NCBI GenBank assembly: GCA_964447415.1
Contig: CAYUSN010000001.1
Span: 33,735-97,734, forward strand
Length of the DNA stretch: 64,000 nt
From: an uncultured Candidatus Saccharibacteria bacterium
GTDB taxonomy: Bacteria > Patescibacteriota > Minisyncoccia > Phycocordibacterales > EsbW-18
Reading direction: 5' to 3'
The position numbers and the translations under genes are program-made. This document shows positions 1 through 64,000 of this stretch, one piece after another. The notes below the pieces were generated by a model. That model was not told the origin of the DNA, ran no database searches, and saw nothing but the letters and a program-made list of their open reading frames with translations. Each line of letters opens with the position of its first letter. Within the stretch, counting starts at the first letter, position 1.

Positions 1-83
1 TATCAATAAATAAAGGTGAGATGAGGTAATACGCGATACCGAGAATAATCAGCACGCCGAGAATAACAAGTGGTTTTTTCATA
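1..83 (-). CDS. partial CDS (N-terminus only; gene continues left of window): MKKPLVILGVLIILGIAYYLISPLFID..., signal-peptide/TM-like
   Basis: Minus-strand ATG at 83-81 followed by an open frame running to the window edge; hydrophobic N-terminus. Confidence 0.3.
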
Positions 84-126
84 GAAATGGAAAATTAGGA
101 GGTTAGTAATTGTGGGGTGACGTGAT

Positions 127-160
127 AGAGGATGTTAGAACTGTGTTTGAACGAAGAAAT
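127..160. repeat. direct repeat copy 1 (GGTGACGTG-A-TAGAG-GATGTTAGAACTGTGTTTGA)
   Basis: About 36/38 identical to 2044-2080; lies just downstream of the kinase gene stop. Confidence 0.5.
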
Positions 161-204
161 GATGCGAGTATATACGTCCCTTGTCTTTGACTTTTGTTTA
201 TTTC

Positions 205-1221
205 CTAAATCTTTTTCATTTTAGAAAACCAGAACTCTATCTGATCCTCTTTTAGAACAATGTCGTTTGCACCGGCTATTCTACTCCACAAAAAATCTTT
301 CAGTTCGGCGGGTACGTTTTGTTTTTTTATACTTTCTGCTTTATAAAGCAACCAAATAAAAAGATCTATATAAAAGATGGGGAGGAGCTTATTAACCTTA
401 GACAGAACATCTTGAACATCCACCTCTTCACCGTAGTAAGCTGTGATAATTTCTTTTCTTTCTTCATCTGACAAAGTCCTTTTGAGCGTGTACTGGTAAA
501 TATAATCCCAGAGAAGATATGAGATATCTTGAATAGGATTCCCGATGACTGCTGTTTGCCAGTCAATCAGATACCACCCACCCTCTTTATGGAGAATATT
601 CTCCGGGAATAAATCTCTATGTATTAAGGTGGTCCCAGTTAGTAGTTCCGCGTTATCCTTTAGGTACTGTTTGTAAATATCAGCATACTTTGAGAACAGT
701 GAAGCAATCACACTTTTGTTGTTCGTTGAAATAATTGTTAACCAGTTATCGTACAGTTTTATTTTATCCTCAGCGTTTGCATCGTGTCTAAAAGATTTCA
801 CAACCTCCTTTGTATCCACTGCGTGGAGGTTTTTTATTGTATTCGTAACCCCTCTAAAATCCGCCTCCACGCTTTTGTTGTCGTGTTCTAAATATTCTTC
901 AATTAAAAAACCATATGGGAAAAACTTTTTGCTTGAATCAACAAAATATACACGCGGGGCTACGTTGTATTGTTCAAGAAATTTAAGTACTTGGTATTCA
1001 CTTTCAACACTAATCTCATTACCGTTATACCAAACTTGGTCCGGCCAGATATTAAAGCGCATCACATATTTTGAAGCTCCAAAATCAAGAAAGTAGTTAA
1101 TGTTTGCCAACCCTTTACCTAATTCCTTCACGTTCTGTAATTCAGAAAGCCCATTTAAAAATGGGTCATTCAATAACATCCTATTTTTGAAGAAAGATTG
1201 TATCTGTTGGGTTAGGTCCAT
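205..1221 (-). CDS. aminoglycoside/choline-kinase-like (APH/ChoK family) phosphotransferase
   Basis: 338-aa ORF; catalytic-loop-like 'LIHRDLFPENIL' (HxDxxxxN) and 'IDWQTA' DFG-like motif typical of the APH/ChoK-fold kinases. Confidence 0.6.
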   Translation of the reverse strand: MDLTQQIQSFFKNRMLLNDPFLNGLSELQNVKELGKGLANINYFLDFGASKYVMRFNIWPDQVWYNGNEISVESEYQVLKFLEQYNVAPRVYFVDSSKKFFPYGFLIEEYLEHDNKSVEADFRGVTNTIKNLHAVDTKEVVKSFRHDANAEDKIKLYDNWLTIISTNNKSVIASLFSKYADIYKQYLKDNAELLTGTTLIHRDLFPENILHKEGGWYLIDWQTAVIGNPIQDISYLLWDYIYQYTLKRTLSDEERKEIITAYYGEEVDVQDVLSKVNKLLPIFYIDLFIWLLYKAESIKKQNVPAELKDFLWSRIAGANDIVLKEDQIEFWFSKMKKI

Positions 1222-1224
1222 ATT

Positions 1225-1971
1225 TTATATATTAACCACAACTTCTTGGTTTCTAAAATAAAACTTTAATTTATCCGCCAAAACCTCTACTTTGATTGCC
1301 TCACCCTTTTCCGTTAAATCCTTATTCTCTCTAATACTGTGTGCAAGATACAATTCTAAAACTGTGTCGAGCCATTCCCCGTGTGTTATCAATGCGAGTT
1401 TTTCATTCCCACCTTTTCTTTGTCGGGCTATCTCAATTATCCTCTTCAAAAAAGTTTCTACTTTCCCCCTATATTCTTGAATATCCTGTGTTGTTGGATT
1501 TTCTAAAGTTCCCATTCTAGATTTCAAGTAGTAGTCACTTTCCTGTTTAAGCCTTCCCAAAACTTCCGTCATATCTGACAAATATTTTTCCTTATCTCCC
1601 TGTTTCTTATAGATGTTTGTTTTTTCCTTGTCCAACATCTCTACGTTACTTAAACTCTGTCTCCCACCCCCAAGTCTAATCACCTCGTGCCCATGCTGAT
1701 TAAGGGCATCTTCTATGATTTGGGCAGAATTTTGGGCTCGGACTCGTGGGCTCATCATAATATAAACCTTATCTTGCTCCTGAATCTCATTATTTATTCT
1801 TTCCGCCAGATCTTGGATTTGCATTTTACCTTTCTCAGTCAAATCATTCTCTGACCCTGGGTCAGAGAACTCCTCTTTATATTCAGTATCTCCGTGCCTA
1901 ACGATAAAAATCGTAGCGAACGGGACAGGTTCCTTTTCAGTTGATTCAATTTTGTTGAGTCCTCCCTCCAT
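1225..1971 (-). CDS. histidine phosphatase (phosphoglycerate-mutase-like) family protein
   Basis: 248 aa; N-terminal 'IFIVRHGDTEY' RHG catalytic motif; 3-nt gap to the downstream kinase gene implies an operon. Confidence 0.55.
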   Translation of the reverse strand: MEGGLNKIESTEKEPVPFATIFIVRHGDTEYKEEFSDPGSENDLTEKGKMQIQDLAERINNEIQEQDKVYIMMSPRVRAQNSAQIIEDALNQHGHEVIRLGGGRQSLSNVEMLDKEKTNIYKKQGDKEKYLSDMTEVLGRLKQESDYYLKSRMGTLENPTTQDIQEYRGKVETFLKRIIEIARQRKGGNEKLALITHGEWLDTVLELYLAHSIRENKDLTEKGEAIKVEVLADKLKFYFRNQEVVVNI

Positions 1972-2043
1972 ATTATGAGTATACCAGTTCGAGCTACAAC
2001 TAGGGTGCCCGAATATACATTGCTACTTAAGACCTAAAACGAT

Positions 2044-2080
2044 GGGTGACGTGGTAGAGGGATGTTAGAACTGTGTTTGA
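2044..2080. repeat. direct repeat copy 2 (GGTGACGTG-G-TAGAGG-GATGTTAGAACTGTGTTTGA)
   Basis: Near-identical to 127-160; lies between the toxin gene stop (2102) and the phosphatase gene start (1971). Confidence 0.5.
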
Positions 2081-2101
2081 GGAGTTGGACACTCCAACAG
2101 T

Positions 2102-2479
2102 CTATGTGCCGACAAACTCTTGAAAAAGATCGGCGAGTAGCTCTCTTTGAGCGTTATCATGTTTTCCGCCCTCACCTTTATAACTTAAATTGTCCCTCCT
2201 GAATATACCTTGTAATAATATCGTCCCTTCCTCGAGATCAATTACAAAAATGACCCTGAATCCTCCTGACTTCCCTTTTCTTCTTGCCTTATCAGGCAAA
2301 CGTGTGCTCCAGCATTCAAAGCTGGAGTTTTGAAATAGGCAACTTTGGCGATTATGCGGAAGGGGAACGTTTTTAAAGTCCTTCAATGCTCGTTCATAAC
2401 CAGCATAATTACTGTCATCAACCCTTTCCCTCTTCCACCATTTATCAAAACTTTCTGTTCGCTGAACCTGCCAAACCAT
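2102..2479 (-). CDS. RelE/HigB-like type II toxin (mRNA-interferase superfamily; 'GKSGGFRVIF' motif)
   Basis: 125 aa; '...RKGKSGGFRVIFVIDLEEGTILLQGIF' matches the GKSGG-Y/F-R motif of the RelE-like (PF06296/COG4737-type) toxins. Confidence 0.5.
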   Translation of the reverse strand: MVWQVQRTESFDKWWKRERVDDSNYAGYERALKDFKNVPLPHNRQSCLFQNSSFECWSTRLPDKARRKGKSGGFRVIFVIDLEEGTILLQGIFRRDNLSYKGEGGKHDNAQRELLADLFQEFVGT

Positions 2480-2513
2480 AACAGAAAGTTATCCCTGAGG
2501 ACCGTGTACCTTG

Positions 2514-3017
2514 TTAAATCACACGAATTGAATCTTCTCTAAAAAATTCAATGTCATCCGCATTTTTATAATCCAATTCTTTTTGTACATCAGAGAAAAC
2601 CCAAGGTGCCTCACTATGGGTTTGAGCGATCATCTGGTCAGTACTCCACTCCTTAAATTCTTTACACAGATAACCTAAAAGTTTTTTTTCGTACTCATCA
2701 AAAACCTCCATATTAGGAACACCTACAGGCTCGTATCGGTCTCTGTTTCTAAATTTTTTACTCTGTTCCTTTTTTACGCGAATTATTTTCTTTTCTTTTG
2801 CCGTTCCAATTATTTTCTTTTCCAAACTTATTGCGAAAGGACCCATAGGTAAATGGATATATGTTTCTCCGGTCACGCTCTTATTTCGATCGCGATAGGA
2901 AATAAAATCAAGGTAATAGAAAAGCTTGTTGAGCTTTGTTTTACCCAATTTTTCGTTCCCGCATTCGGAGATGAAATAGAGGAGGGCGTTTAGGTACTTC
3001 TCTTGGTCTAGGGCCAT
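2514..3017 (-). CDS. Panacea-domain (DUF4065, SocA/PanA-like) putative antitoxin
   Basis: 167 aa; 'KTKLNKLFYYLDFISYRDRNKSVTGETYIHLPMGPF' resembles the DUF4065/Panacea core; 35-nt gap to the downstream toxin gene. Confidence 0.5.
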   Translation of the reverse strand: MALDQEKYLNALLYFISECGNEKLGKTKLNKLFYYLDFISYRDRNKSVTGETYIHLPMGPFAISLEKKIIGTAKEKKIIRVKKEQSKKFRNRDRYEPVGVPNMEVFDEYEKKLLGYLCKEFKEWSTDQMIAQTHSEAPWVFSDVQKELDYKNADDIEFFREDSIRVI

Positions 3018-3156
3018 TTCAACTGTATTTATAGTCCAGTATAACAGGCTATGACGCGACAGAGAATAGCCGGTGTATAACCAGAAATAGTCTAAAACGA
3101 AGCAAATGAATTTCCTTTTAAGTCCTGAATATCGCTAATTAAGGCCTGATTGGGGG

Positions 3157-3435
3157 CTAAGAAAGCTTTGAGTTCTGTGCGCCCCCGTTTTTGCCGATAC
3201 CAGCGAACAGTGAAAGTAGTTTATAGATTACCCACCCAACTAAATAGATATACACCGGAATAAAGATAAAGAACCAATAGATAAAGAAAGCATCCTTGTC
3301 TGTAAAGAAGTTTCTTATCTCTTCCATCGGACTCGTAGGGATTAAGAAAAAGATATCTAGAAACCAAAATACCATCCAGATGATGGACAGAATCCAATAC
3401 CACCTTATAAATTTGTTTTTTGGTAGTGAGATCAT
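3157..3435 (-). CDS. small integral membrane protein (2-3 TM), hypothetical
   Basis: 92 aa, strongly hydrophobic, W/F-rich. Confidence 0.35.
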   Translation of the reverse strand: MISLPKNKFIRWYWILSIIWMVFWFLDIFFLIPTSPMEEIRNFFTDKDAFFIYWFFIFIPVYIYLVGWVIYKLLSLFAGIGKNGGAQNSKLS

Positions 3436-3502
3436 ATTGTGGTGTGTGCAGTGAAATTTAACCTAAAGTAACACTTTGTAACACTTTTTGAGTCTACCTT
3501 TT

Positions 3503-3585
3503 GGTGTGTGTAGAGATGTTAAGTTTTTAATACTCCTACTTTTTACTACTTTTTCTACCCCCTCCCCCTACGACTTCCACCAAGA
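3503..3585. repeat. conserved 3' coding end plus 3' flank shared by two paralogous secreted-protein genes (copy A)
   Basis: About 85% identical to 4757-4838; covers the last ~6 codons (WWKS*), a C-rich tract and AAAAAGTAG repeats (mRNA sense). Confidence 0.5.
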
Positions 3586-4710
3586 AACAAAAGCACCCCA
3601 GAGCGTTTTGAATAAACCTTGTTTTACTTCTTGATCTGCTTCTCCTTTACTTGCCTCGGAGGTATCTGCCTTTTCTTGTCCTTGAACAATCACAATCCCA
3701 AAAAGTGACTTTGACACCCACCCTATAACCTTTTCACCCGTTCCACCTGCGTCAGTGGTTCCTTCTATGCGATACCACTCACCATCTTTATATTCTCCTG
3801 TGACAACCAGGTTTGAACCCTCAGCATAGTAACGGATTACTCCACAGTCTTGAGATGGGCATTTACGGAACTTTGCTGAGGTAGTGAGCGTACCAATTGC
3901 ACTTAAGGGTTTGATATCGTCTTCCGGAACGTCGAAGTTGGTTTCGACATTTTTTACCTCAATTGGCGGAGGGGTAAAGTTGGGCGTTACTTGCAATACC
4001 TGATTGTTTTGAGTTTTTATGCATGAGGTTTGCGATGAATTCCACTCGTATCCAGATCGGCAATAACAGAGTTCCGAATCACCATATGAATTCGGACCAA
4101 ATTGAATCTGACAGGCCTGGCTAGTTGTAATACAAACGTCATCAAGAGCGAGGTAACCATCATTACAAAAACACTCTGATCCGACTAGTGAGGCATTCTC
4201 TGGACAAGAGGTTTTAAAATCGGTTGACGAGTATCCGTAACTACCATCCGAGCTTTTGGGAATATCCTTAAAAACCACATCCTCCATGTCTCGATTTGGA
4301 GATATAAATGAGTTTTTTGCACACGCTATGGCTTCATAGGTATTAATCGAAGGAAACTTGGCGGTGTTTATCGTTAAATAACCAACGAATTTGTAACCAT
4401 CGTCGACAATGATTGGTGGATTGCTAGCGTATTCATTAAAGGCGCTTTGAGAACTATATTCACTGCCAAACTTCCCATATTCATTAAAGATGGAATCGGA
4501 TTTGTATTCGCTTCCGGCACCATATTCATTGGCAATAGAAAGACTGTTGTATTCATTTCCAATTGCTCCAATAAATATCCACTCATCGAAGTCATACCCA
4601 AAAATTGCCATCCCATCTACATCAAAACAAGAGAGTGAAGACGCTACTGCGGTATTCAGCGAAAAAAGAAAGAAAAGGCTGGCTATAAAATATTTAAGAT
4701 GCTTATCCAT
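3568..4710 (-). CDS. secreted Cys-rich protein with SH3b-like domain and conserved C-terminal tail (GLFKTLWGAFVSWWKS)
   Basis: 380 aa; N-terminal signal peptide; NEY(G)xGSEY repeats; many Cys; 'KDGEWYRIEG...GWVSKSL' is SH3b-like; the C-tail is shared with ORF 4821-5516. Confidence 0.5.
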   Translation of the reverse strand: MDKHLKYFIASLFFLFSLNTAVASSLSCFDVDGMAIFGYDFDEWIFIGAIGNEYNSLSIANEYGAGSEYKSDSIFNEYGKFGSEYSSQSAFNEYASNPPIIVDDGYKFVGYLTINTAKFPSINTYEAIACAKNSFISPNRDMEDVVFKDIPKSSDGSYGYSSTDFKTSCPENASLVGSECFCNDGYLALDDVCITTSQACQIQFGPNSYGDSELCYCRSGYEWNSSQTSCIKTQNNQVLQVTPNFTPPPIEVKNVETNFDVPEDDIKPLSAIGTLTTSAKFRKCPSQDCGVIRYYAEGSNLVVTGEYKDGEWYRIEGTTDAGGTGEKVIGWVSKSLFGIVIVQGQEKADTSEASKGEADQEVKQGLFKTLWGAFVSWWKS

Positions 4711-4756
4711 AGATTTCTGTTTTATCTATCAGGAGATAGGTTGGGTTTATTTTTCA

Positions 4757-4838
4757 GTGTGTGCGGAGAGGTTAAATTTTAAATACTCCTACTTTTTCCT
4801 ACTCTTCCTACCCCCCCCCTCTACGACTTCCACCACGT
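4757..4838. repeat. conserved 3' coding end plus 3' flank (copy B)
   Basis: Aligns with 3503-3585. Confidence 0.5.
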
Positions 4839-5489
4839 AACAAGGGCTTCCCATAAAGTTTTAAATAACCCTTTTTTCTCTGACTGATTTTTTGCGACAT
4901 CCTCACTGATTATGTCTACGGTGTCCGTAGCCGTCGCCGATGACTCTTCAATATTGCGCTCATTGACTGGTTCCGGTTCAATATCGACTTGAACCATAGG
5001 GCGAGGTTCTTCAACGCTTACCGGCGGTGGAGGGGGCTGAATTACGCTCTCTACGGGTGTTTCTTCAACCAACGGCGGGGGTGTCATTAGAGATTCCTGG
5101 TAGGCTTTCTCACCTAAAGCGACACATTCGTCATAAACCTTTTGAACATCGTCGTTGTACTCACGGATTGCTTGGCTCTGGTCTAACAACAGCGCGTCTT
5201 GTCGATCTTGAGAGTCACGTATTAATTTTGCTCTCTCTGCATCCATAGAAGATTGGCTCATTGCCCTAGTCTTCAGCTCTTCTAAATTTTCTAAAAGACT
5301 CCTCTGTTCATTTTCAATGTCTATCGTGTACTGTTCAATGGTCTTCTGTTGCGCCTTGAGTCTATAGTCATAAGCGAGATCATCATATTGGTCTTGGGTA
5401 CACAAAAAATCCGCCTGTGCGAGAAATGGTATTGCCCCCAGAAAAAGTGAAGCTACCAATATTTTTTTTATACCGAGGAAATTTTTCAT
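4821..5489 (-). CDS. secreted coiled-coil / Pro-rich protein with conserved C-terminal tail (GLFKTLWEALVTWWKS)
   Basis: Signal peptide (MKNFLGIKKILVASLFLGAIPFLAQA); alternative upstream start at 5516; same 18-aa tail as ORF 3568-4710. Confidence 0.45.
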   Translation of the reverse strand: MKNFLGIKKILVASLFLGAIPFLAQADFLCTQDQYDDLAYDYRLKAQQKTIEQYTIDIENEQRSLLENLEELKTRAMSQSSMDAERAKLIRDSQDRQDALLLDQSQAIREYNDDVQKVYDECVALGEKAYQESLMTPPPLVEETPVESVIQPPPPPVSVEEPRPMVQVDIEPEPVNERNIEESSATATDTVDIISEDVAKNQSEKKGLFKTLWEALVTWWKS

Positions 5490-5497
5490 AAAATTTA

Positions 5498-6367
5498 TTA
5501 GCCTTCGCACGCCCATCCATCACCGTCTCTGTCGAGCTTAAATTCATCGTATCCGAGAACCTGAACCTGTCCTGTGTAGTTTGGCCCATCGCCAGATCCA
5601 CCAGAACAATCGTAATCGCCTGCGTTTTGCTTCAAGCAACCGGAATAATTTGGATTACATTGCGACGATGCCTTTGCCGGCTTTGGAATTACAGGTGCTG
5701 GAGCTACAGGAATAGGGGCAGGTGCCTTCTCCTCTTCACATACCCCTGAAGCCCAGAGGCCCTTTTTGTTTATTTCTGCATTTTTTTGAGCAAGCTTAAA
5801 CTCATCCTGATATTTGTACGGGAGATCGTAAGTATATTCATATGCATATCCCTCTTTAATCATCAGAAGGTTAAAGTTGGTTCCATCTTCGAGAAAAACA
5901 TACCTAAGTAACCTGTCATATTTGTCCCTCTCTCCCTGGGTATTATCACTTTCCAAATATACATTCTTCCCCGTCAGTACTAGTTTTGCTTTATTAGAAG
6001 CTTCCGCACCGAAACACTCTACAGGCTTCCTAGGATCAACTGTTTCTGGAGTATCTATACCAATGAGCCTTAACCTTTCAACTTTCCCGTCGATAGAAAC
6101 GTCGATAGTATCTCCGTCCACCACCTTAACCACACCGTATGCCTGTTGGGTGAGTGTTTTTGGAGAGGTGCTCGTGGCTTCTGGAACAACGGAAGTCGTA
6201 ATATCCTCCAGCACCTCTGCTTGATTGTTTTCACGACCCCAATAACTAAACCAGCTAAATGGATTCCACCATACAGCCAGTGCTAATTGTGGGGCAAAAA
6301 TGCCAAGCGCTAGGATTAAAACGAGAACTCTCTTTAATTTTTCAGCACTCATGATTCCACGATACAC
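5498..6367 (-). CDS. secreted thermonuclease (SNase/micrococcal-nuclease fold) with C-terminal Excalibur Ca-binding domain
   Basis: 289 aa; signal peptide; 'GKVERLRLIGIDTPE' SNase core; C-terminal 'DCSGGSGDGPNY...DRDGDGWACE' Excalibur-type DxDxDGxxCE. Confidence 0.7.
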   Translation of the reverse strand: MYRGIMSAEKLKRVLVLILALGIFAPQLALAVWWNPFSWFSYWGRENNQAEVLEDITTSVVPEATSTSPKTLTQQAYGVVKVVDGDTIDVSIDGKVERLRLIGIDTPETVDPRKPVECFGAEASNKAKLVLTGKNVYLESDNTQGERDKYDRLLRYVFLEDGTNFNLLMIKEGYAYEYTYDLPYKYQDEFKLAQKNAEINKKGLWASGVCEEEKAPAPIPVAPAPVIPKPAKASSQCNPNYSGCLKQNAGDYDCSGGSGDGPNYTGQVQVLGYDEFKLDRDGDGWACEG

Positions 6368-6429
6368 CTGATAAACAGGAAAACAACAGGTATTGAAAAG
6401 TGTATATTTTTATGGGATAGTGCACTCAA

Positions 6430-7557
6430 ATGAGTATGAAAATAATGGATTCTCGAAATTTCTATCTCCTTTGGTACTTCTCAAAACACGATAAGTGGAA
6501 ACAGATGATGGAGATCTCATATGGAGGCCACTACGAAATGCCTATTGAGCCTTTTTGTAGTCAATACTACAAGGATTTTGTTTGGCTACTGGATGAGGGT
6601 TTTATCACAATAGAAGGGCTTTCATTTGTTGGTAATCAATTTTACAAAGAAATAAAACCCAGACTTTTATCTGCTCTAGATGGAAAACTAAGAAAAATCC
6701 TCGAAAAGAACAAATTCGGATATAAGGATTTCTTTTTACTTGAAGAGGCTTACAAGCAACTGATAGGTAACGGGAAAATACCTATCTCCATAATCATGCA
6801 CTCCCAGAGTTTGAGGGACTACCTTATGGACCCTGATTCAAAAATAAAAGTCCCGGATAAGGAAAAACTAGAGGGATATATTCAAAACTATTCTAAAGTA
6901 ACCGTACAGGAGTCAAAAATTACAGTTGGTTATGAACAGCTCTCTTTGAAAGATTTTTTTACTCTTGATTTGTTAAATTCCAAATACAAAGAGTACTGCG
7001 AACGTGAGTGTGGAAAATATGTTTACCCAACTGGTTCAAAAGAGGCCATCCGTGAATGTTTGGACTCAGAAATTCGTACAGTGGAAGATTCGGCAATATT
7101 CGATTTTGATAACATTTCCTTTCTGCTTCCATCCATGTACTACCTTGAAATGTTGGGCGCACTTGAAATCATTGAAATAGATGAGAATGAACAGGGTTAT
7201 TTTGATGTTCGATATAAATTAACTGGAAATATTCCCACCACCCTCAAGGACTCTGTTTATCTAATTGAATGTACAAAAAAGGATAGTGCAAATATGTTTG
7301 AAATTTACATAAACGGTGACAGAAAAAAACCAATTTCGGTAAAGTACGGTGAACGCTACGCGAAAGTAATCTATGAGATAGCCAATAAAGGGTTTTACCA
7401 ATCTATGGGTGCACACGAAAAAAAATTAGTTCGAGATTATATAAGATATTTTGTTGAAAAGAAGTTGCCAAAAAATTTAGCGGGGGTAAAAATAACCAAT
7501 GAACATCGAGGAAAATTTACTGCCTCGGCAGAAACAGAAATAACAATGAAAAAGTAA
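6430..7557 (+). CDS. hypothetical protein (375 aa, no recognisable motifs)
   Basis: Long AT-rich ORF with coding-like composition; no Walker or other motif seen. Confidence 0.4.
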   Translation: MSMKIMDSRNFYLLWYFSKHDKWKQMMEISYGGHYEMPIEPFCSQYYKDFVWLLDEGFITIEGLSFVGNQFYKEIKPRLLSALDGKLRKILEKNKFGYKDFFLLEEAYKQLIGNGKIPISIIMHSQSLRDYLMDPDSKIKVPDKEKLEGYIQNYSKVTVQESKITVGYEQLSLKDFFTLDLLNSKYKEYCERECGKYVYPTGSKEAIRECLDSEIRTVEDSAIFDFDNISFLLPSMYYLEMLGALEIIEIDENEQGYFDVRYKLTGNIPTTLKDSVYLIECTKKDSANMFEIYINGDRKKPISVKYGERYAKVIYEIANKGFYQSMGAHEKKLVRDYIRYFVEKKLPKNLAGVKITNEHRGKFTASAETEITMKK

Positions 7558-7558
7558 T

Positions 7559-7603
7559 TTCCGAAAAAGTTCCGAAAAGTTCCGACTTCAATTCCGAAAG
7601 TGG
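7559..7603. repeat. tandem TTCCGA(A)AAG-type repeats (4 copies)
   Basis: tttCCGAAAAAGTTCCGAAAAGTTCCGActtcaaTTCCGAAAG between two ORFs; operator-like. Confidence 0.4.
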
Positions 7604-7644
7604 ACCCCTAAAATACAGATACTAAGTAGTCTGTTTTTTTATTT

Positions 7645-7896
7645 ATGCAGATGGAACATGAAAAGGACTTATACCGCGTATCTGATCTAGCGCTTGCATC
7701 AACTCTTTTATGCCTTGGGTGCAGGCTTTGGGCAACAGACCGTTCAGATGAGAGGAGGGTTTCCTTTGTCTTTGAGAGAAACGAGGGACTAGACGAAATA
7801 CTGGAGAATTACTGGACAGGCCAGCTCCGTGTGGAGCCCGTGGCCTTTTTTAGTGCTGTTAAACAGGCTAAAAACAGGATTTATAGCGAATATTAA
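7645..7896 (+). CDS. small phage-like hypothetical protein
   Basis: 83 aa; '...RVSFVFER...ENYWTGQLRVEP...KNRIY' resembles small phage proteins (DUF5659-like); weak. Confidence 0.3.
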   Translation: MQMEHEKDLYRVSDLALASTLLCLGCRLWATDRSDERRVSFVFERNEGLDEILENYWTGQLRVEPVAFFSAVKQAKNRIYSEY

Positions 7897-7900
7897 TCAA

Positions 7901-8116
7901 ATGCCCACCAGAGACGACATAACCAGGTTTCAGGAGCTTTACAGAGAGCATTTCGGAACCGAAATCAGCAGAAAAGAGGCCCTTGAGAAAGGTGCGGGGC
8001 TATTGCGGTTTATGTCGCTTATTTATAGACCAATGGGCAAAGACGAGTTGAAGATTGTTCAAAAGCAAAGAGCCAACACCCTCCATTTATTACAAGAACG
8101 GATTACTAATTTGTAG
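7901..8116 (+). CDS. small hypothetical protein (start moved to the internal ATG at 7901 of ORF 7829-8116)
   Basis: 71 aa beginning MPTRDDITRFQELYREHFGTEISRKEALEKGAG...; the upstream part of the tracked ORF overlaps the previous gene. Confidence 0.3.
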   Translation: MPTRDDITRFQELYREHFGTEISRKEALEKGAGLLRFMSLIYRPMGKDELKIVQKQRANTLHLLQERITNL

Positions 8117-8124
8117 AAACTAAT

Positions 8125-8358
8125 ATGCGTAGTATCGAACGGAGATTTAAAAACTTTCAAACAAAATCAGGAGGATTGAGCAGTTACATGAACTTTGCAC
8201 AAGCAATCTCCGGACAGGGATTCAGTGAGAATAATTTGAGTCGATGGTTCAACAAACTCGTAGAAAAAGATGACTACGATAAGAAAGATCGAAAACAGAT
8301 TATCAAGAATCTCGTACTCCTTTCAAAACCATCTGAGGAGCACCTGTTTGAGGTATAG
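8125..8358 (+). CDS. small hypothetical protein
   Basis: 77-aa ORF in a tightly packed same-strand run. Confidence 0.3.
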   Translation: MRSIERRFKNFQTKSGGLSSYMNFAQAISGQGFSENNLSRWFNKLVEKDDYDKKDRKQIIKNLVLLSKPSEEHLFEV

Positions 8359-8420
8359 GAAGCCACTCAGAAGAACGTTTTATCAGAGCGTGGAGGCAAT
8401 CATCATGAATATGAGAAAGT

Positions 8421-8855
8421 ATGAAAAAAGGATGGATTAAACAATACCGGAGGGATATAGATGACCTCAGAGATTTAACAGAGCCTGAGTATCGTTACTA
8501 CACACTCTCCTGCTTATTTGCTGTATGGGATACAAGAAATAAGCTTTTTGGAACGTTTGACGCACGAACAAAAACAATAAAAGCAGAGCTTCTTCCGAGC
8601 TGGTCTACTGGAAAAATCAACACAACAAAAAATCTCCTCATAAAAAGAGGTTTCTATAAAAAAGTTCCTGACAACCGACTACACATTACAAACGCGAGGA
8701 TTGTTTTTGGTAAGAGTAGGGATGTTGAAAATCTGGTTCAGAATTATGAAGGTAATATTCGTGTGGATGAAAAAGAGATTCAACAGGCTGAAAATCGCCT
8801 GAGTAGTATCGTGGATATGAAAAGGAATCTAGCAAATAGAAAGAGGGTTTCTTGA
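8421..8855 (+). CDS. hypothetical protein
   Basis: 144-aa ORF, basic. Confidence 0.35.
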   Translation: MKKGWIKQYRRDIDDLRDLTEPEYRYYTLSCLFAVWDTRNKLFGTFDARTKTIKAELLPSWSTGKINTTKNLLIKRGFYKKVPDNRLHITNARIVFGKSRDVENLVQNYEGNIRVDEKEIQQAENRLSSIVDMKRNLANRKRVS

Positions 8856-9008
8856 GATTGACATTCACATAACTGAAAACACCTCTCAAGTTAAAGAAAT
8901 ACAGAGAAATACAGAGAAATCTAAATAAACAAAAACCCCAGAAAGTAACTGCTTAACAGTTAAAAAACAGTGAGAGACAGGATGCCTTTTAAGAGATATA
9001 CTATCTAT

Positions 9009-9114
9009 GTTGACCCAAGCGCAGGCACAATCCGAAGTTTTTTTCTTACCTCGTTGCCCTAAAGGGGCGGTCTGCCAACGAGGCTACTCTTCGGAGCAAG
9101 CGCATTGGGTCAAC
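9009..9114. promoter_or_regulatory. ~106-nt nested imperfect palindrome 50-150 bp upstream of the serine recombinase gene (candidate recombination site or structured leader)
   Basis: GTTGACCCAAGCGCA (9009-9023) pairs with TGCGCATTGGGTCAAC (9100-9114); inner CCGAAG/CTTCGG and CCTCGTTG/CAACGAGG arms; apical CCCTAAAGGG. Confidence 0.45.
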
Positions 9115-9162
9115 CAGACCGTCCCTTTAGAGTTTCTGGGTTATTAGCCTTAATACACCCAT

Positions 9163-10782
9163 ATGAGTATTGATAAGAATCAACCAATCAAATACTTCCT
9201 GTATGCTCGGAAATCCTCGGAAAGTGAAGATCGACAGGTTCAGTCGATTGATGATCAGATAAACCGTCTTAAAGAACTGGCGAAGAACCTACATATTCCG
9301 ATAAAAGAAATCCTCACCGAGGCAAAGACCGCAAAGAAACCACACTGCAGACCGGTCTTTGCACAAATGCTCGAACGTATCGAGAAAGGTGAGGCCAGTG
9401 GAATCCTTTGTTGGCAAATAAACCGTCTCTCTAGAAATCCAATCGACAGCGGAAAGTTGGGATGGATGCTTCAGCAAAACATTTTACAGTCCATTCAAAC
9501 CATTGACCGTCAGTATCTCCCTGACGACAACGTACTCCTGTTCAGTGTAGAGAGTGGGATGGCGAACCAGTTCATTATCGATCTGCGCAAAAACAGCCGA
9601 AGAGGTATGGAAGGAAAAGCCGACCGAGGGTGGCTCCCCTCCCGAGCACCGTTGGGGTATTTGAATGACAAGCTGAAGAACACGATTGTTAAAGACCCTG
9701 AACGTTTCGATCTCGTACGAAAGATGTGGAATCTCATGCTTACAGGCAACTACACGCCATCTAAAATATGCGACATTGCAAACAAAGAGTGGGGTTTTCA
9801 GACATCGCAAACAAAGCGTAGTGGTGGAGGAGAACTTGCGCTTAGCGTTTTATACAAAACATTCGCAAACATTTTCTACACAGGAAAATTTGAATGGGCT
9901 GGAAGAGTTTACGAGGGCAACCATGAGCCAATGGTGAGCTTGGAGGAATACGACCGTGTACAGGTAATTCTTGGGCGTGAAGGTAAGCCACGATCTAAAA
10001 CGCACGACTTTGCATATACAGGACTCATGCGTTGTAGTACGTGCGGTTCAATGTTCACAGCAACTGAGAAAAAGAAGTTTATACAAAGCACCGGTGAGAT
10101 TAGAACCTACGTTTACTACCACTGCACCAGAAAAAACAAGAATGTGCGGTGTAACGAAAAGAGCATCACCCTTGAAGTGCTCGAGGGTCAAATTGAGGCT
10201 GAGCTAGAGAGATACGCAATACTTCCCCAATTCCAAGAGTGGGCTATTGAGATCCTTAACCGTGATAACGACAAAGAGATTCAAGAGAGAACCAAGATAT
10301 ACGAGGCACAGCACAAGGCAATCGTGGGCGCACAAAAAGAATTGGATTCACTAACTCAAATGCGGTACAGAGACCTTATCGACGATGAAACCTTCATTCG
10401 GGAACGTGACACCTTAAAAGAAAAAATATCGACACTCACCAACAATCTAAGAGAGACAGAAGATAGGAGTAAGAAATGGTTAGAACTTACTGAGAAAACA
10501 TTTAACTTTGCGTGCTACGCCCGTAAAGAGTTCCTTTTTGGAGACCTCAACAAGAAACGAGAGATCTTCTCGGCACTTGGCTCGAACTTTTCTGTAAAAG
10601 ACCAGAAAGTACGCATTGAAGCCAACGAATGGCTCGTACCTATCGAAAAAGCCTACCCAGAGCTAGAACTTGAGTACAATCGGCTCGAACTAGATAAAAC
10701 CCTTGATACAGCAACACGAAATGAACGTTTTGCTGAACTTATTCTCTCTTGGGGTGCCTACTGGGAATCGAACCCAGATTGA
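9163..10782 (+). CDS. large serine recombinase/integrase (resolvase catalytic domain + recombinase domain + Zn ribbon + coiled coil)
   Basis: 539 aa; 'YARKSSESEDRQVQSIDDQ' catalytic-Ser region; 'CSTCGS...YYHC' Zn-ribbon; the last 33 nt overlap tRNA-His on the opposite strand. Confidence 0.85.
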   Translation: MSIDKNQPIKYFLYARKSSESEDRQVQSIDDQINRLKELAKNLHIPIKEILTEAKTAKKPHCRPVFAQMLERIEKGEASGILCWQINRLSRNPIDSGKLGWMLQQNILQSIQTIDRQYLPDDNVLLFSVESGMANQFIIDLRKNSRRGMEGKADRGWLPSRAPLGYLNDKLKNTIVKDPERFDLVRKMWNLMLTGNYTPSKICDIANKEWGFQTSQTKRSGGGELALSVLYKTFANIFYTGKFEWAGRVYEGNHEPMVSLEEYDRVQVILGREGKPRSKTHDFAYTGLMRCSTCGSMFTATEKKKFIQSTGEIRTYVYYHCTRKNKNVRCNEKSITLEVLEGQIEAELERYAILPQFQEWAIEILNRDNDKEIQERTKIYEAQHKAIVGAQKELDSLTQMRYRDLIDDETFIRERDTLKEKISTLTNNLRETEDRSKKWLELTEKTFNFACYARKEFLFGDLNKKREIFSALGSNFSVKDQKVRIEANEWLVPIEKAYPELELEYNRLELDKTLDTATRNERFAELILSWGAYWESNPD

Positions 10783-10825
10783 GAGCTCCACAAGCTCCAG
10801 TGTTGACCGTTACACCATAGGCACC
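10750..10825 (-). tRNA. tRNA-His (anticodon GTG), with G-1 and genomically encoded CCA
   Basis: Manual cloverleaf: G-1 + GTGCCTA acceptor, D-stem GTGT/ACAC, anticodon loop TTGTGGA, T-loop TTCGATT, 3' ...TAGGCAC-C-CCA. Confidence 0.8.
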
Positions 10826-10953
10826 ATGCGGGACTACTGTACCGAAAAAACGGCGCGAAAGCGAGTGGTTAGTAGCGACGTAGAGCGAGCGAAACGAAAA
10901 AGTAACCTTTTTCATTTCCGAGCCGAGGAGCTAGTATAAGGGCGAAGCCGCTT

Positions 10954-12036
10954 CTATTTTGTGACCTGTATCAGACGCACAGAAGTGTCCGATTCAACAA
11001 CATCAAACCGAACCCTTCCGATGACCAGTCCCTCGCGGGTTTCTACCGACACGCGCCACGCACCGGGCATAATGTTTTCTTTCATTGAATAACTCCTATA
11101 TCCGTTTTCGCGACCGCCCACAATCGGAAACACAACCGTGTTCTCCGTCACCCACCTGCTTCCGGTAAGGTACTGCCACTTGTGCACAACAGATGTTGAG
11201 AGGCGCGCGGGCGCAAATACCGACGTCCACACGAACACCGGCTCACCGGGTGTGCGGTGGTAATCTTCCGAAAGAGAAAACGTGCTTGCAAGCGTGCGTG
11301 GTTCAACATGCAGTTCATACGAGTCCCCCACGCGCGTCATCCAGTGTGCAACCGCCGAATCAGACAGCGTCAACGGCACCGGCGGAATGACGTTGGTCAC
11401 ATAGGCAAACATACACGCGATACTGATTGCTCCGACGGTGAACATGAGGCGGGGTGCCGTCTCGGACACATCGCGCGGAGCAATCAACCGCAATACCGCA
11501 ACAAACACCACAACGAGCACGAGACTTAGCGCAATACCGCCGATAAACTCCAACGCCCCGATGGACCGCACCAGAATCGGCACAAGCATGAGCGAGTACG
11601 ACAAAAGTGCGACGTACAAAACACTCACGTGAAACACCATACGTTCATAGCGCGTGCGAAACGCCTCATTCCCGACAAGCATAAACAGCAAAAAGAGAAT
11701 GAGCGGCCAGGAAGCAGACAACGACGCGCTCCGGACATAAAACACCACAAACGCCGAGAACAGCGCACCAAATGCAATCTGCAGCACGAACGGTGCAACC
11801 GTAATTCCCCATGCGAGCACGCGGTGCTTTTCTTGATTACGTTCACGGTGCGCAAGCAGCACGATACACAACCCGGCAAGCAGGATGTAGGTAGTGAGAA
11901 CAATATTTTCTGCAAGCAGATCAATTCTCCGCAACGTGAGCGAGTCGACGATAAAACCGAAGGCAAGCGCCGCACCCGAGAGTGCCCGCTCGTGTTTTTC
12001 AATCAGTGTTTTTGCCCTGACAATTAATGCCCGCAT
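10954..12036 (-). CDS. polytopic membrane protein with C-terminal soluble domain (DUF2914-like?), start corrected to MRALIVRAK
   Basis: The tracked ORF (to 12186) runs antisense through tRNA-Leu; the first plausible ATG is at 12036; ~8 TM segments followed by a beta-rich C-terminal domain. Confidence 0.5.
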   Translation of the reverse strand: MRALIVRAKTLIEKHERALSGAALAFGFIVDSLTLRRIDLLAENIVLTTYILLAGLCIVLLAHRERNQEKHRVLAWGITVAPFVLQIAFGALFSAFVVFYVRSASLSASWPLILFLLFMLVGNEAFRTRYERMVFHVSVLYVALLSYSLMLVPILVRSIGALEFIGGIALSLVLVVVFVAVLRLIAPRDVSETAPRLMFTVGAISIACMFAYVTNVIPPVPLTLSDSAVAHWMTRVGDSYELHVEPRTLASTFSLSEDYHRTPGEPVFVWTSVFAPARLSTSVVHKWQYLTGSRWVTENTVVFPIVGGRENGYRSYSMKENIMPGAWRVSVETREGLVIGRVRFDVVESDTSVRLIQVTK

Positions 12037-12101
12037 GTGTTCAGAATACCACCAATTGTGTCTCTTTTCTGTTTTCCTACTTTGGTCTATACTGCCTTCG
12101 C

Positions 12102-12185
12102 GCGCAGGTGGCGAAATTGGTAGACGCACTACCTTGAGGTGGTAGCGCCCGCAAGGGCTTGGAGGTTCAAATCCTCTCCTGCGCA
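12102..12185 (+). tRNA. tRNA-Leu (anticodon GAG), type II with long variable arm
   Basis: Acceptor GCGCAGG/CCTGCGC+A; anticodon stem CTACC/GGTAG with loop TTGAGGT; T-loop TTCAAAT. Confidence 0.8.
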
Positions 12186-12216
12186 CAAAGAAAAACGACC
12201 GCTTTCGGCGGTCGTT

Positions 12217-12684
12217 TTACTCTTTTGTTTCGGTGGTTTCTTCGGTCGTTTCTGGTGTTTCCGGTTCTGCCGGAGCTTCCGGTTCTGCAACCTTGCCTCC
12301 CGTTGAAATGTTGACGAACTGCATGCGGCGCATCTGTCGGCGGATTTCGCGTGCCGCTTTTTCGCGGATGTGGTAGAGCTTTGCGCGGCGTGTTTTCACG
12401 TGGCGAAGAATTTCAATCTTATCGATTGCCGGAGAATAGAGCGGAAAAATCTTTTCCACACCGTAGCCGTCTGCAACGCGGCGAACCGTAAAGGTTGCAC
12501 CCGCCGTTGAGCCTCCTTTTCGTCCGATGACGGTGCCCTCAAATGCCTGGAGGCGTGTTTTGCCTTTTTCCTCGACTTTTACCCACACGCGAACAGTGTC
12601 ACCCGCGCGCATCGGAAGTTCCTTGCGCTCGTCCATATCCACCGGCGAGATTTTTACTGCTGTGTGTACCATAATTGTAGGCAC
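12217..12684 (-). CDS. rplS: 50S ribosomal protein L19 with acidic Pro/Glu/Thr-rich C-terminal extension
   Basis: '[10 protein letters not shown]...[40 protein letters not shown]...[10 protein letters not shown]' L19 signature; ~35-aa PE/TE-rich tail. Confidence 0.85.
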
Positions 12685-12719
12685 CGTACTTTAGCACGGA
12701 GGTCAAAAAACGGCAAGAA

Positions 12720-13442
12720 TTACGCCTCCTTCTTCAGAAGCTTCTCCGCCTCAATAAAATCCTCGGGAAGCGGCGCCTCAACGGTTTTTTCCTTCCCCGA
12801 CGGAAGCATGAGCGTCAGTGAGTAGGCATGGAGCGCGACGCGGTCAAAACCGAGTGCGGGACGCTGTTTGGGCGCATACAGTCCGTCGCAGACCACAGGA
12901 TGATTGATCGCTTTCATGTGCACGCGAATCTGATGAGTGCGGCCTGTCTTCGGATGCACCTCCAGATACGAATGTTCTTTTCCCCGCTCAAGCACGTGGT
13001 ATTCGGTAATCGCCTCCCGCATCACCCCCCTGGCGCCGCGTTGTGCGGACCAGAGCCGCGGATCAGTTGAACTTTTGCCGATAGGACGATTGATGATGTC
13101 TTTGTCTTTTGTGACGATACCGTACACAAACGTGCGGTAGATTTTTTTTGCTTCGCGCTCCTGAAACACCGATTTGAGATGCACGAATGCGTCTTCGTTT
13201 TTTGCGATCACCATGACGCCCGTCGTGTCGCCGTCGAGACGATGTACGATGCCGGGGCGCTCAACCGTCATGCCGTTTGAAAGCACCTGCGGTTCACCGA
13301 TACCCGCCGTCTCCGGATACTCCGCCGCCACCCAGTCGGCTACGGTCTGCTCGTCGGTTTTACCGTCGTCGTGCACCAACATACCTGAGGGCTTATTGAT
13401 AAACACCACGTCATTGTCCTCGTAGAGAATGGGGATGTTCAT
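12720..13442 (-). CDS. RluA-family 23S rRNA pseudouridine synthase (no S4 domain)
   Basis: 'HRLDGDTTGVMVIAKN' catalytic Asp motif; 240 aa. Confidence 0.8.
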   Translation of the reverse strand: MNIPILYEDNDVVFINKPSGMLVHDDGKTDEQTVADWVAAEYPETAGIGEPQVLSNGMTVERPGIVHRLDGDTTGVMVIAKNEDAFVHLKSVFQEREAKKIYRTFVYGIVTKDKDIINRPIGKSSTDPRLWSAQRGARGVMREAITEYHVLERGKEHSYLEVHPKTGRTHQIRVHMKAINHPVVCDGLYAPKQRPALGFDRVALHAYSLTLMLPSGKEKTVEAPLPEDFIEAEKLLKKEA

Positions 13443-13448
13443 ATATAT

Positions 13449-13718
13449 CTATTGTACGTAAAATCCTGAGAATTGCCCCGCGGGTTCTTTCCATGCAACC
13501 GTCACGTCACGCACGCGCGCAAGGAAGGGCCCTTTGTGCAGATATTCTATGAGTTTTTTGAGTTTATCCTCCGGTCCCTGCGCCACAACATGCAATTCCC
13601 CTACTCCGCGGTTTTCCACAAACCCCGAAAGCCATAGAGCGCCCGCGTGCCGCAGCACAAATTCGCGGAAACCAACACCTTGTACTTTTCCCGAGACCAC
13701 GGCGTCAATCTCGTGCAT
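13449..13718 (-). CDS. acylphosphatase
   Basis: 89 aa; 'VSGKVQGVGFREFV' plus the 'GxVxNxxDGxV' acylphosphatase signatures. Confidence 0.8.
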   Translation of the reverse strand: MHEIDAVVSGKVQGVGFREFVLRHAGALWLSGFVENRGVGELHVVAQGPEDKLKKLIEYLHKGPFLARVRDVTVAWKEPAGQFSGFYVQ

Positions 13719-13796
13719 ATATCCATTGTGGGTGTTGAGAATTAAAAGTAAATAAGGTATCGTGCGCCTGCAAAATAGCGTAAAATGGTCCGCGTT

Positions 13797-13869
13797 GGGC
13801 GCTTAGCTCAGTTGGTAGAGCAACTCGTTTACACCGAGAAGGTCAGGGGTTCGAGTCCCTTAGCGCCCA
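13797..13869 (+). tRNA. tRNA-Val (anticodon TAC)
   Basis: GGGCGCT acceptor; D-arm AGCTCAGTTGGTAGAGC; anticodon loop TTTACAC; T-arm GGGGTTCGAGTCCCT. Confidence 0.8.
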
Positions 13870-13898
13870 CTGTTGTAGTAGACTGTCTGGTGAGACCT

Positions 13899-13970
13899 CC
13901 TCCCGTAGTTTAACGGATAGAACAGGGGCGTTCTAAGCCTTTGATGGGGGTTCGATTCCCTCCGGGAGGA
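13899..13970 (+). tRNA. tRNA-Arg (anticodon TCT)
   Basis: Acceptor CCTCCCG/CGGGAGG+A; D-loop AACGGATAG; anticodon loop GTTCTAA; T-loop TTCGATT. Confidence 0.75.
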
Positions 13971-13981
13971 CACGAGGAATC

Positions 13982-14299
13982 TTAGTACGGGTCAGGAATT
14001 GAAATACCGCCGTTGAGACGCGACTGGAACGTTGCGGCGCGTGCCGAAAACGCCGAGAGTACATCGCGGATGTGTTCTTTATCTACCTCCTGTGCGCCCG
14101 GCAACTCTAATGTCGATTCTATGACGCGGTTGCCGATGTTGCGTACGGAGAAATAAAAATAGAGTGACAGCGAAATACCGATGATGTTACCGACGGCAAA
14201 CAGCAGTAATAGTCGCGCCCATAATCCGCTATTTGTTCGTGCCACGAACATATTTCTGATTGCGGGGAGTATTTTTTTGTTCAGTCCGTCTTTTGCCAT
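13982..14299 (-). CDS. small membrane protein, hypothetical (possibly pilus-assembly-associated)
   Basis: Start moved to MAKDGLNKK (14299); one or two TM helices; immediately downstream of the pilM/N/O-like genes. Confidence 0.35.
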   Translation of the reverse strand: MAKDGLNKKILPAIRNMFVARTNSGLWARLLLLFAVGNIIGISLSLYFYFSVRNIGNRVIESTLELPGAQEVDKEHIRDVLSAFSARAATFQSRLNGGISIPDPY

Positions 14300-14304
14300 G
14301 CGTG

Positions 14305-14856
14305 TTATTGTTTCAATGTGATACGCACTGTTGCGCGCAACGCCCACCTCGGCTGCGGGGTGTCTTCATCAACACCCGACGTGTCGAGCGTCATTTGTGA
14401 AAGTGACGATTGGTACGGAAGTGCGTCAAGAAGCGACAATAGGTGGGAAACCGAGCGCCACGAACCTTCGGACATTACATTGACGACAAGCACCCCTTCA
14501 CGTGTCTGCGGGTCCTCATTTTCAACCTGCACCTGCAACACCGCAACCGGCGCCCCGACTGAAACACCGAAACCTTCCAACTCCTCAATGATCGTGATGA
14601 TGTCCTCCGGAGTTCGGAAAAAGTCTTTCACACCTTTTCGCTCCTCCGACAGCTCCGCAAGTATTCCCGCCGTGTCACGCACGCGCCGTTCAAGCTGTAT
14701 TTGCATCAGTAATTCTTCCTGTGTCGTTTGTATATGCGCATACTGCCGACGCGTCACAACCACCGCAACCACATACGCACCGATGAGTATCGCGCAGAAA
14801 AATGCCGTAACGTACAGCCGTATCTGTCGTGCCTTTTTTTCCTGTCCTATATTCAT
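14305..14856 (-). CDS. PilO-like type IV pilus assembly protein (single N-terminal TM + periplasmic domain)
   Basis: 183 aa; the topology and its position after the PilN-like gene fit PilO; only weak sequence signal. Confidence 0.4.
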   Translation of the reverse strand: MNIGQEKKARQIRLYVTAFFCAILIGAYVVAVVVTRRQYAHIQTTQEELLMQIQLERRVRDTAGILAELSEERKGVKDFFRTPEDIITIIEELEGFGVSVGAPVAVLQVQVENEDPQTREGVLVVNVMSEGSWRSVSHLLSLLDALPYQSSLSQMTLDTSGVDEDTPQPRWALRATVRITLKQ

Positions 14857-15473
14857 AGCACTGGTACTTCCTCCGCAACAGGGGCGGGGGTGTCTGTTAT
14901 ATACGACCCAAGCCCCACCGGCTCATCAAGGGACACGGTAAGGGTGAACTCAATGTTTTCGTTTTTTGCCAGACTTGATACCGGCACATCAACGCGTGAA
15001 AACAGCGGGGACTGTCGGAGTGCGTCTCCGAACGCAATGAGTGCCGCGCGGGTTGTTGCCGTTCCCAGTATTAAAACGGAAATTTCCTCGTTACCAAGAG
15101 AATATGCAAACTGCCGCACACTCACACCTTCCGGAATCCGCGGCGCAATATCCTCAAGAATTGAAGTCGCCGTACGACGTGAAAGCGACCCCTCAAGCAG
15201 CACGGACCGTTCCGACAGCTCAACAACCTCGCTTCCTCCGCTTTGTTTTCGCTGTAAATCAACAAGTATTTTGGTTGCTTTCAACTGATCATCAAAACCA
15301 CTCGCCCCCGACCACACAACGATAAAGGACGGGATAATAAAAAGTAGCGCAACAACAGCCGAACACATCAGCAGCAGCATACAAACAATCGCGACCCTTC
15401 GTCGGTGTTCCCACAGCACGCGCTTCGCGTCTTTTATTGGAAGCAGATTAACCACACGTCTATTGTATCGCAT
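14853..15473 (-). CDS. pilN: PilN-like type IV pilus assembly protein
   Basis: Start at MRYNRRVVNLLP (conserved N-terminal 'INLLP'-type motif), then a TM segment and a periplasmic domain. Confidence 0.6.
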   Translation of the reverse strand: MRYNRRVVNLLPIKDAKRVLWEHRRRVAIVCMLLLMCSAVVALLFIIPSFIVVWSGASGFDDQLKATKILVDLQRKQSGGSEVVELSERSVLLEGSLSRRTATSILEDIAPRIPEGVSVRQFAYSLGNEEISVLILGTATTRAALIAFGDALRQSPLFSRVDVPVSSLAKNENIEFTLTVSLDEPVGLGSYITDTPAPVAEEVPVL

Positions 15474-15535
15474 CCGGCACCTGTATACATACGCCGAAAA
15501 AAGAAAACCTGTGTACACGCGTCCTGCGTCGGCGA

Positions 15536-16636
15536 TTACTCGTCTTCGCGCAATGCAAGTCCGATCGCCGGAGCGTAGCCGAGTGATTCGGTTTCGGGTA
15601 ATTCAGGAATAAAGGTGTCAAATGAAAACGCATTCTCCCAAACGTTCCCTTTTGTAACCGGAATACGAAGCGCCCCTTCAAGGTGCTCGGGCAACCCGAC
15701 GATGTTTGCGTTCCCGCCCACAAGATACACCCGTTCGACAGGTTTATGTGCGACATCCATACCCTTAATGTCTTTGTGCGTCTGCCAATACACGATGTAC
15801 CGGTCGAGTTCATTGGAAAGTTTTTTGGCAAACGAAGTAAACGCCTCCTGCCCCATCGAATCGTCACGATACCGCAATCCTTGATTGTTTTTTATGTTCG
15901 TCAGATCCTCCGAGGAGGCGTCCGGGAGTACGCTCTGCAGCACCGCATCAATCTCATCGCCGCCGATATCAACGGTGGCGGTGAATCGCACCGCCTGTCC
16001 TTGTGCAATGGCGATACCTGACCGTTTCCGCCCGATGTCCACAATCATTGAAACCTCTTTTGTTTTTTTAGGAATTACCGCACGGGCAACCGCCTGCGCT
16101 TCTATTTCAAGCGACAACGGTTCGAGTCCCGCGGCAAACAGCAAATCCACGTACTCCTGCGCAATCTTCGTGGGGTACGCGGACACCGACACCATTTGCT
16201 GTCCCGGAATAAGCGGAGCACCGGGAACAACCTCAAAATCAATCACCGCGTTGTCCGCCGTCAGCGGCACATTTTCTTCAAGCTTAAACTGAAGTACTTC
16301 TCGAATCTCTTCGTCGGAAAGATGCCTCGGTACGTATGCCGGGAATATATACCCCTCCTCTTCAGGCAACGATGCACGCACAAAATGAATCCCATATTCC
16401 CGGGCCAGCTCCGAAAGCACTTCTACAAGCTTCTTTTTATCTACAATCTTCCCTCCCTCAACAACGCCGTGCGGAACGGAAAATGAAACGAACCGTTTCA
16501 GTTGTCTGCCGTGCTGACGCGTACGTGAGAGTTCGATACATTTGACCGAGTGGTCAGAAATGTCGAGCCCCACCGCAGGCATCAAAAGGTACGGGGGCGT
16601 GGGGAGCACCGAAAAGACCGCAGACGATAACTTCAT
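15536..16636 (-). CDS. pilM: type IV pilus assembly ATPase-fold protein PilM (actin-like)
   Basis: 366 aa; N-terminal 'VGLDISDHSVKCIEL' and an internal 'DIGRKRSGIAIAQG' actin/FtsA-like fold; followed by pilN/O-like genes. Confidence 0.7.
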   Translation of the reverse strand: MKLSSAVFSVLPTPPYLLMPAVGLDISDHSVKCIELSRTRQHGRQLKRFVSFSVPHGVVEGGKIVDKKKLVEVLSELAREYGIHFVRASLPEEEGYIFPAYVPRHLSDEEIREVLQFKLEENVPLTADNAVIDFEVVPGAPLIPGQQMVSVSAYPTKIAQEYVDLLFAAGLEPLSLEIEAQAVARAVIPKKTKEVSMIVDIGRKRSGIAIAQGQAVRFTATVDIGGDEIDAVLQSVLPDASSEDLTNIKNNQGLRYRDDSMGQEAFTSFAKKLSNELDRYIVYWQTHKDIKGMDVAHKPVERVYLVGGNANIVGLPEHLEGALRIPVTKGNVWENAFSFDTFIPELPETESLGYAPAIGLALREDE

Positions 16637-16645
16637 TCCTTTATT

Positions 16646-16990
16646 CTAACCTAAATGCGTGCCGGGTGGCATATCCGCTTCGGGGACAATGAATGAAAAC
16701 TGTTTGTTATCTCCTTCACCGATTGATGCGGCGAATAACATGCCGTTGCTCTCATACCCCTTGATTGTGCGCGGTTCAAGGTTATACACGAACGTTGTTT
16801 TCTTTCCGACAAGCGACTGCGGGTCGGCGACATACTGTTTAATCCCCGAAACAAGCTGACGAGGTTCCGCTTCACCGAAATCAACCATGAGCCGGAGCAG
16901 TTTATCCGTCTCGGGAATTTCCTCGACAGAAATAATCTGTCCGACGCGTATGTCTACTTTTTTAAAATCATCAAACGAGAGGTGCTCCAT
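16646..16990 (-). CDS. tRNA-binding domain protein (CsaA/Trbp111-like, EMAP fold)
   Basis: 'FKKVDIRVGQIISVEEIPETDKLLRLMVDFGE...RQLVSGI' matches the tRNA-binding OB-fold of MetG-C/CsaA. Confidence 0.7.
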   Translation of the reverse strand: MEHLSFDDFKKVDIRVGQIISVEEIPETDKLLRLMVDFGEAEPRQLVSGIKQYVADPQSLVGKKTTFVYNLEPRTIKGYESNGMLFAASIGEGDNKQFSFIVPEADMPPGTHLG

Positions 16991-16991
16991 A

Positions 16992-17378
16992 TCATTTTTG
17001 AAACCGTTTTTTGTCCAGAAACCGCTGTAGAATCACCGCGGCCGCCGACGCATCAATCATATCGTTTGTTCCTGTGAAACGCGACGCCTCCTGTGATGAG
17101 AGCCACTCCTGCTCGAAAATTACCGGCACATTGGCGGCGGCTTCCAGTTCTTTTTTGAACACCTGAATGCGTTCCATTATCGGATTATCGCCACCCTGCA
17201 GATTTGAAGAATACCCGAGCACGATGATGCTGGCGTTTTCTTTCCGCGCGAACGCCGCAATATCGTCTGCAAGCGTTTTTTTGCTCGGAAACACCGCATG
17301 CGGAAACGCAAGTGTTTCGCTTTGATCCGACAGCGCAATACCGACCCGTTTTTCTCCGTAATCAATCCCGAGAATCAT
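16992..17378 (-). CDS. ruvX: putative pre-16S rRNA nuclease / Holliday-junction-resolvase-like YqgF (RuvX)
   Basis: 'MILGIDYGEKRVGIALSD' YqgF N-terminal motif; 128 aa. Confidence 0.8.
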   Translation of the reverse strand: MILGIDYGEKRVGIALSDQSETLAFPHAVFPSKKTLADDIAAFARKENASIIVLGYSSNLQGGDNPIMERIQVFKKELEAAANVPVIFEQEWLSSQEASRFTGTNDMIDASAAAVILQRFLDKKRFQK

Positions 17379-17390
17379 GCAGTGCGCAGG

Positions 17391-17687
17391 TTATGTGTTC
17401 GGTGTGTTCGGTGTCTGCGGGGTGTTTTTCATCATGCTTCCGACTTTTTTCGGAAACAATGTGTCAAAATGAAGTTTTGCAAATCCGAACAAATACACAA
17501 TCTCAAGAATACCGACGGTGTTGATTACCAACAGTGCGATAAACCACCACCCCTGCTCCCGTCGTGATGAGTGCCACAGTGCTAGCCCCTTCCATACGAG
17601 AGACCAAAGCATGAGGATAATAAAAAACGGTGATGCCCACGGCACCCCACCGCCCCATCCGAGTCCCATTGCACTTCCAAAGTCCAT
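17391..17687 (-). CDS. small membrane protein, hypothetical
   Basis: 98 aa with 2-3 TM segments and a C-terminal PNT repeat. Confidence 0.4.
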   Translation of the reverse strand: MDFGSAMGLGWGGGVPWASPFFIILMLWSLVWKGLALWHSSRREQGWWFIALLVINTVGILEIVYLFGFAKLHFDTLFPKKVGSMMKNTPQTPNTPNT

Positions 17688-17722
17688 ATAAATGTATGTT
17701 ATGTTGCGAGTAATACTGCCGG

Positions 17723-17794
17723 TGCTCTCGAGAGGAATCGAACCTCTATTACAAGCTCCGCAAGCTTGCGTCCTATCCGTTGAACGACGAGAGC
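17723..17794 (-). tRNA. tRNA-Arg (anticodon GCG)
   Basis: Reverse complement GCTCTCG..AACGGATAG..CAAGC-TTGCGGA-GCTTG..AGAGGTTCGATTCCTCT-CGAGAGC-A; a GCG anticodon is unusual (the usual bacterial one is ACG). Confidence 0.7.
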
Positions 17795-17828
17795 GCGTCG
17801 CTACTGTATCAGAAAAAGAGATGCGGTT

Positions 17829-18287
17829 CTAGAACCCGAAAAGTTCAAGAAGTTTGTCGGAAAACGTTTCGTGTACCTCCGCCTCTTCAAGATACCGCGA
17901 GAGTGTTTCACGAACATCATCAGCATCAATCCCGTCGAGAAGAATCACGATATGCGGCATGGCAACTTTTCGCGACGTAAGCACAAGGCGGTTCGGAAAC
18001 AGATGCTCCTGCACCCAAAATGACTGGAGTGTTGCGTACGGAAAGAGTGTGGTATCGATTGCAATGCCGCGGTCTGTGATATCACACCTGACCATTTTCG
18101 GATGACGGAGCGCGTGCAAACCAAGCGCAACCGCGCCGATTGCAATTACAAGTCCGAACAGCAGATTACCAAACAAGATGGCCACCACTACCCCGCCGAC
18201 GGCGATAATACCGAGCCCCCAGAACCAGTCTGAGCTCCGCGGCGTATGCTCATATTCAAGCGCCTCCCACGACAAGTGCGTCTGCAT
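17829..18287 (-). CDS. membrane protein, hypothetical (start corrected to MQTHLSWEAL)
   Basis: The tracked 274-aa ORF runs antisense through two tRNA-type genes; downstream of ATG 18287 there are two TM helices plus a soluble domain. Confidence 0.45.
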   Translation of the reverse strand: MQTHLSWEALEYEHTPRSSDWFWGLGIIAVGGVVVAILFGNLLFGLVIAIGAVALGLHALRHPKMVRCDITDRGIAIDTTLFPYATLQSFWVQEHLFPNRLVLTSRKVAMPHIVILLDGIDADDVRETLSRYLEEAEVHETFSDKLLELFGF

Positions 18288-18353
18288 ATATATGTAAGCG
18301 TACCATGTTTGCGTGTTGCTCAAAGAGCGCTTTGTTAGTATCTTCTTGGTACT

Positions 18354-18441
18354 GGTAGGGTGGCGGAGTGGAGAAAAGCCGAACTGCTTCGGGTTTTGTC
18401 CGAAGTGAAGCGAGGTGGGAGACCACGGAGCCGCCCTACTA
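18354..18441 (+). ncRNA. tRNA-like element; its first 18 nt are identical to the adjacent tRNA-Ser but it is not a canonical cloverleaf (pseudo-tRNA or small structured RNA?)
   Basis: GGTAGGGTGGCGGAGTGG..., an 11-bp closing helix with the 3' end ...CCGCCCTACT-A, internal hairpins CTTCGG-GTTTTGT-CCGAAG and GTGG-GAGA-CCAC; no T-loop TTCGA and no D-stem. Confidence 0.3.
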
Positions 18442-18465
18442 GAAAACGGTCCGAGGTATATCGTT

Positions 18466-18552
18466 GGTAGGGTGGCGGAGTGGTCTAACGCACCTGTCTT
18501 GAAAACAGGAGTCCCTTCACGGGGACCGTGAGTTCGAATCTCACCCCTACCG
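18466..18552 (+). tRNA. tRNA-Ser (anticodon TGA), type II
   Basis: Acceptor GGTAGGG/CCCTACC+G; anticodon CCTGT-CTTGAAA-ACAGG; long variable arm; T-loop TTCGAAT. Confidence 0.8.
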
Positions 18553-18612
18553 CATAAATGAAGTACGACCGCCACATCGTGGCGGTCGTTGTGACATCCT
18601 GGAGGACACCAC

Positions 18613-18948
18613 CTAGCGGTCGGGCTTGGAGAGCACCTTCTGAAGCCCCGCAACCATCTGCTTGACCTTGGGGTCCTTCCGCCCCGATGGTTTGCGGCCG
18701 AGAACTTCGTTCTTGCTCAGCCGCCTGATGACATCGAACTTGTCCCCAAACACCGTGAACTGTAGCCGCGCATCCTTCTCCTGAGATCGGAGCGCGTACT
18801 GAGCTTCCACGAGTGTCACCTCGTAGCCGTCACGCGGCACACCGTCGCTGCACGGAAGGTTGTTCTTGATCGCCTCGTCAGTCCGACCCATACCAAGCCG
18901 CTCGTTTGTATATGCGTCGTGCGGCGCCACATAGTATCGAGTCATCAC
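18613..18948 (-). CDS. hypothetical protein
   Basis: 111-aa GC-rich ORF between the tRNAs and rpsT; no motif recognised. Confidence 0.3.
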   Translation of the reverse strand: MMTRYYVAPHDAYTNERLGMGRTDEAIKNNLPCSDGVPRDGYEVTLVEAQYALRSQEKDARLQFTVFGDKFDVIRRLSKNEVLGRKPSGRKDPKVKQMVAGLQKVLSKPDR

Positions 18949-19017
18949 TGCCTCCTTTCTGTCTGGCGAGACGATACCACCGGCATACGAAAAACGCCAG
19001 CCGTTTCTGACTGGTGT

Positions 19018-19284
19018 TTATTTTTCTGATTTTTTGAGAAGCGCCGAGAGGCGTGACTTCTTTCGTGCGGCGGTGTTTTTCTTGATGACACCGCGCTTCG
19101 CCGCTTTATCGATTGCTTTATAGGCGGCCGCGAGTTTTGTCTTTGCTTCTTTTGCTTTGCCGTCGGCAACCAAATCGCGAATCTCTTTTACCACGTCTTT
19201 CATGGCACGCGCGCGGCGCACATTAAACACCCGCTTGCGGGCGCTGTTTCGCATTGCTTTTTTTGCCTGTTGCAGTATCGGCAT
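19018..19284 (-). CDS. rpsT: 30S ribosomal protein S20
   Basis: 88 aa; 'AKKAMRNSARKRVFNVRRARAMKD...' plus the C-terminal 'KNTAARKKSRL' S20 pattern. Confidence 0.85.
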   Translation of the reverse strand: MPILQQAKKAMRNSARKRVFNVRRARAMKDVVKEIRDLVADGKAKEAKTKLAAAYKAIDKAAKRGVIKKNTAARKKSRLSALLKKSEK

Positions 19285-19339
19285 AACGCAGAAAGAATAC
19301 CAGAATGAACCTTTACGTCAAGTTATGTATACTGAAGGC

Positions 19340-19909
19340 ATGATTTCCCACATCAAGGGCACCGTGCTCCACACCGAACCGGGGAGTGTCATTGTTGACG
19401 TCGGCGGCGTCGGCTATACCGTGCACGTGGCACGTGATACGGCTTCAAAAATAAAAATCGGCGGCACTGCGCTTTTCTGGACACATATGGCGGTACGCGA
19501 AACGGCAATGGAGCTGTTCGGGTTTTCCGACCGTGATGAACTCGCCTTCTTTGAAATGCTCCTGGGTGTTCCCGGTATCGGTCCCCGCTCAGCGCTTGCG
19601 GTCTTGTCGCTTGCAAAACCCGAGACGCTCAAAAAGGCGATTGCGGAGGAAAATATCACCTACCTCACCAAAGTATCCGGCATCGGCAAGAAAACCGCCG
19701 AACGAATTATCGTGACGCTCAAAGACAAGTTCACAAAAGACGGCGGAATCGCCGGCGAGTTAGGCGACGACGCCGACGTGGTTGAAGTGCTTGTTTCACT
19801 CGGCTACTCGCAGACACAGGCGCGCGATGCGGTGAAAAAAATTGATGAAACAAAAGTCGGGGCCTCCGAGCGCGTTAAAGACGCGCTCAAAATCCTCGGC
19901 GGCAGATAA
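19340..19909 (+). CDS. ruvA: Holliday junction DNA helicase subunit RuvA
   Basis: 'MISHIKGTV...VDVGGVGYTVHV', HhH 'LLGVPGIGPRSALAVL', 'VSGIGKKTAERII'; the tracked ORF starts earlier but that part overlaps rpsT. Confidence 0.85.
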   Translation: MISHIKGTVLHTEPGSVIVDVGGVGYTVHVARDTASKIKIGGTALFWTHMAVRETAMELFGFSDRDELAFFEMLLGVPGIGPRSALAVLSLAKPETLKKAIAEENITYLTKVSGIGKKTAERIIVTLKDKFTKDGGIAGELGDDADVVEVLVSLGYSQTQARDAVKKIDETKVGASERVKDALKILGGR

Positions 19910-19911
19910 CT

Positions 19912-21201
19912 ATGCTCAACACAATCCTGCGGACGATCGAACGGTTCATACCGAAACGGCTCTACAAGTGGGGTCAGCCGATTTACCACTGGAAACTGTC
20001 ACTTTTGGGAGCCCTTGTGTACCGCTTCCCTTCCCGCACATTCAAGATAGTTGCCGTCACCGGCACGAAGGGAAAATCCTCTACCGTTGAGTTCATCAAT
20101 GCAATTTTGGAAGAAGCGGGACTCGCCACCGCGGTGTTAAGCACGATTCATTTCAAAATAGGCGAGACGGACGAACGTAATCTCTACAAGATGACCATCC
20201 CCGGACGCTTTTTCGTACAGCGCTTTTTGCGGCGCGCGGTGAATGCGCAGTGCGACTGGGCAATTCTTGAGATGACGTCGGAGGGCGCAAAGCAGTTCCG
20301 CCACAAATGGATTGATTTTGACGCGCTCGTGTTTACCAACCTCGCACCCGAGCATATCGAGTCACACGGTTCATATGAAAAATACCGCGACGCAAAACTC
20401 TCCATTGCGCGGCAACTTGCGAAATCGCACAAACCGGCAACGGTGATTGTGGCAAACGCCGATGACCCCGAAGGTAAACTGTTTTTGGATATCGGCACCT
20501 CCTATGCGCTCCCCTTCTCTCTTTCAGACGCGCACGTGCTGCGCATAGGAAAAACATCCTCAACATTTTCATACAAAGGTGTACCGTTTACCGTTCCGCT
20601 CGCCGGAGAATTTAACGTCTACAATGCGCTCGCTGCCGTCGTATTTGCGGAGAGTCAGAACATTCCGCTTGAAACCTGCGCACGGGGTATTGCAAAGCTC
20701 AAAAAAATCCGCGGACGCGCGGAGTTTATCGAAAACAATCTCGGTATTGATATCGTTGTTGACTACGCACACACACCCGACTCTCTCGAGGCACTCTACA
20801 AAGCGTTTTCCGATTCAAAAAATATCTGCGTGTTGGGCAACACCGGCGGAGGACGCGACGTATGGAAGCGTCCGAATATGGCGGCAATCGCGGAGAAGCA
20901 CTGTGCGCACATGATTCTCACCAATGAAGATCCGTACGACGAGGACCCGCACAAAATCATCGACGAAATGGCGGCGGGCGTGAAAGACAAAAATAAACTT
21001 CACATCATTTTGGACCGCCGGGAAGCGATCGCCGAAGCGCTCAAGAGCGCGCCGTATCTGCAGAAGGAACACCCGAAACACCGTGTTGCAGTGCTCATTA
21101 CCGGCAAAGGCACCGACCCCTACATCATGGGGCCGCGTGGCACCAAATTGCCGTGGGATGATGCGACGGTTGTGCGGGAGGAGCTAAAGAAACTACAATA
21201 A
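19912..21201 (+). CDS. Mur ligase family protein, MurE-like (short N-terminal domain)
   Basis: 'KIVAVTGTKGKSST' P-loop, 'DYAHTPDSLEAL' MurE-type motif, C-terminal 'ITGKGTDPY'; 429 aa. Confidence 0.6.
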   Translation: MLNTILRTIERFIPKRLYKWGQPIYHWKLSLLGALVYRFPSRTFKIVAVTGTKGKSSTVEFINAILEEAGLATAVLSTIHFKIGETDERNLYKMTIPGRFFVQRFLRRAVNAQCDWAILEMTSEGAKQFRHKWIDFDALVFTNLAPEHIESHGSYEKYRDAKLSIARQLAKSHKPATVIVANADDPEGKLFLDIGTSYALPFSLSDAHVLRIGKTSSTFSYKGVPFTVPLAGEFNVYNALAAVVFAESQNIPLETCARGIAKLKKIRGRAEFIENNLGIDIVVDYAHTPDSLEALYKAFSDSKNICVLGNTGGGRDVWKRPNMAAIAEKHCAHMILTNEDPYDEDPHKIIDEMAAGVKDKNKLHIILDRREAIAEALKSAPYLQKEHPKHRVAVLITGKGTDPYIMGPRGTKLPWDDATVVREELKKLQ

Positions 21202-21205
21202 AGAT

Positions 21206-21895
21206 ATGAAAGATTTGGTCAAAGTACTCTTCTTCGTCATTGCGGGCATTTTCTTCATTTCCTACGTGCAGGATGCGGGCATCGGTTCAATCGGATTTTC
21301 CGGCAACAGCACGTCGTTCTCCGCCGGCAATACATCCTACACACGGTCATACGACACGAATGATGACGGTGTTGTTTCTGATTGGGAATACCGGCAAGGA
21401 GAAAAGGATCGCATTGAGGACGAGCTCAAGCGTCTGCGCCGTGATCTGGCACGCACACTGTCCGACACACACGAATCTCCGTATGCGGATTTTGTAACGC
21501 TCTCCCGTGGAAACACCGACGCGCGCAATCCGGACAAAGAATACGTTGAAATTGCGGCAAACTACTCAAACAAGGATTCCGTCATAATCTCGGAGTGGAC
21601 GCTCCAAAGCCTTGCTTCGGGAAAAACGGCAACGATACACAAAGGCATTCCCCCTGCCCGCGAAGGACTCTCGCCGACCAACGAATATACAATTAAACTC
21701 ATCGCGGGGAAAAAGCTTTTCGTCATCTCCGGAGACCAGCGCTCACGGACATCATTCGTTGAAGATACGAGCGCATGGGCCGACAAAGAATGGATTGCCG
21801 AGTTGCGTGAGGACGATGATTTGTGGGACGACGAACACGACGCCGTCGTGTTGTTTGACGCAAACGGACTCGTTGTGGACTACATAAGCTATTAG
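21206..21895 (+). CDS. membrane-anchored hypothetical protein
   Basis: N-terminal TM (VLFFVIAGIFFISYV) followed by a soluble domain. Confidence 0.4.
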   Translation: MKDLVKVLFFVIAGIFFISYVQDAGIGSIGFSGNSTSFSAGNTSYTRSYDTNDDGVVSDWEYRQGEKDRIEDELKRLRRDLARTLSDTHESPYADFVTLSRGNTDARNPDKEYVEIAANYSNKDSVIISEWTLQSLASGKTATIHKGIPPAREGLSPTNEYTIKLIAGKKLFVISGDQRSRTSFVEDTSAWADKEWIAELREDDDLWDDEHDAVVLFDANGLVVDYISY

Positions 21896-22419
21896 GCACC
21901 GCCCGTAGAAAACAGGATGATACCTGCGGCAACGGAGACGTTGAGCGACTCTTTCTTTCCGTGCATGGGAATTTCAATCACCTCGTCGCACAGCTGAAGC
22001 ACCTCTTTTGAAAGTCCTTTTGTTTCTTCACCAAACACAAACACTGTCGGTTTTTGATACGAAAACATTTTGAAAGCTTTTGCACGCGCGTCCTGCTCTA
22101 CCGCCACCACACGCACGCCTTCTTTTTTCAGCGCCGCAATTGCCTCCTGTGTGGTCGGCACATGTTCCCATGCAACTGAATTTTGCGCACCAAGCGCGAC
22201 CTTCGCCAAATCTTTGCGGGCTCTGCCGAACCGGTCGACGGGCGCGGGCGTGACACCGCAGAGATAGAGTTTGGAAACACCGGCGGCGTCGCATGTTCGA
22301 AAAAGAGAACCGACGTTGTGAACGCTTCGAACGTTGTCGAGAATCACAAAGGTTTTTTTCATAAACGTATCGTCACGAGTTACTAGGGATTTTACTTCAC
22401 TTCGTTCATAAAATCCCAA
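21892..22419 (-). CDS. SpoU/TrmH-family RNA 2'-O-methyltransferase
   Basis: 'VILDNVRSVHNVGSLFRTCDAAGV' and the 'GEETKGLS...IPMHG...SLNVSVAAGIIL' SPOUT motifs; alternative start at MKKTF (22362). Confidence 0.75.
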   Translation of the reverse strand: MGFYERSEVKSLVTRDDTFMKKTFVILDNVRSVHNVGSLFRTCDAAGVSKLYLCGVTPAPVDRFGRARKDLAKVALGAQNSVAWEHVPTTQEAIAALKKEGVRVVAVEQDARAKAFKMFSYQKPTVFVFGEETKGLSKEVLQLCDEVIEIPMHGKKESLNVSVAAGIILFSTGGA

Positions 22420-22513
22420 GTACTCGCGACCCCGACTCGGCTCCCCCTGCGGTGGATGCCTCCGTCTCGGACAGCTAAAAATCAGTCCGCAGGGACTGAT
22501 TTTCTAAACGCTG

Positions 22514-22587
22514 TCCGCCCAGTAGGATTCGAACCTACGACCCTCTGCTTAAAAGGCAGGTGCTCTACCAGGCTGAGCTATGGGCGG
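22514..22587 (-). tRNA. tRNA-Lys (anticodon TTT)
   Basis: Reverse complement CCGCCCA-TA-GCTCAGCCTGGTAGAGC-A-CCTGC-CTTTTAA-GCAGA-GGGTC-GTAGGTTCGAATCCTAC-TGGGCGG-A; C1:G72 start. Confidence 0.75.
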
Positions 22588-22639
22588 GTAAACGAAAGCA
22601 TTCTACAACAAAAAACACCCTTGCTCAAAGATTTTTTAT

Positions 22640-23350
22640 CTAGAGCCCCAGCACAAAACGCTCCAGCGCAACATCCAAGGACGGCCCACCAGCACGTGCG
22701 TCGTGGTATATCGAGAGCAGTTTTTCTGTAAAATCGTTGAGCTCCTGTTCGGAAAAATGCGTGAGTGCGCCCTTTGCCTTCGTCACCGCAAACGGTTTTA
22801 TCCCTTTTGTATCGCCGCGCGCAACGCGCAACAGTGTTTTTATCTGCCACCACAACGTGCCGTGAATTTCTTCCGGTGCAAAATCGTCCCGCAAAGCGCG
22901 CTGGAGCGCAACCCATGCGCTTTTTTTGTCTCTGCGCGCAACGGCATCGGCAAGAGAAAAAATATTAAACGGTTTTTCACCCGTGTCTTTCTCGTCAAAC
23001 GAACGTGTTTCGTGCGCGTGTTTTTCAAACGCACGCTTTGTCGCCGCATCAGGTTTTTCTGAAAGCACAATAAAAACGTGTTCGGATGCAGTGATGTCTT
23101 TGATACGGTCAAGAAACAGTTCACGTACCGGTTCAAACCCCAGCACAAAATCCAGTACGACCACGTGTTTTTGTTCAAACAACCCCTGACTTTCAATAAG
23201 TTCCGGCAGGCGGGAAAGCGTCTCCCCTTCCTCAGACAGACGAAACACCTGTGCATCGGGGCGCTTCTTTGAAAGACCCGAAAGCATCTTGTGCGATTCG
23301 TCGCGAATTTTTTCCCGATCTGTTCCGTAAAGGACGTACAACATAATCAA
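22640..23350 (-). CDS. holA: DNA polymerase III delta subunit (HolA)
   Basis: 'MLYVLYGTDRE' N-terminus, the AAA-like lid, and the 'HGTLWWQIKTLLRVA' delta signature. Confidence 0.65.
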   Translation of the reverse strand: MIMLYVLYGTDREKIRDESHKMLSGLSKKRPDAQVFRLSEEGETLSRLPELIESQGLFEQKHVVVLDFVLGFEPVRELFLDRIKDITASEHVFIVLSEKPDAATKRAFEKHAHETRSFDEKDTGEKPFNIFSLADAVARRDKKSAWVALQRALRDDFAPEEIHGTLWWQIKTLLRVARGDTKGIKPFAVTKAKGALTHFSEQELNDFTEKLLSIYHDARAGGPSLDVALERFVLGL

Positions 23351-23406
23351 TGTAAATTCGAAATACGAATATCGAAATACGAAACAATATCTACATTCGA
23401 AATATT

Positions 23407-25839
23407 TTAAACATTCGGGTTTTGGTTATTCGGATTTGTTTCGAGTTTCGTTTTTCGTGCTTCGTGCTTAACAAACCCCTTCATTTCGCTCCACCGGCGG
23501 CCCACGGCTGCCTCGGCGACAATCGGCACACCGTCACGCATTTCATCCGGCATCGCCTTCTCCATAATCTCTTTAATTTTCGGCACCACGGAGAGCACCG
23601 CATCGTCGGCAATTTCATAGATAAGCTCATCGTGAATTTGCAGCACCAGACGCACCCGCTCGGACAGCCCCTTCTCAAGAATATATTTCTCCGCATCAAT
23701 CATCGCAATTTTAATGATGTCGGCGGACGTCCCCTGAATAGGCGCGTTCACCGCCTGGCGCTCCGCCTCGGCGCGAATAAACGGCAAAGATGAGCGCACA
23801 CCTGGAAGCTGCCGGCGGCGGCCGAACATCGTCTCAGTGTACCCCTTCGCACGCGCATCGGCTTTTGCCTTTGTAATGTACGCGGTGAGTCCGATGAATG
23901 TGTTTTCGTATTCCGCGAGATACTTCTGCGCATCGGCGCGCGGCATCTGCGCGGTGGAGGCAAGCGCATTGGCACCCATGCCGTAAATAATGCCGAAGTT
24001 GATGACCTTTGCAGTGCGGCGCATGGTGGCCGTCACTTCCTCCGGTTTAACGTCAAAAATTTCCGCAGCAACAGTTGTGTGAATGTCGCCGCCTTCGTGA
24101 AATGTTTTCACGAGCCGCTCATCGCGTGACAGAATCGCGGCGATGCGAAGCTCAATTTGCGAGTAATCCAGCGCGCACAGGGTAAAACCTTTCTGTGCGA
24201 CAAATGCACCGCGCACCGCGCGTCCCAGCTCCGTCTTGATGGGAATGTTCTGCAGATTCGGATTCTGTGACGAGAGACGGCCTGTCGCCGCACCCGTCTG
24301 CACGAACGTGGTATGCAAACGACCGTCAACACCGACGAGTTTCGGAAACGCATCAATGTAGGTGGAAAGGAGTTTTTGCAGTTCACGATACTGTAAAATT
24401 TCGGGAATAATCGGGTGTGCGTCGGCAAGCTTGGTGAGTTCGGATTCACGCGTGGAGCGCTGGCCGGTTGATGTTTTTTTACCGCCTTTCAGTCCCAGTT
24501 TTTCAAACAGCACGTCGCCCAACTGTTTCGGAGAGTTGATGTTAAATTCCCCGCCCGCACGTTTCCAGATTTTTTTCTCCAGCGCGGAAAGTTCTTTGTG
24601 ATAGTCACGCGAAAGCTCTTTGAGAAAGGCGGTATCAAGCGCCACGCCCGTCTCTTTCATCTTTGCGAGAATCGGCGAAAGCGGTTTTTCTATATTTTCA
24701 TACACATCCCACAACCCTTCTTCTTTGATACGCGTAAGTGCTTTTTCGCGCGCCGAGGAAAGCGAGAGTGTTTTGGTAAACGAGAGAATGTCCTCCTCCG
24801 ACGGCGTGGTGAGGTCCGAGTTCAAGAGCCAGACGGCAACCTTCAACTCCTCCATCTCTTCTTCCGAAAGCGCGGGGGACGCATCAGACGGCGTATCGGG
24901 AAACAGTTTCTCGGACATTTTGAACTGTCCCCGGACACGCGCGGACAGCGAACGGAATCCGAGCTCATCAAACAGCGTAAGTACTTTTTTCGGGTCAAAT
25001 GCCTCCTTCCACTCCACCCCAGGCACGGAGAACTCTATCGGTGCGTCACGGCGTATCGTGCCGAGCATTTTGCTAAACTGTGCCTCTTCTTTTCCCTCTT
25101 TAAGCATTTCAATGACACGTTTGGTGATGCCCGCCTTTTCAAATGCGCCTTCGTCTTTTGTAAGGCGTTTGTACATATCTTCGATGCTCCCGAATTCCGT
25201 AATCAGCGTTGTCGCGGTCTTCTCTCCGATTCCTTTGATGCCGGGGATGTTGTCGGAGGGATCGCCGCGCAAACCCTTATAGTCAGGCAGGAGCTCCGGT
25301 CCGAAACCATAGCGCTTTTGCACGTCTTCCTCGTTGTACAACACAGTATCCTGAATTCCTTTACGCAGCGTAAACACCTTTACGCGCTCATCGTCGACAA
25401 GCTGCAGTGTGTCCGTATCCCCTGATGCAATAACCACTTCTATTTCTTTCTTCCGTTTCAACAACTCAACGATCGTGCCGATAATATCGTCGGCCTCGAA
25501 TCCTTCTTTCTGATACATAGGAACGGCAAATGCCGAAAGAATATCCCTTGAGCGCTCAATTTGTGCGATAAGCTCGTCGTCGGCTTTCGCGCGCCCCGCT
25601 TTGTATCCGTCAAACGCATCGTGCCGGTACGTCGGCTTCGGCAAATCATACGCCGCAACAATGTAGTCCGGCTTCAGGTCGTTGATGAATTTCAGAAGCA
25701 TCGCAGAGAGTCCGTACAGCGCGCCCGTCGGCTCGCCCGTTGCGGATGTAAAGTCAGGCAATGCGTGGTACGCGCGGTGAATGATGGCGTGTGCGTCAAG
25801 CACAACGAGTCGTTTTTTCTTTGTGTCTTTTTTAGTCAT
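23407..25839 (-). CDS. polA: DNA polymerase I (5'-3' exonuclease + polymerase; apparently no 3'-5' exonuclease domain)
   Basis: Start taken at MTKKD; 'VLDAHAIIHRAYHALP' 5'-nuclease; 'DYSQIELRIAA', 'QIHDELIYE', 'RRTAKVINFGIIYG' Pol A motifs; ~25-aa C-terminal extension beyond the usual ...WxEAH-type end. Confidence 0.9.
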   Translation of the reverse strand: MTKKDTKKKRLVVLDAHAIIHRAYHALPDFTSATGEPTGALYGLSAMLLKFINDLKPDYIVAAYDLPKPTYRHDAFDGYKAGRAKADDELIAQIERSRDILSAFAVPMYQKEGFEADDIIGTIVELLKRKKEIEVVIASGDTDTLQLVDDERVKVFTLRKGIQDTVLYNEEDVQKRYGFGPELLPDYKGLRGDPSDNIPGIKGIGEKTATTLITEFGSIEDMYKRLTKDEGAFEKAGITKRVIEMLKEGKEEAQFSKMLGTIRRDAPIEFSVPGVEWKEAFDPKKVLTLFDELGFRSLSARVRGQFKMSEKLFPDTPSDASPALSEEEMEELKVAVWLLNSDLTTPSEEDILSFTKTLSLSSAREKALTRIKEEGLWDVYENIEKPLSPILAKMKETGVALDTAFLKELSRDYHKELSALEKKIWKRAGGEFNINSPKQLGDVLFEKLGLKGGKKTSTGQRSTRESELTKLADAHPIIPEILQYRELQKLLSTYIDAFPKLVGVDGRLHTTFVQTGAATGRLSSQNPNLQNIPIKTELGRAVRGAFVAQKGFTLCALDYSQIELRIAAILSRDERLVKTFHEGGDIHTTVAAEIFDVKPEEVTATMRRTAKVINFGIIYGMGANALASTAQMPRADAQKYLAEYENTFIGLTAYITKAKADARAKGYTETMFGRRRQLPGVRSSLPFIRAEAERQAVNAPIQGTSADIIKIAMIDAEKYILEKGLSERVRLVLQIHDELIYEIADDAVLSVVPKIKEIMEKAMPDEMRDGVPIVAEAAVGRRWSEMKGFVKHEARKTKLETNPNNQNPNV

Positions 25840-26278
25840 GTGTCGGAAAAATAACCTCGCGGGTGGTGTCATTAATCCATTTGAAGGAAATCGGAATCGC
25901 ATCCTTCGGCACCGCGCCCTCGATGCGCTCAGGCCACTCAATGACGACAAGCGAACGCGGTGTTGCAAGTGTTGCATCCCATCCGAGCGGCTGCATTTCT
26001 TCCCCGCGTTCAAGGCGGTATGCGTCCACGTGCGTCAGTGACGTAAACTCCTTATGGGTCGTCGGGTATGTTTTCTGCAGCACAAACGTCGGGCTTGTGA
26101 CATGTTCCTCTATACCGAGATGTTTCGCGAGGACTTTCACAAACGCCGTCTTTCCGGCGCCCAAATCACCTGAAAGCGCCACCACAGTTGCCCGGTCAGG
26201 GAGCGCCTGAAGCCGGCCTAAAAACGAAGCTGCGCAGTCAGAAAGTGCATCGAGGGACCCGCATATCACATGTTCCAT
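25832..26278 (-). CDS. tsaE: tRNA threonylcarbamoyladenosine biosynthesis protein TsaE (YjeE)
   Basis: 'VVALSGDLGAGKTAFVK...SPTF' P-loop pattern; 8-nt overlap with the polA start. Confidence 0.8.
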   Translation of the reverse strand: MEHVICGSLDALSDCAASFLGRLQALPDRATVVALSGDLGAGKTAFVKVLAKHLGIEEHVTSPTFVLQKTYPTTHKEFTSLTHVDAYRLERGEEMQPLGWDATLATPRSLVVIEWPERIEGAVPKDAIPISFKWINDTTREVIFPTHD

Positions 26279-26375
26279 ACTGCTATTGTATCACCACGGC
26301 AAAAGGGTTACGTGCGGCACGTTCGTGTGGTACTGTGGCCTTCAGAATTTTGGTTTCCGACTACGGGAGGTTCCT

Positions 26376-26636
26376 ATGGGTACGTTCGTCCCCGCCACGC
26401 AAGACCCCGTTTATGCGGCAATCGGCTCCCGATGGCCGCGCGAAGTCATCATCCGCATGCTACCGAAGGAAAGGGTGCAAAAGAAGCTCATCGCAAGCGG
26501 CCATCTCTCGATGGCCGGTGCCTGGATTGCCGCATGCACTCACATCGAGCGCGCAGCACTCCAAGGCAAGCCACCGCCACCGGAAACGGAAGTTGTTCAC
26601 AGAATCCTCGCCGAACACTCACCGGAGGATCTGTGA
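26376..26636 (+). CDS. small hypothetical protein
   Basis: Internal ATG of tracked ORF 26286-26636; GC-rich; no motif. Confidence 0.25.
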   Translation: MGTFVPATQDPVYAAIGSRWPREVIIRMLPKERVQKKLIASGHLSMAGAWIAACTHIERAALQGKPPPPETEVVHRILAEHSPEDL

Positions 26637-26726
26637 ACCGCGGCTCATGCCGCACCACCACCCGTGCACCCGTCACGCGGTGGTGTGTTTTTCCAAAAAA
26701 CACTCCGTATTTGCTACACTACTGAT

Positions 26727-28451
26727 ATGGTTCAATTCGACGCGGAGAAAGAAGAGAAACAAAAACATAAACTGCAGCAGCTTCGTGAGCAGGAAGAAGA
26801 AGACGCGATGCGGATGCTTTCCGAGAAGTACGGACTGCAGTACATCGACCTGTCCGTCACCTCAATAGAGCCGGACGCGCTCATCATTGTTCCCGAACAG
26901 GATGCGCGTGAAGGCCAGCTTGCGGTATTCGATAAAAAAAACAAAACCCTGCTTGTCGCCGCGCATTCACCAGACAGTGATGCGACAAAAACAGTTCTTG
27001 CTCAACTTGCGGAGAAAGGGTACACATCTGAGTTGTATCTGACATCCACAAAAAGTCTTTCGTTTGCGTGGGAGCGGTACAAAGATCTCTCCTATTCGTC
27101 GGGAAGCACGAAAGGACTGCTTGACGTCGGCGGCGAAGACATCTCGTCGTTTGTCGAATCCGTGCACACCATCCAAGACGTCACAAAATACATCGAGGAA
27201 ACACTGAAGCTCAACCGTGCACACCGAACATCGCGCATCGTTGAAGTGCTCCTCGGCTCGGGACTTGCAACAAAGGCATCCGACATCCACATCGAACCGG
27301 AAGAGGTCGGTGTGCGCGTGCGCATGCGTCTTGACGGCGTGCTCCAGGATGTCGCAACACTCGATGCTGAAACGTACAAACTCGTGCTCTCACGCATTAA
27401 ACTGCTTTCCACACTAAAACTCAACGTCACCAACGAAGCGCAAGACGGTCGCTTTTCCATCCACTTTAAAGAAGTCAACATTGAAATACGCACCTCCATT
27501 CTTCCGGGCAACTACGGAGAATCAATCGTCATGCGTATTCTTAACCCCTCTTCTATTTCAGTGGACATCACCTCACTGGGCATGAGTGAGAACCTATATA
27601 AGGTCGTGCAGGACGCCATCCGCAAACCGAACGGTATGATTCTCACCACCGGTCCGACCGGCTCCGGTAAGACAACGACGCTGTACGCGTTTCTCAAAAG
27701 CGTGCACACACCCGACGTTAAAATCATCACCATTGAAGACCCGGTTGAATACCACCTGAAAGGAATCGTGCAGACGCAGGTGGACTCCGCGCGCGATTAC
27801 ACCTTTTCTTCAGGACTGCGCGCCGCGCTCCGTCAGGACCCTGACATCATCATGGTCGGTGAAATCCGCGACAACGAGACCGCCGAGATTGCCATTCACG
27901 CGGCACTCACCGGGCACCTCGTGTTCTCCACGCTCCACACCAACTCCGCCTCCGGCGCATTCACCCGCCTGATTGACGTCGGTATCAACCCGCGCATTTT
28001 GGGTTCCGCACTCAACCTCGCGCTGGCGCAGCGCCTTGTCCGAACATTGTGTGAGAAATGTAAAGTCGAAGTACCGCTTGAAGGAGAGGAGCGCGCGACT
28101 GTTGAACGCATTCTTGGAACTGTTTTCGATAAGGAAAAAATTGCAAGCGTGCAGAAGGAAAAGGTGTGGCATCCGAAGGAAGGTGGCTGTGAAGCGTGCA
28201 ACGGATTGGGTTACAAAGGACGCATCGGTATTCACGAGGGCATCATTATGGATGCGGCAATTGAGGATGTCGTCGAAACGTCGCCGTCTGAGCGTGAAAT
28301 AAAAAAAGCGGCAATACCGCAGGGTATCCTCACGCTGCCGCAAGACGCCGTCGTAAAAATTTTGCAGGGAAAGACAACCGTGGAGGAGGTCGCCCGTGTC
28401 GTAGACCTCTCGGAGATGCCGCCTTCGGCGGAAACCACGGACACGGTCTAA
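26727..28451 (+). CDS. pilB: type IV pilus assembly ATPase PilB / GspE family
   Basis: 'ILTTGPTGSGKTTTLYA' Walker A, 'IMVGEIRD' Walker B/Asp box, His box 'GHLVFSTLHTN', and the tetracysteine 'CEKCK...CEACNGLGYKGR'. Confidence 0.85.
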   Translation: MVQFDAEKEEKQKHKLQQLREQEEEDAMRMLSEKYGLQYIDLSVTSIEPDALIIVPEQDAREGQLAVFDKKNKTLLVAAHSPDSDATKTVLAQLAEKGYTSELYLTSTKSLSFAWERYKDLSYSSGSTKGLLDVGGEDISSFVESVHTIQDVTKYIEETLKLNRAHRTSRIVEVLLGSGLATKASDIHIEPEEVGVRVRMRLDGVLQDVATLDAETYKLVLSRIKLLSTLKLNVTNEAQDGRFSIHFKEVNIEIRTSILPGNYGESIVMRILNPSSISVDITSLGMSENLYKVVQDAIRKPNGMILTTGPTGSGKTTTLYAFLKSVHTPDVKIITIEDPVEYHLKGIVQTQVDSARDYTFSSGLRAALRQDPDIIMVGEIRDNETAEIAIHAALTGHLVFSTLHTNSASGAFTRLIDVGINPRILGSALNLALAQRLVRTLCEKCKVEVPLEGEERATVERILGTVFDKEKIASVQKEKVWHPKEGGCEACNGLGYKGRIGIHEGIIMDAAIEDVVETSPSEREIKKAAIPQGILTLPQDAVVKILQGKTTVEEVARVVDLSEMPPSAETTDTV

Positions 28452-28468
28452 AAACTTGCCAGAATGCG

Positions 28469-28499
28469 AAACCCCCGCTCCAGTATGGAGCGGGGGTTT
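28469..28499 (+). terminator. 13-bp perfect stem-loop immediately after pilB (no U-tract)
   Basis: AAACCCCCGCTCC-agtat-GGAGCGGGGGTTT. Confidence 0.4.
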
Positions 28500-28544
28500 C
28501 AAACGTTACAAAAAGTCGTAGTATGAGGTCAGATAGTCAGAAAG

Positions 28545-28706
28545 AGGAGAAATCTCTAAGCAAGACCACGAGTTTTGTTAAGGATACTGTTCGCTGCCCC
28601 GACATAATCGAGACAACCAACGGGTCCTCACGAAACTTGTGCATGAGGACCATGACGCTTGCTTAGAGGTTTCTCGTCTCGGAGACGGTAACCCTCGTAC
28701 CGTGTT
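28545..28706 (+). ncRNA. candidate small structured RNA (6S-like closing helix) with its own intrinsic terminator
   Basis: 18-bp long-range helix 28549-28566 / 28660-28677 (one G.U); internal 8-bp hairpin 28625-28652; palindrome CGTCTCGGAGACG; 3' ACGGTA-accctcg-TACCGT + TTTTT at ~28683-28706. Confidence 0.35.
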
Positions 28707-28749
28707 TTTGTATTAAAGAGCAGGAGTATCCTAGCATATTAGTTTAGAT

Positions 28750-29751
28750 ATGTCAAGTACCACCCAAAACGACCCTTCGGATGCTTTTTTTGACGCGTCG
28801 CTGCGTCCTGTGCTTTGGGACGAGTACGTCGGTCAGCCGCAGACGAAGGAAAATCTCCGCATTCTCCTCTCCGCTGCAAAGGAACGTGGACACGCACCCG
28901 AACACATACTCTTTTACGGACCGGCGGGCTTAGGAAAAACCACGCTTGCCCACCTCATTGCACGCGAACTCGGCGGCAACATCAAAATAACCTCCGGACC
29001 CGCCATTGAACGCGTCGGTGACCTTGCGTCTATCCTCACCAACCTCGCCCCCGGCGATATTCTCTTCATCGACGAGATTCACCGGCTCAACAAAGCTATC
29101 GAGGAAATCCTCTACCCTGCTATGGAGTCAGGCCGGCTGGACATCATCATCGGCAAAGGACCGTCGGCGCGCACCGTACAGCTCGAGCTTCCGCCGTTTA
29201 CCCTCGTGGCGGCAACCACACGTGTCGCACTTCTCTCCTCTCCGCTTCGCTCGCGCTTCTCCGGAGGCACGTTCCGCCTTGAGTTTTACTCCGAGGAAGA
29301 AATTCTGAATATTTTGAAACGCTCCGCACACCTGCTCGGCGTTTCAACGGACACCAACGCCCTGCGCGAACTTGCAAAGCGCTCCCGCGCTACACCGCGC
29401 ACCGCAAACTATCTTTTGAAACGCGCGCGCGACTACGCGCAGGTACACAAAAAAGAACTGTCGCTTCCCGTCGTGCACGAAGCGCTTGCACTTTTAGGTG
29501 TTGATGACAAAGGACTCACGCCGACGGACAAGAAGTTGTTATTGCTCATTATTGAAACATTCAACGGTGGTCCCGTCGGACTCTCCACACTTGCCGCGTC
29601 GCTCTCGGAAGACCCCGCCACCATTGAAGAGGTGTACGAGCCGTACCTGATGCGGCTCGGATTCATTGAACGGTCTCCCCGCGGGCGCATCATCACCCAT
29701 AAGGGACGCGCACATGTCGGCACGCCGGCGCCGCAGGAAAATCTTCTGTAA
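28750..29751 (+). CDS. ruvB: Holliday junction ATP-dependent DNA helicase RuvB
   Basis: 'LFYGPAGLGKTTLA' Walker A, 'ILFIDEIHRL' Walker B, sensor and winged-helix C-terminus. Confidence 0.9.
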   Translation: MSSTTQNDPSDAFFDASLRPVLWDEYVGQPQTKENLRILLSAAKERGHAPEHILFYGPAGLGKTTLAHLIARELGGNIKITSGPAIERVGDLASILTNLAPGDILFIDEIHRLNKAIEEILYPAMESGRLDIIIGKGPSARTVQLELPPFTLVAATTRVALLSSPLRSRFSGGTFRLEFYSEEEILNILKRSAHLLGVSTDTNALRELAKRSRATPRTANYLLKRARDYAQVHKKELSLPVVHEALALLGVDDKGLTPTDKKLLLLIIETFNGGPVGLSTLAASLSEDPATIEEVYEPYLMRLGFIERSPRGRIITHKGRAHVGTPAPQENLL

Positions 29752-29755
29752 TATC

Positions 29756-30280
29756 ATGTCCGGTCACAATAAATGGTCGCAAATTAAAGAAAAGAAAGGC
29801 GCCACGGATGCAAAGAAAAGCGCGTTGTTTACCAAATTGGTGAAACTCATCAAGACAGAGGCGCGGCTTGCACATGGCGACCTTAATTCCCCGTCACTGA
29901 AAGCGGCAATTGAGAAAGCAAAAGCGGCGAACATGCCGAAAGACAACATCGACCGTGCAATTTCGTCCGCAAACACAACCGCAGATGAAAAAGTGACGTA
30001 CGAGGCATACGGACCGGGAGGCTGCGCGCTCATCATCGAGGGACTTACCGACTCACGTAACCGCACCTCACAGGAAATCAAGCATGTGCTTTCAAAAAAC
30101 GGACACGCTCTTGCCGCACCCGGTTCGGCGCTTTGGGCGTTTTCTAAAAATCAAGACGGTGTCTGGCAGCCTGCAACCACTGTTCCGCTTTCAGACGACG
30201 ATAGCGCAAAACTTTCAGTACTCATCGAGCAGTTGGAAGATATGGATGACGTACAAGACGTTTACACCAACGCGGAGTAA
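29756..30280 (+). CDS. yebC: YebC/PmpR-family transcriptional regulator (short form)
   Basis: 'MSGHNKWSQIKEKKG...DAKKSALFTKL' YebC N-terminal signature; lies between ruvB and ruvC as in many bacteria. Confidence 0.8.
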   Translation: MSGHNKWSQIKEKKGATDAKKSALFTKLVKLIKTEARLAHGDLNSPSLKAAIEKAKAANMPKDNIDRAISSANTTADEKVTYEAYGPGGCALIIEGLTDSRNRTSQEIKHVLSKNGHALAAPGSALWAFSKNQDGVWQPATTVPLSDDDSAKLSVLIEQLEDMDDVQDVYTNAE

Positions 30281-30289
30281 ACTGTTTGT

Positions 30290-30787
30290 ATGAAAGTGCT
30301 CGGCATTGATCCCGGATACGACCGCCTCGGACTGGCGCTTCTTGAAGGAACCCGCCAACACCACACACTGTTGTTTTCGGAGTGTTTTGAAACAGACCCG
30401 AAAGATCCGTTTGAGATCCGTCTGCACCGCGCCGTCTCGTATGTGCAAAAAATTTTAAAGACGCACACACCGGATACTGTTGCGCTTGAAACACTTTTCT
30501 TCAGCAAAAACCAAAAAACAGCCATGCATGTTGCGGAAACACGCGGCGCACTGTTGTTTGCAATCACCGATGCGGGCGCTTCAGTCGTGCAGCACTCCCC
30601 GCAAGAGGTAAAGGTTGCTGTTGCCGGAAACGGGCGCGGGAGTAAAGATGATGTCGCACACATGCTGCACAAACTACTTCCGCTTCCCTCAAAAAAAATG
30701 CGTGATGATGAATATGACGCGATTGCGGTGGCGCTCACCTGTATGGTAAGCGGGCGGCCGAAAGATACTCTGTCCACAAGGAAATAG
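30290..30787 (+). CDS. ruvC: crossover junction endodeoxyribonuclease RuvC
   Basis: 'MKVLGIDPGYDRLGLAL' RNase-H-fold N-terminus; 165 aa. Confidence 0.85.
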   Translation: MKVLGIDPGYDRLGLALLEGTRQHHTLLFSECFETDPKDPFEIRLHRAVSYVQKILKTHTPDTVALETLFFSKNQKTAMHVAETRGALLFAITDAGASVVQHSPQEVKVAVAGNGRGSKDDVAHMLHKLLPLPSKKMRDDEYDAIAVALTCMVSGRPKDTLSTRK

Positions 30788-30858
30788 CTGCGGGTATTGA
30801 CTGGAAAACTGTATTTGATACAACATAGTGCGCTTCTGCATCTGAACACTTTTAGTGT

Positions 30859-31086
30859 ATGGAGGCAGTACGTTATATAACCGTAATTATGTGTTCTATG
30901 TTTGATACCACCGAGTCCATTGCCACGTTTGTGGCAGAAGACGACGAAGAGGTTGTCGACCCAGCGCTGGTGCCGGGTGCGGGCCTCGACGATGAAGATC
31001 TGCTCGATGCCGATTTAGCACCGGATGAAGACTTAGAGGTAGATGAGGAGGAGGAAGAGGAAGAGGAATACGAGGACGCTGCATAA
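30859..31086 (+). CDS. small highly acidic hypothetical protein (D/E-rich C-terminal half)
   Basis: 75-aa ORF followed by a strong terminator. Confidence 0.3.
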   Translation: MEAVRYITVIMCSMFDTTESIATFVAEDDEEVVDPALVPGAGLDDEDLLDADLAPDEDLEVDEEEEEEEEYEDAA

Positions 31087-31099
31087 ACAACACATATAA

Positions 31100-31130
31100 A
31101 AACACCCCGTACGGGGTGTTTTTATTTTTA
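31100..31130. terminator. bidirectional intrinsic terminator between convergent genes
   Basis: ACACCCC-gtac-GGGGTGT flanked by an A-run upstream and TTTTTATTTTT downstream. Confidence 0.6.
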
Positions 31131-31208
31131 TCCAGCACTTAGTTTGGCACAGCTTTAGTTGAGGATATCTTATGAGATAAAAAATACTGCAGCAGAAAAA
31201 GTGCCAAA

Positions 31209-32459
31209 CTAGGTGCTGGATGAACCTTTTTTCTTCATTTTGAAGACAATCTTGAGAAACTTTTTCTTGCCGATTTTTATGATGAGCGGCTTTGAAATGA
31301 GCACTTTCGGGTCGTTGATTTTTTCCCCCGTTTCCATATTCTTCAGCCCCCCACCCTCAACAAGCCGGCGGATTTCTGATTTCGACGGTGCCATTCCTTC
31401 ACGAATAAGGACGTCCTCAAGCGTTGCGTTTCCGGTTACCGACGTTTCTTGAATATCCTCCGGAAGTTCCTTATTTGAAAAGACGCTCACAAATACCTCC
31501 TGTGCTTTGCGCGCATCCGCCTCCGAGTGATACAGCGTCACAATCTCGTATGCAAGCCGCATCTTTGCTTCGCGCGGCGGCAACTTGAGTACATTTTCAA
31601 TATCGGAAAGCGACAACTCCGTGCAGTCAATAAAACACTGTCGCAATCCGGCATCAGGGAGTCGCATAACTTTTGCATACATATCTTTCGGCTCATCGCT
31701 CATACCGATACCGGTGCCGCGGCTTTTACTCATCATTTTTTCTCCGGTTACCGGATCCTCCAGAAGCGTCGTGGTTATCACAAACTTCTGCCGCCCCTGC
31801 ATTTTTTCAGCAAGCGTCCTGCCTGCAAGCATATTAAACGTCTGGTCGGTCCCGCCGATTTCAACGTCCGCAGTAAGCGCGACGGAGTCATACCCCTGCA
31901 TAAGCGGGTAAAAGAACTCATGCACGTACAACGGCTTGTTTTCCCGAAGACGGCGCTGAAACGCGTCCCGCTGAATCATTTGTTGGACGGTAAAATTCGA
32001 CGCAATATCGGCAAGATCGGAGAACGTAAGTTTCGAGAGCCACCGGCTGTTAAACTCAAACAGTATCGGATTCTTTTTATCACTGAAGTCCAGGATTTTT
32101 CCAATTTGCTGCTTGTACGTCCTGAGGTTTTTTATAACCTCCTGCCGCGTCAAACGCGACCGAGCCGCCGTTTTATCGCTCGGGTCGCCGATCATCGCCG
32201 TAAAATCACCGATAAGCACAATAATCTTATGTCCGAGCGCGTGAAGCCGTTTTAACAGAAAGAAGTTTGTTGAGTGCCCCAGGTGTACGTACGGCGCGGT
32301 CGGGTCAATGCCGACGTACACGCGCAGTTGTCTGCCGGAAAGAAGCTCTTTCGTAAGCGCGCCTTTTGAAGGAAAAACTGAGTCCACAGAACGCGAAAGA
32401 ATTTCCTCAATGCGTGCTGGGTCCGCTGTTGTCTTCGGTGTCGGTGTGCGTTTTGCCAT
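31209..32459 (-). CDS. tyrS: tyrosyl-tRNA synthetase
   Basis: 'GIDPTAPYVHLGHST' (HIGH), 'KMMSKSRG' (KMSKS), and a C-terminal S4 domain. Confidence 0.85.
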   Translation of the reverse strand: MAKRTPTPKTTADPARIEEILSRSVDSVFPSKGALTKELLSGRQLRVYVGIDPTAPYVHLGHSTNFFLLKRLHALGHKIIVLIGDFTAMIGDPSDKTAARSRLTRQEVIKNLRTYKQQIGKILDFSDKKNPILFEFNSRWLSKLTFSDLADIASNFTVQQMIQRDAFQRRLRENKPLYVHEFFYPLMQGYDSVALTADVEIGGTDQTFNMLAGRTLAEKMQGRQKFVITTTLLEDPVTGEKMMSKSRGTGIGMSDEPKDMYAKVMRLPDAGLRQCFIDCTELSLSDIENVLKLPPREAKMRLAYEIVTLYHSEADARKAQEVFVSVFSNKELPEDIQETSVTGNATLEDVLIREGMAPSKSEIRRLVEGGGLKNMETGEKINDPKVLISKPLIIKIGKKKFLKIVFKMKKKGSSST

Positions 32460-32523
32460 ATACGAGGGTCAGTGTACCACATTTATATTTGTGATACTTT
32501 GCTATACTCAACAGGCAGATTGT

Positions 32524-34953
32524 ATGGTCAAAAAACAGCCACATCCCCGTTTTACACTTCTCCTTTTAGTGCTAGGTATCGGCGCCGTCGCCTTCGGCCT
32601 GGTGTTTTTGTGGGCAGCCTCGCTTCGCCTTCCGGATTTTGACGTGGCCGTCGACCGGATTGTTAAACAGTCAACAAAAATATATGACCGCACGGGCGAG
32701 GTGCTCTTGTACGATGTGCACGAAACCGTACAGCGTACCGTCATACCGTTCGACCAAATTACCCAACACACTAAAGATGCTACGGTCGCCATCGAAGATG
32801 AGGAGTTTTATGAACACGAGGGCGTAAAGGTTTCCGCCTTCTTCCGCGCCGTCCTGGTAAACCTCCTTTCCTTCCGATTCAGTCAAGGCGGCTCAACCAT
32901 CACACAACAGGTGGTCAAAAACGCGCTGCTCACTCAGGAAAAAACCATCACCCGAAAGATAAAGGAGTGGGTGCTTTCAGTAAAACTCGACCGGGAACTC
33001 ACTAAAGAGGAAATTCTTTCGTTGTACCTCAACGAGTCGCCGTACGGAGGCAGCCTCTACGGCATTCAAGAGGCCTCTCAGACATTTTTTCATAAAGACG
33101 CATCCGAGATCACCCTCGCCGAATCCGCATACCTCGCGGCGCTTCCGCAGGCGCCGACCTACTACTCACCGTACGGCGAACACCGCGACGCGCTTGATGC
33201 GCGAAAAAATCTGGTGCTCGAACGTATGTTGGAAAACGAGTTCATCACACAGGAAGAGTACGACACGGCAAAGACGGAGGTGGTTGAGTTTAAACCACGC
33301 CCCGAAAAACGGCTCCTCGCTCCCCACTTTGTTTTTTATGTCCGCGAAATTCTTGAAAAAAAATACGGGGCACGCGCACTTGAGGAAGACGGTCTCCGTG
33401 TCATCACCACACTGGACTACAAACTTCAGGAGCAGGCGGAACAGCTCGTGCTTGAGGGTGCAAAAGAAAATGAAGAAAAATTTAAGGCCGAAAACGCCGG
33501 GTTGGTTGCGGTTGATCCGAAAACAGGTCAGATCCTGGTACTGGTCGGTTCCCGTGATTATTTTGATACAGATATTGATGGGAACGTTAATATTGCGCTT
33601 GCAAAACGCCAGCCGGGGTCCGCATTCAAACCGTTTGTGTATGCGACGGCGTTTTTGAAGGGGTTTACGCCGGAGACAATATTGTTTGACCTGCCGACGC
33701 AATTCTCGACCAACTGTAAGCCGTCCGACACCTCACATGAAGACCCGTGCTACTACCCCGAAAACTATGACTCCAAGTTCCGCGGCCCCATCTCCATCCG
33801 CAGCGCACTTGCACAATCAGTCAACATCCCCGCAGTAAAGGCGCTCTACCTCGCCGGAATCAATGACTCGATAAAAACCGCACGCTCTATGGGAATTTCA
33901 ACCCTGACCGACGCATCACGGTACGGTCTCACTCTTGTGCTCGGAGGAGGTGAGGTCACCTTGTTGGATATTACGTCGGCGTACGGTGTGTTTGGAAACG
34001 ACGGGGTACGCAACCCGACCACACCTATTCTAAAAGTTGAGCGCTCTGACGGGACGGTGCTTGAAGAGTTCACTGCGCGCCCATCTAAAGTGCTCAATGA
34101 AAACGTCGCCCGTCAGATATCAGACATTCTCTCTGACAACGCCGCGCGAGCGCCGTCGTTTGGAACAAACTCCGCACTTTATTTCCCGAATCAGGACGTC
34201 GCCGCAAAGACCGGAACAACAAACGACTATCGTGACGTCTGGATTATTGGTTACACACCAAACCTTGCGGTCGGTATGTGGGGGGGAAATAACGATAACA
34301 CCCCGATTGATAAAAGTGTTGCCGGTTTTGTAATTGCTCCGCTGTGGCGCCGTTTTATGGATGTAGCGCTCCCCACACGGCAAACCGAGTCTTTTATTCT
34401 GCCGTCGCGTCCGTCGGTTTCTAAGCCGGTCCTCGCGGGAATCTGGCAGGGCGGCGTCGTACAAAAATCAACCAGATCCTCCACCACCGTGATTCAGGAT
34501 GTTCACGAAATTCTTCATTGGGTTGACCGCGACAACCCTCTTGGCCCCGTACCGAACAAGCCTGGCAGTGACCCCCAGTACACCTTCTGGGAATACCCCG
34601 TCCGCGCATGGGCAGCACGCAACGGACACACAACAGGGAAAGAAGTTACCGTCCCACTATCACTTTCCGAAGAAGAGGACGCTACCGAAAGTCTTGTACG
34701 GATAAGCGGGCTTAAAGAAACATACGATCGGAATGACACCCTCTCTTTTACTCTCCGCGCAAACACCGACGCGTTTTCATACGCGGAGGTTCTTATAAAC
34801 GGAGATAGTATAAAAAAGTCCGTCAAAGACGGCCGTGTGTCCCTGTCTCTTTCATCAATCACAAATCTTGCCGATTCTAATGTACTTTCTATTATTGCCC
34901 ACACCAACAATAATACGACTGAAAAAACCGAGTATCTTTTCTCGGTTGAGTAG
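32524..34953 (+). CDS. class A penicillin-binding protein (PBP1A-type transglycosylase/transpeptidase)
   Basis: Start at MVKKQ; N-terminal TM, 'EDEEFYEHEGV' GT51 motif, 'STITQQ', 'SAFKPF' (SxxK), 'KTGTT' transpeptidase motifs. Confidence 0.85.
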   Translation: MVKKQPHPRFTLLLLVLGIGAVAFGLVFLWAASLRLPDFDVAVDRIVKQSTKIYDRTGEVLLYDVHETVQRTVIPFDQITQHTKDATVAIEDEEFYEHEGVKVSAFFRAVLVNLLSFRFSQGGSTITQQVVKNALLTQEKTITRKIKEWVLSVKLDRELTKEEILSLYLNESPYGGSLYGIQEASQTFFHKDASEITLAESAYLAALPQAPTYYSPYGEHRDALDARKNLVLERMLENEFITQEEYDTAKTEVVEFKPRPEKRLLAPHFVFYVREILEKKYGARALEEDGLRVITTLDYKLQEQAEQLVLEGAKENEEKFKAENAGLVAVDPKTGQILVLVGSRDYFDTDIDGNVNIALAKRQPGSAFKPFVYATAFLKGFTPETILFDLPTQFSTNCKPSDTSHEDPCYYPENYDSKFRGPISIRSALAQSVNIPAVKALYLAGINDSIKTARSMGISTLTDASRYGLTLVLGGGEVTLLDITSAYGVFGNDGVRNPTTPILKVERSDGTVLEEFTARPSKVLNENVARQISDILSDNAARAPSFGTNSALYFPNQDVAAKTGTTNDYRDVWIIGYTPNLAVGMWGGNNDNTPIDKSVAGFVIAPLWRRFMDVALPTRQTESFILPSRPSVSKPVLAGIWQGGVVQKSTRSSTTVIQDVHEILHWVDRDNPLGPVPNKPGSDPQYTFWEYPVRAWAARNGHTTGKEVTVPLSLSEEEDATESLVRISGLKETYDRNDTLSFTLRANTDAFSYAEVLINGDSIKKSVKDGRVSLSLSSITNLADSNVLSIIAHTNNNTTEKTEYLFSVE

Positions 34954-34954
34954 T

Positions 34955-35212
34955 TTACTGAATATCACGCACTATCCGCTTTCCGACCTCCTGTTCAAGT
35001 TGGTCGAGAATAATTGTTTTTTTAAATAAAAGGGTGTTTTTTACCGCACTTTCAAGTGTGCAGTACGCTACCGGACCGATAATACGTATATTCTTCTCCA
35101 ACACTGTTCTATTAAGCTCTTTTGAAAGAATGGTGCTGAGGTGTTTTTTTACCACACCGTCCGGCGGCGCAAAACGGGCGTATTTAGAAAGAAAATCACG
35201 AAGTATCTGCAT
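34955..35212 (-). CDS. DUF721 (DciA-like) protein downstream of dnaN
   Basis: 85 aa; C-terminus '...LLFKKTIILDQLEQEVGKRIVRDIQ' resembles the DUF721 end; classic position after dnaN. Confidence 0.55.
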   Translation of the reverse strand: MQILRDFLSKYARFAPPDGVVKKHLSTILSKELNRTVLEKNIRIIGPVAYCTLESAVKNTLLFKKTIILDQLEQEVGKRIVRDIQ

Positions 35213-35213
35213 A

Positions 35214-36314
35214 CTATCGGTTCATTGGCATCACAATATATAGAAATGATTTATCCCCAACCGAACGAATACACGTCGGCTTTCCTTGTCCGGCAAACTG
35301 CAATACCACACTGTCTGATGTAATTGATTGTAGGCCGTCGAGTACATATGCGTAGTTAAAATTCATTTCAATGTCTTCTCCGTTAACTGCAGCATCTAAA
35401 CACATCTCACCCTCTCCTGTTTCCGGGTTTGCTGTTTTTATACCGCATGTTTTTTTACTATGTGAAACCGCAACGGTTAATTTATTAAACTGATCGGAAA
35501 AAATACGAACATGCTTCAACGCATCCGCAAGATCTTGTTTTAGAAGTGTTATTTCCGTTGTAAAACTTTTCGGAATAATTTGTTTATAGTCAGGAAATAC
35601 ACCCTCCACCGCGCGTGATGTTATATATTTATTTTCCAATACAAAACCTATTTGATGTACGTCGCCGGTTACGGTGACATCTCCGTCGAATGTGTCTAAG
35701 TGGCGGAGCATCTCTCCGACGTTTTTAAGTGGTATAAGAAGCGTCTCTAGTCCCTGGATTGTGTCCGCTTTTACCCGCTTCTCCGCGAGTCGGAATGAGT
35801 CTGTGGCAACACACACAATATACCCCCCGTCATTGTAAAGGTAGACGCTTGAGAGCTCCGGTTTAATACTTCCCAACGAGGCACCCCACCAGACGCTTTT
35901 TAGACCGTCACAAAGTGTTTTTGCTGAAATAGAAAAGAGTTTTTTTGAGGAAAGTTTTGGAAGCGCCGGAAAATCCTCATGTGAAAGTGTTGCTACCCGT
36001 GTCGTACTTTTTTGCGTACCGACGGTAATATATAACCCCTCTGTGGTGATAGTAACCGAACCTGAGGCGGTGAGTGTTCCTAACAGCGCACCAAGCGTGT
36101 CGGCAGGCACTGCAACCACACCATCCTCTTCAACCTCCGCCGGAACAGTTATTTCAATACCGAGATCTAAATTGGTCGCCCGTACCACAACCGTATTTCC
36201 TGAGGCAGTCAGAAGTACACACCGTAGTACCGGTAGTGAAAGATTTTTTCCTGCAACCCTCTCTACACCAACAACGGCGTTATACAGGTTTTCTTTTTGT
36301 ACGGTTATTTTCAT
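35214..36314 (-). CDS. dnaN: DNA polymerase III beta sliding clamp
   Basis: 366 aa, three-domain clamp pattern, directly downstream of dnaA. Confidence 0.85.
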   Translation of the reverse strand: MKITVQKENLYNAVVGVERVAGKNLSLPVLRCVLLTASGNTVVVRATNLDLGIEITVPAEVEEDGVVAVPADTLGALLGTLTASGSVTITTEGLYITVGTQKSTTRVATLSHEDFPALPKLSSKKLFSISAKTLCDGLKSVWWGASLGSIKPELSSVYLYNDGGYIVCVATDSFRLAEKRVKADTIQGLETLLIPLKNVGEMLRHLDTFDGDVTVTGDVHQIGFVLENKYITSRAVEGVFPDYKQIIPKSFTTEITLLKQDLADALKHVRIFSDQFNKLTVAVSHSKKTCGIKTANPETGEGEMCLDAAVNGEDIEMNFNYAYVLDGLQSITSDSVVLQFAGQGKPTCIRSVGDKSFLYIVMPMNR

Positions 36315-36535
36315 AAATAAGAATTTATTATTACTATTAGCACGGTGAATTAGTGGATAAGAGAGAAAAAAAGAGTATAGAGATTATGTTTTTCAGTTAG
36401 TGGTGCGTGTAGAACTCTTTAATAACAACAGGTGATTTTTGAATAAGTTTTTTTAAATGGTACTAAAAGTATTTTTTTCCCCACACCACACACAAAGAAC
36501 TAGAAACTTATACATTTGTTATACACAGTTTGTTT
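36315..36535. promoter_or_regulatory. candidate chromosomal replication origin (AT-rich dnaA-dnaN intergenic region with DnaA-box-like 9-mers)
   Basis: ~221 bp at ~28% GC; AGTGGATAA (36352-36360) and TTATACACA (36519-36527) are each 8/9 to TTATCCACA or its complement; rpmH-dnaA-dnaN synteny. Confidence 0.4.
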
Positions 36536-37906
36536 TTATAACAACGCACGCACTTGGGCAATTTCCTGTTCAAGTTGGTGATCATTTTTTAAATCCTCTT
36601 TTACTTTCTCGTAGGAGTGAATTACGGTGGTGTGGTCTCTTCCGCCGAGTTTTTGTCCTATCATCGGATACGGAAGACTAAAATCCTCACGAAGCAAATA
36701 CATAATAATTTGCCGCGGCTTTACCACCTCTTTTTTTCTGCTTTTTTTATAAATACTGTCCTCATCCAAACTGTAAAAATCGGCGACAATCTTTACCACA
36801 TCCTTTACCGACACCATTTTCTTCGGTTTGATGTTGTTTTTAATTACCTCCCGTATTTCCTGTAGATTTAAATCACGTTTTTTAAGCTGAATCTGACACA
36901 CAATTGAATTGAGTGCCCCCTCAATCTCCCGGATATTACCCTCGATGCTGTTGGCGAGGTGGGTCACCACATCATCCGACAACACAATATTGTGTTCGGT
37001 GGCCTTTGTTTTTACGATGGCGAGACGGGATTCCTGGTCCGGCGGAGGTATATCAACCGTCATACCCGCGTTAAACCGCGATTTTAAGCGGTCTGCGAGG
37101 CTTTGGATGTAATTTGGGTGTCGGTCAGATGAAAAAATAATCTGTCCGTTACGGTCAAAAATTTCGTTAAACAGATGAAAGAGCTCCTCCTGGGTTTTTT
37201 CTTTATTTGAGAGAAATTGAACGTCGTCCATGATGAGCACATCATACTTCCGGTATTTTTCCTTGAAGTTATTAACCGCATTAATTTGAATGGCGTTGAC
37301 CAAGTCCTGCGCAAAACGCTCCGAGGTGACATAAAAAACTTTTTTGTCCGGATATTTCTTTTTTATTTCATTTCCAAGCGCCTGTATGAGGTGTGTCTTT
37401 CCGTGACCGGTCTGTCCGTAGACAAAAAACGGATTGTACCGAAGGCCGGGTTTCTCCAAAATTGCCTGCGCGGCCGCGTGTGCAAGTTCGTTAAACGATC
37501 CGACAACAAAAGAATCAAATGTATACCGCGGGTTGAGGTTGTCCGCTTTGTTGATATATAAATCGCGCAGCGGAAGTTCGTCCCCTGTCGTCCCCTGCTG
37601 CTGGGATGAGTATGAGGAGATTTTTGTGTCACTCGGCGCCTTTGTGGAGATAACATACTCAACCGACCGGATGGTGTAGGAGATGTCGCGGAGTGTTTTG
37701 AGTACCATTTTGTGGTACTTGTCGGCAATAAGGTCTTTGGTGAACGCGTTGGGAACGCCGACAAACACTACCCCGTCTTCAACCTTGACGACGTGGGTGT
37801 CTTTAAACCACGTTTTAAAGATTGCCTTAGAAACCAAAAACTCTATTGAGCCGAGCACCTGCTTCCATAAGTCTTTTGTGTCTGTGGGGGTGATGGTGTC
37901 GGTCAT
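36536..37906 (-). CDS. dnaA: chromosomal replication initiator DnaA
   Basis: 'NPFFVYGQTGHGKTHL' Walker A, 'VLIMDDVQFL' Walker B, C-terminal HTH 'MYLLREDFSLPYPMIGQKLGGRDHTTVIH'. Confidence 0.9.
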   Translation of the reverse strand: MTDTITPTDTKDLWKQVLGSIEFLVSKAIFKTWFKDTHVVKVEDGVVFVGVPNAFTKDLIADKYHKMVLKTLRDISYTIRSVEYVISTKAPSDTKISSYSSQQQGTTGDELPLRDLYINKADNLNPRYTFDSFVVGSFNELAHAAAQAILEKPGLRYNPFFVYGQTGHGKTHLIQALGNEIKKKYPDKKVFYVTSERFAQDLVNAIQINAVNNFKEKYRKYDVLIMDDVQFLSNKEKTQEELFHLFNEIFDRNGQIIFSSDRHPNYIQSLADRLKSRFNAGMTVDIPPPDQESRLAIVKTKATEHNIVLSDDVVTHLANSIEGNIREIEGALNSIVCQIQLKKRDLNLQEIREVIKNNIKPKKMVSVKDVVKIVADFYSLDEDSIYKKSRKKEVVKPRQIIMYLLREDFSLPYPMIGQKLGGRDHTTVIHSYEKVKEDLKNDHQLEQEIAQVRALL

Positions 37907-38046
37907 GGGAGAAAAGTGTCCACGTATTATATACGTGAAAGAGAATATACAAGCTTGAGAAAAGGAGAAAACTATGTTTATAATGTGGGGACAACACCAT
38001 TAGTAAAACGACAGTCCACAACACACCATAAAAAAGTCAAAAAACT

Positions 38047-38181
38047 ATGAAACGAACATATCAACCAAAGAAGAGAAAACGGGCAAAAACACACGGATTT
38101 CTTGTTCGTATGAAGACGGTTGGGGGGCGTAAGATGGTGAAGCGCCGCCGGATAAAGGGACGAAAGAAACTCGCGGTTTAA
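38047..38181 (+). CDS. rpmH: 50S ribosomal protein L34
   Basis: 44 aa [44 protein letters not shown]; absent from the ORF track (<60 aa); found by hand. Confidence 0.85.
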
Positions 38182-38192
38182 AATTCTCTGCG

Positions 38193-38510
38193 ATGATTTC
38201 AAAAAAACATCGCCTCACTACACCACGATTCGACGCCGTGTTTGCGAACGGCGTCGTTTTTCGTTCGAAACATTTTCTCGTGCGGGCACTGGCGGGCTCC
38301 CCTACCCCCGCATTTGCCGTTGTTGTCGGAAAAAAAATCGCAAAGACCGCGGTGCGGCGGAACGCACTTCGCAGAAAAGTGTTTCGGTGCCTTTCAAAAC
38401 ATCTGCAGGAGAAAAAAGAACCGCACGGTGAATATATTTTTTTTCTGCGCACAGGCAATGTCTCTGTGGAGGAGCTGTGTGATGAAATACACCGCGCACT
38501 GACGTCATAA
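38193..38510 (+). CDS. rnpA: RNase P protein component
   Basis: 105 aa; basic, with the 'AVVVGKKIAKTAVRRNALRRK' RnpA motif; directly after rpmH. Confidence 0.85.
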   Translation: MISKKHRLTTPRFDAVFANGVVFRSKHFLVRALAGSPTPAFAVVVGKKIAKTAVRRNALRRKVFRCLSKHLQEKKEPHGEYIFFLRTGNVSVEELCDEIHRALTS

Positions 38511-38554
38511 ACAGCTGTCTGGTATTACCGCGCGCTTGCGTATACAATAGCCGC

Positions 38555-39295
38555 ATGTCACAGGGAATTTTCTTCACACTTATCACACAGCCGCTGTACA
38601 ACGGCATTGTCGGACTCATTCACCTTCTCCCGTGGGCGGATCTCGGTGTGGTGATTATTATTTTTACAATACTCGTACGTTTTATTCTGTTTCCTGTTGC
38701 ACAAAAGGCGCTTCGCACACAGCTCGCGCTGCAGAAAGTACAGCCGAAGATGGATGAAATAAAGGAAAAGTATAAAAACGACCGGCAGGCGCAGGCGTTG
38801 AAAATGATGGAGTTGTATAAAGAGTACAAAGTGAACCCGTTTTCAAGTGTTTTGTTTATGTTCATCCAGATTCCGATTATTTTCGGATTGTACTTTATGT
38901 TTGTGCGCACGGGACTGCCGGACATTCATCCGGACTTTTTGTACTCGTTTATGTCCGTTCCGCCGCCCGTTTCAACGTTTTTTTTGGGTTTTATTGACGT
39001 CGCACAGAAGAGTTTGCCGTTTGCAATACTCGCCGGTGTCTCGCAGTTTTTTCAGGCCTACTTCATGAAAATGCCGGAACCGTCGGGTGCAAAAGAGTCG
39101 TTTGGCGCAACGTTTCAAAAAAGCATGTCGTTTCAGATGAAGTATGTGTTCCCGATTCTTATTGTGTTTATTGCCGCGGCGCTTCCCGGAAGCGTGGCGC
39201 TCTACTGGACCACAAGCAATCTTTTTTCCATCGTACAGGAGAGCATCCTGCGGAGAAAAATGAAAGAGAATCCCGCACGGCAGACCGATGTTTAG
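38555..39295 (+). CDS. yidC: membrane protein insertase YidC (short, Gram-positive-type)
   Basis: 246 aa, 5 TM segments, 'YKEYKVNPFSS' and 'PGSVALYWTTSNLFSIVQ' YidC motifs. Confidence 0.85.
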   Translation: MSQGIFFTLITQPLYNGIVGLIHLLPWADLGVVIIIFTILVRFILFPVAQKALRTQLALQKVQPKMDEIKEKYKNDRQAQALKMMELYKEYKVNPFSSVLFMFIQIPIIFGLYFMFVRTGLPDIHPDFLYSFMSVPPPVSTFFLGFIDVAQKSLPFAILAGVSQFFQAYFMKMPEPSGAKESFGATFQKSMSFQMKYVFPILIVFIAAALPGSVALYWTTSNLFSIVQESILRRKMKENPARQTDV

Positions 39296-40566
39296 TACGA
39301 GTTGTCCGTAGAGGGCACGTTTGAAGCGGCGAGGGAGAGATTGACGAGCCACAACGAGCCGTCTTTTTTATTTATGAAAGCGAGGTGGGTTCCGTCTTGC
39401 GATACCGACAGGTGTGTCATATCCAGACCCTCCGTCACAACGTCGCTCGGGTTAAGCAGGTAGGTCGCGGTGCCGTTTGTGGTATCGATTTTCCAAAGCG
39501 TATCAATGAACGATACGGAACCCTGATACCAATCATCAGGAAGCTTCTGGGTTGCGTTACTTGGAAGTGCACAGTACACCACCGTGGTGTTTTCCCACAC
39601 ACACTTCTCGGGGAGTGTTGCAATCGACAAGGGGGTTGTCTGACGTGTTGCGGTAGTATACGCAACAACGCCCGCGCCGTTTTGCCCCATGCGTCCCAAT
39701 AGAAGTAGTGTCCCGTCAGGGTTCGGGAGTACGGTAAGGCCGGGTGTAGTGGAAGAAACACGCCCGAGCGCACCTGAGGAGGGGTTGAGTGAAAAAGTGT
39801 TGCCGCCGACGGTTCCTGACGGTGCTGTGGTGAGAAAGATTGTTGAACCGGCATTCCATGAGGACTGCCACTGATAGAACGGGTGTGAAAATACACTGCG
39901 TGTTCCTGAATCGGATACAACAAAACCGTTGCTGCCGGTCGGTGACTTCACGGTGTAAAAGACCTGGTGTTGAGAAGGGTGTACAGCAACGGTGAGTGTG
40001 TTGGCGGGCAGGAATGTGCCAGATAGACGGGACTCAGACGGGCTGCTTGTCGAGAGCTCGGCAATTCTTCCTAGGAAGGACTCTACAGTTTCCCCGTCTT
40101 CTTCCTGTATGCGGCGGAACACAACGGTGTTTCCAAAGTTTCCGAACAGTGCTTCGCTCACGCGCGGAATGGTTGTGTTTGAAACACGCGTTGCCTGACC
40201 TGATGCAAGTGAATAGTCATAGATGTGTCCGGTTTCCCGCTCCACGTAGCGGATTGCATACTCGGTGGAGGTGCCGACAAGTCTTTGGATGGCTGTTACG
40301 CCTGCGGTCGGGGTATCGGAAATTTTTATGAGCGCCGAAGCGCGCACGGACGGTGTGTCGGAGAAGCCCGGCGTGTCCGTGTCGCCTGTGTCGGGCGTTG
40401 TCCCGGTGTCGTCGCTAAACATACCGAACGGATTAAATGTCCTTTCACCCGTGTCGGCCGTATCGGGGACCGACCCCTCATCTCCGCGCATCAAAAACCA
40501 CCACGCGCCGGCAAACACAAGGATAAACACGACAAGAATTGCGAGAATGATGAGTGTTTTTTTCAT
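39292..40566 (-). CDS. N-terminally anchored secreted protein, beta-propeller-like (last gene of the T4SS-like operon)
   Basis: N-terminal TM plus S/T/G-rich repeats; 'DGTHLAFINKKDGSLWLVNL' is PD40/TolB-like. Confidence 0.35.
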   Translation of the reverse strand: MKKTLIILAILVVFILVFAGAWWFLMRGDEGSVPDTADTGERTFNPFGMFSDDTGTTPDTGDTDTPGFSDTPSVRASALIKISDTPTAGVTAIQRLVGTSTEYAIRYVERETGHIYDYSLASGQATRVSNTTIPRVSEALFGNFGNTVVFRRIQEEDGETVESFLGRIAELSTSSPSESRLSGTFLPANTLTVAVHPSQHQVFYTVKSPTGSNGFVVSDSGTRSVFSHPFYQWQSSWNAGSTIFLTTAPSGTVGGNTFSLNPSSGALGRVSSTTPGLTVLPNPDGTLLLLGRMGQNGAGVVAYTTATRQTTPLSIATLPEKCVWENTTVVYCALPSNATQKLPDDWYQGSVSFIDTLWKIDTTNGTATYLLNPSDVVTEGLDMTHLSVSQDGTHLAFINKKDGSLWLVNLSLAASNVPSTDNSY

Positions 40567-40569
40567 ATC

Positions 40570-41511
40570 TTATTGTTCAGCAACCGACGAGCACGCCGTC
40601 ACGAAGTTTTTACACTCCGGAGTGTTTTTTCCGACACATACATGCCAGTGTTGTCCACCCTCGCTCTCGAGCCAGTAGTATGTGGTGGAGTTTTTTCGGA
40701 CCCATAAATCGTCGTCCCCGTAATCGTTGCACTGCGTGGAGTTGTTTCGTATATATGCTCCAAGCTTGACGGCAAGTTTAGACTTAAGGTCAAACACGGG
40801 TTTACCGACTCCGTGCGTTTGATGATTCGGTTCCGTTCCTCCGGTGATGATTACGGATGTAGACACAGGACAATTCTTTGGCCACTTGTCCTCAGGGCAC
40901 TTCCCCACTTCCGCGGCAAGTCTTTGCAGTTCACCGAGGGCGGCAGGATGGAGCCCTGCGACATTAATACAGTTTGGGGCACCTTGTCCCGGTTGACAGG
41001 CGTCTTGGTTGATACCGACCCCCCGCACTTTCATTGCTTCCCGCGCGGACTCTTCCTCGGCGGGCGGTGCTGGTGGTGCTGGTGGTGCTGGTGGAGCGGT
41101 ACTGACCGTGCCGCCCACTTCTTGGAGTGTCTGAAAGAGTTTGAAGTTCACCAAGTCGGGGTTGATTTGTTGCAGAATAAGAACGGTGGAGAGCGCAAGT
41201 ATTAACCCGCCGATAATACCGAAAAAGGCCTTTTTTGCGTTCTCCTTACTTCCCACGACATCCGAGGTCATATATACCACCCCGTTGTAGACAAACAGCA
41301 CAACTGCCAACAAAACCGCAATGGCAAGACCGAAGCTGAAGAACGCATTAAGGTAACCCGCGAGCCCACCCTCCGGTGCGACGTTCCCAATGAACGGCAA
41401 ATCTTTTACGAGAAGTTCGTAGTGTCCCGTCACTTGACCGAACACTACCGCCGGAAGGAGTATGGCGGCGATGAGGGAGATGCCCATGATTGTAGTCGTG
41501 TGTTTTTTCAT
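40570..41511 (-). CDS. VirB2/TrbC-like pilin-type N-terminus fused to a PAPP linker and a Cys-rich extracellular domain
   Basis: Signal peptide followed by two hydrophobic helices separated by a short polar loop (VirB2 topology), then APPAPPAPPAPPA, then a ~190-aa domain with >=10 Cys. Confidence 0.35.
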   Translation of the reverse strand: MKKHTTTIMGISLIAAILLPAVVFGQVTGHYELLVKDLPFIGNVAPEGGLAGYLNAFFSFGLAIAVLLAVVLFVYNGVVYMTSDVVGSKENAKKAFFGIIGGLILALSTVLILQQINPDLVNFKLFQTLQEVGGTVSTAPPAPPAPPAPPAEEESAREAMKVRGVGINQDACQPGQGAPNCINVAGLHPAALGELQRLAAEVGKCPEDKWPKNCPVSTSVIITGGTEPNHQTHGVGKPVFDLKSKLAVKLGAYIRNNSTQCNDYGDDDLWVRKNSTTYYWLESEGGQHWHVCVGKNTPECKNFVTACSSVAEQ

Positions 41512-41515
41512 ACGG

Positions 41516-42226
41516 TTATTCGAAGGTGACGTTTATACTTTCAGTTGCCCGCTGTAACAGGTTTTTAACGCCGTTGAGTGAAAGCTGTATATACACAGAA
41601 CTCGGCTCATCGGCCTGTGCAGAGAGCGTTCCGGTTACGGCTTCGGGGAGTTTTGTGCCGTTTGCACTCCATGTGTATGAAAGTGAACTATCCGTGCGTG
41701 ATGTTGCGGTGAAAAAAAACGGGTAAGCTTCGATATCAAAGTTTTTTTCAGTTGTGACGATGTTCCGCGGCAAGGCGCGCTCAAAAACGATGCCCTCGAG
41801 TGGTTTGTTTTGGTAGAGGCGGACAAACGGCTGTGTTTGGAGAACACGAACTGAACCGAACTCGGAATCGGTCCCGTCGGATACCTGCACAGAGACAAGC
41901 GGTGATTCTCCGAACTGCGAGCCGGAGAAGACAAACGAACGCTTCCCTACACCGGACTGAGCGCCGTCCACGACCCCCTCCCTTTTCCATGTATAGGTAA
42001 GTGTGTCCGGATTTCCCTGCTCCGTCGGAGGCAGTGCATACACAGTGACCTCTCCCCCCACCGGATACAGCGCCTTGCCCCGATACAAGGGCGGAATATA
42101 CGAGTGAGACTCCCAGATTAGCTCAACGGACGAGCTAATGCTGTTTCTCGCCAAGTTAATTTGTGCGTCCGAAAAAAGCGGAAAAGCAAGGAGGCAGAAA
42201 AGTGTTGTAAAAAAAATCTTTTTCAT
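41516..42226 (-). CDS. secreted hypothetical protein
   Basis: Signal peptide MKKIFFTTLFCLLAFPLFSDA; beta-rich. Confidence 0.35.
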   Translation of the reverse strand: MKKIFFTTLFCLLAFPLFSDAQINLARNSISSSVELIWESHSYIPPLYRGKALYPVGGEVTVYALPPTEQGNPDTLTYTWKREGVVDGAQSGVGKRSFVFSGSQFGESPLVSVQVSDGTDSEFGSVRVLQTQPFVRLYQNKPLEGIVFERALPRNIVTTEKNFDIEAYPFFFTATSRTDSSLSYTWSANGTKLPEAVTGTLSAQADEPSSVYIQLSLNGVKNLLQRATESINVTFE

Positions 42227-42753
42227 ATTTCCGACGGTGAAGGGTACATGTCAGTCATATGGGGTCTTGCCTCTCGTTTTGCATATTCCCCTGCGGACCG
42301 AGAACCCCAGTCAGCGTTTTTTATGGATTCAGGAATGCGATCCACAACGCTCTTTGTCACCGACTGTACGGTGCCCGCGGCTTTTGTAAGGTTGCCGAGG
42401 TTTGGCACACCTTTTTTACTCAGAAGCTGTATGCCGGTCTTTTCTTCTGCTCTGGTCAGTGCAATCATAAGTATAACACCGACGGTGATGGCAGGCAGGG
42501 CGCTTATCGCCGGAACGAGCTCAATAATATATGCTGACAGCATCGTCAGGAGTTTTTTAGGTGTGACCAACGGAAGTCCGAGAATTAAAAACCAGATAAG
42601 AAAAATCACGAAAGAACCGACATCCGCGAACGCCTGTCCGACAACCGGAATGATTGAGATAATGTCGAGAATAATCGCAGTTGCAATCATAAGTGCCGCC
42701 GCTGTATCGCTGATTTTAGATTCTTTTTTTTCTTGTTGCTGGTTTTCGTCCAT
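42223..42753 (-). CDS. integral membrane protein (3 TM), T4SS-associated
   Basis: 176 aa, hydrophobic core; 4-nt overlap with the neighbouring genes. Confidence 0.35.
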   Translation of the reverse strand: MDENQQQEKKESKISDTAAALMIATAIILDIISIIPVVGQAFADVGSFVIFLIWFLILGLPLVTPKKLLTMLSAYIIELVPAISALPAITVGVILMIALTRAEEKTGIQLLSKKGVPNLGNLTKAAGTVQSVTKSVVDRIPESIKNADWGSRSAGEYAKREARPHMTDMYPSPSEI

Positions 42754-42755
42754 AG

Positions 42756-44696
42756 TTACTCCACATTCTTAAGGTCGACGTTTGCCGTGACGCCGCCTTC
42801 CGTGGGTGGATGTGTGTCGCCGTGGGAAGTGACCTTTTCGGCAAGCGGGGGTACATCCACCGTTTTCTTTTCGTCCTGTGTTTTTTGCAGACGCCACTCA
42901 TCGCGTGACTTTTGGAGCGCCATGAGTTGTGACGGATCGGAAGTAATAATCTGGTCTTCCGTATACGATGCGATGGTTTTGATGGCAACGTGCTTGAGGC
43001 CGGCAAAAAAGATTCCCTCCCCCACCTCCGATTCAAGAAGCAGGTACTTCTCCTCATCAGTGAGGTTGAAGGTCTGCTGCACCAAGTCAATGGATGACGG
43101 TGATTGCTTCAAAAGCAGCTGGATGGACGAGTTGGTGATAATCGGCAGTCCGTACGGAGAGCGCAAGAAGTCCCCCACATCTTGTGTGATGGTGGCGATG
43201 CCGAGATAGTATTTGCGTCCGCGCTTTGCAAGTCCGAACAAAAGCGATGCGGTGTCCTCTTCCTTCATCATCCACCACGCCTCATCCACGACGAGCAGGC
43301 GTTTTTTGAGTGTGCGGCGTACCGCACCCCAGATGTAGTGTGTGATGAGGTACATAGCAACCGGCTTGAGCTCGTCTTCCATGTCGCGCACGGAGAACAC
43401 AACGAACTTTTTATTGATATCGACGTTTGTCGGTTGGTTTATGAATCCTGACCACGTTCCTTTGGTGTACTTGGTGAGACGCTGCACCAGTGACTCACCC
43501 CCTTCCATGCCGGCAAGCACAAGCTCGAAGTCCGACAACAGCGGCGACTCGGTTCCTGAAAAGTCGCGCTCCCCTGTGATGTCTTTAAGCGCGTAGGTTT
43601 CCGTGATGGCGCGGTCAATAATGGCGTCTTCCTCGGGGGTAAGTCCGCCGAACATGATGCGGAAGAGACCGACCAACGTCACAATCTGCGAACGCAGCAC
43701 ATTTGCGGGTGTTTCATCTTCGCGCACAGGCGGCAGGTCAAACGGGTTGATGTGGTGCTCGGAAGTAAGTGAGATGTTGAAATAACGTCCGCCCATAGCC
43801 TCGGACATGTGTTCATACTCGCGTTCCGGGTCAATCACAATGACGTCGGTGTCAAACATCAGCGTGCGGAGAATTTCAAGTTTTGTCGCGTATGATTTTC
43901 CGGCACCGGAGGTTGCAAAGGTCACCGAGTTGTAGTTCGGCATTGAAAAGCGGTCAAACAGAATGAGGCCTGAGTTGTGCCGGTTAAGACCGTAGAGGAT
44001 TCCTTTGTCGGAGGTGAGGTCAAACGACACAAACGGAAAGAAGCTTGAAAGCGGGGACGTGTTGAGCTTGCTGTGTACACCGAGCTCGTCTTGTCCGATG
44101 GGGAGCACGCTGCGGAAGCCCTGCTCTTGCTGAAAGAGCGCTGGTTTCAAGTAGATAAGACGGCTTTCAAGCAGGGAGCGTATCTCGGACTCCATTTTAT
44201 CGAGGTCGTCTTCCTTGTCCGCATAGATGGATATATAGAGACCGACATCAAAAAGCTTCTCGGTTGCCTGTTGCAGTTGGTCGCGGAGGAGCTCGAGGTT
44301 TTGGTATGCAGCGTCAAGCATCGGGTCGCGCACAAGCCCGCGCTCTTCGCGGATGTGGATCTGGCTTTGCACTTCAGCGACGCGCTTGCGAAATTCTTTA
44401 AGCACGGTTGCGGTATCTACAGGAATGATGGAAATGGAGATATCGAATACTTTGTCGATATTGATAATCGGCGAGAGCCAGTTGTCAGGCAGAAAGCGCG
44501 GATATGAAATCGCAAAAAACGTGCGGACAACCTTGTCGCCGAGGTTAAGTGCGCGCGATGACACACGCAACGCTGACGGTGCGATGATGTCCTGCAGCTC
44601 AAGCACACCCGCCTCATAGATGTCTTTCGGCAACACCGGCGTTATCTGCGGCATGTCTTTTTTCTTTTTTCCTACGATGATGTCGAAAATTCCCAT
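42756..44696 (-). CDS. virB4: type IV secretion system ATPase VirB4/TrbE/TraC family
   Basis: 'TFATSGAGKSYATK' Walker A, 'LLVVDEAWWMM' Walker B, 'GIATITQDVGDF'; N-terminal 'SYPRFLPDNWLSPII' VirB4-N pattern. Confidence 0.85.
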   Translation of the reverse strand: MGIFDIIVGKKKKDMPQITPVLPKDIYEAGVLELQDIIAPSALRVSSRALNLGDKVVRTFFAISYPRFLPDNWLSPIINIDKVFDISISIIPVDTATVLKEFRKRVAEVQSQIHIREERGLVRDPMLDAAYQNLELLRDQLQQATEKLFDVGLYISIYADKEDDLDKMESEIRSLLESRLIYLKPALFQQEQGFRSVLPIGQDELGVHSKLNTSPLSSFFPFVSFDLTSDKGILYGLNRHNSGLILFDRFSMPNYNSVTFATSGAGKSYATKLEILRTLMFDTDVIVIDPEREYEHMSEAMGGRYFNISLTSEHHINPFDLPPVREDETPANVLRSQIVTLVGLFRIMFGGLTPEEDAIIDRAITETYALKDITGERDFSGTESPLLSDFELVLAGMEGGESLVQRLTKYTKGTWSGFINQPTNVDINKKFVVFSVRDMEDELKPVAMYLITHYIWGAVRRTLKKRLLVVDEAWWMMKEEDTASLLFGLAKRGRKYYLGIATITQDVGDFLRSPYGLPIITNSSIQLLLKQSPSSIDLVQQTFNLTDEEKYLLLESEVGEGIFFAGLKHVAIKTIASYTEDQIITSDPSQLMALQKSRDEWRLQKTQDEKKTVDVPPLAEKVTSHGDTHPPTEGGVTANVDLKNVE

Positions 44697-44699
44697 AGG

Positions 44700-45365
44700 T
44701 TATTTGACCGCCGACAATGCAATCGGTTTTTCTGAATCGCCCGGGTTGAACAGTTTGTAGTAGAGCTCCACGAGCTCCTCGGTCTGCAGTTGCACCGCGC
44801 GGATACCCGCGCGCGAGAGGTTTTGCGACACGACGGCGACACGTTGTTCAAGCTGACTACGGTGTTCCTCAAACGCAATTATTTTCTGTTCGGGATTTTC
44901 TTTACCTTTACCGAATCCGCCGAGTACACCTCCTAACGCCCCCTTCACTCCCCCTTTTGCCGCAGACACAACAGCCGGTGAGTACGGAACAACGACAAAA
45001 AAGCTTTTTGACATGATGTTGACGTTTTCCGTGAAGCCTTTGACGAACTCGATGTATTCACGCGTCTGAATTTTAATGAGTTCGATCGTTTGTTCTTTAA
45101 TCTGGTTTTCCAGAAGCGCAATATACGGTCGAATGTCTAACTCACGGGATTGAATGAAAATCTGCGTCGGAAACTCGATGGAATTCAGCAGGTTCTGAAA
45201 CTGCATAATAATAGCCGCTTGCTCGTCTTCTGACTTGAGCGCAAAGTTAAGGGAACTGCACAACAGCACCGCGCGCATGGAGCCGTCCTTGAGAATGACG
45301 ATGCCGCTGCGGATTTCTTTGATGGGGACGAATACCTGCGCACTCTGCGCTTTTTGTTGCGCCAT
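44700..45365 (-). CDS. T4SS-associated conserved hypothetical protein
   Basis: 221 aa, no TM; Gly-rich 'AKGGVKGALGGVLGGFGKGK' segment; lies between the VirB3-like and VirB4 genes. Confidence 0.35.
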   Translation of the reverse strand: MAQQKAQSAQVFVPIKEIRSGIVILKDGSMRAVLLCSSLNFALKSEDEQAAIIMQFQNLLNSIEFPTQIFIQSRELDIRPYIALLENQIKEQTIELIKIQTREYIEFVKGFTENVNIMSKSFFVVVPYSPAVVSAAKGGVKGALGGVLGGFGKGKENPEQKIIAFEEHRSQLEQRVAVVSQNLSRAGIRAVQLQTEELVELYYKLFNPGDSEKPIALSAVK

Positions 45366-45443
45366 ATATCGTATGGTAGCGGAAAAAAGGGATTTCGTCA
45401 GCCTGTATAAGTGAATTGCGGGGTTTCTGTGAGGCGCGGATGT

Positions 45444-45857
45444 TTACTCCTGCTCGCTGTACAGTGAATCATGCACGTCGAGGCTCCACGCAAGGTCGCG
45501 GAGCTTGGAGTCGGAGAGCCGGGGGACGGTGACGCCGATATCCTGCGTCTCAGACACCCCCTTCTTTTCGGCTTTTCTCGGCTCCTTTTTCCAGATATAG
45601 AGTTTGCTTGAAAGAAGAAAACGAAAAGCCGACTCGAGAAAAAAAACGAACGGTTTCTCATTTACTTTATAGAACGCAAGCGCCACCGCGAGCCCGGCGA
45701 CTGCCAGAATAAGCGGCACCCCGATGATTTTCGGGACAAACACCCAAATCACGACGGCAAGACCCGCTCCGCCGGCGAGGTAGATGAACTGTTTGAACGT
45801 GAAAGGTCCGAACACCTTGTCTTCAACGTCGATGAACTGCGGTACTTCAAATTTCAT
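45444..45857 (-). CDS. VirB3/PrgI-like small membrane protein
   Basis: 137 aa; 'MKFEVPQFIDVEDKVFGPFTFKQFIYLAGGAGLAVVIWVF...' followed by two TM helices, as in PrgI/VirB3 proteins upstream of VirB4. Confidence 0.45.
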   Translation of the reverse strand: MKFEVPQFIDVEDKVFGPFTFKQFIYLAGGAGLAVVIWVFVPKIIGVPLILAVAGLAVALAFYKVNEKPFVFFLESAFRFLLSSKLYIWKKEPRKAEKKGVSETQDIGVTVPRLSDSKLRDLAWSLDVHDSLYSEQE

Positions 45858-45978
45858 CCCGTTAGAGATAAGAAACGCGGGGCGTTTCCATCGTTATCAC
45901 ACCTTCGTGTGCACACGAACAATATGTCGACGTTTTTTGAATGGCAGGCACGAACATACAAAGGTAATCTCTAACGGG
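45858..45978. promoter_or_regulatory. structured leader: 12-bp perfect inverted repeat bracketing 97 nt and abutting the start codon, plus a 12-bp perfect palindrome
   Basis: CCCGTTAGAGAT (45858-45869) / ATCTCTAACGGG (45967-45978); CGTGTGCACACG at 45906-45917. Confidence 0.4.
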
Positions 45979-45986
45979 ATTCATGG

Positions 45987-46604
45987 CTATTTTATCGGTT
46001 CTCGGTACGGGTCAACGCCGGTGTGAGCTGGTTTTGTTGGTGGTGTCTGCGTCGGTGTCTCGCCGATACTGGTTGTTTCCGCGGGCATACGAAATACTCC
46101 CTCCATTTTTTCTTTTGCGAAGCTCATATCTGATGTGGTGGTTGTGTTTTTTTGCGCCGCAGGCTGTGCGACAGGTTGCTGTGGCGTCGTCTGTGCCGGC
46201 GCCTGTTTTTGCGGAAGAATACCTGCAGCGGGCGGCTGGGATTCGGTTGCAACACGCTCCTCACCGCTAAATTGTTTCTCACTTTTTTCAAGAAACTCAG
46301 TAAGATCGTGTCGGATTTTTTCGAATACATCCTTATTGATGTCTGTGACTATGGCAGATGCGGTACTCGGTGGTATGTGCCCCTGTCGTATGAGGTTGTT
46401 CATAAACGTCGAGGGGCTTTCCAAACCGAGCATGATAAGCATCACCTCCTCTTCAAGTACACCCCCCTGGTCGACGCGTAGCTGGTGTTTGGCGGCAAGT
46501 GCCTGTACATATTTGGACGAGTCAATGTGCAGGAGCGCCTCGCGCACCCGGGGCGGCATGATGGCGAGCTGTTTTTTGATGATGTCTTGTGGTGTCGAGC
46601 TCAT
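45987..46604 (-). CDS. hypothetical soluble protein (T4SS operon)
   Basis: 205 aa; Q/P/T-rich middle region. Confidence 0.35.
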   Translation of the reverse strand: MSSTPQDIIKKQLAIMPPRVREALLHIDSSKYVQALAAKHQLRVDQGGVLEEEVMLIMLGLESPSTFMNNLIRQGHIPPSTASAIVTDINKDVFEKIRHDLTEFLEKSEKQFSGEERVATESQPPAAGILPQKQAPAQTTPQQPVAQPAAQKNTTTTSDMSFAKEKMEGVFRMPAETTSIGETPTQTPPTKPAHTGVDPYREPIK

Positions 46605-46610
46605 GGTTGT

Positions 46611-48794
46611 TTATGGTCCGGGTGGGGTCGGTGTGGCTGGTGGTGTCGCCGGAGTTGCGGGTGCGGTGGGAGCTGCGGGTGTCCCTCCGGTCGTCTGTTG
46701 TGGCGGAGTTAATTCGGATTCCTGTTGTTTCATAACGTCCAGGATTTGTTTTGCGAGAGCCTCCTCGGGTTTTTCTTTGCTTTTTCTGAGCGTGTCGCCT
46801 GCCTGCCGCGTGGATGTAAAGGCTCCGGTGGAAAGCGTTTCTCCGTATGCGCGCTGCGAACCGGATGTCTGACCGGAAGCCTGCTTCACTATTTTGGAGA
46901 GATCTCCCATGGCGGTTATGTACGACCTGATACTACCACCCAATCCGTCACGGTATGCATTCAATCCCCGCTCCGCATTGTCCGCCTTATCCTCGAGTGT
47001 TTTTCGTTTAGCAGAGTCTAGTTCGAGTTTTGCGCTTTGACGAAGGGCTTTTATGTAATCCCCCCGTTCGTTTATTACCTTCATTGCGGCATCGGCCTCC
47101 TTTCTTTGTGCGTTTGTAAGCTGTGCACTGGCTTTCGCGAGCGCTTCTCGTTCATCCGAGCCTTTTCCTTGAAGCTCACGAAGTGCGCCTTGTGCCCTTT
47201 CAAGATCAGCTACTGCGTCATCGCGTTTCTTTCGAGCCGCTTCGCGCTCTTTTTCAGATCCGGACAGTGCGTCCACAGAGGTCCATTCATCTCGGGCTGT
47301 TGCCAGCGCTCTTTTCTTTTCCTCTATCTCCTTCTTCTGGTCCGCGATTGCCATTGCAGGCGCGTATTTCTTTCCCCGCTCCTCCAGTTTTTCTGTCCGT
47401 GCCTTGCGCGCACCCACTAAACCACCCTTATTACTAGCCTCTCCAAAATCACCGCCCACACTTTTGATACCCCGTGCATCAAATGTTGAGGTTTTTAGCC
47501 TGTCACCACCGAGAAGAAGACCTTTGGCAAGAGAGCCCGAGAAGCCACCGCTCTTTGCCTGTTCTCCAAGCCACGAGGATTGCGACATTCTTTCCCCGAC
47601 CCGCCCAAGCGTGTTTCGTCCTAGCGCCGCGGCACCACCAAACGCTGCCTTGCCGGTCCACTTTGCAACCGCATTACCGGACATGTTTGCCGTCTGCTTT
47701 GATGCGACAAGGGCGACAATTAAAAGTCCGATGACAATGACATACTGAACAACAACTGATACGAGATTTGCAAGTGCGGCTCCGGCCCCGCCTCCTGTAG
47801 CGAGTATTGCTCCTTGCACACCCTCCTTAAAGCCCGGGTCGTTAATCACCAACACAACGACTAATATAAGCACAAAGAACACCGGTGCAAATGTTGCCTG
47901 GTCGGCAAGTGTTTTCCACCATTTTTCCGAGTGTTTTTTCAGTTGTGGGAGCAATTCTCCGATAAAGGCAATGGGGGACGTTATCATCAAGATGATAAAC
48001 ATTACAAACCGCACCAAAAGCATGACCGCCATTACAAACAAAACGAATGCCGCAACGAGTATGGTGACGATTCCCAACAGTGTGCTAAAGAGAGCGTACA
48101 CCCCCGCACTGACCCCCGTGAAGGCGGATGCGCCGCCCTCAAGTGCAGCACCGAGTTTGCCCTCATCACCGATGATGCGCGTCAAACTCAACCCGTTCAT
48201 TATTGAGGTTGTCAGTCCGGTTGTGGGGATGACACCAAAAAGCTTCTGCCCGCCCCCCCGTTGTTTGATGTTTGCCGCGGCTTTATAGAACTCATAGGCG
48301 GTGAGGTTGGATACATCAATGACCACCTTTGTAAACATCAAACTGAAGTTGATGAGCAGTGCGGCGATGATGATTTTCGGAATAAGTGATTTGTTGTACG
48401 GACCGCTTCCCCACGAACCCAAGATGATGTTGATGGAGACAAGGAGGAGCACGAACACGAACAAAATATTGGCGACATCACGTATAGCACGCCACGCGAG
48501 ATTAATTGCTTGGATGCCGGTATACCCCGGCTGCCCACCCTCTATTATCAGGCGCATTTTTACGATGGTAATGTCGATGACAAGCTCAAGAACAAAGGCG
48601 GCAAGCGCAAGAAAAAGACCGAACGCCTGAAGGACCATGTTGAGAAGAAGTGTCACTCCGTCCACAAAGGCGTTCCCTGCCCAAGAAAATGGGTCCCACC
48701 ATTCGGCGGATACGGTTTGGGGAAGAAGTAAAAAGGCGGACACAAAAAGCACCGGCAGCAGAAACTTCAGATTTTTTTTGAACCACGTGTACAT
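46611..48794 (-). CDS. VirB6/TrbL-like polytopic membrane protein with long charged coiled-coil C-terminal region and P/T-rich tail
   Basis: 727 aa; signal peptide, >=6 TM segments, then ~300 aa of coiled-coil-like K/E/A-rich sequence ending in PATPATPPATPTPPGP. Confidence 0.5.
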   Translation of the reverse strand: MYTWFKKNLKFLLPVLFVSAFLLLPQTVSAEWWDPFSWAGNAFVDGVTLLLNMVLQAFGLFLALAAFVLELVIDITIVKMRLIIEGGQPGYTGIQAINLAWRAIRDVANILFVFVLLLVSINIILGSWGSGPYNKSLIPKIIIAALLINFSLMFTKVVIDVSNLTAYEFYKAAANIKQRGGGQKLFGVIPTTGLTTSIMNGLSLTRIIGDEGKLGAALEGGASAFTGVSAGVYALFSTLLGIVTILVAAFVLFVMAVMLLVRFVMFIILMITSPIAFIGELLPQLKKHSEKWWKTLADQATFAPVFFVLILVVVLVINDPGFKEGVQGAILATGGGAGAALANLVSVVVQYVIVIGLLIVALVASKQTANMSGNAVAKWTGKAAFGGAAALGRNTLGRVGERMSQSSWLGEQAKSGGFSGSLAKGLLLGGDRLKTSTFDARGIKSVGGDFGEASNKGGLVGARKARTEKLEERGKKYAPAMAIADQKKEIEEKKRALATARDEWTSVDALSGSEKEREAARKKRDDAVADLERAQGALRELQGKGSDEREALAKASAQLTNAQRKEADAAMKVINERGDYIKALRQSAKLELDSAKRKTLEDKADNAERGLNAYRDGLGGSIRSYITAMGDLSKIVKQASGQTSGSQRAYGETLSTGAFTSTRQAGDTLRKSKEKPEEALAKQILDVMKQQESELTPPQQTTGGTPAAPTAPATPATPPATPTPPGP

Positions 48795-48803
48795 AAACTA
48801 ATG

Positions 48804-50537
48804 CTACGGCTCAAACTCGACGGAAATATTGTTCCACCTCCAACCGTCTGTGTTGCCCTCATTTCCTTCAGCGCTTCCATATGCGCCGAGTTGGAGGAAG
48901 TACCCTGTCTGGCCTTTAGAATTCGTGCTTGAAATAAATTCAGCAGTTGGGCTGAGATTGATGCGCACCACCTGGCTGCCGCCTTGGCGTACGATAACCT
49001 CGGCACGACCTGCCGCAGGCTCGTAGTCGACCTCAAATGTGTATGTCTGACCGGTCTGGAGCCCGAAGTTCTGTGACTTTTGGTTTGAGTTGTCTACCAC
49101 ACAGCTGTCTAGTTGTGTGACGGCGCGTACTTTATCGGGGCTGTCCTGCACAGCGGTTACCTCTATGATACGGTTTGCACCACCGGCCCAATCGATACTG
49201 CCGCGGTTTAACCACAAGACGTTGTACTGCGTTCCGGGCCCGTTCCACTCTCCTACTGTAAGGTCAAGGGAAATCACGATACGCCTGTAATCGCCCCAGC
49301 GTTTGCCTGCAGGAAGCGGTAGGTTTTCACCGAAGTAGTCGTTTACCGTAGCCGACGTGTAGGTGATGCTTGATCCGGGTGTGCCCGATGTCGGGTTTGT
49401 TGGTGTGCACTGACCGCCACCCCCGCCATCATCATCTCCCCAGATGCCGCCGGTATCAACGAGCGGGTCGTCGAAGTCTGTCTCATAGTCGTAGCCGGTG
49501 AGGCCCTCATCTTTCGTAAGAATGTCGGTAAGGAGGTAGACCGCGACCAAGCTGATGATTTCATTGATTTCATCTGCCGCGACGATTGAATCAAGTTTTA
49601 TCCCGAACGATTTTTCAAGACTTGTTTTAATAGTGTCTCCCGGTGTGATGACCTGTGCCGGGTCACAGTAACTGTAGTAATCTTCGTGCACGGTGCCGTC
49701 CTCCTCCACCCAATCCTCTGTGTAGCAGTTTTGCACTTCCTTGCTCAGGAAGCCGTTGGCAAAATCAAGCTTCCATTTTGATTCATCAGCTTTTTCGGCA
49801 ACAACTTTGTTGAGCTCCTCTACGGTTTCAAGATATGCGCCGTACGGAGTGTTGTACGGGTTTGCCGCCATTTCTATCCACGCCTCCCACCCACCCGCAT
49901 AGAAATCTCCGCCAAGGAATGCGTCGACATCGACGCCCGCCATTTGGGAGAGCGTACAGCTTGTCAGACCGCTTCCTCCGTAGCCGCCGTATCCTCCGCT
50001 ACGCCCGGACAGTCCTTGGTAGTATTGCGTGAGCGCAAGTTGGATTTGGGCGCGAAACGGTGAACAGAGAAATCCGCCGCCGATGTTTTGTATGTAGGTG
50101 CCCGCGGCCTGGTCGGCGATACCGGTAAGGTATTGGGTGATGTTTTGCACGAACGACGGGTTGCCGCCGTACCCCTTCTGTGACCAGCCCACTGCCTGTC
50201 CGGTGACGAGTTCAAGAAGCGCGTTTTTTGTCGCTGACACAAGACAGTCCTCAATCATGTCCTTTACGGCGCTTGCCCAGTCAGTGACCGGCACTTGCGT
50301 GAGCGCAAAACCGAGCACTGCGCTTATAACAAACTGGATAAGTGCGGCTTCGGCACATTGCTCAGCGTATTTTTCGAATAGTTCATCAAAGGACGGTCCG
50401 TCGTAATACGTCTGTTCTTCCTCTTGTGCGTATGCTTGCGGCACATATGCGGCGGAGAAAAATCCAGTACAGAAAACCGCAAGGAGCAGCGAAGCGGCTA
50501 TTTTTTGGAGTGTGCGTGATTGAAATAAAAAAATCAT
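48804..50537 (-). CDS. large secreted protein (577 aa), hypothetical; G-rich segment and beta-rich C-terminal half
   Basis: Signal peptide; 'GGYGGYGGSG'; 'DDDGGGGGQCTP'. Confidence 0.4.
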   Translation of the reverse strand: MIFLFQSRTLQKIAASLLLAVFCTGFFSAAYVPQAYAQEEEQTYYDGPSFDELFEKYAEQCAEAALIQFVISAVLGFALTQVPVTDWASAVKDMIEDCLVSATKNALLELVTGQAVGWSQKGYGGNPSFVQNITQYLTGIADQAAGTYIQNIGGGFLCSPFRAQIQLALTQYYQGLSGRSGGYGGYGGSGLTSCTLSQMAGVDVDAFLGGDFYAGGWEAWIEMAANPYNTPYGAYLETVEELNKVVAEKADESKWKLDFANGFLSKEVQNCYTEDWVEEDGTVHEDYYSYCDPAQVITPGDTIKTSLEKSFGIKLDSIVAADEINEIISLVAVYLLTDILTKDEGLTGYDYETDFDDPLVDTGGIWGDDDGGGGGQCTPTNPTSGTPGSSITYTSATVNDYFGENLPLPAGKRWGDYRRIVISLDLTVGEWNGPGTQYNVLWLNRGSIDWAGGANRIIEVTAVQDSPDKVRAVTQLDSCVVDNSNQKSQNFGLQTGQTYTFEVDYEPAAGRAEVIVRQGGSQVVRINLSPTAEFISSTNSKGQTGYFLQLGAYGSAEGNEGNTDGWRWNNISVEFEP

Positions 50538-51538
50538 GAGGATGGTGCGGCGGGGTTTATAAGCAGATACCCGGGTTCCGTTTTGGAGAACGTAATATCC
50601 GCGTTTTCAAACACAGTGCGCAACGCCCTGAACGCTTCCCCGCGCCGAGTCGTGCTTTCATTATAGGTTGTGAACACAGAAAGTGCGAGAAGCGGATCTT
50701 CGGTGAAACTGTGGAAATCATTTACCGTGCTTCGTACCAGCGAAAGCGCGTTGATGATGCCGAGATGTGCAGAAACGATATTTTTTGGGACGCTTATTTG
50801 AAGCAATCCGGCGAGTACATAGTCGTATTGTGCGATGACCTCTTTGAGATCCCGGAGGAATGTTGTTTCGTCTCCTGTCTGCATGAATGACACCAACACA
50901 ATAAGTTCATTCTTCACCTCGTCACCTTCAGGGACCGAGAGCAGTGCACCGACATCGTTTCCGTATTCCCGAAGCGCCTTCTCGTCTGATTGTGCTGAGG
51001 CGCGTACATCAGACAGCGAGTACACCCGCGGTGCCGTTTGCTCGGGCGGGTCGTATGCCGGGATGCTTTGTACGATTGCAAGTGCATCGTCTTTTGAGAG
51101 CGGTTGTCCTGATTGTTTGAGCGCCAGGTAGTTGGAAAGCAAAAGCCCCGAGACCTGTTCGGTGTACGAAAGGGATTCCCAGTTCGGGTCATCTGTCGGG
51201 TCAATAAGCTTTGCAAATTCCTGTTGTCGGGTCAGCGCCGTGTTTTGTGCCTCCTGTTTTTCAGTGGCGTCTGAAATACCGTCTCCGTCGGTGTCAGGAT
51301 TGTTCGGGTCAAAGCCCCACAACATCTCCTCCCAGTTTTTGAGGCCGTCTCCGTCGGTATCAAGTTCTTCCGTGTAGGTTTTTTCGGTGCCGGTTACCGT
51401 AATGTCGGGCTCGTCCGTCCCTGGTGCCTTTGAATCACTTCGTATAAGCCATGTGGCGGCGACAATTGCGATGACAACAATGGCGAGTGCGACAACTTTA
51501 CTGCTTGGTTTGGTTTGTTCCATGTGCATACACCCCAA
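50534..51538 (-). CDS. membrane-anchored protein with thrombospondin-type-3-like Ca-binding repeats (first gene of operon)
   Basis: N-terminal TM; '[12 protein letters not shown]' and '[12 protein letters not shown]' DxDxDG repeats. Confidence 0.4.
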
Positions 51539-51586
51539 CCCGCACGCGCGGGTTCTTTATGTTGTATTTTACGTTATACTGTCTGC

Positions 51587-52303
51587 ATGCGCACCTATTT
51601 TTTGGGATATCTGGGTATATCCAGCACTAATGCATTAGTGCTGGATATAGCTGTTCTGTTCCTTTTTTTCCCACTGTTTGCCTTTGCCGCGACTTTTTCG
51701 CGCGACCTTACGTTGGGCGACAGCGGACAGGATGTGCTTGAACTGCAGAAAATTTTTAATGCGGATGAACGAACGCGCGTTGCCGTGTCCGGGCCGGGTT
51801 CTCCCGGAAACGAGACGGTATATTTCGGCGTTTTGACGGCGGACGCCGTACGGCGATACCAGGAGCTCTACGCCCCAGAAATCCTTATTCCGCTTGGTCT
51901 TTCGGTCGGGACGGGGTATTTCGGGCAATCCACGCGTTTGCACATGGCAGGGGCGCCGAAGCCGTTTGATAACATAAAAAAAGAGCCGGAGAAGATTGGC
52001 AGACCGAAGATTGACAGTATTACTCCTCAGAAAGGCGGTGTGGGAACGAAGGTGACGATTTACGGAAGCGGTTTTTCTGCGACAGGCAATAACGTTGTTT
52101 CCGCCCTTGAAGTGTTTCGTGATATTCCGTCACCGGACGGACGAACCCTCGAAATCACGATTAAGGGGCCGTTTCCCGAAGAGTTTCTTGAAAAAAACAG
52201 GGAATTCTATCAGAAATACAAGCCGGAGATGGAGTATACTATTGGGGTAAAAAACGATTATGGTGAGAGCAACTTCGGTTCCTTTATTTTCACTTTTTAC
52301 TAA
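51587..52303 (+). CDS. secreted peptidoglycan-binding-domain (PG_binding_1-like) + IPT/TIG-like domain protein
   Basis: '[18 protein letters not shown]...[12 protein letters not shown]' PGBD pattern; '[24 protein letters not shown]' IPT-like. Confidence 0.5.
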
Positions 52304-52305
52304 CC

Positions 52306-52818
52306 ATGACCACGCGCACATTTCTTCCTCGTTTCGCCGGTTTTCTATTTTTGTGTGCGGTCGCGGTGCTTCTCGGGTTTTTACCGTCGAGTCCGCTCCC
52401 TGCTGAAAAGGCTGAGGCGCAATTAAACTATCTGGTGCCCTTCGGGGGGGAGCTTGTGTATACCGATTACACAACCTGCAGTTGTGGATTCATTATTTTT
52501 ACCATCAATGACGTTTCGACGAATCGAGAGCATCGGGTCATATGGTTTTATTTTCTGCAATTCCTCAGCGATATCGGTCTGGATTTCGGTATTTTTGAAG
52601 GTTTAATACCGCGTGTGTATTTATATTGTATCGGCCCCAAATGGGCAACCGGCTCATGCTTCTGGGGCAACCCGAATACCGTCGGAAATTATTTCCCGTA
52701 TGAGGGTGCAACCTGTTGGATGATTAACCCTGAGTTGACACCTCCGTGCGTTCCTGTGGAAGGGGCGGGGGACGGGTATCTCATCGGTATGGGAACCTCA
52801 GCGTTTGATGCGTTCTAA
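52306..52818 (+). CDS. secreted Cys/aromatic-rich hypothetical protein
   Basis: Signal peptide; 170 aa. Confidence 0.35.
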   Translation: MTTRTFLPRFAGFLFLCAVAVLLGFLPSSPLPAEKAEAQLNYLVPFGGELVYTDYTTCSCGFIIFTINDVSTNREHRVIWFYFLQFLSDIGLDFGIFEGLIPRVYLYCIGPKWATGSCFWGNPNTVGNYFPYEGATCWMINPELTPPCVPVEGAGDGYLIGMGTSAFDAF

Positions 52819-53589
52819 CTCAAGCCAGTCGGACAGGGACAATTCCTCCGCACGGGCGCTCTGTGAGTGTCCGCGCTTTGCAAGAAACACTTCGAGTGTT
52901 TCTTTTGTAAAATGAGATGAGAGATTTGAGGGGAGTACTTTTCGTTTGTGCGCAAATCCGGCTTTCACGATTTCAAAAAATCTTTTTTCAGAGACGCTTG
53001 TAAAATTATTTTTTGAAATGTTGTCGATGAGAAGCACGGCGGAATCCACTTTCGGCGCTGGAGAGAAATATTTTTTGGAAACACTCGTCACCAGCTTCGG
53101 CGTACCGTACGCTTTCACGGAAATCGAGAGAATACTTTCTTTTCCGTCGCGCGCAACAATACGTTGTGCGACTTCTTTTTGCACTAACAGCACTGCACAC
53201 GACGGCGGATGTATATGTGAGAGAAACTTCTCCAAAATTTCTCCGGTGATGTAGTACGGAATGTTGGCGACGAGTTTGTATCCGCCGTGCAGTACGTCGT
53301 GTTCCGCCGGAGTGAACCGCAATACATCATCTTCAATGAGTGTAAGGTGGTGTGACGAGATTTCTTTTTTAAATTTTTCCTGCAACAGCGGCAGCAGTTC
53401 GCGGTCTTTCTCAACAGCAACAACCCGTGCACCCGCGGACAACAACGCTTCGGTGAGAACTCCCTTCCCCGGTCCGATTTCAAGTACGACATCACCGCCG
53501 TTGATACGCGCCGAATCAATCATCCGCGCGACGACTATTTTTGACTTCAGAAAATTCTGCCCCAGAGATTTTTTCGGTCGGTGTCTCAT
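52798..53589 (-). CDS. rsmA: 16S rRNA (adenine1518/1519-N6) dimethyltransferase RsmA/KsgA
   Basis: 'KKSLGQNFL' N-terminus, 'VLEIGPGKGVLT' SAM motif, and 'NIPYYIT'. Confidence 0.85.
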   Translation of the reverse strand: MRHRPKKSLGQNFLKSKIVVARMIDSARINGGDVVLEIGPGKGVLTEALLSAGARVVAVEKDRELLPLLQEKFKKEISSHHLTLIEDDVLRFTPAEHDVLHGGYKLVANIPYYITGEILEKFLSHIHPPSCAVLLVQKEVAQRIVARDGKESILSISVKAYGTPKLVTSVSKKYFSPAPKVDSAVLLIDNISKNNFTSVSEKRFFEIVKAGFAHKRKVLPSNLSSHFTKETLEVFLAKRGHSQSARAEELSLSDWLELERIKR

Positions 53590-53590
53590 A

Positions 53591-55519
53591 TCAGAATTCT
53601 ATATCAAGCAATCCGCGGCCGCCTCCGGATGAGATCCATGTATCCGAGGGCGTCACGTCGTGTGTGAGTTCGGCGTCGATTTCCGTGAGAAACTGCGACG
53701 GCGCGTTTACCGACGGGGTGCCGAAAATGGTGCGGATAAGGGTATGGGTGAGATGCGCTTGTTTTTTCGCGCGGGTGAGCGCGACGTAAAATAACCGGCG
53801 TTCCTCCTCGCGTTCCTCCGGTGTTTCGCGCATTTCGCTCCGCTCGTCGGGAAACAGTCCTTCTTCAAGTCCGGTGATGAATACGTGTGCAAATTCAAGC
53901 CCTTTTGCCGCGTGGATGGTCATAAGCTTCACCGACTCCTCGTTGTTTTTGAGCGCATCCTGGTCGGATGCCAACAGCGCGTTTTCCAGAAATGAATGCA
54001 GTGCTTCATCCGATGGCAATGCGTCGTAGCGCAGTGCAATGGTTGCCAATTCGCGGACGTTATCGAGCCGCTCGTGGTCATCGTCGGTGCCCTGCGACAA
54101 ATCGTGTTCAATACCGGATTCTTTAACGACAAATTTTATGACGTCTGAGGGTTTGTGTGTGTGCGAAAAGTCGGCGATGCGTGACAGCAGGTTTCGGAAT
54201 GCGGTCACCTTCTCGCGCATTTTTGCAGGGAGCGTGTGTTCCTGTCCTGAGAGCACGCGCAGGAGCGTGGTTTTGCCGATACCGCGTGCAGGTACATTGA
54301 TGATGCGCGACACCGCGGTGGTGTTGTCCGGGTTGAGTGCCGCGACGATGTAGGAGAGTACGTCTTTCACTTCTTTGCGTTCAAAAAAACGCGTGCCGAG
54401 CATCTGGTAGGACACACGCGCATTGAGAAATGCCTCTTCAAGCGCGCGTGATTGAAAGTTTGCACGGAACAAAACCGCAATTTCCTGTGCGGGCACGCCT
54501 TCCTCGATAAGTTCCTGCGCGCGCGCCGCAACCCACTGCGCCTCGTCCGTTTCAGACGCTGCGGTGTAAATTTCTATCGGCTCCCCTGCATCTCCGGAGG
54601 TGAACAGATTTTTTTCTTTGCGTACTTCATTCTGCGCGATGGCGCGGTTTGCCGCGGTGAGAATGGTTTGTGTCGAGCGGTAATTTTCTTCAAGCGTGAC
54701 AACTTCGACATTGTGAAAATCTTCCTCGAATTTTGCCAAGTTGCGTATGTCGGCGCTGCGCCATGTGTAGATGCACTGGTCGTGATCACCTACGACACAG
54801 ATGTTTGAGTGTCCCGCGGCAAGCAGACGCGTGAGTTCATACTGCACGGTGTTGGTGTCCTGGTATTCGTCCACATGAATGTGCGACCAGCGATGTTGAT
54901 ATGCGCGCAGGATATCGGGATTTTTTTGAAGCAGTGTGAGTGTTGCAAGTAGCAAATCGTCGAAGTCGAATGCTTTTTCCTGCGCGAGCGCTTCCTGGTA
55001 GCGTTCCCACACAGGAACGGCCATACGTTCAAACGGTGTGTGTGCTTTTTCGCGGAATTCCGAAAGCAAACGCATTTCGTTTTTATTTTTTGAAATAACG
55101 GAGAGGAACGCTGACGGTGAGTGTTGTTTCGGATCCAATCCGACGTCTTTAAGGATGCGTTTGATAGTTGAGAGTGAGTCGTCGCGGTCAAAGATGGAGA
55201 AAAATTTCGGAATACCAAGCAGGCGGTGATTCTCACGGAGGATTTTGACACCAAGGGAGTGGAACGTGCCGATAAACGGCGACGGAGTCCCCGGCGGGAG
55301 CAGTTTGGCGACCCGATCGCGCATTTCCCCGGCTGCTTTGTTGGTAAACGTGATGGCGAGAATTTTTTCAGGTAGGACGCCGGAGTTGATGAGGTTGAGG
55401 ATGCGGTGCGTGATGACGCGCGTTTTGCCGGTTCCGGCGCCGGCGATGATAAGGAGCGGTCCGTCGCGGTGCTCCACCGCCTTTTTTTGTGCGGGATTGA
55501 GCCCGTCTGTGTGTGACAT
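53591..55519 (-). CDS. UvrD/PcrA/Rep-family superfamily-1 DNA helicase
   Basis: 'LIIAGAGTGKTRV' Walker A, 'HIHVDEYQDTN' Walker B, 'VFRANFQSR', and the C-terminal 'TIHAAKGLEF' motif. Confidence 0.85.
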   Translation of the reverse strand: MSHTDGLNPAQKKAVEHRDGPLLIIAGAGTGKTRVITHRILNLINSGVLPEKILAITFTNKAAGEMRDRVAKLLPPGTPSPFIGTFHSLGVKILRENHRLLGIPKFFSIFDRDDSLSTIKRILKDVGLDPKQHSPSAFLSVISKNKNEMRLLSEFREKAHTPFERMAVPVWERYQEALAQEKAFDFDDLLLATLTLLQKNPDILRAYQHRWSHIHVDEYQDTNTVQYELTRLLAAGHSNICVVGDHDQCIYTWRSADIRNLAKFEEDFHNVEVVTLEENYRSTQTILTAANRAIAQNEVRKEKNLFTSGDAGEPIEIYTAASETDEAQWVAARAQELIEEGVPAQEIAVLFRANFQSRALEEAFLNARVSYQMLGTRFFERKEVKDVLSYIVAALNPDNTTAVSRIINVPARGIGKTTLLRVLSGQEHTLPAKMREKVTAFRNLLSRIADFSHTHKPSDVIKFVVKESGIEHDLSQGTDDDHERLDNVRELATIALRYDALPSDEALHSFLENALLASDQDALKNNEESVKLMTIHAAKGLEFAHVFITGLEEGLFPDERSEMRETPEEREEERRLFYVALTRAKKQAHLTHTLIRTIFGTPSVNAPSQFLTEIDAELTHDVTPSDTWISSGGGRGLLDIEF

Positions 55520-55682
55520 AGTGAAAACACATCATAGCACGGGCGGTTTTTTGCATTTTTGAAGGCAAGGATGAAACAAAACAACCTTTTTATTTTTTGT
55601 CAATCTACAAAACATTACGTTCATCTGTCTTTCACAATGAAAACATCTTCGTTGTCAATAGTTTGGCGGTGTCAGAAAACAC

Positions 55683-55710
55683 AAAAAACGGCTCTACAGA
55701 GCCGTTTTTG
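55683..55710. terminator. orphan bidirectional stem-loop with flanking A-run and T-run inside a divergent intergenic region
   Basis: aaaaAACGGCTCT-aca-GAGCCGTTtttt. Confidence 0.5.
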
Positions 55711-55719
55711 ACATATCCC

Positions 55720-55860
55720 CTACGCTCGGAGTAGTCCACTTCTTTATTGCCCCTTTATCACCTGGGACGTAGAATTAAAGACGTTCCGAAACGAGAGAGT
55801 AAGCGCCCCTCCCCAAAAGAGAGGGGTCCACGCTTGAGACGGCGGCATTACAACCTAAAA
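55720..55860. ncRNA. candidate structured element (riboswitch or sRNA?) upstream of the LysM-M23 peptidase gene
   Basis: Three consecutive hairpins: CTAC-gctcgga-GTAG, GGGACGT-agaattaaag-ACGTTCC, CCCCTC-cccaaaaga-GAGGGG. Confidence 0.25.
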
Positions 55861-55921
55861 AAGGCATATAATACCTTCATATCGGGAAATCGGTTCCTCC
55901 ACTGCCCTTTTTGCGGGCCGG

Positions 55922-56929
55922 ATGAAAGATAAGATTCTCGCGAAACGCTTCTGGAAGCACGTTCTTTTTCGTTTCGCGGTCTCGGTGTTGCCCTTCGTCT
56001 CGTACGGCGGGCTTCTTGGTATGTACGGCGCGCTGCCCTCAGTCGGCGCCCAGGAGGAGTTCCCAAACGTACACCTAACCTCAATTTCTATGCCGCTGTT
56101 GCAGAGCACCGGAAACCCGAACCCGAAGCTTGCCGTTGCCTCACCTTCCAACATCGTTGCCGGTGTTGCGCTGGCGTCAGATAGCAATCCAATGGCCGAT
56201 GAAGCGCGAAAAGCGTCCTCGGACCAGATTTCCGTGTACGTTGTCCGTGAGGGTGACACGCTTTCTCAGATTGCCGACATGTTTGAAGTTTCAATCAACA
56301 CTATCCGCTGGGCCAATGACATGACCGGAAAATCAACAATCCGCCCCGGTCAGACGCTCGTGATTTTGCCCGTGACCGGCATCCGGCACGTGGTGAAGAA
56401 AGGCGACACCATCAAGAGTATTGCCAAAAAGTATAAGGGTGATGTGGGTGAGATTCTCTCCTACAACGGTTTCGAAGAGGACGTGCAGCTGACAATCGGA
56501 CAGGAGGTCATTGTGCCTGACGGAGAAATTGCCGCGCCGACAAGTAGTGGAGGCGGTGCACCGCGCTCATACGCCGGTCCGTCGTACGCCGGATACTACC
56601 TGCGCCCGGTTAACGGTACTCGTTCGCAGGGGTTGCATGGACACAACGGTGTTGATATTGCGGCACCTGCCGGATCGCCGATTTACGCAGCGGCGGCGGG
56701 AGAGGTTATCATCGCAAGCACGGGAGGATGGAACGGAGGGTACGGAAATTATGTCGTCGTGAAGCATAGCAACGGCACGCAGACGCTCTATGCGCACAAT
56801 TCAAGTAACGCGGTATCGGCAGGTCAGACGGTAGCGCAGGGAGATGTTATCGGGTACGTGGGGTCCACGGGACGCTCAACGGGATCACACGTGCACTTTG
56901 AAGTCCGTGGTGCGGCGAATCCGTTCTAG
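55922..56929 (+). CDS. LysM-domain (x2) + M23-family metallopeptidase (cell-wall hydrolase)
   Basis: Two 'Y.VR.GDTL..IA' LysM repeats; 'HNGVDIAAPAGSPIYAAAAGEV', 'GNYVVVKH', 'YAHNS', 'TGRSTGSHVHFEV' M23 motifs. Confidence 0.85.
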   Translation: MKDKILAKRFWKHVLFRFAVSVLPFVSYGGLLGMYGALPSVGAQEEFPNVHLTSISMPLLQSTGNPNPKLAVASPSNIVAGVALASDSNPMADEARKASSDQISVYVVREGDTLSQIADMFEVSINTIRWANDMTGKSTIRPGQTLVILPVTGIRHVVKKGDTIKSIAKKYKGDVGEILSYNGFEEDVQLTIGQEVIVPDGEIAAPTSSGGGAPRSYAGPSYAGYYLRPVNGTRSQGLHGHNGVDIAAPAGSPIYAAAAGEVIIASTGGWNGGYGNYVVVKHSNGTQTLYAHNSSNAVSAGQTVAQGDVIGYVGSTGRSTGSHVHFEVRGAANPF

Positions 56930-56991
56930 GAAAGGGCCGGTAGCATGTGGGGACACACGCTACGGGTTTTGATCTAGAAATGTCCAAACCT

Positions 56992-57018
56992 CAAAAAACA
57001 CCCTCACGGGTGTTTTTT
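56992..57018. terminator. bidirectional intrinsic terminator between the M23 peptidase gene and the comM remnant
   Basis: aaaaaACACCC-tcac-GGGTGTtttttg. Confidence 0.55.
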
Positions 57019-57035
57019 GCCTGAGGGGTGTTTTG

Positions 57036-57660
57036 TTATGCGAGCAATACTTTCGGGCGGTACTGGAGCGCTTCAAGAATATGCGGTGTGCCCACATCTT
57101 CGGCGTTTTCCAAATCGGCAATCGTGCGTGCAATTTTTATGACGCGGTGATAGCCGCGGGCGGAAAGCTCAAGCGCCCCCGCTGATTCATTGAGAAGCGT
57201 GCGTGTCTGCGTATCAAGCGGAACGAATGTGTCGAGGTCGCGCACCGACATCTCGCTGTTCTTCTTTTTTCCTGTGTCGCGCAGTCGTATCTCCTGTATG
57301 GCGCGCGCACGGATAACACGTGCGCGTATGTCTTCGCTCGTTTCTCCCGACGGTGCGCGTGACAGGGCTTCGTGTGCAACAGGCGCAACTTCCGTCCACA
57401 AATCAATACGATCCATCACAGGACCCGACATTTTTCGCTGGTATCGCGAAAGTATGTGCGGAGAACAGGTGCACGCACGAGCACTTCCCCACTTTCCGCA
57501 CGGACACGGATTAAATGCAACGACGGTAAGCGCGTCTGCGGGAAACAGCGCTGAACCTTTTGCGCGCGAAACCGAGACAATACGTTCTTCAAGCGGCTGA
57601 CGGAGCGCTTCGATAACACGACGGTCAAATTCGGGAAATTCGTCCAGTATTTCTGTCCCA
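57036..57660 (-). pseudogene. comM: comM/yifB (Mg-chelatase-like AAA+ competence protein) 3' fragment: Walker B through C-terminus only; the N-terminal ~285 aa are replaced by inserted AT-rich DNA
   Basis: 'GTEILDEFPEFDRRVIEALRQPLEE...AFNPCPCG...GPVMDRIDL...YHRVIKIARTIADL' matches the ComM C-terminal half; the tracked ORF's first ~30 aa derive from the AT-rich insert. Confidence 0.7.
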
Positions 57661-57701
57661 CAAACCTTTAGAAAAGATGTCAAAAAAGGTAAAATTACCC
57701 C

Positions 57702-59363
57702 ATGACAACCCATCCCCACGATGAAGCAGAAAGCCAACGAGCTAAACACACGAGCGACATTTTGGGGTCTAAATCCGAGAAAATTGTTGTAGTTGCTGGG
57801 CCTGGAACAGGTAAAACTTTCCTTTTCAGTAAAATCCTTGAGGGCAAAACAGGAGGCAACACACTGACCCTCTCCTTCATAAATGCCCTCGTAGATGATT
57901 TGTCCCTCGGCTTATGTGGTCTTTCAGAAGTAAAGACCTTGCATGGATTCTCGATGTCTACCTTAAATGGAGCTGGCAAGACAAAGATTAAGATTTTTCC
58001 AAAACTTTGTGAGGTCATTAAAAAAGACGCAGAAATGCTCTTAGGAAAGAAAGTGGATTTTGAAAAAATGTTCCAAACAGGAGAAGCAGACGAAGATCTT
58101 ATTACCTTTTACAAAAAAAGAAAAGACTCATATGGCTCTTTTTATGGATTCTCAGACGCTGTTTATGCAGTTGTGAAGTATATGGAAGCGTACCCAGATA
58201 AGATTCCTGCCTTTGCTCAGATTGTTGTCGATGAATTCCAGGATTTCAATAAGATAGAAGTAAGCCTTATTGAACTACTTGCCTCAAAGAGTCCAATTGT
58301 GATTGCTGGGGATGATGACCAGTCTTTATATGTCGATTTAAAGAGTGCTAGTCCAGAATTTATTAGGGAGATTCATGGGCCAAAGCGTCCTGAGTATGAA
58401 TCTTTTAATTTGCCTTTTTGCTCTCGTTCTACGCAGGTAATCGTAGAAGCAATAAACGATGTAACGAGCAAAGCAAAAGAGAATGGCCTGTTGGATGGAC
58501 GGGTCGAGAAACCATATCAATACTTCACTTGTAAGGATAAAGATAAGGAAAGCACAGCAAATCCAAAAATAGTTCACGCACAGGTATTTGAAAAAGCCGT
58601 GCCGCAGTTCATTCAAAGCGAAATGTGCGAAATTGCAAAAACCGAGCGCAAGAAAGTAAGTGTCCTGGTCATTATCCCTCCCCAACTTAAGAGTCGTTTA
58701 TTACCTTACTACTCGAAGAAGCTCAAAGAGAAAGGATTTAAAAATATTGCCAGTGTTGATTCATCTTCAAATAAGGGATTAACACTCATGGATGCTCTCC
58801 ATCTCTTATTAGATGATAATAAATGTGAACTCGCTTGGCGCATCGTTGCACAGACTCTACTAGACGAAAAAGACTTCAAGACCCTATTAGAAACAACGAA
58901 TAGTGGTAAAAAAGTATCAGAACTTCTATCAAAAGATATAAAAAAGCAGGTAAATGAGTATGTGCAGTGCCTTAAAAAGATTCGTGACGAAAAGGAATGC
59001 GATACCGAGAAACTTGACGAACTATTTAAAGCAATAGGGATTGACCCACTTCAAATCGCATCCGAAAAAATCAAAGAAGAAATTCAAAGTAAGGATTGGA
59101 ACGGAACCAGCAGGAGAGAAATTAAAGAAATGGATATTGCAGTGACTACAATACCTAGTTCAAAAGGACTAGCGGCAGATTATGTTTTTATTACCCACTT
59201 TGACCAACCTTACTTTTCTCAAAAAGGAAAAGTGACTGATGGAGATGTATATAACTTCCTGGTCGCGCTCACTCGCGCTCGTAAGAAGGCATATTTGATT
59301 TCTACTCAAGAGAAGAATCGCCCCACAATCTTGGATTGGATAGATAAAGACCGTATCCAATAG
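57702..59363 (+). CDS. UvrD-like SF1 helicase (compact, 553 aa) carried on the inserted element
   Basis: 'VVVAGPGTGKTFL' Walker A, 'IVVDEFQDFN' Walker B, and the C-terminal 'SSKGLAADYVFI' motif VI-like. Confidence 0.7.
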   Translation: MTTHPHDEAESQRAKHTSDILGSKSEKIVVVAGPGTGKTFLFSKILEGKTGGNTLTLSFINALVDDLSLGLCGLSEVKTLHGFSMSTLNGAGKTKIKIFPKLCEVIKKDAEMLLGKKVDFEKMFQTGEADEDLITFYKKRKDSYGSFYGFSDAVYAVVKYMEAYPDKIPAFAQIVVDEFQDFNKIEVSLIELLASKSPIVIAGDDDQSLYVDLKSASPEFIREIHGPKRPEYESFNLPFCSRSTQVIVEAINDVTSKAKENGLLDGRVEKPYQYFTCKDKDKESTANPKIVHAQVFEKAVPQFIQSEMCEIAKTERKKVSVLVIIPPQLKSRLLPYYSKKLKEKGFKNIASVDSSSNKGLTLMDALHLLLDDNKCELAWRIVAQTLLDEKDFKTLLETTNSGKKVSELLSKDIKKQVNEYVQCLKKIRDEKECDTEKLDELFKAIGIDPLQIASEKIKEEIQSKDWNGTSRREIKEMDIAVTTIPSSKGLAADYVFITHFDQPYFSQKGKVTDGDVYNFLVALTRARKKAYLISTQEKNRPTILDWIDKDRIQ

Positions 59364-59401
59364 ATTCCCCAGTATCGTCCCTCTGAGAGTGTTGTGGGAA
59401 C

Positions 59402-61154
59402 TTACACACCTCCTTTTGTGTGGTACATGCCTGGATTAGCAACAAGTAAATCACGGCTTCGCTCGTGCTGGCTCAATGTTTTGATGTGCAAAATAAGTCT
59501 CATGTTGTCCTGCTGTGAAACAGGCTCGATGTGTTTATCACTCATTACACGTGTCGAAACGGGAAACCTAAAGAATACCTCTGCATAGTTCTTCTTAGGG
59601 AATAGGTTAATCCTCTCAATGAACAGACGGAGTATGTATTGCTTGTCCTCGTAGCTGACATTTTCCAGTCTCGTCTTGATTTGCTCATACAATTTTTTAA
59701 GCACGACCCCTCTGTCTTTCCGTTCGTCACGTTTAATGAGTACCTGTTCAAATTTAGCTTTCTGATTCTCCATTGCTTCAATGTTCTCGTTACACTCCCT
59801 CAAGTGTTGTTCACACTCTTTCTCTGGAAGACTCTTAAACATGAAAGCTCTGGTAATCCGAGCACGTTGTTCTAGGAGTGATTTGATTTGCTTTTCACAC
59901 TGAGCAATCTTCTCCTTTGCCTTGTCTGCATTTGAATTCTTGAATGTGTACTCTTCCAGTTTTGGTATCACATTCTCAGGGTCTTTAAGTATGGAAACGA
60001 GACACTCCCAAATCGGCTCGAGTCGTGTCTCGGCGTACTGGTATCGCACAAATTTATTCTCTGGATTATTCGCGTTCTCTAACATATGTGTGATAGTACT
60101 TTCCTAGTGTTCGTGAATCCTTTCCAATTTTTGGGGTTTGATACCCACTCTGCAACTTGTTACCTGTCTCTCCACAATAAAGGAGTGTTGAATACAGGTA
60201 TGGTCTCTTGGTGTTTCGCTTTGAGTTCTCTCGATTCTTTTTGAGTTGTTGGATTGAAGCCTGAAACATCTCCTTGCTAATAATCTGCGGAACTTTAATC
60301 GGTATCCACTCTTCCTCTGGTCTCTGATGTTCTTCTTCCAGTACAGCGTCAAGATACTTAAATGGCCTCTTGTACTTTCTGTAGTAGAAGTCGCCCGTGT
60401 ATACCTCGTTAACTAACAGCCGATTTATGCTCCGCTTCCACCAGTAGTTAAACGTCTTTCGTTTCTTCTGTGTGTTGTGCTTCGGAGCTGGCATTTCCAA
60501 TTGGTTTGCTCGCTTTGTGATTTCAGTGAGTGAGCAACGCTCGTACACAAGCCAGTGATAGAACTGCTTCACGACCTCAGCTTCCTCTGGGATGATGTGT
60601 AGTTGCTTTGTTTTCTTATCTACCTTGTAGCCATAGGGAGGAACTCCTGTGACCCACTTGTTGTCTCGTGCGGCCTGTTCACGTCCTCCACTCATTCGTT
60701 CCCTAATAACTTCTCGTTCAAGCTCCGCTAGGCTTCCCAGCATTTGAAGAACAAACCTACCGTTTGGGGTACTGGTATCGAATGATTCAGTACATGACTT
60801 AAATTCAATGCCCAACTCAAGAAGTTTCTCTACGGCGTCCAGAAGCTTTCTCGTGCTTCTAAAGAATCTGTCGAGACGATAGACGATGACGATATCGAAT
60901 TTCTTAGCTTTTGCATCCTCGAACAACTGCTTCAATCCCTCACGTTTCTCGATAGCAAGTGAACCTGACTTTCCCTCGTCTCCATAAGTGAGTATCGTTT
61001 CGTTGTCATAGATATCTGGCTGGCTCTCGCAGAACTTTTGTAGTCGTTCTTTTTGTACCTTGATTCCATACTTGTCGTCCTTTGCCTGCTCATCAGTAGA
61101 GACTCGCGTGTATAGTGCAACCCTCTTCTTTTGTATTTTTAATTCACTTTGCAT
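59402..61154 (-). pseudogene. large serine recombinase split by a frameshift (ORFs 61154-60066 and 60085-59402) with degenerate Zn-ribbon ligands
   Basis: N-terminal 'VALYTRVSTDEQ' resolvase domain + recombinase domain; the Zn ribbon reads CGETG...YYHT (Cys lost); the coiled-coil tail continues in another frame with a 20-nt overlap. Confidence 0.55.
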
Positions 61155-61576
61155 GGCTTTTTGTTTCCACGTTCAAACTCCACTAAGAGCCGGCCCGCGA
61201 CCTCAGTGAATTTGCCGACCATGTCTAATGTTTCTGTTGCCGACATCAAAACCACGTTATGGTTTTGTAATATCTCCATGAGCTTACACATCTGTTGAGT
61301 ATCACGATAGATTCTGTCCAACCTGTAGACTGCTAGGATGTCGAACTTTCCTTGCCCAATATCTTTTAGGAGTCGATTTAGTGCAGGTCTATGTGTTGCA
61401 GGTAGAGAACCTGAATATGCCCGGTCTACATATGTGTTTTCTTCTTTGACCTGTAAGTTTTGCGCTTCACAGGATTCAAGAACAGTTGCCTTTTGGACAT
61501 CCACTCCGTTGCGTTGCCAATCGGTAGACGTTCGTAGGTATATAGCTACTCTCTTGTTCGTTTGTTCTTTTTTCAT
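61139..61576 (-). CDS. small serine recombinase (resolvase catalytic domain only, no HTH)
   Basis: 145 aa; 'VAIYLRTSTDWQ...', 'ILAVYRLDRIYRD', 'GVVLMSATE'. Confidence 0.75.
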   Translation of the reverse strand: MKKEQTNKRVAIYLRTSTDWQRNGVDVQKATVLESCEAQNLQVKEENTYVDRAYSGSLPATHRPALNRLLKDIGQGKFDILAVYRLDRIYRDTQQMCKLMEILQNHNVVLMSATETLDMVGKFTEVAGRLLVEFERGNKKPCKVN

Positions 61577-61722
61577 AATTTTATGTTTGTGAACCTCACT
61601 ACCAGTCGTCCGTTTTTATTTTTGACATTGAACTTCTTAGTCTTTGGAAACCCTGCATTATTGAGCAGGTCTCGTACAAAGCTTTCTGGGGTGAATTTCT
61701 TAGTTTTGGTTTGTTTTTTCAT
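61573..61722 (-). CDS. 49-aa lysine-rich basic protein, stop overlapping the resolvase ATG (ATGA); candidate recombination directionality factor or DNA-binding accessory protein
   Basis: MKKQTKTKKFTPESFVRDLLNNAGFPKTKKFNVKNKNGRLVVRFTNIKL; not in the ORF track (<60 aa). Confidence 0.4.
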   Translation of the reverse strand: MKKQTKTKKFTPESFVRDLLNNAGFPKTKKFNVKNKNGRLVVRFTNIKL

Positions 61723-62037
61723 ATTCCTATAAAATGGCTTAGGTAAGCCGTTTATAGGACATATTAGATAAGGTAGTTACAACTATGTACAGGTGTCCTG
61801 TCTATAAGCCCTTCTGTGATTCGCGCGCGTAGTTTTCAATTTCTCCTTCTGGAAGGAAAAACAAACTATCTGCTACATGGCTCATTTCAAACTACATTTC
61901 CAGCAAACAAACCATTTTGTAATTTATTTTTTGTTAATAATCTATCTATTGTCTGAACCACCATGAGTACACTTTTCCGCATTCTGCATGAATCAAATCT
62001 ATCCAACTTTGAATCACCATGATTCACGCAAGTGTAC

Positions 62038-62742
62038 TTATAGAGATATCCTTGGCCCTTCTTGGTCTTTCTGCCTCTGCACATATGCCACCAAGCTTGC
62101 CCACTTCCTTTCCAAATCTACTGGTGAGCCAATCACTGGTGCATACTTCTTTCCATTTGTGACTCCCACAAGAGATATCGCTTGCTCCACCATATCCACT
62201 CCATAATGCTTAATGAGTTTTTCTATTGCTCGCACCTGTCTTTTTTCTTCCTTAAACTCATCCGTCTTGTGGTGTGCAATCAACCTAAACATCTCAATCA
62301 TCCTCTCCGCCTCCGTAGTCAATGACACCTTAACGTCCTCCGCCTCGCCCTCGACCGCTTCCGCAAGGACCAAGCTAATGTCATTTGTTTTGTATTTTGA
62401 CCTGTGAACCACGATGAATCCTTTTTCTTCGAGAGCTTTTAATGCTCTTGGAACTTGTGCCTTGCTTACGCCCGCTCCCTTGTTCCTTTCCCCGATACCT
62501 GACACAAACTGGCTAATGCTAATTTTGTCCCTCGTTTTTAAGTAGCCGTATGTGTTCCGAAGAATGAAGTCCAGACACTTTTGTTCGGCTCCGCTAAGTG
62601 AATGCCACCATGACTCAAGAATTGTTGGATACTTGAAGAAGTCCCTCTTGTACTCCTTTTTGAATCCGGGGAATCTCTTATTCTGTTCATGGTTGTTATT
62701 TGTCATGCGCTCCGTTCTTGAGATCTCCTGGAAAGGGTTCAA
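62038..62742 (-). CDS. winged-HTH DNA-binding protein, putative replication-initiation/replisome-organiser-like
   Basis: 'SLSGAEQKCLDFILRNTYGY...ISISQFVSGIGERNKGAGVSKAQVPRALKALEEKGFIVV' wHTH pattern. Confidence 0.4.
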   Translation of the reverse strand: MNPFQEISRTERMTNNNHEQNKRFPGFKKEYKRDFFKYPTILESWWHSLSGAEQKCLDFILRNTYGYLKTRDKISISQFVSGIGERNKGAGVSKAQVPRALKALEEKGFIVVHRSKYKTNDISLVLAEAVEGEAEDVKVSLTTEAERMIEMFRLIAHHKTDEFKEEKRQVRAIEKLIKHYGVDMVEQAISLVGVTNGKKYAPVIGSPVDLERKWASLVAYVQRQKDQEGPRISL

Positions 62743-62900
62743 TCCAATGTTCTTTAAATGGTCTTTCTCCTCTCACTATCTGTCCGTGCATGACAGGATT
62801 CTTTCGCTCTAGCCAACGCATGAACTTGTCTTTTCTTGGCTCAATCCAACGGCTTCTCTCCAACCAGTCCTCTGGTAGTGTCTCTTTTAGTTTTCCCATG

Positions 62901-63221
62901 CTATTTCTGGTTAGAATCAATAATTGCTTTCAAGGTTTGCTTCTGAGCGTCAACCGCAAAACACTTTCGCAAATGTTCCCAATACTCTGCTTGTCTCCGC
63001 ATGGAATTTGCAATTTGCGCCATCCGAGTGTTTGCCAACAGGTAGTTGCCTTGCTCCATTTCACTGATATTGAGCTTGATAGCCCCAACCCACTTTTCTG
63101 TAACCTCACCGAGAACATCAAGTCCGTGTTGACTCTGTTCAATCAAAGTCTCTTGGTAGCACTTGTCGAACTCCACCTTTGTTGGGTCGAGCGTTATTGT
63201 TATCTTGTTCGTTTTCTCCAT
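62901..63221 (-). CDS. hypothetical protein (phage-like)
   Basis: Start taken at MEKTNKITITLD; overlaps an alternative-frame ORF 63139-63435, so there may be a frameshift. Confidence 0.3.
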   Translation of the reverse strand: MEKTNKITITLDPTKVEFDKCYQETLIEQSQHGLDVLGEVTEKWVGAIKLNISEMEQGNYLLANTRMAQIANSMRRQAEYWEHLRKCFAVDAQKQTLKAIIDSNQK

Positions 63222-63489
63222 GGCTTTGTTTGTTATGATTTTGTAATTTAACAGGGGTGTTGAGAATAAAATCAAAGAGTAACGACCACATTGTCTCGTT
63301 TTCGACAACGCCACCTTCATTTGTTTTTGCATTACACTCCCGCATGTTCCTATAAAAACAAAGCAGGATTTCCTCCGCTGGAAATTCTTTTTTTACTCCA
63401 GTGGATAAACCAAAAGACCCAGTTTTAATAAGCAAAATGAAAACACCCCTTTTGAGTGTGGTGTTAAAATATTTCGTGTTTAACTCCAG

Positions 63490-64000
63490 TTAATCTTTCA
63501 CAGTAAGGAGCACTTCGTTTCTTGTGCAGGTCAGAGACATGTCATAGCCCTCTCTCGTTAAGTTTTTTACAACACCCCTGATTCTGGCCATAAGAGAATC
63601 AGTTTTATTTTTACCCCTTAATTCGTCAATACTCACTACGAGTCCAGCATTTTTAGTAAACAAATCAAAACGCACTCCATTCCCCGCCTTGAGCACTTTG
63701 CCATTTTGTAAGTGTCGTCTGTTACCCCATAGTTCTTCAAAAATCCGCAAGGTAGCAGTTTTATTTCTATATTTTTCTCCACGAAATTCGTGAGTCGGTA
63801 GCCCATCCTTCTTAAGTGTTTTTGTATCTAAACGATACGCTGTCTTTCCAGACACTTCCTCCTCTTTATTTTTTTGCCCCGTGCTCTTTGTGGAGTATGT
63901 GTCTATAAAATTTGTAAGTCTTTCAAAATCCAGAACCTTAACTGGGAAGAACTTTTCAAAAGTTGCAGTATTCCCCTCATCATCAATTTCTGCAAAGTCC
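63490..64000 (-). CDS. hypothetical protein, partial (frame stays open to the window edge; the tracked start at 63855 is actually GTG in-frame)
   Basis: The reverse-complement frame reads ...DFAEIDDEGNTATFEKFFPVKVLDFERL...EEEVSGKTAYRLDTK... with no stop up to position 64000. Confidence 0.35.
   Translation of the reverse strand, partial: DFAEIDDEGNTATFEKFFPVKVLDFERLTNFIDTYSTKSTGQKNKEEEVSGKTAYRLDTKTLKKDGLPTHEFRGEKYRNKTATLRIFEELWGNRRHLQNGKVLKAGNGVRFDLFTKNAGLVVSIDELRGKNKTDSLMARIRGVVKNLTREGYDMSLTCTRNEVLLTVKD

Follow-up and report, generated by a model that had tools for sequence, protein, structure and literature searches.

The first 10.8 kb of the analysed window, a stretch of 64,000 nucleotides from an uncultured Candidatus Saccharibacteria bacterium, probably form the end, next to tRNA-His, of a tandem array of elements integrated by a family of large serine recombinases (LSRs) in Patescibacteria, with a phosphatase–kinase gene pair carried as cargo. 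The pair had been noticed in a first-pass annotation of the sequence as a possible cassette between two copies of a 36-bp direct repeat. This repeat is the first half of an element of about 70 nt, and the element is shared with the 3′ ends of LSR genes in other Patescibacteria.

Organization of the Probable Array End

The features of the region are listed below in window coordinates.

1..82, minus strand: 5′ end of the next gene (MKKPLVILGVLIILGIAYYLISPLFID...), with the ATG at 82–80, running off the window
110–190, plus strand: intact tail ORF of repeat copy 1, translation MWGDVIEDVRTVFERRNDASIYVPCL followed by a stop
113..190, plus strand: att repeat copy 1, attL-type junction (nhmmer 114–181, E = 4.6e-17; alignment with recombinase 3′ ends)
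113–121, plus strand: core of copy 1, TGGGGTGAC, followed by a nucleotide-conserved P′ arm to 150 and then by recombinase-tail coding sequence
205..1221, minus strand: kinase of the APH/choline-kinase fold, 338 aa, second gene of the cargo operon
1225..1971, minus strand: His_Phos_1 phosphatase (branch 1), 248 aa, first gene of the cargo operon
2043..2123, plus strand: att repeat copy 2, attL-type junction of the recombinase island (nhmmer 2043–2112, E = 7.2e-14)
2043–2050, plus strand: core of copy 2, TGGGTGAC, with the P′ arm to 2080
2102–2479, minus strand: RelE-like protein, 125 aa, left-end cargo of the recombinase island (weak RelE match, E = 0.049)
2514–3017, minus strand: Panacea (SocA) antitoxin, left-end cargo of the recombinase island (PF13274, E = 3.4e-18)
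9163..10782, plus strand: LSR (Pfam Resolvase, Recombinase and Zn_ribbon_recom; PHROG integrase, 9.8e-63)
10750..10824, minus strand: tRNA-His, the target gene (ARAGORN, Rfam)
10750–10758: attR core tggggtgcc, antisense of the tRNA-His 3′ end ...GGCACCCCA

The near-perfect direct repeat does bracket the pair. Its 20-mer was matched twice in the window, with 0.00 matches expected in shuffled sequences, and distances of 54 nt and 73 nt separate the copies from the ORFs. The second copy had been placed correctly at 2045–2080, but the first occupies 116–150 and not 127–160. These strongest parts differ by one mismatch and one inserted G; weaker similarity extends about 35 nt further and gives the elements at 113–190 and 2043–2123. 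The additional G, at about 2060, shifts the tail reading frame of copy 2.

The GC-content of the island is 36–46%, as against 50–56% in the adjacent host DNA (11–35 kb). In agreement with the earlier proposal, the pair is located in a mobile island of low GC-content. The gene at 1..82 belongs either to the next cassette or to the chromosomal flank, and the outer end of the array is beyond view, because the window and the contigs stop just left of copy 1. Look-ups of the kinase, the phosphatase and the Panacea protein led to one 12-kb Logan contig of the same strain, ending near position 60. These exact-protein look-ups returned only the same arrangement; none showed the site empty, the cassette excised as a circle or a strain without it.

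Origin of the Repeat in a Recombinase Gene

A search of six-frame ORFs from the fetched loci with the window recombinase revealed the LSR parent of the element. In three loci (L110, L111 and L123), the element is the in-frame 3′ tail of LSR genes. The LSRs of the window and of locus L160 diverge from these three immediately past TGGGG(T/C)G(C/A)C and run on into antisense tRNA-His; in the window, the homologous body stops at ...LILSWG, and the last 8 codons (AYWESNPD) are antisense tRNA-His. The same core is found at both ends of the island, within the tRNA-His gene (which is left intact) at 10750–10758 and at 113–121 and 2043–2050. Since the element is an LSR tail and the window LSR breaks at “WG” into antisense tRNA-His, the repeats are attL-type junctions. 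The suggestion that they mark a cassette boundary was right, the boundaries being junctions of the att type.

Distribution of the Element in Patescibacteria

A profile search found 258 copies of the element in 156 Patescibacteria loci. All 61 multi-copy loci (102 extra copies) are co-oriented, with a median spacing of 1016 bp. A tRNA-His gene was seen in 53 of the element loci. In each of these (53/53), all copies of the element have the tRNA gene downstream of them, encoded on the other strand. Diverse Patescibacteria MAGs contain the 21-mer core of the repeat in 34 stretches, and metagenomes contain it in at least 120. This 21-mer had no match in the viral contigs searched, and a phage origin of the element was rejected.

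The left boundary of the element is sharp. In a set of 198 unique junctions, positions left of T|GGG carry almost no information, and those to the right carry much. The T or C at core position 4 agrees with the resident tRNA-His in 67/68 junctions, but position 6 agrees in only 38/68, as expected of the central dinucleotide of an LSR; the crossover dinucleotide would lie at core positions 3–5. The tail frame is open for at least 25 codons in 169 of 183 unique copies, with third-position variation in excess.

At least 93 other unique and unrelated cassettes are flanked by the element, with GNAT, AbiE, Fic, patatin, NUDIX and other genes, and most of them have no LSR. Cassettes are shuffled between genomes: homologous cassettes with unrelated flanks share 85% identity over 1976/1980 bp, 96% over 804 bp and 89% over 913 bp. 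As these cassettes sit between unrelated neighbours elsewhere, they move as units. The homology of whole cassettes stops at the elements, which would be expected from site-specific and homologous exchange alike.

These data bear on the initial idea that the repeat is the pair’s own boundary and travels with a novel module of a kinase toxin and a phosphatase antidote. In the window, the repeats bracket exactly these two genes, and the phosphatase–kinase pair is tightly coupled and conserved. Nevertheless, the element is absent from 9/9 other pair loci (L002–L010) and from five more phosphatase-only loci (L047–L051), and the pair occurs in 0/155 of the other element loci. As regards the repeat, this idea is already refuted, and we give it almost no credence: the repeat is widely dispersed and has no link to the pair, which is the refuting case named in the first-pass annotation itself. 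The two genes are passenger cargo, because the repeat is a generic att scar of a serine-recombinase island family.

The arrays also resemble those of classical integrons (or CALINs), in which the repeat would be an attC site for the tyrosine integrase IntI: the cassettes are co-oriented, measure about 1 kb, mostly hold one gene each and carry typical integron cargo (TA pairs, GNATs, genes without known function). The element forms no conserved hairpin (RNAalifold −5.4 kcal/mol, 0 compensatory pairs), has no R″/R′ pair, and no inverse core site was found. A phmmer search with XerD of all loci fetched, 156 of them with the element, detected a single tyrosine recombinase, in L072, 5 kb from the element (the loci searched were up to 14 kb long). 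Moreover, the element is protein-coding and equals the 3′ end of serine recombinase genes. An integron origin is thus extremely improbable.

It is also very unlikely that the element is an independent small gene (26–45 aa), an ncRNA or a MITE-like repeat that overlaps the recombinase incidentally. Its open frame, its purifying-selection-like variation and the annotation of one copy as a 31-aa protein would suit such an origin, and so would a possible loose resemblance of the peptide to the first β-hairpin of AbrB/VapB antitoxins. Against it stand the lack of a Pfam or Rfam match, the strict orientation and the complete anchoring at tRNA-His. Nothing is conserved upstream of the core, hence no conserved promoter or ribosome-binding site, and a second recombinase lineage reads the element DNA in a different frame.

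Several other candidates were rejected. As a structured RNA, the repeat had no Rfam match in gathering or E-value modes (at the gathering threshold in the window, and at E ≤ 1 in seven array loci, the search returned tRNAs and nothing else), and the RNAalifold consensus was weak, without covariation. A consensus scan for promoters and terminators was no richer than in shuffled sequence and gave nothing at the repeats; a −35 box, wherever it might be placed, would coincide with the element's variable part. The element peptide matched nothing in Pfam at E ≤ 10, and a 44-aa version, searched for as a fragment of a larger known protein, matched only one 31-aa ORF. Past the 9-nt core, the resemblance to antisense tRNA-His is too loose for a displaced tRNA fragment; we read it as a probable similarity of half-sites.

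Model of Array Formation

In the proposed model, the LSR gene would span its own attachment site before integration or when a cassette follows. Its 3′ end would read ...ELILSWG, then the core TGGGG(T/C)G and then a tail of about 25–35 codons (AVVEDVRTVFERxNDxSIYIP...). The recombination partner would be the 3′ end of tRNA-His, antisense TGGGG(T/C)G(C/A)C. Recombination would move the tail to the far end of the insert (attL) and join the LSR body to antisense tRNA-His (attR). Every further insertion at tRNA-His would displace the older units outward, leaving co-oriented junctions of core plus tail. In the window, unit 1 would be the 8.6-kb island at 2043–10758, which carries its own LSR, and unit 2 a 1.9-kb LSR-less cassette at 113–2042 with the phosphatase–kinase operon as its sole cargo. 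The 36-bp direct repeat would then comprise the core and the P′ arm, a predicted recombinase-binding site, of two successive junctions. The frameshifted tail of copy 2 counts against the model.

The LSR-less cassettes may have been moved in trans by an LSR. Classical LSR attP sites require two half-sites, and in the 198 junctions of the arrays the left half is unconserved, which counts against mobilisation in trans; for both reasons, we keep this step of the model as an inference. With the same att origin, the small cassettes might not be individually mobile, and the arrays might have arisen by serial integration of whole islands, loss of the recombinase and homologous recombination at the repeats of about 70 bp. 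The unconserved left half-sites and the missing LSR in most cassettes would agree with this, and so would the two window copies, identical at 35/36 of the first 36 nt and sharply divergent after them. The exact junction boundaries throughout the 198 unique copies and the agreement of the central position with the resident tRNA speak against it, and we consider such a history rather improbable.

A bolder reading of the array model, possible though somewhat doubtful, is that Patescibacteria possess an undescribed integron-like platform that is run by an LSR, anchored at tRNA-His and rewrites the recombinase C-terminus in each event, with the pair as conflict cargo. Single-gene cassettes of about 1 kb, bounded by the core and the conserved recombinase-tail sequence, may be captured, stacked and exchanged between lineages. 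The swap of a conserved 25–35-aa tail for a tRNA-encoded stub could switch the activity or directionality of the LSR, and the histidine phosphatase may serve as an enzymatic antidote to interchangeable kinases.

Phosphatase–Kinase Pair

Two co-oriented genes separated by 3 nt were correctly described in the first-pass annotation; both lie on the minus strand, with the phosphatase upstream of the kinase. The proposed folds held in searches with the Pfam models. The kinase matched APH (PF01636) with 67.1 bits (E = 2.6e-18; cut-off 23.2) over residues 31–243, and the phosphatase matched His_Phos_1 (PF00300) with 48.4 bits (E = 1.1e-12; cut-off 21.7) in its N-terminal part only. The kinase residues H201, D203, N208 and D220 (HxDxxxxN and the Mg-binding Asp) and the phosphatase residues R25-H26-G27, R76 and H197 (RHG and the second catalytic His) are invariant in 14 homologues of each protein. 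EcKL (PF02958) is a secondary Pfam match of the kinase (E = 1.9e-6); neither Pkinase (PF00069) nor PP2C (PF13672) is among the Pfam matches of the pair.

The structure model of the kinase (pLDDT 82) is closest in the PDB to choline/ethanolamine kinases, APH(9) and Mph, with TM of about 0.55 and 10–18% identity. The best PDB matches of the phosphatase model (pLDDT 85) are the riboflavin-pathway phosphatase 9mmh, PhoE and YKR043C, and the fold match to PhoE/dPGM-type structures spans its full length. For either model, many enzymes lie at a roughly similar distance, so no substrate was assigned from structure. Among the defence models of PADLOC-DB 2.0, the kinase matched only PD-T4-6 (15.5 bits, E = 0.0018, in the catalytic loop), and the phosphatase matched nothing.

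In each of the other kinase-bearing loci examined (L002, L005, L008–10), both genes are present together. The order of phosphatase and then kinase is kept in three other genomic contexts (L002–4, L005–7 and L008–10), where the genes are 5 nt apart or overlap by 14 nt. The phosphatase belongs to a rare family, with 6 representatives at E ≤ 1e-30 among 1.84 billion. A phosphatase with 58% identity is paired with a split PEPS/rifampin-phosphotransferase-like dikinase, with an LSR adjoining, and other related phosphatases follow a conserved 322-aa protein of unassigned family. A relationship of the latter to APH was rejected (hhalign probability 1.5%; no sequence match in Pfam, NCBIfam or PDB). 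A DxxxxN...D motif, read in this protein by eye, is a hint only. The neighbours of the pair or phosphatase are often TA, Fic, patatin or Xre-HTH genes; two homologous pairs adjoin housekeeping genes, one rpoB and the other alaS and secE-nusG.

As cargo of the array, the pair quite possibly encodes translationally coupled enzymes opposed on one phospho-substrate, a low-flux conflict or regulatory module outside housekeeping metabolism, in which the kinase would be the effector and the phosphatase would restrain it or act as antidote. Judging from sequence, a conflict or toxin–antidote role is plausible. The two pairs beside housekeeping genes and the lack of a real match in PADLOC count against antagonism, as does the consideration that an opposing kinase and phosphatase co-expressed on a small molecule would form a futile cycle.

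The pair might instead serve a two-step small-molecule route, in which the phosphatase is followed by an anomeric or hydroxyl kinase, as MupP by AmgK, or comprise a phosphotransferase acting on antibiotics or xenobiotics together with an accessory phosphatase. We view such non-antagonistic functions, taken together, as conceivable and somewhat less than likely. The closest relatives of the kinase in sequence or fold are small-molecule kinases (LicA choline kinase, APH, Mph, NahK, steroid kinase), the alternative partner has PEP synthase and rifampin phosphotransferase as relatives, the nearest folds of the phosphatase are metabolite phosphatases, and some pairs lie among housekeeping genes. 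However, the family is rare, patchy and island-borne, no further pathway genes are linked to it, and its neighbours include TA, Fic and Xre genes.

Implications for Gene Flow in Patescibacteria

Patescibacteria have tiny genomes, and their acquisition of accessory genes is little understood. If the array model is true, a conserved hotspot at tRNA-His, where single-gene cassettes are stacked and exchanged, would be one of the main routes by which genes spread among these bacteria; the cargo seen includes TA systems, Fic, patatin, nucleotidyltransferases, acetyltransferases and the phosphatase–kinase pair. The hotspot would help to mine accessory and defence genes of Patescibacteria and to explain assembly breaks at this locus. 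A serine recombinase that exchanges its own C-terminus would be a candidate for self-contained directionality control, relevant to recombinase engineering. Since one rare phosphatase family couples to at least two unrelated kinase types, the pair would allow a clean test of enzymatic-antidote logic beyond the Pkinase and PP2C families.

Comparison with Known Systems

In SCC/SCCmec elements, the LSRs CcrAB and CcrC insert at the 3′ end of one conserved gene, rlmH, and composite islands contain tandem units from successive insertions, with direct repeats bearing the att core; some units have no recombinase. The window array shares the LSR, the 3′-end target, the tandem units with core-bearing repeats and the recombinase-less units. 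It differs in its target, tRNA-His rather than rlmH, in its units, mostly single genes of about 1 kb, and in the att site, which overlaps the recombinase’s own 3′ coding end. The window LSR has weak similarity to these recombinases but is not a Ccr, because its NCBIfam scores (CcrB 56.5, CcrC 54.2 and CcrA 46.1 bits) are far under the cut-offs of 700–900.

An attP site within the integrase’s own gene is found in IntP/IntX of the Myxococcus phage Mx8, which likewise targets a tRNA gene, and in SSV1-type integrases; these are tyrosine recombinases. In both cases and in the array, integration rewrites the 3′ end of the recombinase, and the free and integrated forms differ in the C-terminus, but here the enzyme is an LSR, and a conserved tail of 25–35 aa is replaced by 8 residues from antisense tRNA-His. 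With integrons, the array has in common the co-oriented arrangement, cassette size, cargo types and cassettes moving as units; it lacks a tyrosine IntI and a folded attC, and its site is linear, of the LSR type, with a central dinucleotide.

The two enzyme superfamilies of the pair meet in insects as well, where an ecdysteroid kinase (EcKL, PF02958) and an ecdysteroid-phosphate phosphatase of the His_Phos_1 family inactivate and reactivate one small molecule. There is no homology beyond the superfamily level. The same holds for the PrpC-PrkC and Stp-Stk operons, the former of which share the gene order of phosphatase and then kinase.

Integration at the 3′ end of a tRNA gene is known from tRNA-anchored islands (bioRxiv 10.1101/2020.12.28.424599; Islander, PMC4383910), and a minority of tycheposons, 27/937, use an LSR (bioRxiv 10.1101/2020.12.28.424599). 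As in the array, repeated integration at the same site displaces older elements, and remnant att repeats mark past events. The window repeats, however, consist of the 9-bp core and a recombinase tail and are not partial tRNA copies. The host belongs to Patescibacteria, unlike those of tycheposons, and the cassettes are far smaller, mostly without replication or integration genes.

The closest counterpart of the proposed function is KKP of Pf prophages, a TA/defence module in which toxic kinase activity is countered by a co-encoded phosphatase antidote (PMC11341870). Because this logic is already published, the first-pass statement that the pair is not a described system stands only for the combination of an APH-fold kinase with a His_Phos_1 phosphatase. 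Both are kinase–phosphatase operons borne by mobile elements; KKP consists of two Pkinase (PF00069) proteins and one PP2C (PF13672), whereas the window pair has a single APH-fold kinase with a His_Phos_1 phosphatase.

Phosphatase and Kinase Genes

The pair between the two repeat copies is an operon on the minus strand:

1225–1971, minus strand: phosphatase, 248 aa, first gene of the operon; Pfam His_Phos_1, 48.4 bits
205–1221, minus strand: kinase, 338 aa, second gene, after 3 nt; Pfam APH, 67.1 bits

The first-pass annotation had described two co-oriented genes 3 nt apart with these folds. The Pfam matches bear out the folds, and the gap is right; the strand is corrected to minus, with the phosphatase first. 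The kinase also has weaker Pfam matches to EcKL, DUF1679 and RIO1, and NCBIfam holds no named equivalog for either protein. In alignments of 14 homologues each, H201, D203, N208 and D220 of the kinase and R25-H26-G27, R76 and H197 of the phosphatase are kept, and judging by sequence both enzymes look catalytically competent. The kinase model (pLDDT 82) resembles generic ChoK/APH/Mph folds, pneumococcal LicA being the closest solved relative by sequence (E = 8e-7), and the phosphatase model (pLDDT 85) resembles PhoE/dPGM-type folds, both with TM values of about 0.5–0.6.

Relatives and Partners of the Pair

Each protein has only 14 clusters among 5.8 billion sequences, and a full profile search of 1.84 billion found six representatives of the phosphatase at E ≤ 1e-30. 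Wherever a kinase homologue was located (loci L002, L005 and L008–10), a phosphatase homologue lies immediately upstream, with a gap of 5 nt or an overlap of 14 nt. The pair is conserved as a pair. It adjoins rpoB/rpoC in L002; in L005, an Xre-HTH gene comes before it and a large serine recombinase (LSR), a patatin gene and IS1595 adjoin; in L008–10, a HicA-like pair precedes it and an alaS-like gene follows.

Related phosphatases have other neighbors:

L049 1114–3479, L050 2979–5296, L051 1268–3585: split PEP-synthase/rifampin-phosphotransferase-like dikinase, after a phosphatase closely homologous to that of the window
L174 4084–5055, L047 6840–7808, L173 2–667: ~322-aa protein, upstream of related phosphatases

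The dikinase (PEP-utilizers and PPDK_N domains; its relatives are PEP synthase and rifampin phosphotransferase) follows a 58%-identical phosphatase and is divided into a His-domain protein of 455–471 aa and an ATP-grasp protein of 317 aa; in L050, the module comes directly after an LSR. Phosphatases of 50–60% identity come after the conserved 322-aa protein, at a distance of 4–7 nt (L174, L172, L173) or about 190 nt (L047/L048). The two copies of this protein that were compared share 59% identity, and Pfam, NCBIfam and PDB sequence searches detected no family; a DxxxxN...D motif, read by eye, hints that it is possibly kinase-like. The phosphatase thus stays the same while its partner changes, and the partners include at least two kinase types unrelated to each other.

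Gene order, coupling, rarity, the island and toxin–antitoxin neighborhoods and the swapping of partners lead us to prefer, tentatively, a conflict or regulatory module of two opposing enzymes. Only slightly less likely, and a serious rival, is a small-molecule route, either two-step or detoxifying.

The Direct Repeat and Its Spread

The repeat flanking the pair is real (two matches in the window against 0.00 expected), and its copies, at 116–150 and 2045–2080, are identical except for a single substitution and an additional G. The second copy had been placed correctly and the first 11 nt off. An exact scan of species-representative genomes with the 21-nt core of the repeat found 34 stretches, nearly all with titles naming Patescibacteria, Saccharibacteria, Paceibacterota, Kaiserbacteria or Minisyncoccia; by our own arithmetic, chance alone would give less than one match in 596 Gb. 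Metagenomes yielded at least 120 stretches and the viral scan none. Alignment of the matches extended the supposed 36-bp repeat to a conserved element of ~70 nt. The 21-mer, used as bait, is invariant by construction, so that the unbiased information is that of the flanks and of the secondary copies detected with an nhmmer profile.

The profile found 258 copies in 156 loci, with a median spacing of 1016 bp. In 61/61 multi-copy loci (102 additional copies), every copy is on one strand. The first-pass annotation had tied the repeat to the pair; the element is widespread and absent from the pair loci L002, L005 and L008–10, which refutes this, and it is a generic recombinase junction. MAG and Logan contigs often end at or inside the element (e.g., L018, and L019/L040 of one MAG): thirty-nine copies are no more than 150 nt away from the end of their locus, and the window itself starts 112 nt before copy 1. 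Assemblies of Patescibacteria genomes thus break systematically at the tRNA-His array.

Origin of the Element

The element has no match among known RNA families (Rfam) and no conserved fold. Its plus strand carries an open reading frame, G-[AD]-V-V-E-D-V-R-T-V-F-E-R-x-N-D-x-S-I-Y-I-P plus a short variable end, intact over at least 25 codons in 169/183 unique copies and with excess variation at third codon positions. The longest database protein that contains the peptide has 31 aa, and Pfam has no match to it. The parent gene was found by searching six-frame ORFs of all fetched loci with the window recombinase. The recombinases concerned are the following:

9163–10782, plus strand: window LSR with Resolvase, Recombinase and Zn ribbon domains
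L158 5960–7690, L164 5211–6941, L169 146–1285: second-lineage serine recombinases, followed by an array and tRNA-His

In L110, L111 and L123, the LSR reading frame continues straight into the element (...LILEWG, then AVVEDVRTVFERRNDATIYIPAF... to the stop). The window recombinase is homologous to these as far as ...LILSWG and then ends in AYWESNPD, which is read in antisense from the T-arm of tRNA-His (10750–10824); the L160 recombinase likewise ends in the antisense of its own tRNA-His. DNA alignment revealed one core, TGGGG(T/C)G(A/C)C, common to the recombinase 3′ ends, to every element copy and, in antisense, to the 3′ end of tRNA-His (...GGCACCCCA). The second, distant lineage has the same DNA end in another frame (...KGRRRRGCSNCV, then stop). 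Two lineages using two frames indicate that it is a DNA site that is conserved in the first ~36 nt, and the encoded peptide in the remainder.

Proposed Array Model

In the proposed model, attP would be the site across the 3′ end of the recombinase gene and attB the 3′ end of tRNA-His. Integration would leave the tail at the far end of the insert (attL) and fuse the recombinase body to the tRNA (attR), and tRNA-His would stay intact and open to the next insertion. As the model predicts, in 53/53 loci containing tRNA-His this gene is on the strand opposite to the copies and downstream of each of them, at a median of about 850 bp from the last one. Conservation should also set in abruptly at the core; in 198 unique junctions, the information content is ~0 left of T|GGG and, to its right, mostly about 1.6–1.9 bits per position. 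LSR reactions need identity at the central dinucleotide only. Core position 4 (T/C) agrees with the resident tRNA-His in 67/68 junctions and position 6 in 38/68, which would put the crossover at about core positions 3–5.

Inserted DNA should also differ from the host in composition. The GC-content of the window is 36–46% up to 10.8 kb, against 50–56% over 11–35 kb, and more patches of low GC follow later in the window. Patescibacteria MAG loci show synteny with the host side. The patches at 35000–38000 and 58000–64000 (0.38–0.46 against about 0.52 around) may be other acquired regions. To the right of the arrays in L017, L025 and L041, the same host genes adjoin the array and tRNA-His, namely a 370–450-aa secreted protein, mscL and an ATP-cone ribonucleotide reductase (the latter two identified by eye from N-terminal sequences only). 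This suggests a conserved chromosomal neighborhood for the tRNA-His hotspot.

Units of the Window

By the array tests, 2043–10758 forms one whole recombinase island, about 8.7 kb long. The genes that it carries comprise a Panacea/RelE-like toxin–antitoxin pair, secreted proteins, an SNase nuclease and a DUF5659 protein:

2102–3017, minus strand: Panacea (SocA) domain antitoxin, then a protein of 125 aa that has a GGFRVIF motif and matches RelE weakly
5498–6367, minus strand: secreted nuclease of the SNase fold whose end is an Excalibur Ca-binding region; matches PADLOC candidate C3a212 "SNc+LTD" strongly (2.7e-48)

The genes at 2102–3017, which lie at the island's outer end, probably form a PanA-type toxin–antitoxin pair. 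The predicted secreted proteins at 3568–4710 and 4821–5516 (both minus strand) share a near-identical C-terminal motif (...GLFKTLWGAFVSWWKS, ...GLFKTLWEALVTWWKS), which may be a lineage-specific sorting or anchor signal. A 148-nt direct repeat (3488–3635 and 4741–4888, 78% identity) spans their C-terminal ends and downstream DNA.

The next unit outward, 113–2042, has no recombinase, and the phosphatase–kinase operon is its sole cargo. The proposal that the pair is a cassette stands, within a mobile array.

Cassettes

The 93 unique inter-element segments have a median length of 952 bp (IQR 720–1370). The longest ORF occupies 78% of the segment on average and is antisense to the element, i.e., co-directional with tRNA-His, in 74% of segments. 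The cargo includes GNATs, an ANT(2'')-like nucleotidyltransferase, AbiEi/AbiEii, a YafQ-like toxin–antitoxin pair, Fic, patatin, NUDIX, methyltransferase, P-loop kinases, EamA, NYN and a radical SAM protein. Homologous cassettes occur between wholly unrelated neighbors in L070/L075 (85% identity over 1976/1980 bp), L063/L109 (96% over 804 bp) and L134/L142 (89% over 913 bp), so that cassettes behave as units. Recombinase-less cassettes may have been moved by an LSR acting in trans on junction pairs, although the left half-sites are unconserved, which argues against simple attP-like behavior; alternatively, homologous exchange between the 70-bp repeats may have moved them.

Comparison with Known Systems

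The window pair falls outside KKP, PADLOC systems, integrons and SCC in membership tests. It had been put forward as a candidate novel module; the kinase-toxin/phosphatase-antitoxin logic is already published for KKP (PMC11341870), and what holds is that the APH-fold and His_Phos_1 families differ from those of KKP. The cassette exchange of the tRNA-His arrays looks like that of integrons; no array tyrosine integrase was found in the 156 element loci, which are at most 14 kb long (the sole tyrosine recombinase, in L072, is 5 kb from the element), nor any attC-type structure in the element. In full-text literature searches, we found no description of an LSR targeting tRNA-His across Patescibacteria, of cassettes of integron size or of an att site forming the recombinase's own conserved C-terminal tail. 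The repeat and its array are of a known kind, that of site-specific islands at tRNA genes with tandem accretion. SCC composite islands are site-specific islands accreting in tandem, and tycheposons are tRNA-gene islands that do the same (bioRxiv 10.1101/2020.12.28.424599).

Follow-up and report, generated by a model that had tools for sequence, protein, structure and literature searches.

Why do two adjacent genes encoding otherwise unrelated secreted proteins end in nearly the same short peptide, and why does the resemblance continue in the DNA beyond the stop codon? The genes, termed here ORF1 and ORF2, lie in a 64-kb stretch of DNA (the window, analysed at its full length) whose host, judged from the sources of the ORF1 homologues, is a probable CPR (Patescibacteria) bacterium, probably monoderm. 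CPR bacteria are tiny, mostly uncultured episymbionts whose surface proteins mediate host attachment, and to our knowledge little is known of how these proteins are held on the cell.

Two unrelated genes share a 3' end

Features of the locus, in window coordinates:

3157..3435, minus strand: small membrane ORF, 92 aa, directly downstream of ORF1
3488..3635, minus strand: repeat copy 1, comprising the last ~22 codons of ORF1, the stop codon and ~80 nt of 3' flank
3488..3567, minus strand: conserved non-coding flank after ORF1 (G-run, GTAG-N5-6 repeats, AGGAG, TTAAC-N-CTC-N-CACACAC)
3571..3618, minus strand: tail 1 coding sequence, GLFKTLWGAFVSWWKS
3568..4710, minus strand: ORF1, 380 aa, with signal peptide (MDKHLKYFIASLFFLFSLNTAVA before cleavage, SSLSC after)
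4741..4888, minus strand: repeat copy 2, comprising the last ~22 codons of ORF2, the stop codon and ~80 nt of 3' flank
4741..4820, minus strand: conserved non-coding flank after ORF2, doubling as the region upstream of ORF1
4824..4871, minus strand: tail 2 coding sequence, GLFKTLWEALVTWWKS
4821..5516, minus strand: ORF2, 231 aa, with signal peptide (MKNFLGIKKILVASLFLGAIPFLAQA before cleavage, DFLC after)
5498..6367, minus strand: secreted SNase nuclease with an Excalibur Ca-binding C-terminus, overlapping the ORF2 start
9163..10782, plus strand: large serine recombinase (phrog_95 integrase, E 1e-62), right end of an AT-rich island
10750..10824, minus strand: tRNA-His, island boundary and GC step

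The initial annotation described two proteins with unrelated bodies and like tails, and we find this to be so: BLASTP aligns only the last 22 residues, of which 15 are identical (E 3e-8), with ORF1 ending in ...KQGLFKTLWGAFVSWWKS and ORF2 in ...KKGLFKTLWEALVTWWKS. The tails belong to a 148-nt direct repeat (3488-3635 and 4741-4888, 78% identity) that is the sole long repeat of the window, save an unrelated 31-nt pair, and a 28-nt core, TGGTGGAAGTCGTAG N GGG N GGGGGTAG, occurs exactly twice in the window where shuffles give an expectation of 0.00. The DNA identity noted past the stop codon is also real, at 54/64 positions (84%) over 64 nt and 64/80 (80%) over 80 nt, corresponding to a JC distance of 0.18-0.23, and beyond ~80 nt it falls to background. 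Two finer points of that description need correction, as on the coding strand one copy has G4AG5 and the other AG9 where a C10/G10 tract was supposed, and the supposed (AAAAAGTAG)x3 repeats are an imperfect GTAG-N5-6 periodicity.

The flank DNA pattern has no match in viral contigs, in the rest of the window or in any fetched locus, and no motif resembling it lies upstream of the SNase gene. As RNA, the flank adopts no stable fold (fold z-scores of -0.33 and +1.26) and its best Rfam match reaches 18 bits where the gathering score is 74; scans of the flanks for consensus promoters and terminators on the minus strand returned nothing. Read-through of the TAG stop codon was rejected, since the substitutions beyond it do not show a codon-like pattern and copy 2 meets an in-frame TAA 14 codons further on. 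An attC or integron cassette was likewise rejected, since the flanks contain no inverted repeats and the recombinase of the island is of the serine type.

The genes lie in an integrated island

ORF1 and ORF2 sit in an integrated mobile element. The DNA around them has a GC content of ~37-46%, compared with ~52% beyond the tRNA-His gene, which is the probable integration site of the island. The SNase gene opens a same-strand run of genes containing ORF2 and ORF1, with ORF2 more likely to start at its second Met, at 5489. A gene for a small transmembrane protein, found here directly after ORF1, also directly follows the ORF1-family gene at three other loci (L007, L035 and L037). At 40.5-44.7 kb the window encodes a T4SS_pilin and a TraG/VirB4-like ATPase, 35 kb from ORF1 and ORF2 and in DNA of host-like rather than foreign composition.

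ORF1 has a family and ORF2 does not

ORF1 comprises a signal peptide, a conserved N-terminal domain with NE[YF]G repeats, an EGF-like Cys-rich module, an SH3b-like domain, an acidic linker and the tail. Homology across its N-terminal ~230 aa places it in a family of CPR proteins with a signal peptide, NE[YF]G repeats and an EGF-like module, with 55 homologues from CPR metagenomes and MAGs (E 1e-14 to 1e-111); the whole family has N-terminal signal peptides, and the alignment shows a conserved cleavage region, A-S-T-L-S-C. The SH3b-like domain first assigned to ORF1 is borne out above the Pfam cutoff in its relatives (P0019), but the ORF1 match itself is sub-threshold (23.3 bits versus a cutoff of 27, E 7.5e-5). 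An AlphaFold2 model of ORF1 is confident at residues 25-235 and gives nothing at E <= 0.001 in a fold search of the PDB; PHROGs match neither ORF1 nor ORF2, and no recognisable catalytic domain was found in ORF1 with Pfam, NCBIfam, the PDB fold search or PHROGs. Genes of the family are found in integrative or phage-like elements that carry serine integrases, terminase genes (Terminase_3C, GP3_package) and primases.

Approximately 40 of 56 ORF1 relatives have aromatic/basic tails that MAFFT places in register with the ORF1 tail, GFFSKIFSSIKNFFSRIFK and KWYQKIFNWFK among them, and three tail-less members end in PG_binding_1 (P0011) or in three SLH domains (P0047, P0050). ORF2 shares no body homology with this family and falls outside it. 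Its signal peptide is followed by a helical-hairpin coiled coil, a Pro-rich/acidic linker and the C-terminal tail, for which AlphaFold2 predicts helices at 32-79 and 83-135, disorder at 136-186 and a C-terminal helix at 187-221, and a search of 5.8 billion proteins returned only ORF2 itself, with no relative beyond the tail.

The tail peptide is under purifying selection

The tail is a translated peptide under purifying selection. Between the ORF1 and ORF2 tails we obtain a dN of 0.14 and a dS of 1.31 (dN/dS ~0.1), such that synonymous sites are near saturation while the amino acids and the flank are conserved; five of the eight changed codons are synonymous and every hydrophobic position is retained.

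On the amphipathic helix raised in the initial annotation, the results point in both directions. Both AlphaFold2 models show a terminal helix (residues 366-378 in ORF1), with a tail pLDDT of just 55-84, and the polar residues 4, 5, 8, 12, 15 and 16 of the two tails fall on one helical face, but the Eisenberg hydrophobic moment is not above shuffled controls for either ORF1 or ORF2 (p 0.26 and 0.14, respectively); for the class A tails of the family it is significant (p <= 0.0014). Summed over the last 16 aa, the Wimley-White interfacial energy of ORF1 comes to -6.29 kcal/mol, the lowest among the 82 long-ORF C-termini of the window, and that of ORF2 to -3.70 kcal/mol, compared with a window background of +3.7 +/- 3.9 and a value of -3.2 kcal/mol for the PBP5 anchor. 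The net charge is +1 to +2. With 16 residues and a Lys at position 4, the tail has neither the length nor the apolarity of a transmembrane helix.

The exact variant is local and the tail type is widespread

The search for the exact variant covered 1.84 billion protein representatives and three DNA collections (viral, genome and metagenome). An exhaustive profile search of the representatives returned ORF1, ORF2 and one 2412-aa protein that matches low-complexity linker columns, while a tail-only profile run against a word-indexed database of 5.8 billion proteins gave one candidate, and none scored. Degenerate DNA patterns for the exact tail had 0 matches in the three DNA collections, from which the source genome is evidently absent, and the window holds no further ORF with the tail. 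As far as these searches reach, the GLFKTLW..WWKS variant and its flank are limited to these two adjacent genes, and since the exact variant is found nowhere else, tail and flank would derive from one local duplication and not from a mobile cassette. The cassette-exchange site once proposed here thus loses its footing, as the flanks also lack attC-like inverted repeats. Nor do tail and untranslated region move as a unit, as had been suggested, since at other loci there is no common flank and the next gene begins 1-8 nt after the tail.

Degenerate DNA patterns for two tail variants, by contrast, locate the tail at the very end of unrelated proteins that carry signal peptides and include several novel families, namely those of the L012/L014 family, L022, L020 (a DUF1002 protein of Bacillota), L027 (a Trypsin_2 protease of 652 aa) and L031, whose N-terminal domain is a different one. 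L031 holds a second tailed gene, of 143 aa; tailed proteins are also encoded on large MAG contigs (130-469 kb), L022 and L027 among them. In all, ~45 tails were collected. Both patterns are missing from IMG/VR viral contigs, and a class A tail used as query matched no PDB sequence. The expectation that other proteins carry the tail therefore holds for similar tails, on ORF1 relatives and on unrelated secreted proteins, and fails for the exact variant; in the same way, the concern that only two local copies exist describes the exact variant and its flank, but not the tail class. Because the ORF1-family gene is the only tailed gene in 8 of the ~10 related loci examined, the tail is mainly a trait of that family. 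The tail type is apparently a widespread class undescribed so far, and a literature search for a CPR C-terminal anchor found nothing relevant.

Comparison with known anchors and sorting signals

In PBP5, an exported enzyme, the C-terminal 18 aa fold into an amphipathic helix that binds the membrane, tethering the protein to the inner membrane at its outer face (PMC2909392, PMC1564421). Both features of this arrangement, an exported protein and a terminal helix of ~18 residues, recur in ORF1 and ORF2, as judged from their signal peptides and the predicted AlphaFold2 helices. The PBP5/PBP6/DacD proteins share with them Sec export with a cleaved signal peptide and a terminal helix in which Phe, Trp, Ile and Lys are abundant. 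In residue pattern this helix is similar to the class A family tails, DacA ending in NFFGKIIDYIKLMFHHWFG and P0007 in GFFSKVFSSIKSFFSRIFK, and the interfacial energy of the PBP5 anchor is similar to or weaker than that of the tails here. Unlike the PBP5 anchor, these tails are carried by Cys-rich or coiled-coil proteins that are not enzymes, as well as by a protease, follow long low-complexity linkers and recur on unrelated families as a module. No homology to E. coli PBP5 (DacA) was detected, with tail HMMs scoring it at -0.1 to 1.1 bits, and the link to PBP5 is thus one of analogy only.

The initial annotation was right that the tail matches no known sorting tag. No CTERM model of Pfam or NCBIfam (the latter at E <= 1, for ORF1, ORF2 and five relatives) recognises it, and the last 45 aa of ORF1 and ORF2 contain neither LPXTG nor a hydrophobic run of at least 18 aa. 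LPXTG, PEP-CTERM and related CTERM signals resemble the tails in that they follow a linker, form the very C-terminal end of many unrelated secreted proteins and localise these to the surface, but they combine a short motif, a transmembrane helix, a basic cluster and a dedicated enzyme, all four of which are lacking from the CPR tails. The T9SS CTD, a beta-sandwich of ~70-100 aa, was ruled out, as the conserved part here spans 16-22 aa, is predicted to be helical and has no Pfam or NCBIfam match. SLH and PG_binding_1 take the same C-terminal position in some ORF1-family members, but are folded domains of at least 45-60 aa that bind wall polymers, not short helices. Some phage endolysins have C-terminal amphipathic helices, and may share with the proteins studied here a short cationic/aromatic terminal helix on a mobile-element protein with wall-binding modules; they differ in that ORF1 has no recognisable catalytic domain and both ORF1 and ORF2 have Sec signal peptides.

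Discussion

We favour, with some confidence, a reading in which the tail is an in-plane membrane anchor, one variant of a degenerate class, that was copied locally between ORF1 and ORF2. ORF1 and ORF2 would leave the cell through Sec via cleavable N-terminal signal peptides, and a Trp/Phe-rich, Lys-flanked helix of 16-18 residues would pin the exported protein to the membrane surface, as the last 18 residues of PBP5 do. The degenerate class would be ancestral to the ORF1 family and present also on unrelated secreted CPR proteins, often in small phage-like integrative elements. A single local duplication or gene conversion of ~150 bp may have put the 3' end of one gene onto the adjacent one, which would explain why ORF2 has the exact variant of ORF1 together with ~65-80 nt of downstream DNA, and selection would have maintained the peptide thereafter. 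We infer membrane binding by the tail, as well as the direction and mechanism of copying. An anchoring role fits because some ORF1-family members carry SLH or PG_binding_1 in place of the tail, and of the sorting or anchoring signal proposed earlier it is the anchor that is favoured. A different target, another envelope surface or a host membrane, is less likely. The membrane-anchor explanation covers the peptide and leaves the conserved 3' flank outside it.

Covalent attachment, with the tail processed by a dedicated sortase-, exosortase- or rhomboid-like enzyme, is improbable. Its position after a linker at the extreme C-terminus of diverse secreted proteins would suit such a signal, as would the basic pair (KK, KQ or RR) often found just ahead of the helix and the Peptidase_S49 gene two genes downstream in L007 and L008, but the tail has no conserved cleavage motif, no hydrophobic span of at least 18 aa, no terminal basic cluster and no CTERM match, and in the 10 neighbourhoods examined we find no sortase, exosortase, rhombosortase or recurrent protease, contrary to the co-occurring enzyme that had been envisaged. 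We also consider it unlikely that the tail makes these proteins membrane-active effectors of a phage-like element, acting in lysis, superinfection exclusion or host-cell attack and not in mere retention. Cationic aromatic helices are typical of membrane-active peptides, lysins typically bind the wall through modules such as SH3b, PG_binding_1 and SLH, the integrases, terminases and primases accompanying ORF1-family genes point to such elements, and the small transmembrane protein encoded after ORF1 here and at three further loci recalls holin-endolysin cassettes. Against this reading, ORF1 has no recognised catalytic domain, the tail also occurs on large MAG contigs and in neither pattern in IMG/VR, and its net charge is merely +1 to +2.

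A functionless tail and flank, left over neutrally from a local duplication, would be consistent with an exact variant restricted to two adjacent genes and with an ORF2 that has no relatives. This is very improbable and is largely refuted by the dN/dS and family data: the synonymous sites approach saturation, yet amino acids and flank are conserved, and the members of a large family keep this type of tail in register, while unrelated proteins have conserved it too. Recognition of the tail by the T4SS-like apparatus of the window, another early suggestion, is barely credible. C-terminal signals are found on many T4SS substrates and a T4SS_pilin and ATPase are indeed encoded in the window; T4SS substrates, however, are cytoplasmic and usually lack a Sec signal peptide, whereas ORF1 and ORF2 both carry one, the island is far from the apparatus, tailed relatives occur in loci without T4SS genes, and no other ORF of the window is tailed.

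The membrane-anchor reading can be extended, tentatively and with slightly more doubt than belief, to a portable tag, a linker followed by an aromatic/basic helix of 12-20 residues, that would display many unrelated exported CPR/Patescibacteria proteins on the membrane, many of them from small phage-like integrative elements, that would be interchangeable with SLH or peptidoglycan-binding modules and that would spread by short 3'-end recombination. For this tag we propose the pattern [GS]-Phi-[FWY]-x-[KR]-Phi-[FW]-x-x-[FI]-x-x-[FW]-[FW]-[KR]. The significance is moderate, as PBP5 and related proteins already establish the principle of anchoring by a terminal amphipathic helix. The locus offers a small, concrete case of a probable anchor module copied with its 3' end to an unrelated neighbouring gene. 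If the tail does mark membrane-tethered exported proteins, surface proteins could be picked out across thousands of CPR genomes by a simple rule of sequence, and experiments would gain a handle; the tag, if true, could serve to predict the surface proteome of uncultured episymbionts.

Two secreted proteins share a duplicated 3′ gene end

We find that two minus-strand genes, whose secreted products are unrelated over their bodies, encode the same Trp/Phe-rich C-terminal tail, which reads KQGLFKTLWGAFVSWWKS in ORF1 and KKGLFKTLWEALVTWWKS in ORF2, each followed directly by the stop codon.

3568-4710, minus strand: ORF1, 380 aa
4821-5516, minus strand: ORF2, 231 aa

The BLASTP alignment of the two proteins is limited to the last 22 residues (15 of 22 identical, E = 3e-8), and in the DNA the match is one 148-nt direct repeat (3488-3635 and 4741-4888) that spans ≈22 codons, the TAG stop and ≈80 nt downstream, with a 28-nt core that occurs exactly twice versus 0.00 times expected from shuffles. 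The shared tail and conserved 3′ flank described in the initial annotation are thus borne out, and the 3′ end of a gene has indeed been duplicated locally. The 18 tail codons give dN = 0.14 and dS = 1.31 (ratio ≈0.1); of the eight codons that differ, five do so synonymously, and the other three exchange G/E, F/L and S/T. Beyond the stop codon the flanks are 84% identical over 64 nt (JC distance 0.18) and far more conserved than the synonymous sites of the tail, which points either to constraint on the flank or to a more recent homogenisation of it.

Among 5.8 billion proteins none is related to ORF2, and an exhaustive search of 1.84 billion representatives with a two-tail profile recovered ORF1 and ORF2 themselves and, beyond these, a single irrelevant low-complexity hit. 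Searches with degenerate DNA patterns of the exact tail find no match in viral, genome or metagenome collections, nor is a further copy of the flank found in viral contigs, the rest of the window or the fetched loci; one local event therefore accounts for the identical tail plus flank. The tail and UTR had been proposed to move as a unit, perhaps by cassette exchange. At other loci the next gene begins 1–8 nt after the tail and the flanks are unrelated, therefore such joint movement is not general, and cassette exchange is not supported, with the exact tail and flank at these two genes only.

The flank contains a G-run, AGGAG and TTAAC-N-CTC-N-CACACAC, along with a GTAG every 9–13 nt that places a stop in each of the three frames; TTAAC-N-CTC-N-CACACAC recurs as a partial third copy at 3442-3460, just before a 92-aa ORF. 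The flanks reveal no stable fold, Rfam match, consensus promoter or terminator, or inverted repeats. Since each copy also lies upstream of the following gene, it may plausibly be regulatory. The motif GGTGTGTG(C/T)(A/G)G(A/T)GA (plus-strand reading) is present at 3437-3454, 3499-3516 and 4752-4769, twice after ORF1 and once after ORF2, and a tandem of two AAAGTGTTAC units lies at ≈3468-3487; these elements may serve as intergenic binding sites for proteins.

Aromatic/basic tails in the ORF1 family and on unrelated proteins

ORF1 has 55 homologues, every one found in a metagenome or in a MAG labelled Parcubacteria, Nomurabacteria, Paceibacterota or Peregrinibacteria; they have in common a signal peptide, a conserved A-S-T-L-S-C..VDGM at the start of the mature protein, NE[YF]G repeats and EGF-like Cys-rich modules. 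A short aromatic/basic tail ends ≈40 of the 56 members, ORF1 included, as class A (GFFSKIFSSIKNFFSRIFK), class B (KWYQKIFNWFK) or an intermediate, e.g., EGIFKRIWSWFISLF; the ORF1 tail aligns in register with these by MAFFT, with hydrophobic residues at positions 2, 3, 6, 7, 10, 13 and 14. Three tail-less members terminate in known envelope-binding modules, namely a C-terminal PG_binding_1 (P0011), SLH domains (P0047) and three SLH domains (P0050), and the remainder are mostly short forms that stop after the EGF-like region or distant partial matches. The conserved N-terminal domain (ORF1 residues 25-235, window ≈4006-4638) is modeled confidently by AlphaFold2 (pLDDT mostly 80–95) and finds no significant fold match in the PDB; on this model it may be a new fold.

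At eight of ≈10 ORF1-family loci the tail is confined to the family member. Searches with the class B DNA pattern in the genome collection and the class A pattern in the metagenome collection gave 23 loci, 11 of which match 1–5 codons before the stop of an ORF of at least 220 aa, with signal-peptide-like N-termini where the ORF is complete; the other 12 are probable chance matches in short or internal ORFs. Several of the 11 have only the linker and tail in common with the ORF1 family by BLASTP, or at most one extra middle segment.

L012 and L014: novel Nomurabacteria family with tail
L022: Patescibacteria protein with tail, at most one further middle segment common to the ORF1 family
L027: 652-aa Trypsin_2 protease with tail
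L020, 4675-5559: Bacillota (goat jejunum MAG) DUF1002 secreted protein, C-terminus SSWYQRLLNWFMKFFE
L031: different N-terminal domain fused to the EGF-like region and tail

The expectation that other proteins carry the tail holds for the tail type, found on the ORF1 family and on unrelated proteins, but not for the exact variant, found only on ORF1 and ORF2. A tail HMM identifies a second tail-bearing gene in L031, encoding a 143-aa protein with an HxGRTD..GCHTC motif and the C-terminus QSFFKRFFGWLFR, so this is another locus with two different tail-bearing genes, whose tails are dissimilar. The tail-like end of the Bacillota protein means that similar tails may occur outside CPR bacteria.

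The L027 contig (469 kb) is labelled Gammaproteobacteria, and the L019 contig, assigned to the Saccharibacteria by binning, has a protein that is identical to P0036 from a Nomurabacteria MAG; these labels point to mis-binning or horizontal transfer. Beside ORF1-family genes there recurs a small secreted protein with a second conserved short motif, GNYNPYTGKKGYTSPYKFRW, at its C-terminus (L006 3087-3344, L031 770-1018, L037 6379-6612).

Mobile-element setting

GC content is 36–46% from position 1 to ≈10,800 versus ≈52% in the remainder of the window. The window and the Logan contig both begin inside this AT-rich island (1-10824), which ends at a recombinase and a tRNA gene; ORF1 and ORF2 therefore lie inside an integrated mobile element, apparently a small integrative or phage-like one from CPR bacteria.

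3157-3435, minus strand: 92-aa ORF, apparently a membrane protein from its hydrophobic sequence
9163-10782: large serine recombinase (integrase), abutting or overlapping tRNA-His
10750-10824: tRNA-His

The neighbours are a secreted SNase/Excalibur nuclease, a DUF5659 protein, a SocA/Panacea antitoxin, an APH-type kinase and a histidine phosphatase, with SNase, ORF2, ORF1 and the 92-aa ORF forming a same-strand run. A 125-aa ORF with no Pfam match could be the toxin partner of the antitoxin, judged by adjacency. ORF1-family genes recur in elements of L034, L035, L037, L006 and L007, which carry serine recombinases, terminase genes (Terminase_3C, GP3_package), primase/AAA_25 and DUF5659. A 69–92-aa ORF, apparently membrane by the same reading, lies directly 3′ of the family gene in at least four loci (the window, L007 7885-8094, L035 11149-11373 and L037 8041-8310). 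This order resembles that of holin-lysin cassettes; ORF1 has no recognisable catalytic domain.

Possible function of the tail

As first noted, the tail matches no known sorting tag: none of the Pfam or NCBIfam sorting-signal models fits it, and it has no LPXTG or PEP motif and no transmembrane segment. Whether a sortase, exosortase or rhomboid co-occurs had been raised, and none recurs in the neighbourhoods examined. A helix is predicted by AlphaFold2 at both C-termini (ORF1 366-378, ORF2 187-221). A membrane-spanning segment would need to be longer and less polar than this tail, which has 16 residues and an internal Lys. For the last 16 residues of ORF1, the Wimley-White interfacial free energy is −6.29 kcal/mol, which ranks lowest among 82 long-ORF C-termini of the window and is reached by only 0.2% of internal 16-mers; on the same scale, ORF2 gives −3.70, background +3.7 ± 3.9 and the E. 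coli PBP5 anchor −3.2. As a caveat, the Eisenberg hydrophobic moment is not above shuffles for ORF1 and ORF2 (p = 0.26 and 0.14) and is significant for class A relatives (p ≤ 0.0014) and PBP5 (p = 0.015).

Functionally, the tail comes closest to the C-terminal amphipathic-helix anchor of PBP5 (DacA), an exported enzyme held at the outer face of the inner membrane by its last 18 residues (PMC2909392, PMC1564421). The DacA C-terminus (MG1655), NFFGKIIDYIKLMFHHWFG, has a pattern like that of class A tails, and tail HMMs score it at ≈1 bit, indicating analogy rather than homology. A PBP5-like in-plane membrane anchor is the best-supported mechanism, and we consider it somewhat probable. The main rival, a membrane-active role tied to the phage-like elements that carry the tail genes, draws on the terminase, primase and integrase genes of L034, L035 and L037 and on the small putative transmembrane protein directly 3′ of the family gene, and seems rather unlikely to us. 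The T4SS-like cluster noted initially is confirmed (T4SS_pilin-like protein and TraG/VirB4-like P-loop ATPase, 40570-44696, in the part of the window with host-like GC). We find no link between it and the tails, and the suggestion that they are T4SS substrate signals is unlikely because both proteins have Sec signal peptides and the T4SS-like genes are located apart.

Our literature searches turned up no account of such a tail in CPR bacteria. One group of CPR prophages or integrative elements may have the ORF1 family as a hallmark gene, and the duplication brings to light a broader class of C-terminal tails among CPR secreted proteins that is apparently undescribed.

Follow-up and report, generated by a model that had tools for sequence, protein, structure and literature searches.

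A small structured insertion in the D-loop of a tRNA-Ser(UGA) gene and its possible kinship with HNH endonuclease genes at the same site

Why should the start of a tRNA gene stand twice in close succession, the second time as part of a complete gene and the first time at the head of something else? This is the question raised by one locus in the window, by which we mean the whole 64-kb stretch of DNA analysed here. The first-pass annotation had noticed the duplicated 5′ end and had assigned the second copy to a type-II tRNA-Ser(TGA), and both observations hold. The exact direct repeat is 19 nt long (TGGTAGGGTGGCGGAGTGG) and occurs exactly twice, at 18353-18371 and 18465-18483, with a spacing of 112 nt; for the tRNA, ARAGORN and Rfam agree on 18466-18553. 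The insert is 18354-18465 or, equivalently in another register, 18372-18483, the register being ambiguous inside the repeat, and the unique DNA between the repeats amounts to 94 bp with no conserved ORF. The two repeat copies and the end of the locus are laid out as follows.

18354..18371, plus strand: A(up), a direct copy of tRNA-Ser nt 1-18 (GGTAGGGTGGCGGAGTGG), an exact repeat that ends at the conserved D-loop GG.
18466..18553, plus strand: the intact tRNA-Ser(UGA) with its long variable arm, found by ARAGORN and scored at 63.6 bits by the Rfam tRNA model; its first 18 nt are the second repeat copy.
18565..18589, no strand assigned: a perfect 11-bp palindrome (ACGACCGCCAC/GTGGCGGTCGT) between the convergent tRNA-Ser and 111-aa ORF.

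The palindrome is likely a bidirectional terminator. None of the other six tRNAs of the window, tRNA-Arg(GCG) included, has repeats of at least 10 nt, direct or inverted, in its flanks.

One could suppose that the first copy heads a tRNA-Ser pseudogene, a tandem duplicate in the course of decay, as the earlier annotation had offered among its explanations. At 88 nt, the element is as long as the tRNA, with which it agrees in all of its first 18 nt, and its 3′ end, CCCTACT-A, resembles CCCTACC-G. However, the interior carries no residual similarity to D, anticodon, variable, or T arms, and what looks like a 3′ “acceptor strand” belongs to a 20-nt stretch that repeats the tRNA's 5′ end in inverted form and does not copy its 3′ end. 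Moreover, the interior is conserved and covaries across clades, and homologues range from 93 to 139 nt, so that the length of the tRNA is not kept. We regard a decayed duplicate as scarcely credible. Complete lack of conservation, which had been named beforehand as an outcome that would speak against the element, is not what we found, since it is conserved in relatives. Nor was it called a normal tRNA, the other such outcome: neither ARAGORN nor Rfam at its gathering score placed a tRNA at 18354-18441, Rfam at E<=10 returned no tRNA match either, and the best match to the window element at that threshold (mir-1225, E 0.38) is noise.

Several known RNAs were considered and rejected. An allo-tRNA, a tRNA-Sec-like molecule, or a tRNA without a T arm, whose anticodon would be the UUU of the GUUUUGU loop, is contradicted by a hairpin that is unconserved and by the lack of a tRNA model match. 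SRP (4.5S) RNA, suggested by a rod next to tRNA-Ser, gave no Rfam match at E<=10 and has no GGAA/AGCA domain IV motif here, and the curated families as a whole (SRP RNA, tmRNA, 6S, ribozymes, riboswitches, group I intron) gave no match in Rfam 15. The same holds for the homologous inserts and for the tRNA-Arg inserts described below (Rfam 15; 16 loci at the gathering threshold, 8 in E-value mode). Rather than a tRNA, the window element is non-coding DNA of 112 bp inserted into the tRNA-Ser(UGA) gene, at position 18|19 of the D-loop; it is made harmless by the duplication of tRNA nt 1-18, which leaves a complete tRNA downstream.

The insertion is polymorphic among relatives. The divergent neighbour at 17832-18287 (minus strand) is a 152-aa membrane protein, and the few named homologues among its matches belong to Candidatus Campbellbacteria (Parcubacteria/Paceibacteria, candidate phyla radiation). 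Through this protein we assembled a comparison set of 91 related loci, later joined by ten more; close relatives share the gene order pilM, tRNA-binding protein, ruvX, tRNA-Arg(GCG), membrane protein, tRNA-Ser(UGA), rpsT, ruvA, and mur ligase. In one relative (L091), the neighbour protein is 99% identical and the upstream DNA identical, the promoter block abuts GGTAGGGTGGCGGAGTGGTCTAACGC, and exactly 112 bp are missing. Because the promoter there stands directly on an intact tRNA-Ser, the 112 bp of the window constitute a presence/absence insert. The site is also empty in L090, L003, L007, L009, L052, and L089, and it is occupied in the window, L008, L005/L006/L050, and L087. A second clade, with a marker protein about 40% identical, contains empty loci (L029/L030) and loci occupied by 137 bp (L025, L026, L032, and L067) between identical flanks, and a third case is given by L043 (empty) versus L028/L041 (occupied). 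Other Campbellbacteria and a distant clade of Paceibacteria have homologous inserts at the same tRNA position. Wherever the site is occupied, the insert opens with nt 1-18 of its own host's tRNA (with one mismatch in L005), and the intact tRNA follows.

Partial and complete copies of a tRNA in direct repeat, enclosing DNA that empty-site relatives lack, are the marks of an integrated element, and this locus bears them. Of the three explanations in the first-pass annotation, an integration or excision footprint at tRNA-Ser is the one that finds support: a near-identical strain and other relatives lack exactly these 112 bp, and an HNH gene occupies the same interval elsewhere. A conventional version of this idea would be the scar of an integrase-mediated island, in which the two repeats are attL and attR brought together by internal deletion of a prophage or integrative element. 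Partial and complete tRNA repeats around foreign DNA are indeed the classic signature of integration into tRNA genes (PMC9897764), but here the repeats enclose only 94 bp, which several clades have conserved as a unit; it is the 5′ end that is duplicated, at the D-loop; and the gene tables of the fetched loci contain no integrase and the loci no kb-scale cargo. Such a scar is very improbable. A MITE or other multicopy non-autonomous transposon was also rejected, as an nhmmer profile of the unique part found only the tRNA-Ser site in the 64-kb window and in L001-L092. With no other copy of the unique part in the window or the other loci, mobility is read from the distribution of the insert.

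How the insert would be transcribed is suggested by what precedes it.

18316..18344, plus strand: a conserved promoter-like block, TTGCTC at 18316-18321, 17 nt, and TATCTT at 18339-18344, with TAGTAT at 18336-18341.

This block (TTGCTCAAAG..CTTTGTTAGTATCTTCTTGGTACT) lies 5′ of the insert in the window and directly 5′ of the tRNA in insert-free relatives, and it is nearly invariant in an alignment of six loci. A sigma-70 consensus scan gave no match in the block, so its function as a promoter is taken from its conservation and position. The spacer between insert core and tRNA contains no -35/-10 pair, by promoter scan and by inspection, and a promoter of its own there was therefore rejected. 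Given the conserved promoter upstream and none in the spacer, the insert is most simply a 5′ leader that RNase P would remove at 18466. Two further possibilities were discarded: an intrinsic terminator at 18379-18392, whose U-run pairs within the hairpin P2 and is lacking in homologues, and a micro-ORF running from a GTG (tRNA nt 7-9) through the insert, which is open in L005 and meets early stops in L008 and L087.

Within the insert, the following parts can be told apart.

18370..18401, plus strand: hairpin P2, 14 positions, with its 5′ arm at 18370-18383, the loop CTGC at 18384-18387, and its 3′ arm at 18388-18401.
18402..18424, plus strand: a linker motif conserved in the alignments, GA-nn-GAAG-S-GAGGTGG-R-AGA-Y-C, which includes the P3 5′ strand GGTGG at 18414-18418.
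18420..18439, plus strand: A′, an inverted copy of intact tRNA nt 2-21 (AGACCACGGAGCCGCCCTAC), 16/20 antisense without gaps, at element nt 67-86.
18442..18465, plus strand: the spacer from the insert core to the intact tRNA (GAAAACGGTCCGAGGTATATCGTT), conserved in L005 and L008.

Folding of the element (88-89 nt) gives a rod closed by an 11-bp terminal helix (MFE -42.9 kcal/mol, z -5.4, with 0/200 shuffles as stable), in which element nt 1-11 pair with 77-87, G1.U87 included. The opposite strand is equally far from its shuffles (z -5.4), and the fold statistic is consequently silent on the strand and on whether we are looking at an RNA or at an inverted repeat in DNA. The structures described from the first inspection fared unevenly. 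The terminal helix is there in the minimum-free-energy fold, but it is really A(up) paired with the inverted copy, as part of an inverted repeat, and it occurs in the window, L008, and L005 while being absent from the L087, L025, and L028 types. The 6-bp CUUCGG/CCGAAG hairpin with its GUUUUGU loop exists in the window but is not conserved, pairing in only 42.9% of cells, and the GNRA-capped hairpin GUGG-GAGA-CCAC, also present in the window sequence, is not conserved in homologues either. The alternative CCGAA/UUCGG pairing, by comparison, is real and belongs to P2, the conserved hairpin.

Across relatives, P2 is a 12-14-bp hairpin that starts from the D-loop GG, has a CTRC loop, and shows compensatory changes. 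In seven sequences, 96.8% of cells pair and both sides have changed in 6 of the 14 pairs, a score reached by 0/500 shuffles, with slid registers at 33-58%. P2 is present in the MFE fold of all homologues; the window copy has two G.G mismatches, and its P2-containing fold stands at -41.8 versus -42.9 kcal/mol for the MFE, a cost of 1.1 kcal/mol. The P3 helix, (A)GGTGG/CCRCC(T), is present in 8/8 sequences, with U.G in some and U-A in others. The linker form CGAAG-S-GAGGTGG-R-AGA is the Campbellbacteria type, and the other type has two extra hairpins. The inverted copy A′ spans the 18|19 junction and takes in CCGCC (18431-18435), the 3′ strand of P3, together with the larger part of the terminal helix's 3′ strand (18430-18440); its antisense match was reached by 1/300 shuffles. 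In L025, L028, and L041, its equivalents (10-11 nt) match nt 15-24/25 of the respective host's tRNA exactly in antisense and differ between hosts, and the inverted copy tracks the local tRNA through the variants TCT, TCGATT, and TTGAAG. The spacer measures 12-25 nt before the intact tRNA in the compared loci. CCGCC can pair either with the core GGTGG, as P3, or with nt 6-10 of the duplicated 5′ end; these pairings are mutually exclusive, and with two possible partners the element might take up alternative conformers.

Such competition, which recalls the switchable, tRNA-derived regulatory RNA proposed in the first-pass annotation, could be the purpose of the element. In that case, it would be a host-selected, cis-acting leader RNA whose competing pairings (A(up)/A′ versus A′ with the tRNA 5′ end, and P3 versus the terminal helix) modulate the folding of tRNA-Ser(UGA), its processing by RNase P, or its level. 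With no promoter of its own, the insert must then belong to the pre-tRNA. Compensatory changes keep P2, A′ complements nt 2-21 of the downstream tRNA better than it does the upstream copy, and the insert persists in deep clades despite being deletable through its 18-bp repeats. However, it is dispensable, as near-identical strains and many relatives do without it; the terminal helix is absent from the L087, L025, and L028 types; and a search of the window and homologues with Rfam revealed no ligand-binding or known regulatory motif. Covariation is also no proof of an RNA function here, since a DNA palindrome may gain compensatory-looking changes by templated mutation. Regulation for the benefit of the host is therefore an improbable explanation.

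A further lead to the nature of the insert comes from what stands at the same site in other genomes. From the native promoter to tRNA-Ser, L001/L002 and L088 contain a decayed relic of the tRNA 5′ end, an HNH endonuclease ORF, and a foreign-looking tRNA-Ser(UGA). An endonuclease gene at the same site in relatives is to be expected of a homing-endonuclease cassette or its remnant, and it is present in these loci. The HNH genes of L093-L100 and L101 lie at other loci, yet directly upstream of a tRNA-Ser(UGA). The ORF matches Pfam HNH and HNH_3 above their cut-offs, as a small Zn-ribbon/HNH endonuclease gene, and its family has more than 541 homologues with roughly 60-67% identity. The gene is directly upstream of, or overlaps, tRNA-Ser(UGA) in 4/4 independent contexts:

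L001: HNH ORF 11 nt upstream of tRNA-Ser(UGA).
L093-L100: HNH ORF 6 nt upstream of tRNA-Ser(UGA).
L088: HNH ORF overlapping tRNA-Ser(UGA) by 36 nt, its stop codon being the anticodon TGA.
L101: HNH ORF overlapping tRNA-Ser(UGA) by 35 nt, its stop codon again the anticodon TGA.

The reading frame is interwoven with the tRNA at its start and, in some members, at its end. Its start codon lies in the relic, where tRNA nt 7-9 form ATG or GTG: the start reads GGTCGA-ATG-GCT-GAG in L088, as against GGAGAGATGGCTGAG in the tRNA, GGCTTA-ATG-CCT-GAG in L093, and GGATTA-ATG-AGT-GAG in L101. The N-termini of 32 members follow M-x-E-(x)-Y-K/R-R-N-P-N-T, in which M-x-E fits a tRNA-derived ATG-nnn-GAG. Gene calls that extend too far upstream read WYTG.., which is the translated TGGTATACTGG -10 region, and in at least 10 of the 32 members the C-terminal tail translates the tRNA-Ser 5′ end, for example as GGLRRMVRH, RRVGRTVMRES, or EGWQNG. 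Because the relic ends at about nt 15-16, within 2-3 nt of the window junction, we take the HNH gene to have entered this D-loop position long ago and to move nowadays together with a tRNA-Ser. Two loci look, from their sequences, like intermediates: L001, where the relic GATAGGGTGAGTGAGTG is followed by AATAAG and CCCTAC and then by HNH codons, and L086, which has a truncated relic (CAGTGGAGCAAAAG; GAGTGGAGAAAAG in the window) and a foreign tRNA-Ser. The spacer of the window, with GCCCTACnnnA(G/A)AAC, is similar to the opening codons of the HNH ORFs of L001 (12/15 nt, GCCCTACnnnAGAAC being shared) and L088 (12/14 nt), at p of about 0.01-0.04 before correction for 28 comparisons, and this continuity between the window spacer and the HNH 5′ end is only suggestive.

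We consequently favour, at a probability of roughly 55%, the reading that the window element is an ORF-less derivative or companion of a selfish HNH cassette, co-transcribed with the tRNA as its 5′ leader and cleaved off by RNase P. Selfish inserts of one lineage would occupy this exact site in Parcubacteria/Paceibacteria. Its coding form would be the HNH gene, expressed from the tRNA promoter, with its start in the 5′ relic and a complete tRNA-Ser(UGA) after it or overlapping it; the window copy, with no ORF, would keep the split-and-restore architecture together with P2, P3, and an inverted copy of the intact target. The putative endonuclease would cut unoccupied tRNA-Ser alleles, and repair would copy the cassette in, tRNA-Ser remaining functional through the duplication. 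The ORF would then decay, and the 18-bp direct repeats could finally recombine or slip, so that the remnant disappears without a trace and the empty site of the sister strain is restored. At the RNA level, a structured 5′ leader of about 112 nt would be made from the upstream promoter, and an RNase P cut at 18466 would free the tRNA. Observed are the polymorphism, the conserved structure, the direct and inverted copies of the target, and the linkage of HNH genes to tRNA-Ser(UGA), whereas homing, the origin of the window copy in a cassette with an HNH gene, and the processing of the leader are inferred.

Some of the evidence pulls against descent from an HNH gene. No HNH-bearing cassette with P2/P3 was found, and the typical ones (L093 and L101) run from the relic straight into the ORF, so that the P2/P3 module may be a separate element. 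The cassettes of L001 and L088 also bring about 35 nt of their own upstream sequence and a foreign tRNA-Ser, while both flanks of the window insert are native. In addition, divergence in P2 between lineages is deep, but within almost all of them the 18-nt copies are the same, and the inverted segment fits the local tRNA. This combination requires repeated target-copying insertion, gene conversion, or selection on RNA pairing.

A broader pattern at other tRNA genes bears on these difficulties. In many of the fetched loci, tRNA-Arg(GCG) and the 3′ end of tRNA-Ser carry comparable inserts, in which the last 16-22 nt of the tRNA are copied 120-181 nt downstream, or the first 16-30 nt some 180-310 nt upstream. 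These inserts contain an antisense copy of the adjoining tRNA segment as well, matching the local sequence. We observed a near-identical 13-nt module, GACCGAAGGGAGG, in the 3′ insert of another tRNA-Ser (L062). Hairpins of the form AA-CTGC-TT are common to the window element and the analogous inserts, and one Y-shaped core was seen at both tRNA-Arg and tRNA-Ser.

If P2 and P3 were a unit of their own, the window element could be an independent small non-autonomous mobile element, from one of several related families that insert into tRNA loops (D-loop, anticodon stem/loop, T-loop). A direct copy would restore the tRNA, a guide-like antisense copy of the intact target would choose the site by nucleic-acid pairing, and the HNH gene would merely share that site. 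In favour of such an element are the related architectures at tRNA-Arg(GCG) and at the tRNA-Ser 3′ end in many loci, the modules common to the families (AA-CTGC-TT hairpins and GACCGAAGGGAGG), the same 3′ core at tRNA-Arg and tRNA-Ser (L089), the copies without an adjacent tRNA (L083 and L080), and the antisense segments, which lie in the loop of a hairpin and vary with the host sequence. On the other side, we know of no enzyme candidate for it, no second copy of the tRNA-Ser 5′ type occurs except at this site in the 64-kb window and L001-L092, and scans of viral contigs and phage records gave nothing beyond one chance match inside a CDS. Repair or template switching would also yield direct and inverted target copies with no need of a guide function. 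We consider an independent element unlikely. A phage or viral origin was rejected, as the phage records and one pattern scan of viral contigs gave no match and the other scan gave the chance match inside a CDS. Somewhat more tentatively, and again on the unlikely side, the inserts could make up an undescribed class in Patescibacteria, of small structured elements that enter the D-loop (18|19), the anticodon stem (30|31), or the T-loop (55|56), with a local copy regenerating the tRNA, an antisense target copy serving as guide or template, and HNH as a possible cargo or partner enzyme.

If the favoured reading, a derivative or companion of an HNH cassette, is right, selfish DNA resides inside an essential and presumably single-copy tRNA gene of a minimal genome, where it duplicates the part it interrupts instead of splicing. 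The coding form is unusual in that its promoter comes from the tRNA, its start codon from inside the tRNA, and even its stop, at times, from the anticodon. A limited text search of open-access papers found no description of the inserts or of the HNH–tRNA-Ser arrangement, that is, of a tRNA restored by duplication, an ORF reaching from a tRNA relic to the anticodon, and a very small non-coding derivative that is structured and contains the target in inverted copy. For annotation, these loci are a hazard, as tRNA fragments and mis-extended HNH ORFs recur in Patescibacteria genomes. The inserts also offer natural presence/absence markers for population studies of these uncultured bacteria, and if the target-matching antisense segments direct insertion, they would represent a new guiding mechanism.

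Several known systems resemble the window insert in part. Like integrative elements with their attL/attR duplications, it is flanked by two tRNA copies in the same orientation, one partial and one complete. Williams is said to have reported in 2002 that such duplications involve the 3′ part of the tRNA gene, with the anticodon loop, the T-loop, or the 3′ end as the usual sublocations. Partial tRNA duplications around integrated elements are well known, and they bound kb-scale islands of 9 kb or more (PMC9897764), in contrast to the 94-121 bp of non-coding DNA here. The present inserts differ further in duplicating the 5′ end at the D-loop, in their extra inverted target copy, and in having no integrase.

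Group I introns are common in the tRNA genes of Patescibacteria (PMC13011429). They share with our inserts the phylum, the character of selfish, RNA-structured DNA, and the fact that most come without endonuclease genes. However, those introns sit in the anticodon loop and splice themselves, whereas the window insert is far smaller and is bypassed by duplication. A group I intron was rejected outright, as neither the window nor the homologues match Rfam Intron_gpI (RF00028), and boundaries that lie inside a direct repeat carry the same base, so that they cannot be the U at the end of the 5′ exon and the G at the end of the intron. A looser analogy may be drawn with the guide sequences of IS200/IS605 and the bridge RNA of IS110 (PMC11208160), where a target-complementary segment likewise lies internally in a hairpin loop and tracks the local target. 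Unlike those systems, the window insert has no transposase, and target duplications of 18-30 nt are not made by those families.

A further parallel is with homing endonuclease genes. Such genes pass through a cycle of invasion and degeneration and may be free-standing or intron-borne, with HNH or GIY-YIG nucleases, for example, segB of phage T4 in a tRNA gene cluster. What we observed differs from them in several ways: there is no splicing by intron or intein; part (nt 1-18) or all of the tRNA is duplicated; the nuclease is putative; and the ORF uses the promoter of the tRNA and starts inside the relic, the anticodon serving as stop in some members. As in the homing cycle, the HNH gene is small and keeps to one specific, conserved target, close relatives include both occupied and empty alleles, ORF-less remnants lie at the same site, and the function of the target is preserved.

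The window and L091, a strain whose neighbouring membrane protein is 99% identical, are otherwise near-identical but diverge directly 3' of tRNA-Ser (window 18554-18948 versus L091 422-814). The terminator palindrome that follows the tRNA gene differs between the two, and the open reading frame beyond it encodes 111 aa in the window versus 121 aa in L091; a Pfam search with the 111-aa product gave no match. Therefore, both flanks of the tRNA gene vary between close strains.

On the 5' side, a 37-codon frame crosses the 112-bp insert that precedes tRNA-Ser(UGA) (window 18360-18473). Its GTG start is formed by nt 7-9 of the upstream tRNA copy, and its TAG stop by nt 3-5 of the intact tRNA. Among relatives carrying the insert, L005 has the equivalent frame uninterrupted over 52 codons, up to a stop at the anticodon TGA. 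Because it is broken early in L008 and L087, we rejected this frame as a gene; it is probably not coding. In L086, a 40-nt leader (1321-1360, minus strand; CAGTGGAGCAAAAGACCCATTATTGCTACACTAGGTTTAC) separates the conserved promoter from a tRNA-Ser of foreign type and seems to be a window-type insert at a later stage of decay. We read it in this way because it still includes the last part of the tRNA 5' copy and the beginning of the arm of hairpin P2.

Very often, a composite element is also located 3' of tRNA-Arg(GCG) or tRNA-Ser(UGA), comprising a terminator-like palindrome, an antisense tRNA copy, and a Y-shaped core. The antisense copy corresponds to the T-loop-to-3'-end of the same tRNA, while the conserved core spans approximately 100 nt, with the motif ..GGCGGGGTCGMGAACACTTAG..CTTAGTGATTCGTGACCGA. 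Beyond the core is a second, direct copy of the last 16-22 nt of the tRNA. No match to these 3' inserts was found in Rfam, and the tRNA-Arg of the window (17721-17794) is without one. At the 5' side of tRNA-Arg(GCG), a copy of nt 1-30 of the tRNA is located approximately 180-190 nt upstream of the intact gene in L021 and L070, and a 16-nt copy 188-207 nt upstream in L029, L030, L033, and L043. Within these inserts, the anticodon-loop region of the tRNA recurs in antisense (e.g., GGTACCGCAAAC in L070), and the modules ATTGAGATATTTT...AAAATATCCAAT are shared with one type of 3' insert.

Related loci with inserts at the two tRNA genes
tRNA-Arg(GCG), 3' insert: L003 (3745-3930), L006 (828-987), L010, L011, L015, L019, L025, L053, L054, L056, L066, L070, L079, L081, L085, L086
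tRNA-Ser(UGA), 3' insert: L028, L041, L056, L062, L081, L089
tRNA-Arg(GCG), 5' insert: L021, L029, L030, L033, L043, L070; listed alongside, L085, L039

Two tRNA-Arg-type 3' units stand in tandem in L083 (2540-2940, minus strand). Both carry an AA-CTRC-TT hairpin and have a 3' end resembling that of tRNA-Arg, and no tRNA gene was detected within this 3.4-kb locus. A similar core occupies the usual place of tRNA-Ser in L080 (1300-1440, minus strand). Thus, the modules can exist away from an intact tRNA.

In other relatives, including L001 and L088, the tRNA-Ser interval holds an HNH endonuclease gene, a member of a very large family in Parcubacteria (more than 541 homologues).

HNH endonuclease reading frames
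L088, 907-1404, minus strand
L101, 1501-2004, plus strand
L093, 1501-1980, plus strand
L001, 2434-2892, minus strand

The start codon of the frame is the ATG or GTG of a tRNA-Ser 5' relic. The L088 and L101 frames overlap the tRNA-Ser(UGA) that follows them by 35-36 nt, with the anticodon TGA as their stop codon. In many database entries for this family, the protein is extended at the N- or C-terminus by residues translated from promoter or tRNA sequence.
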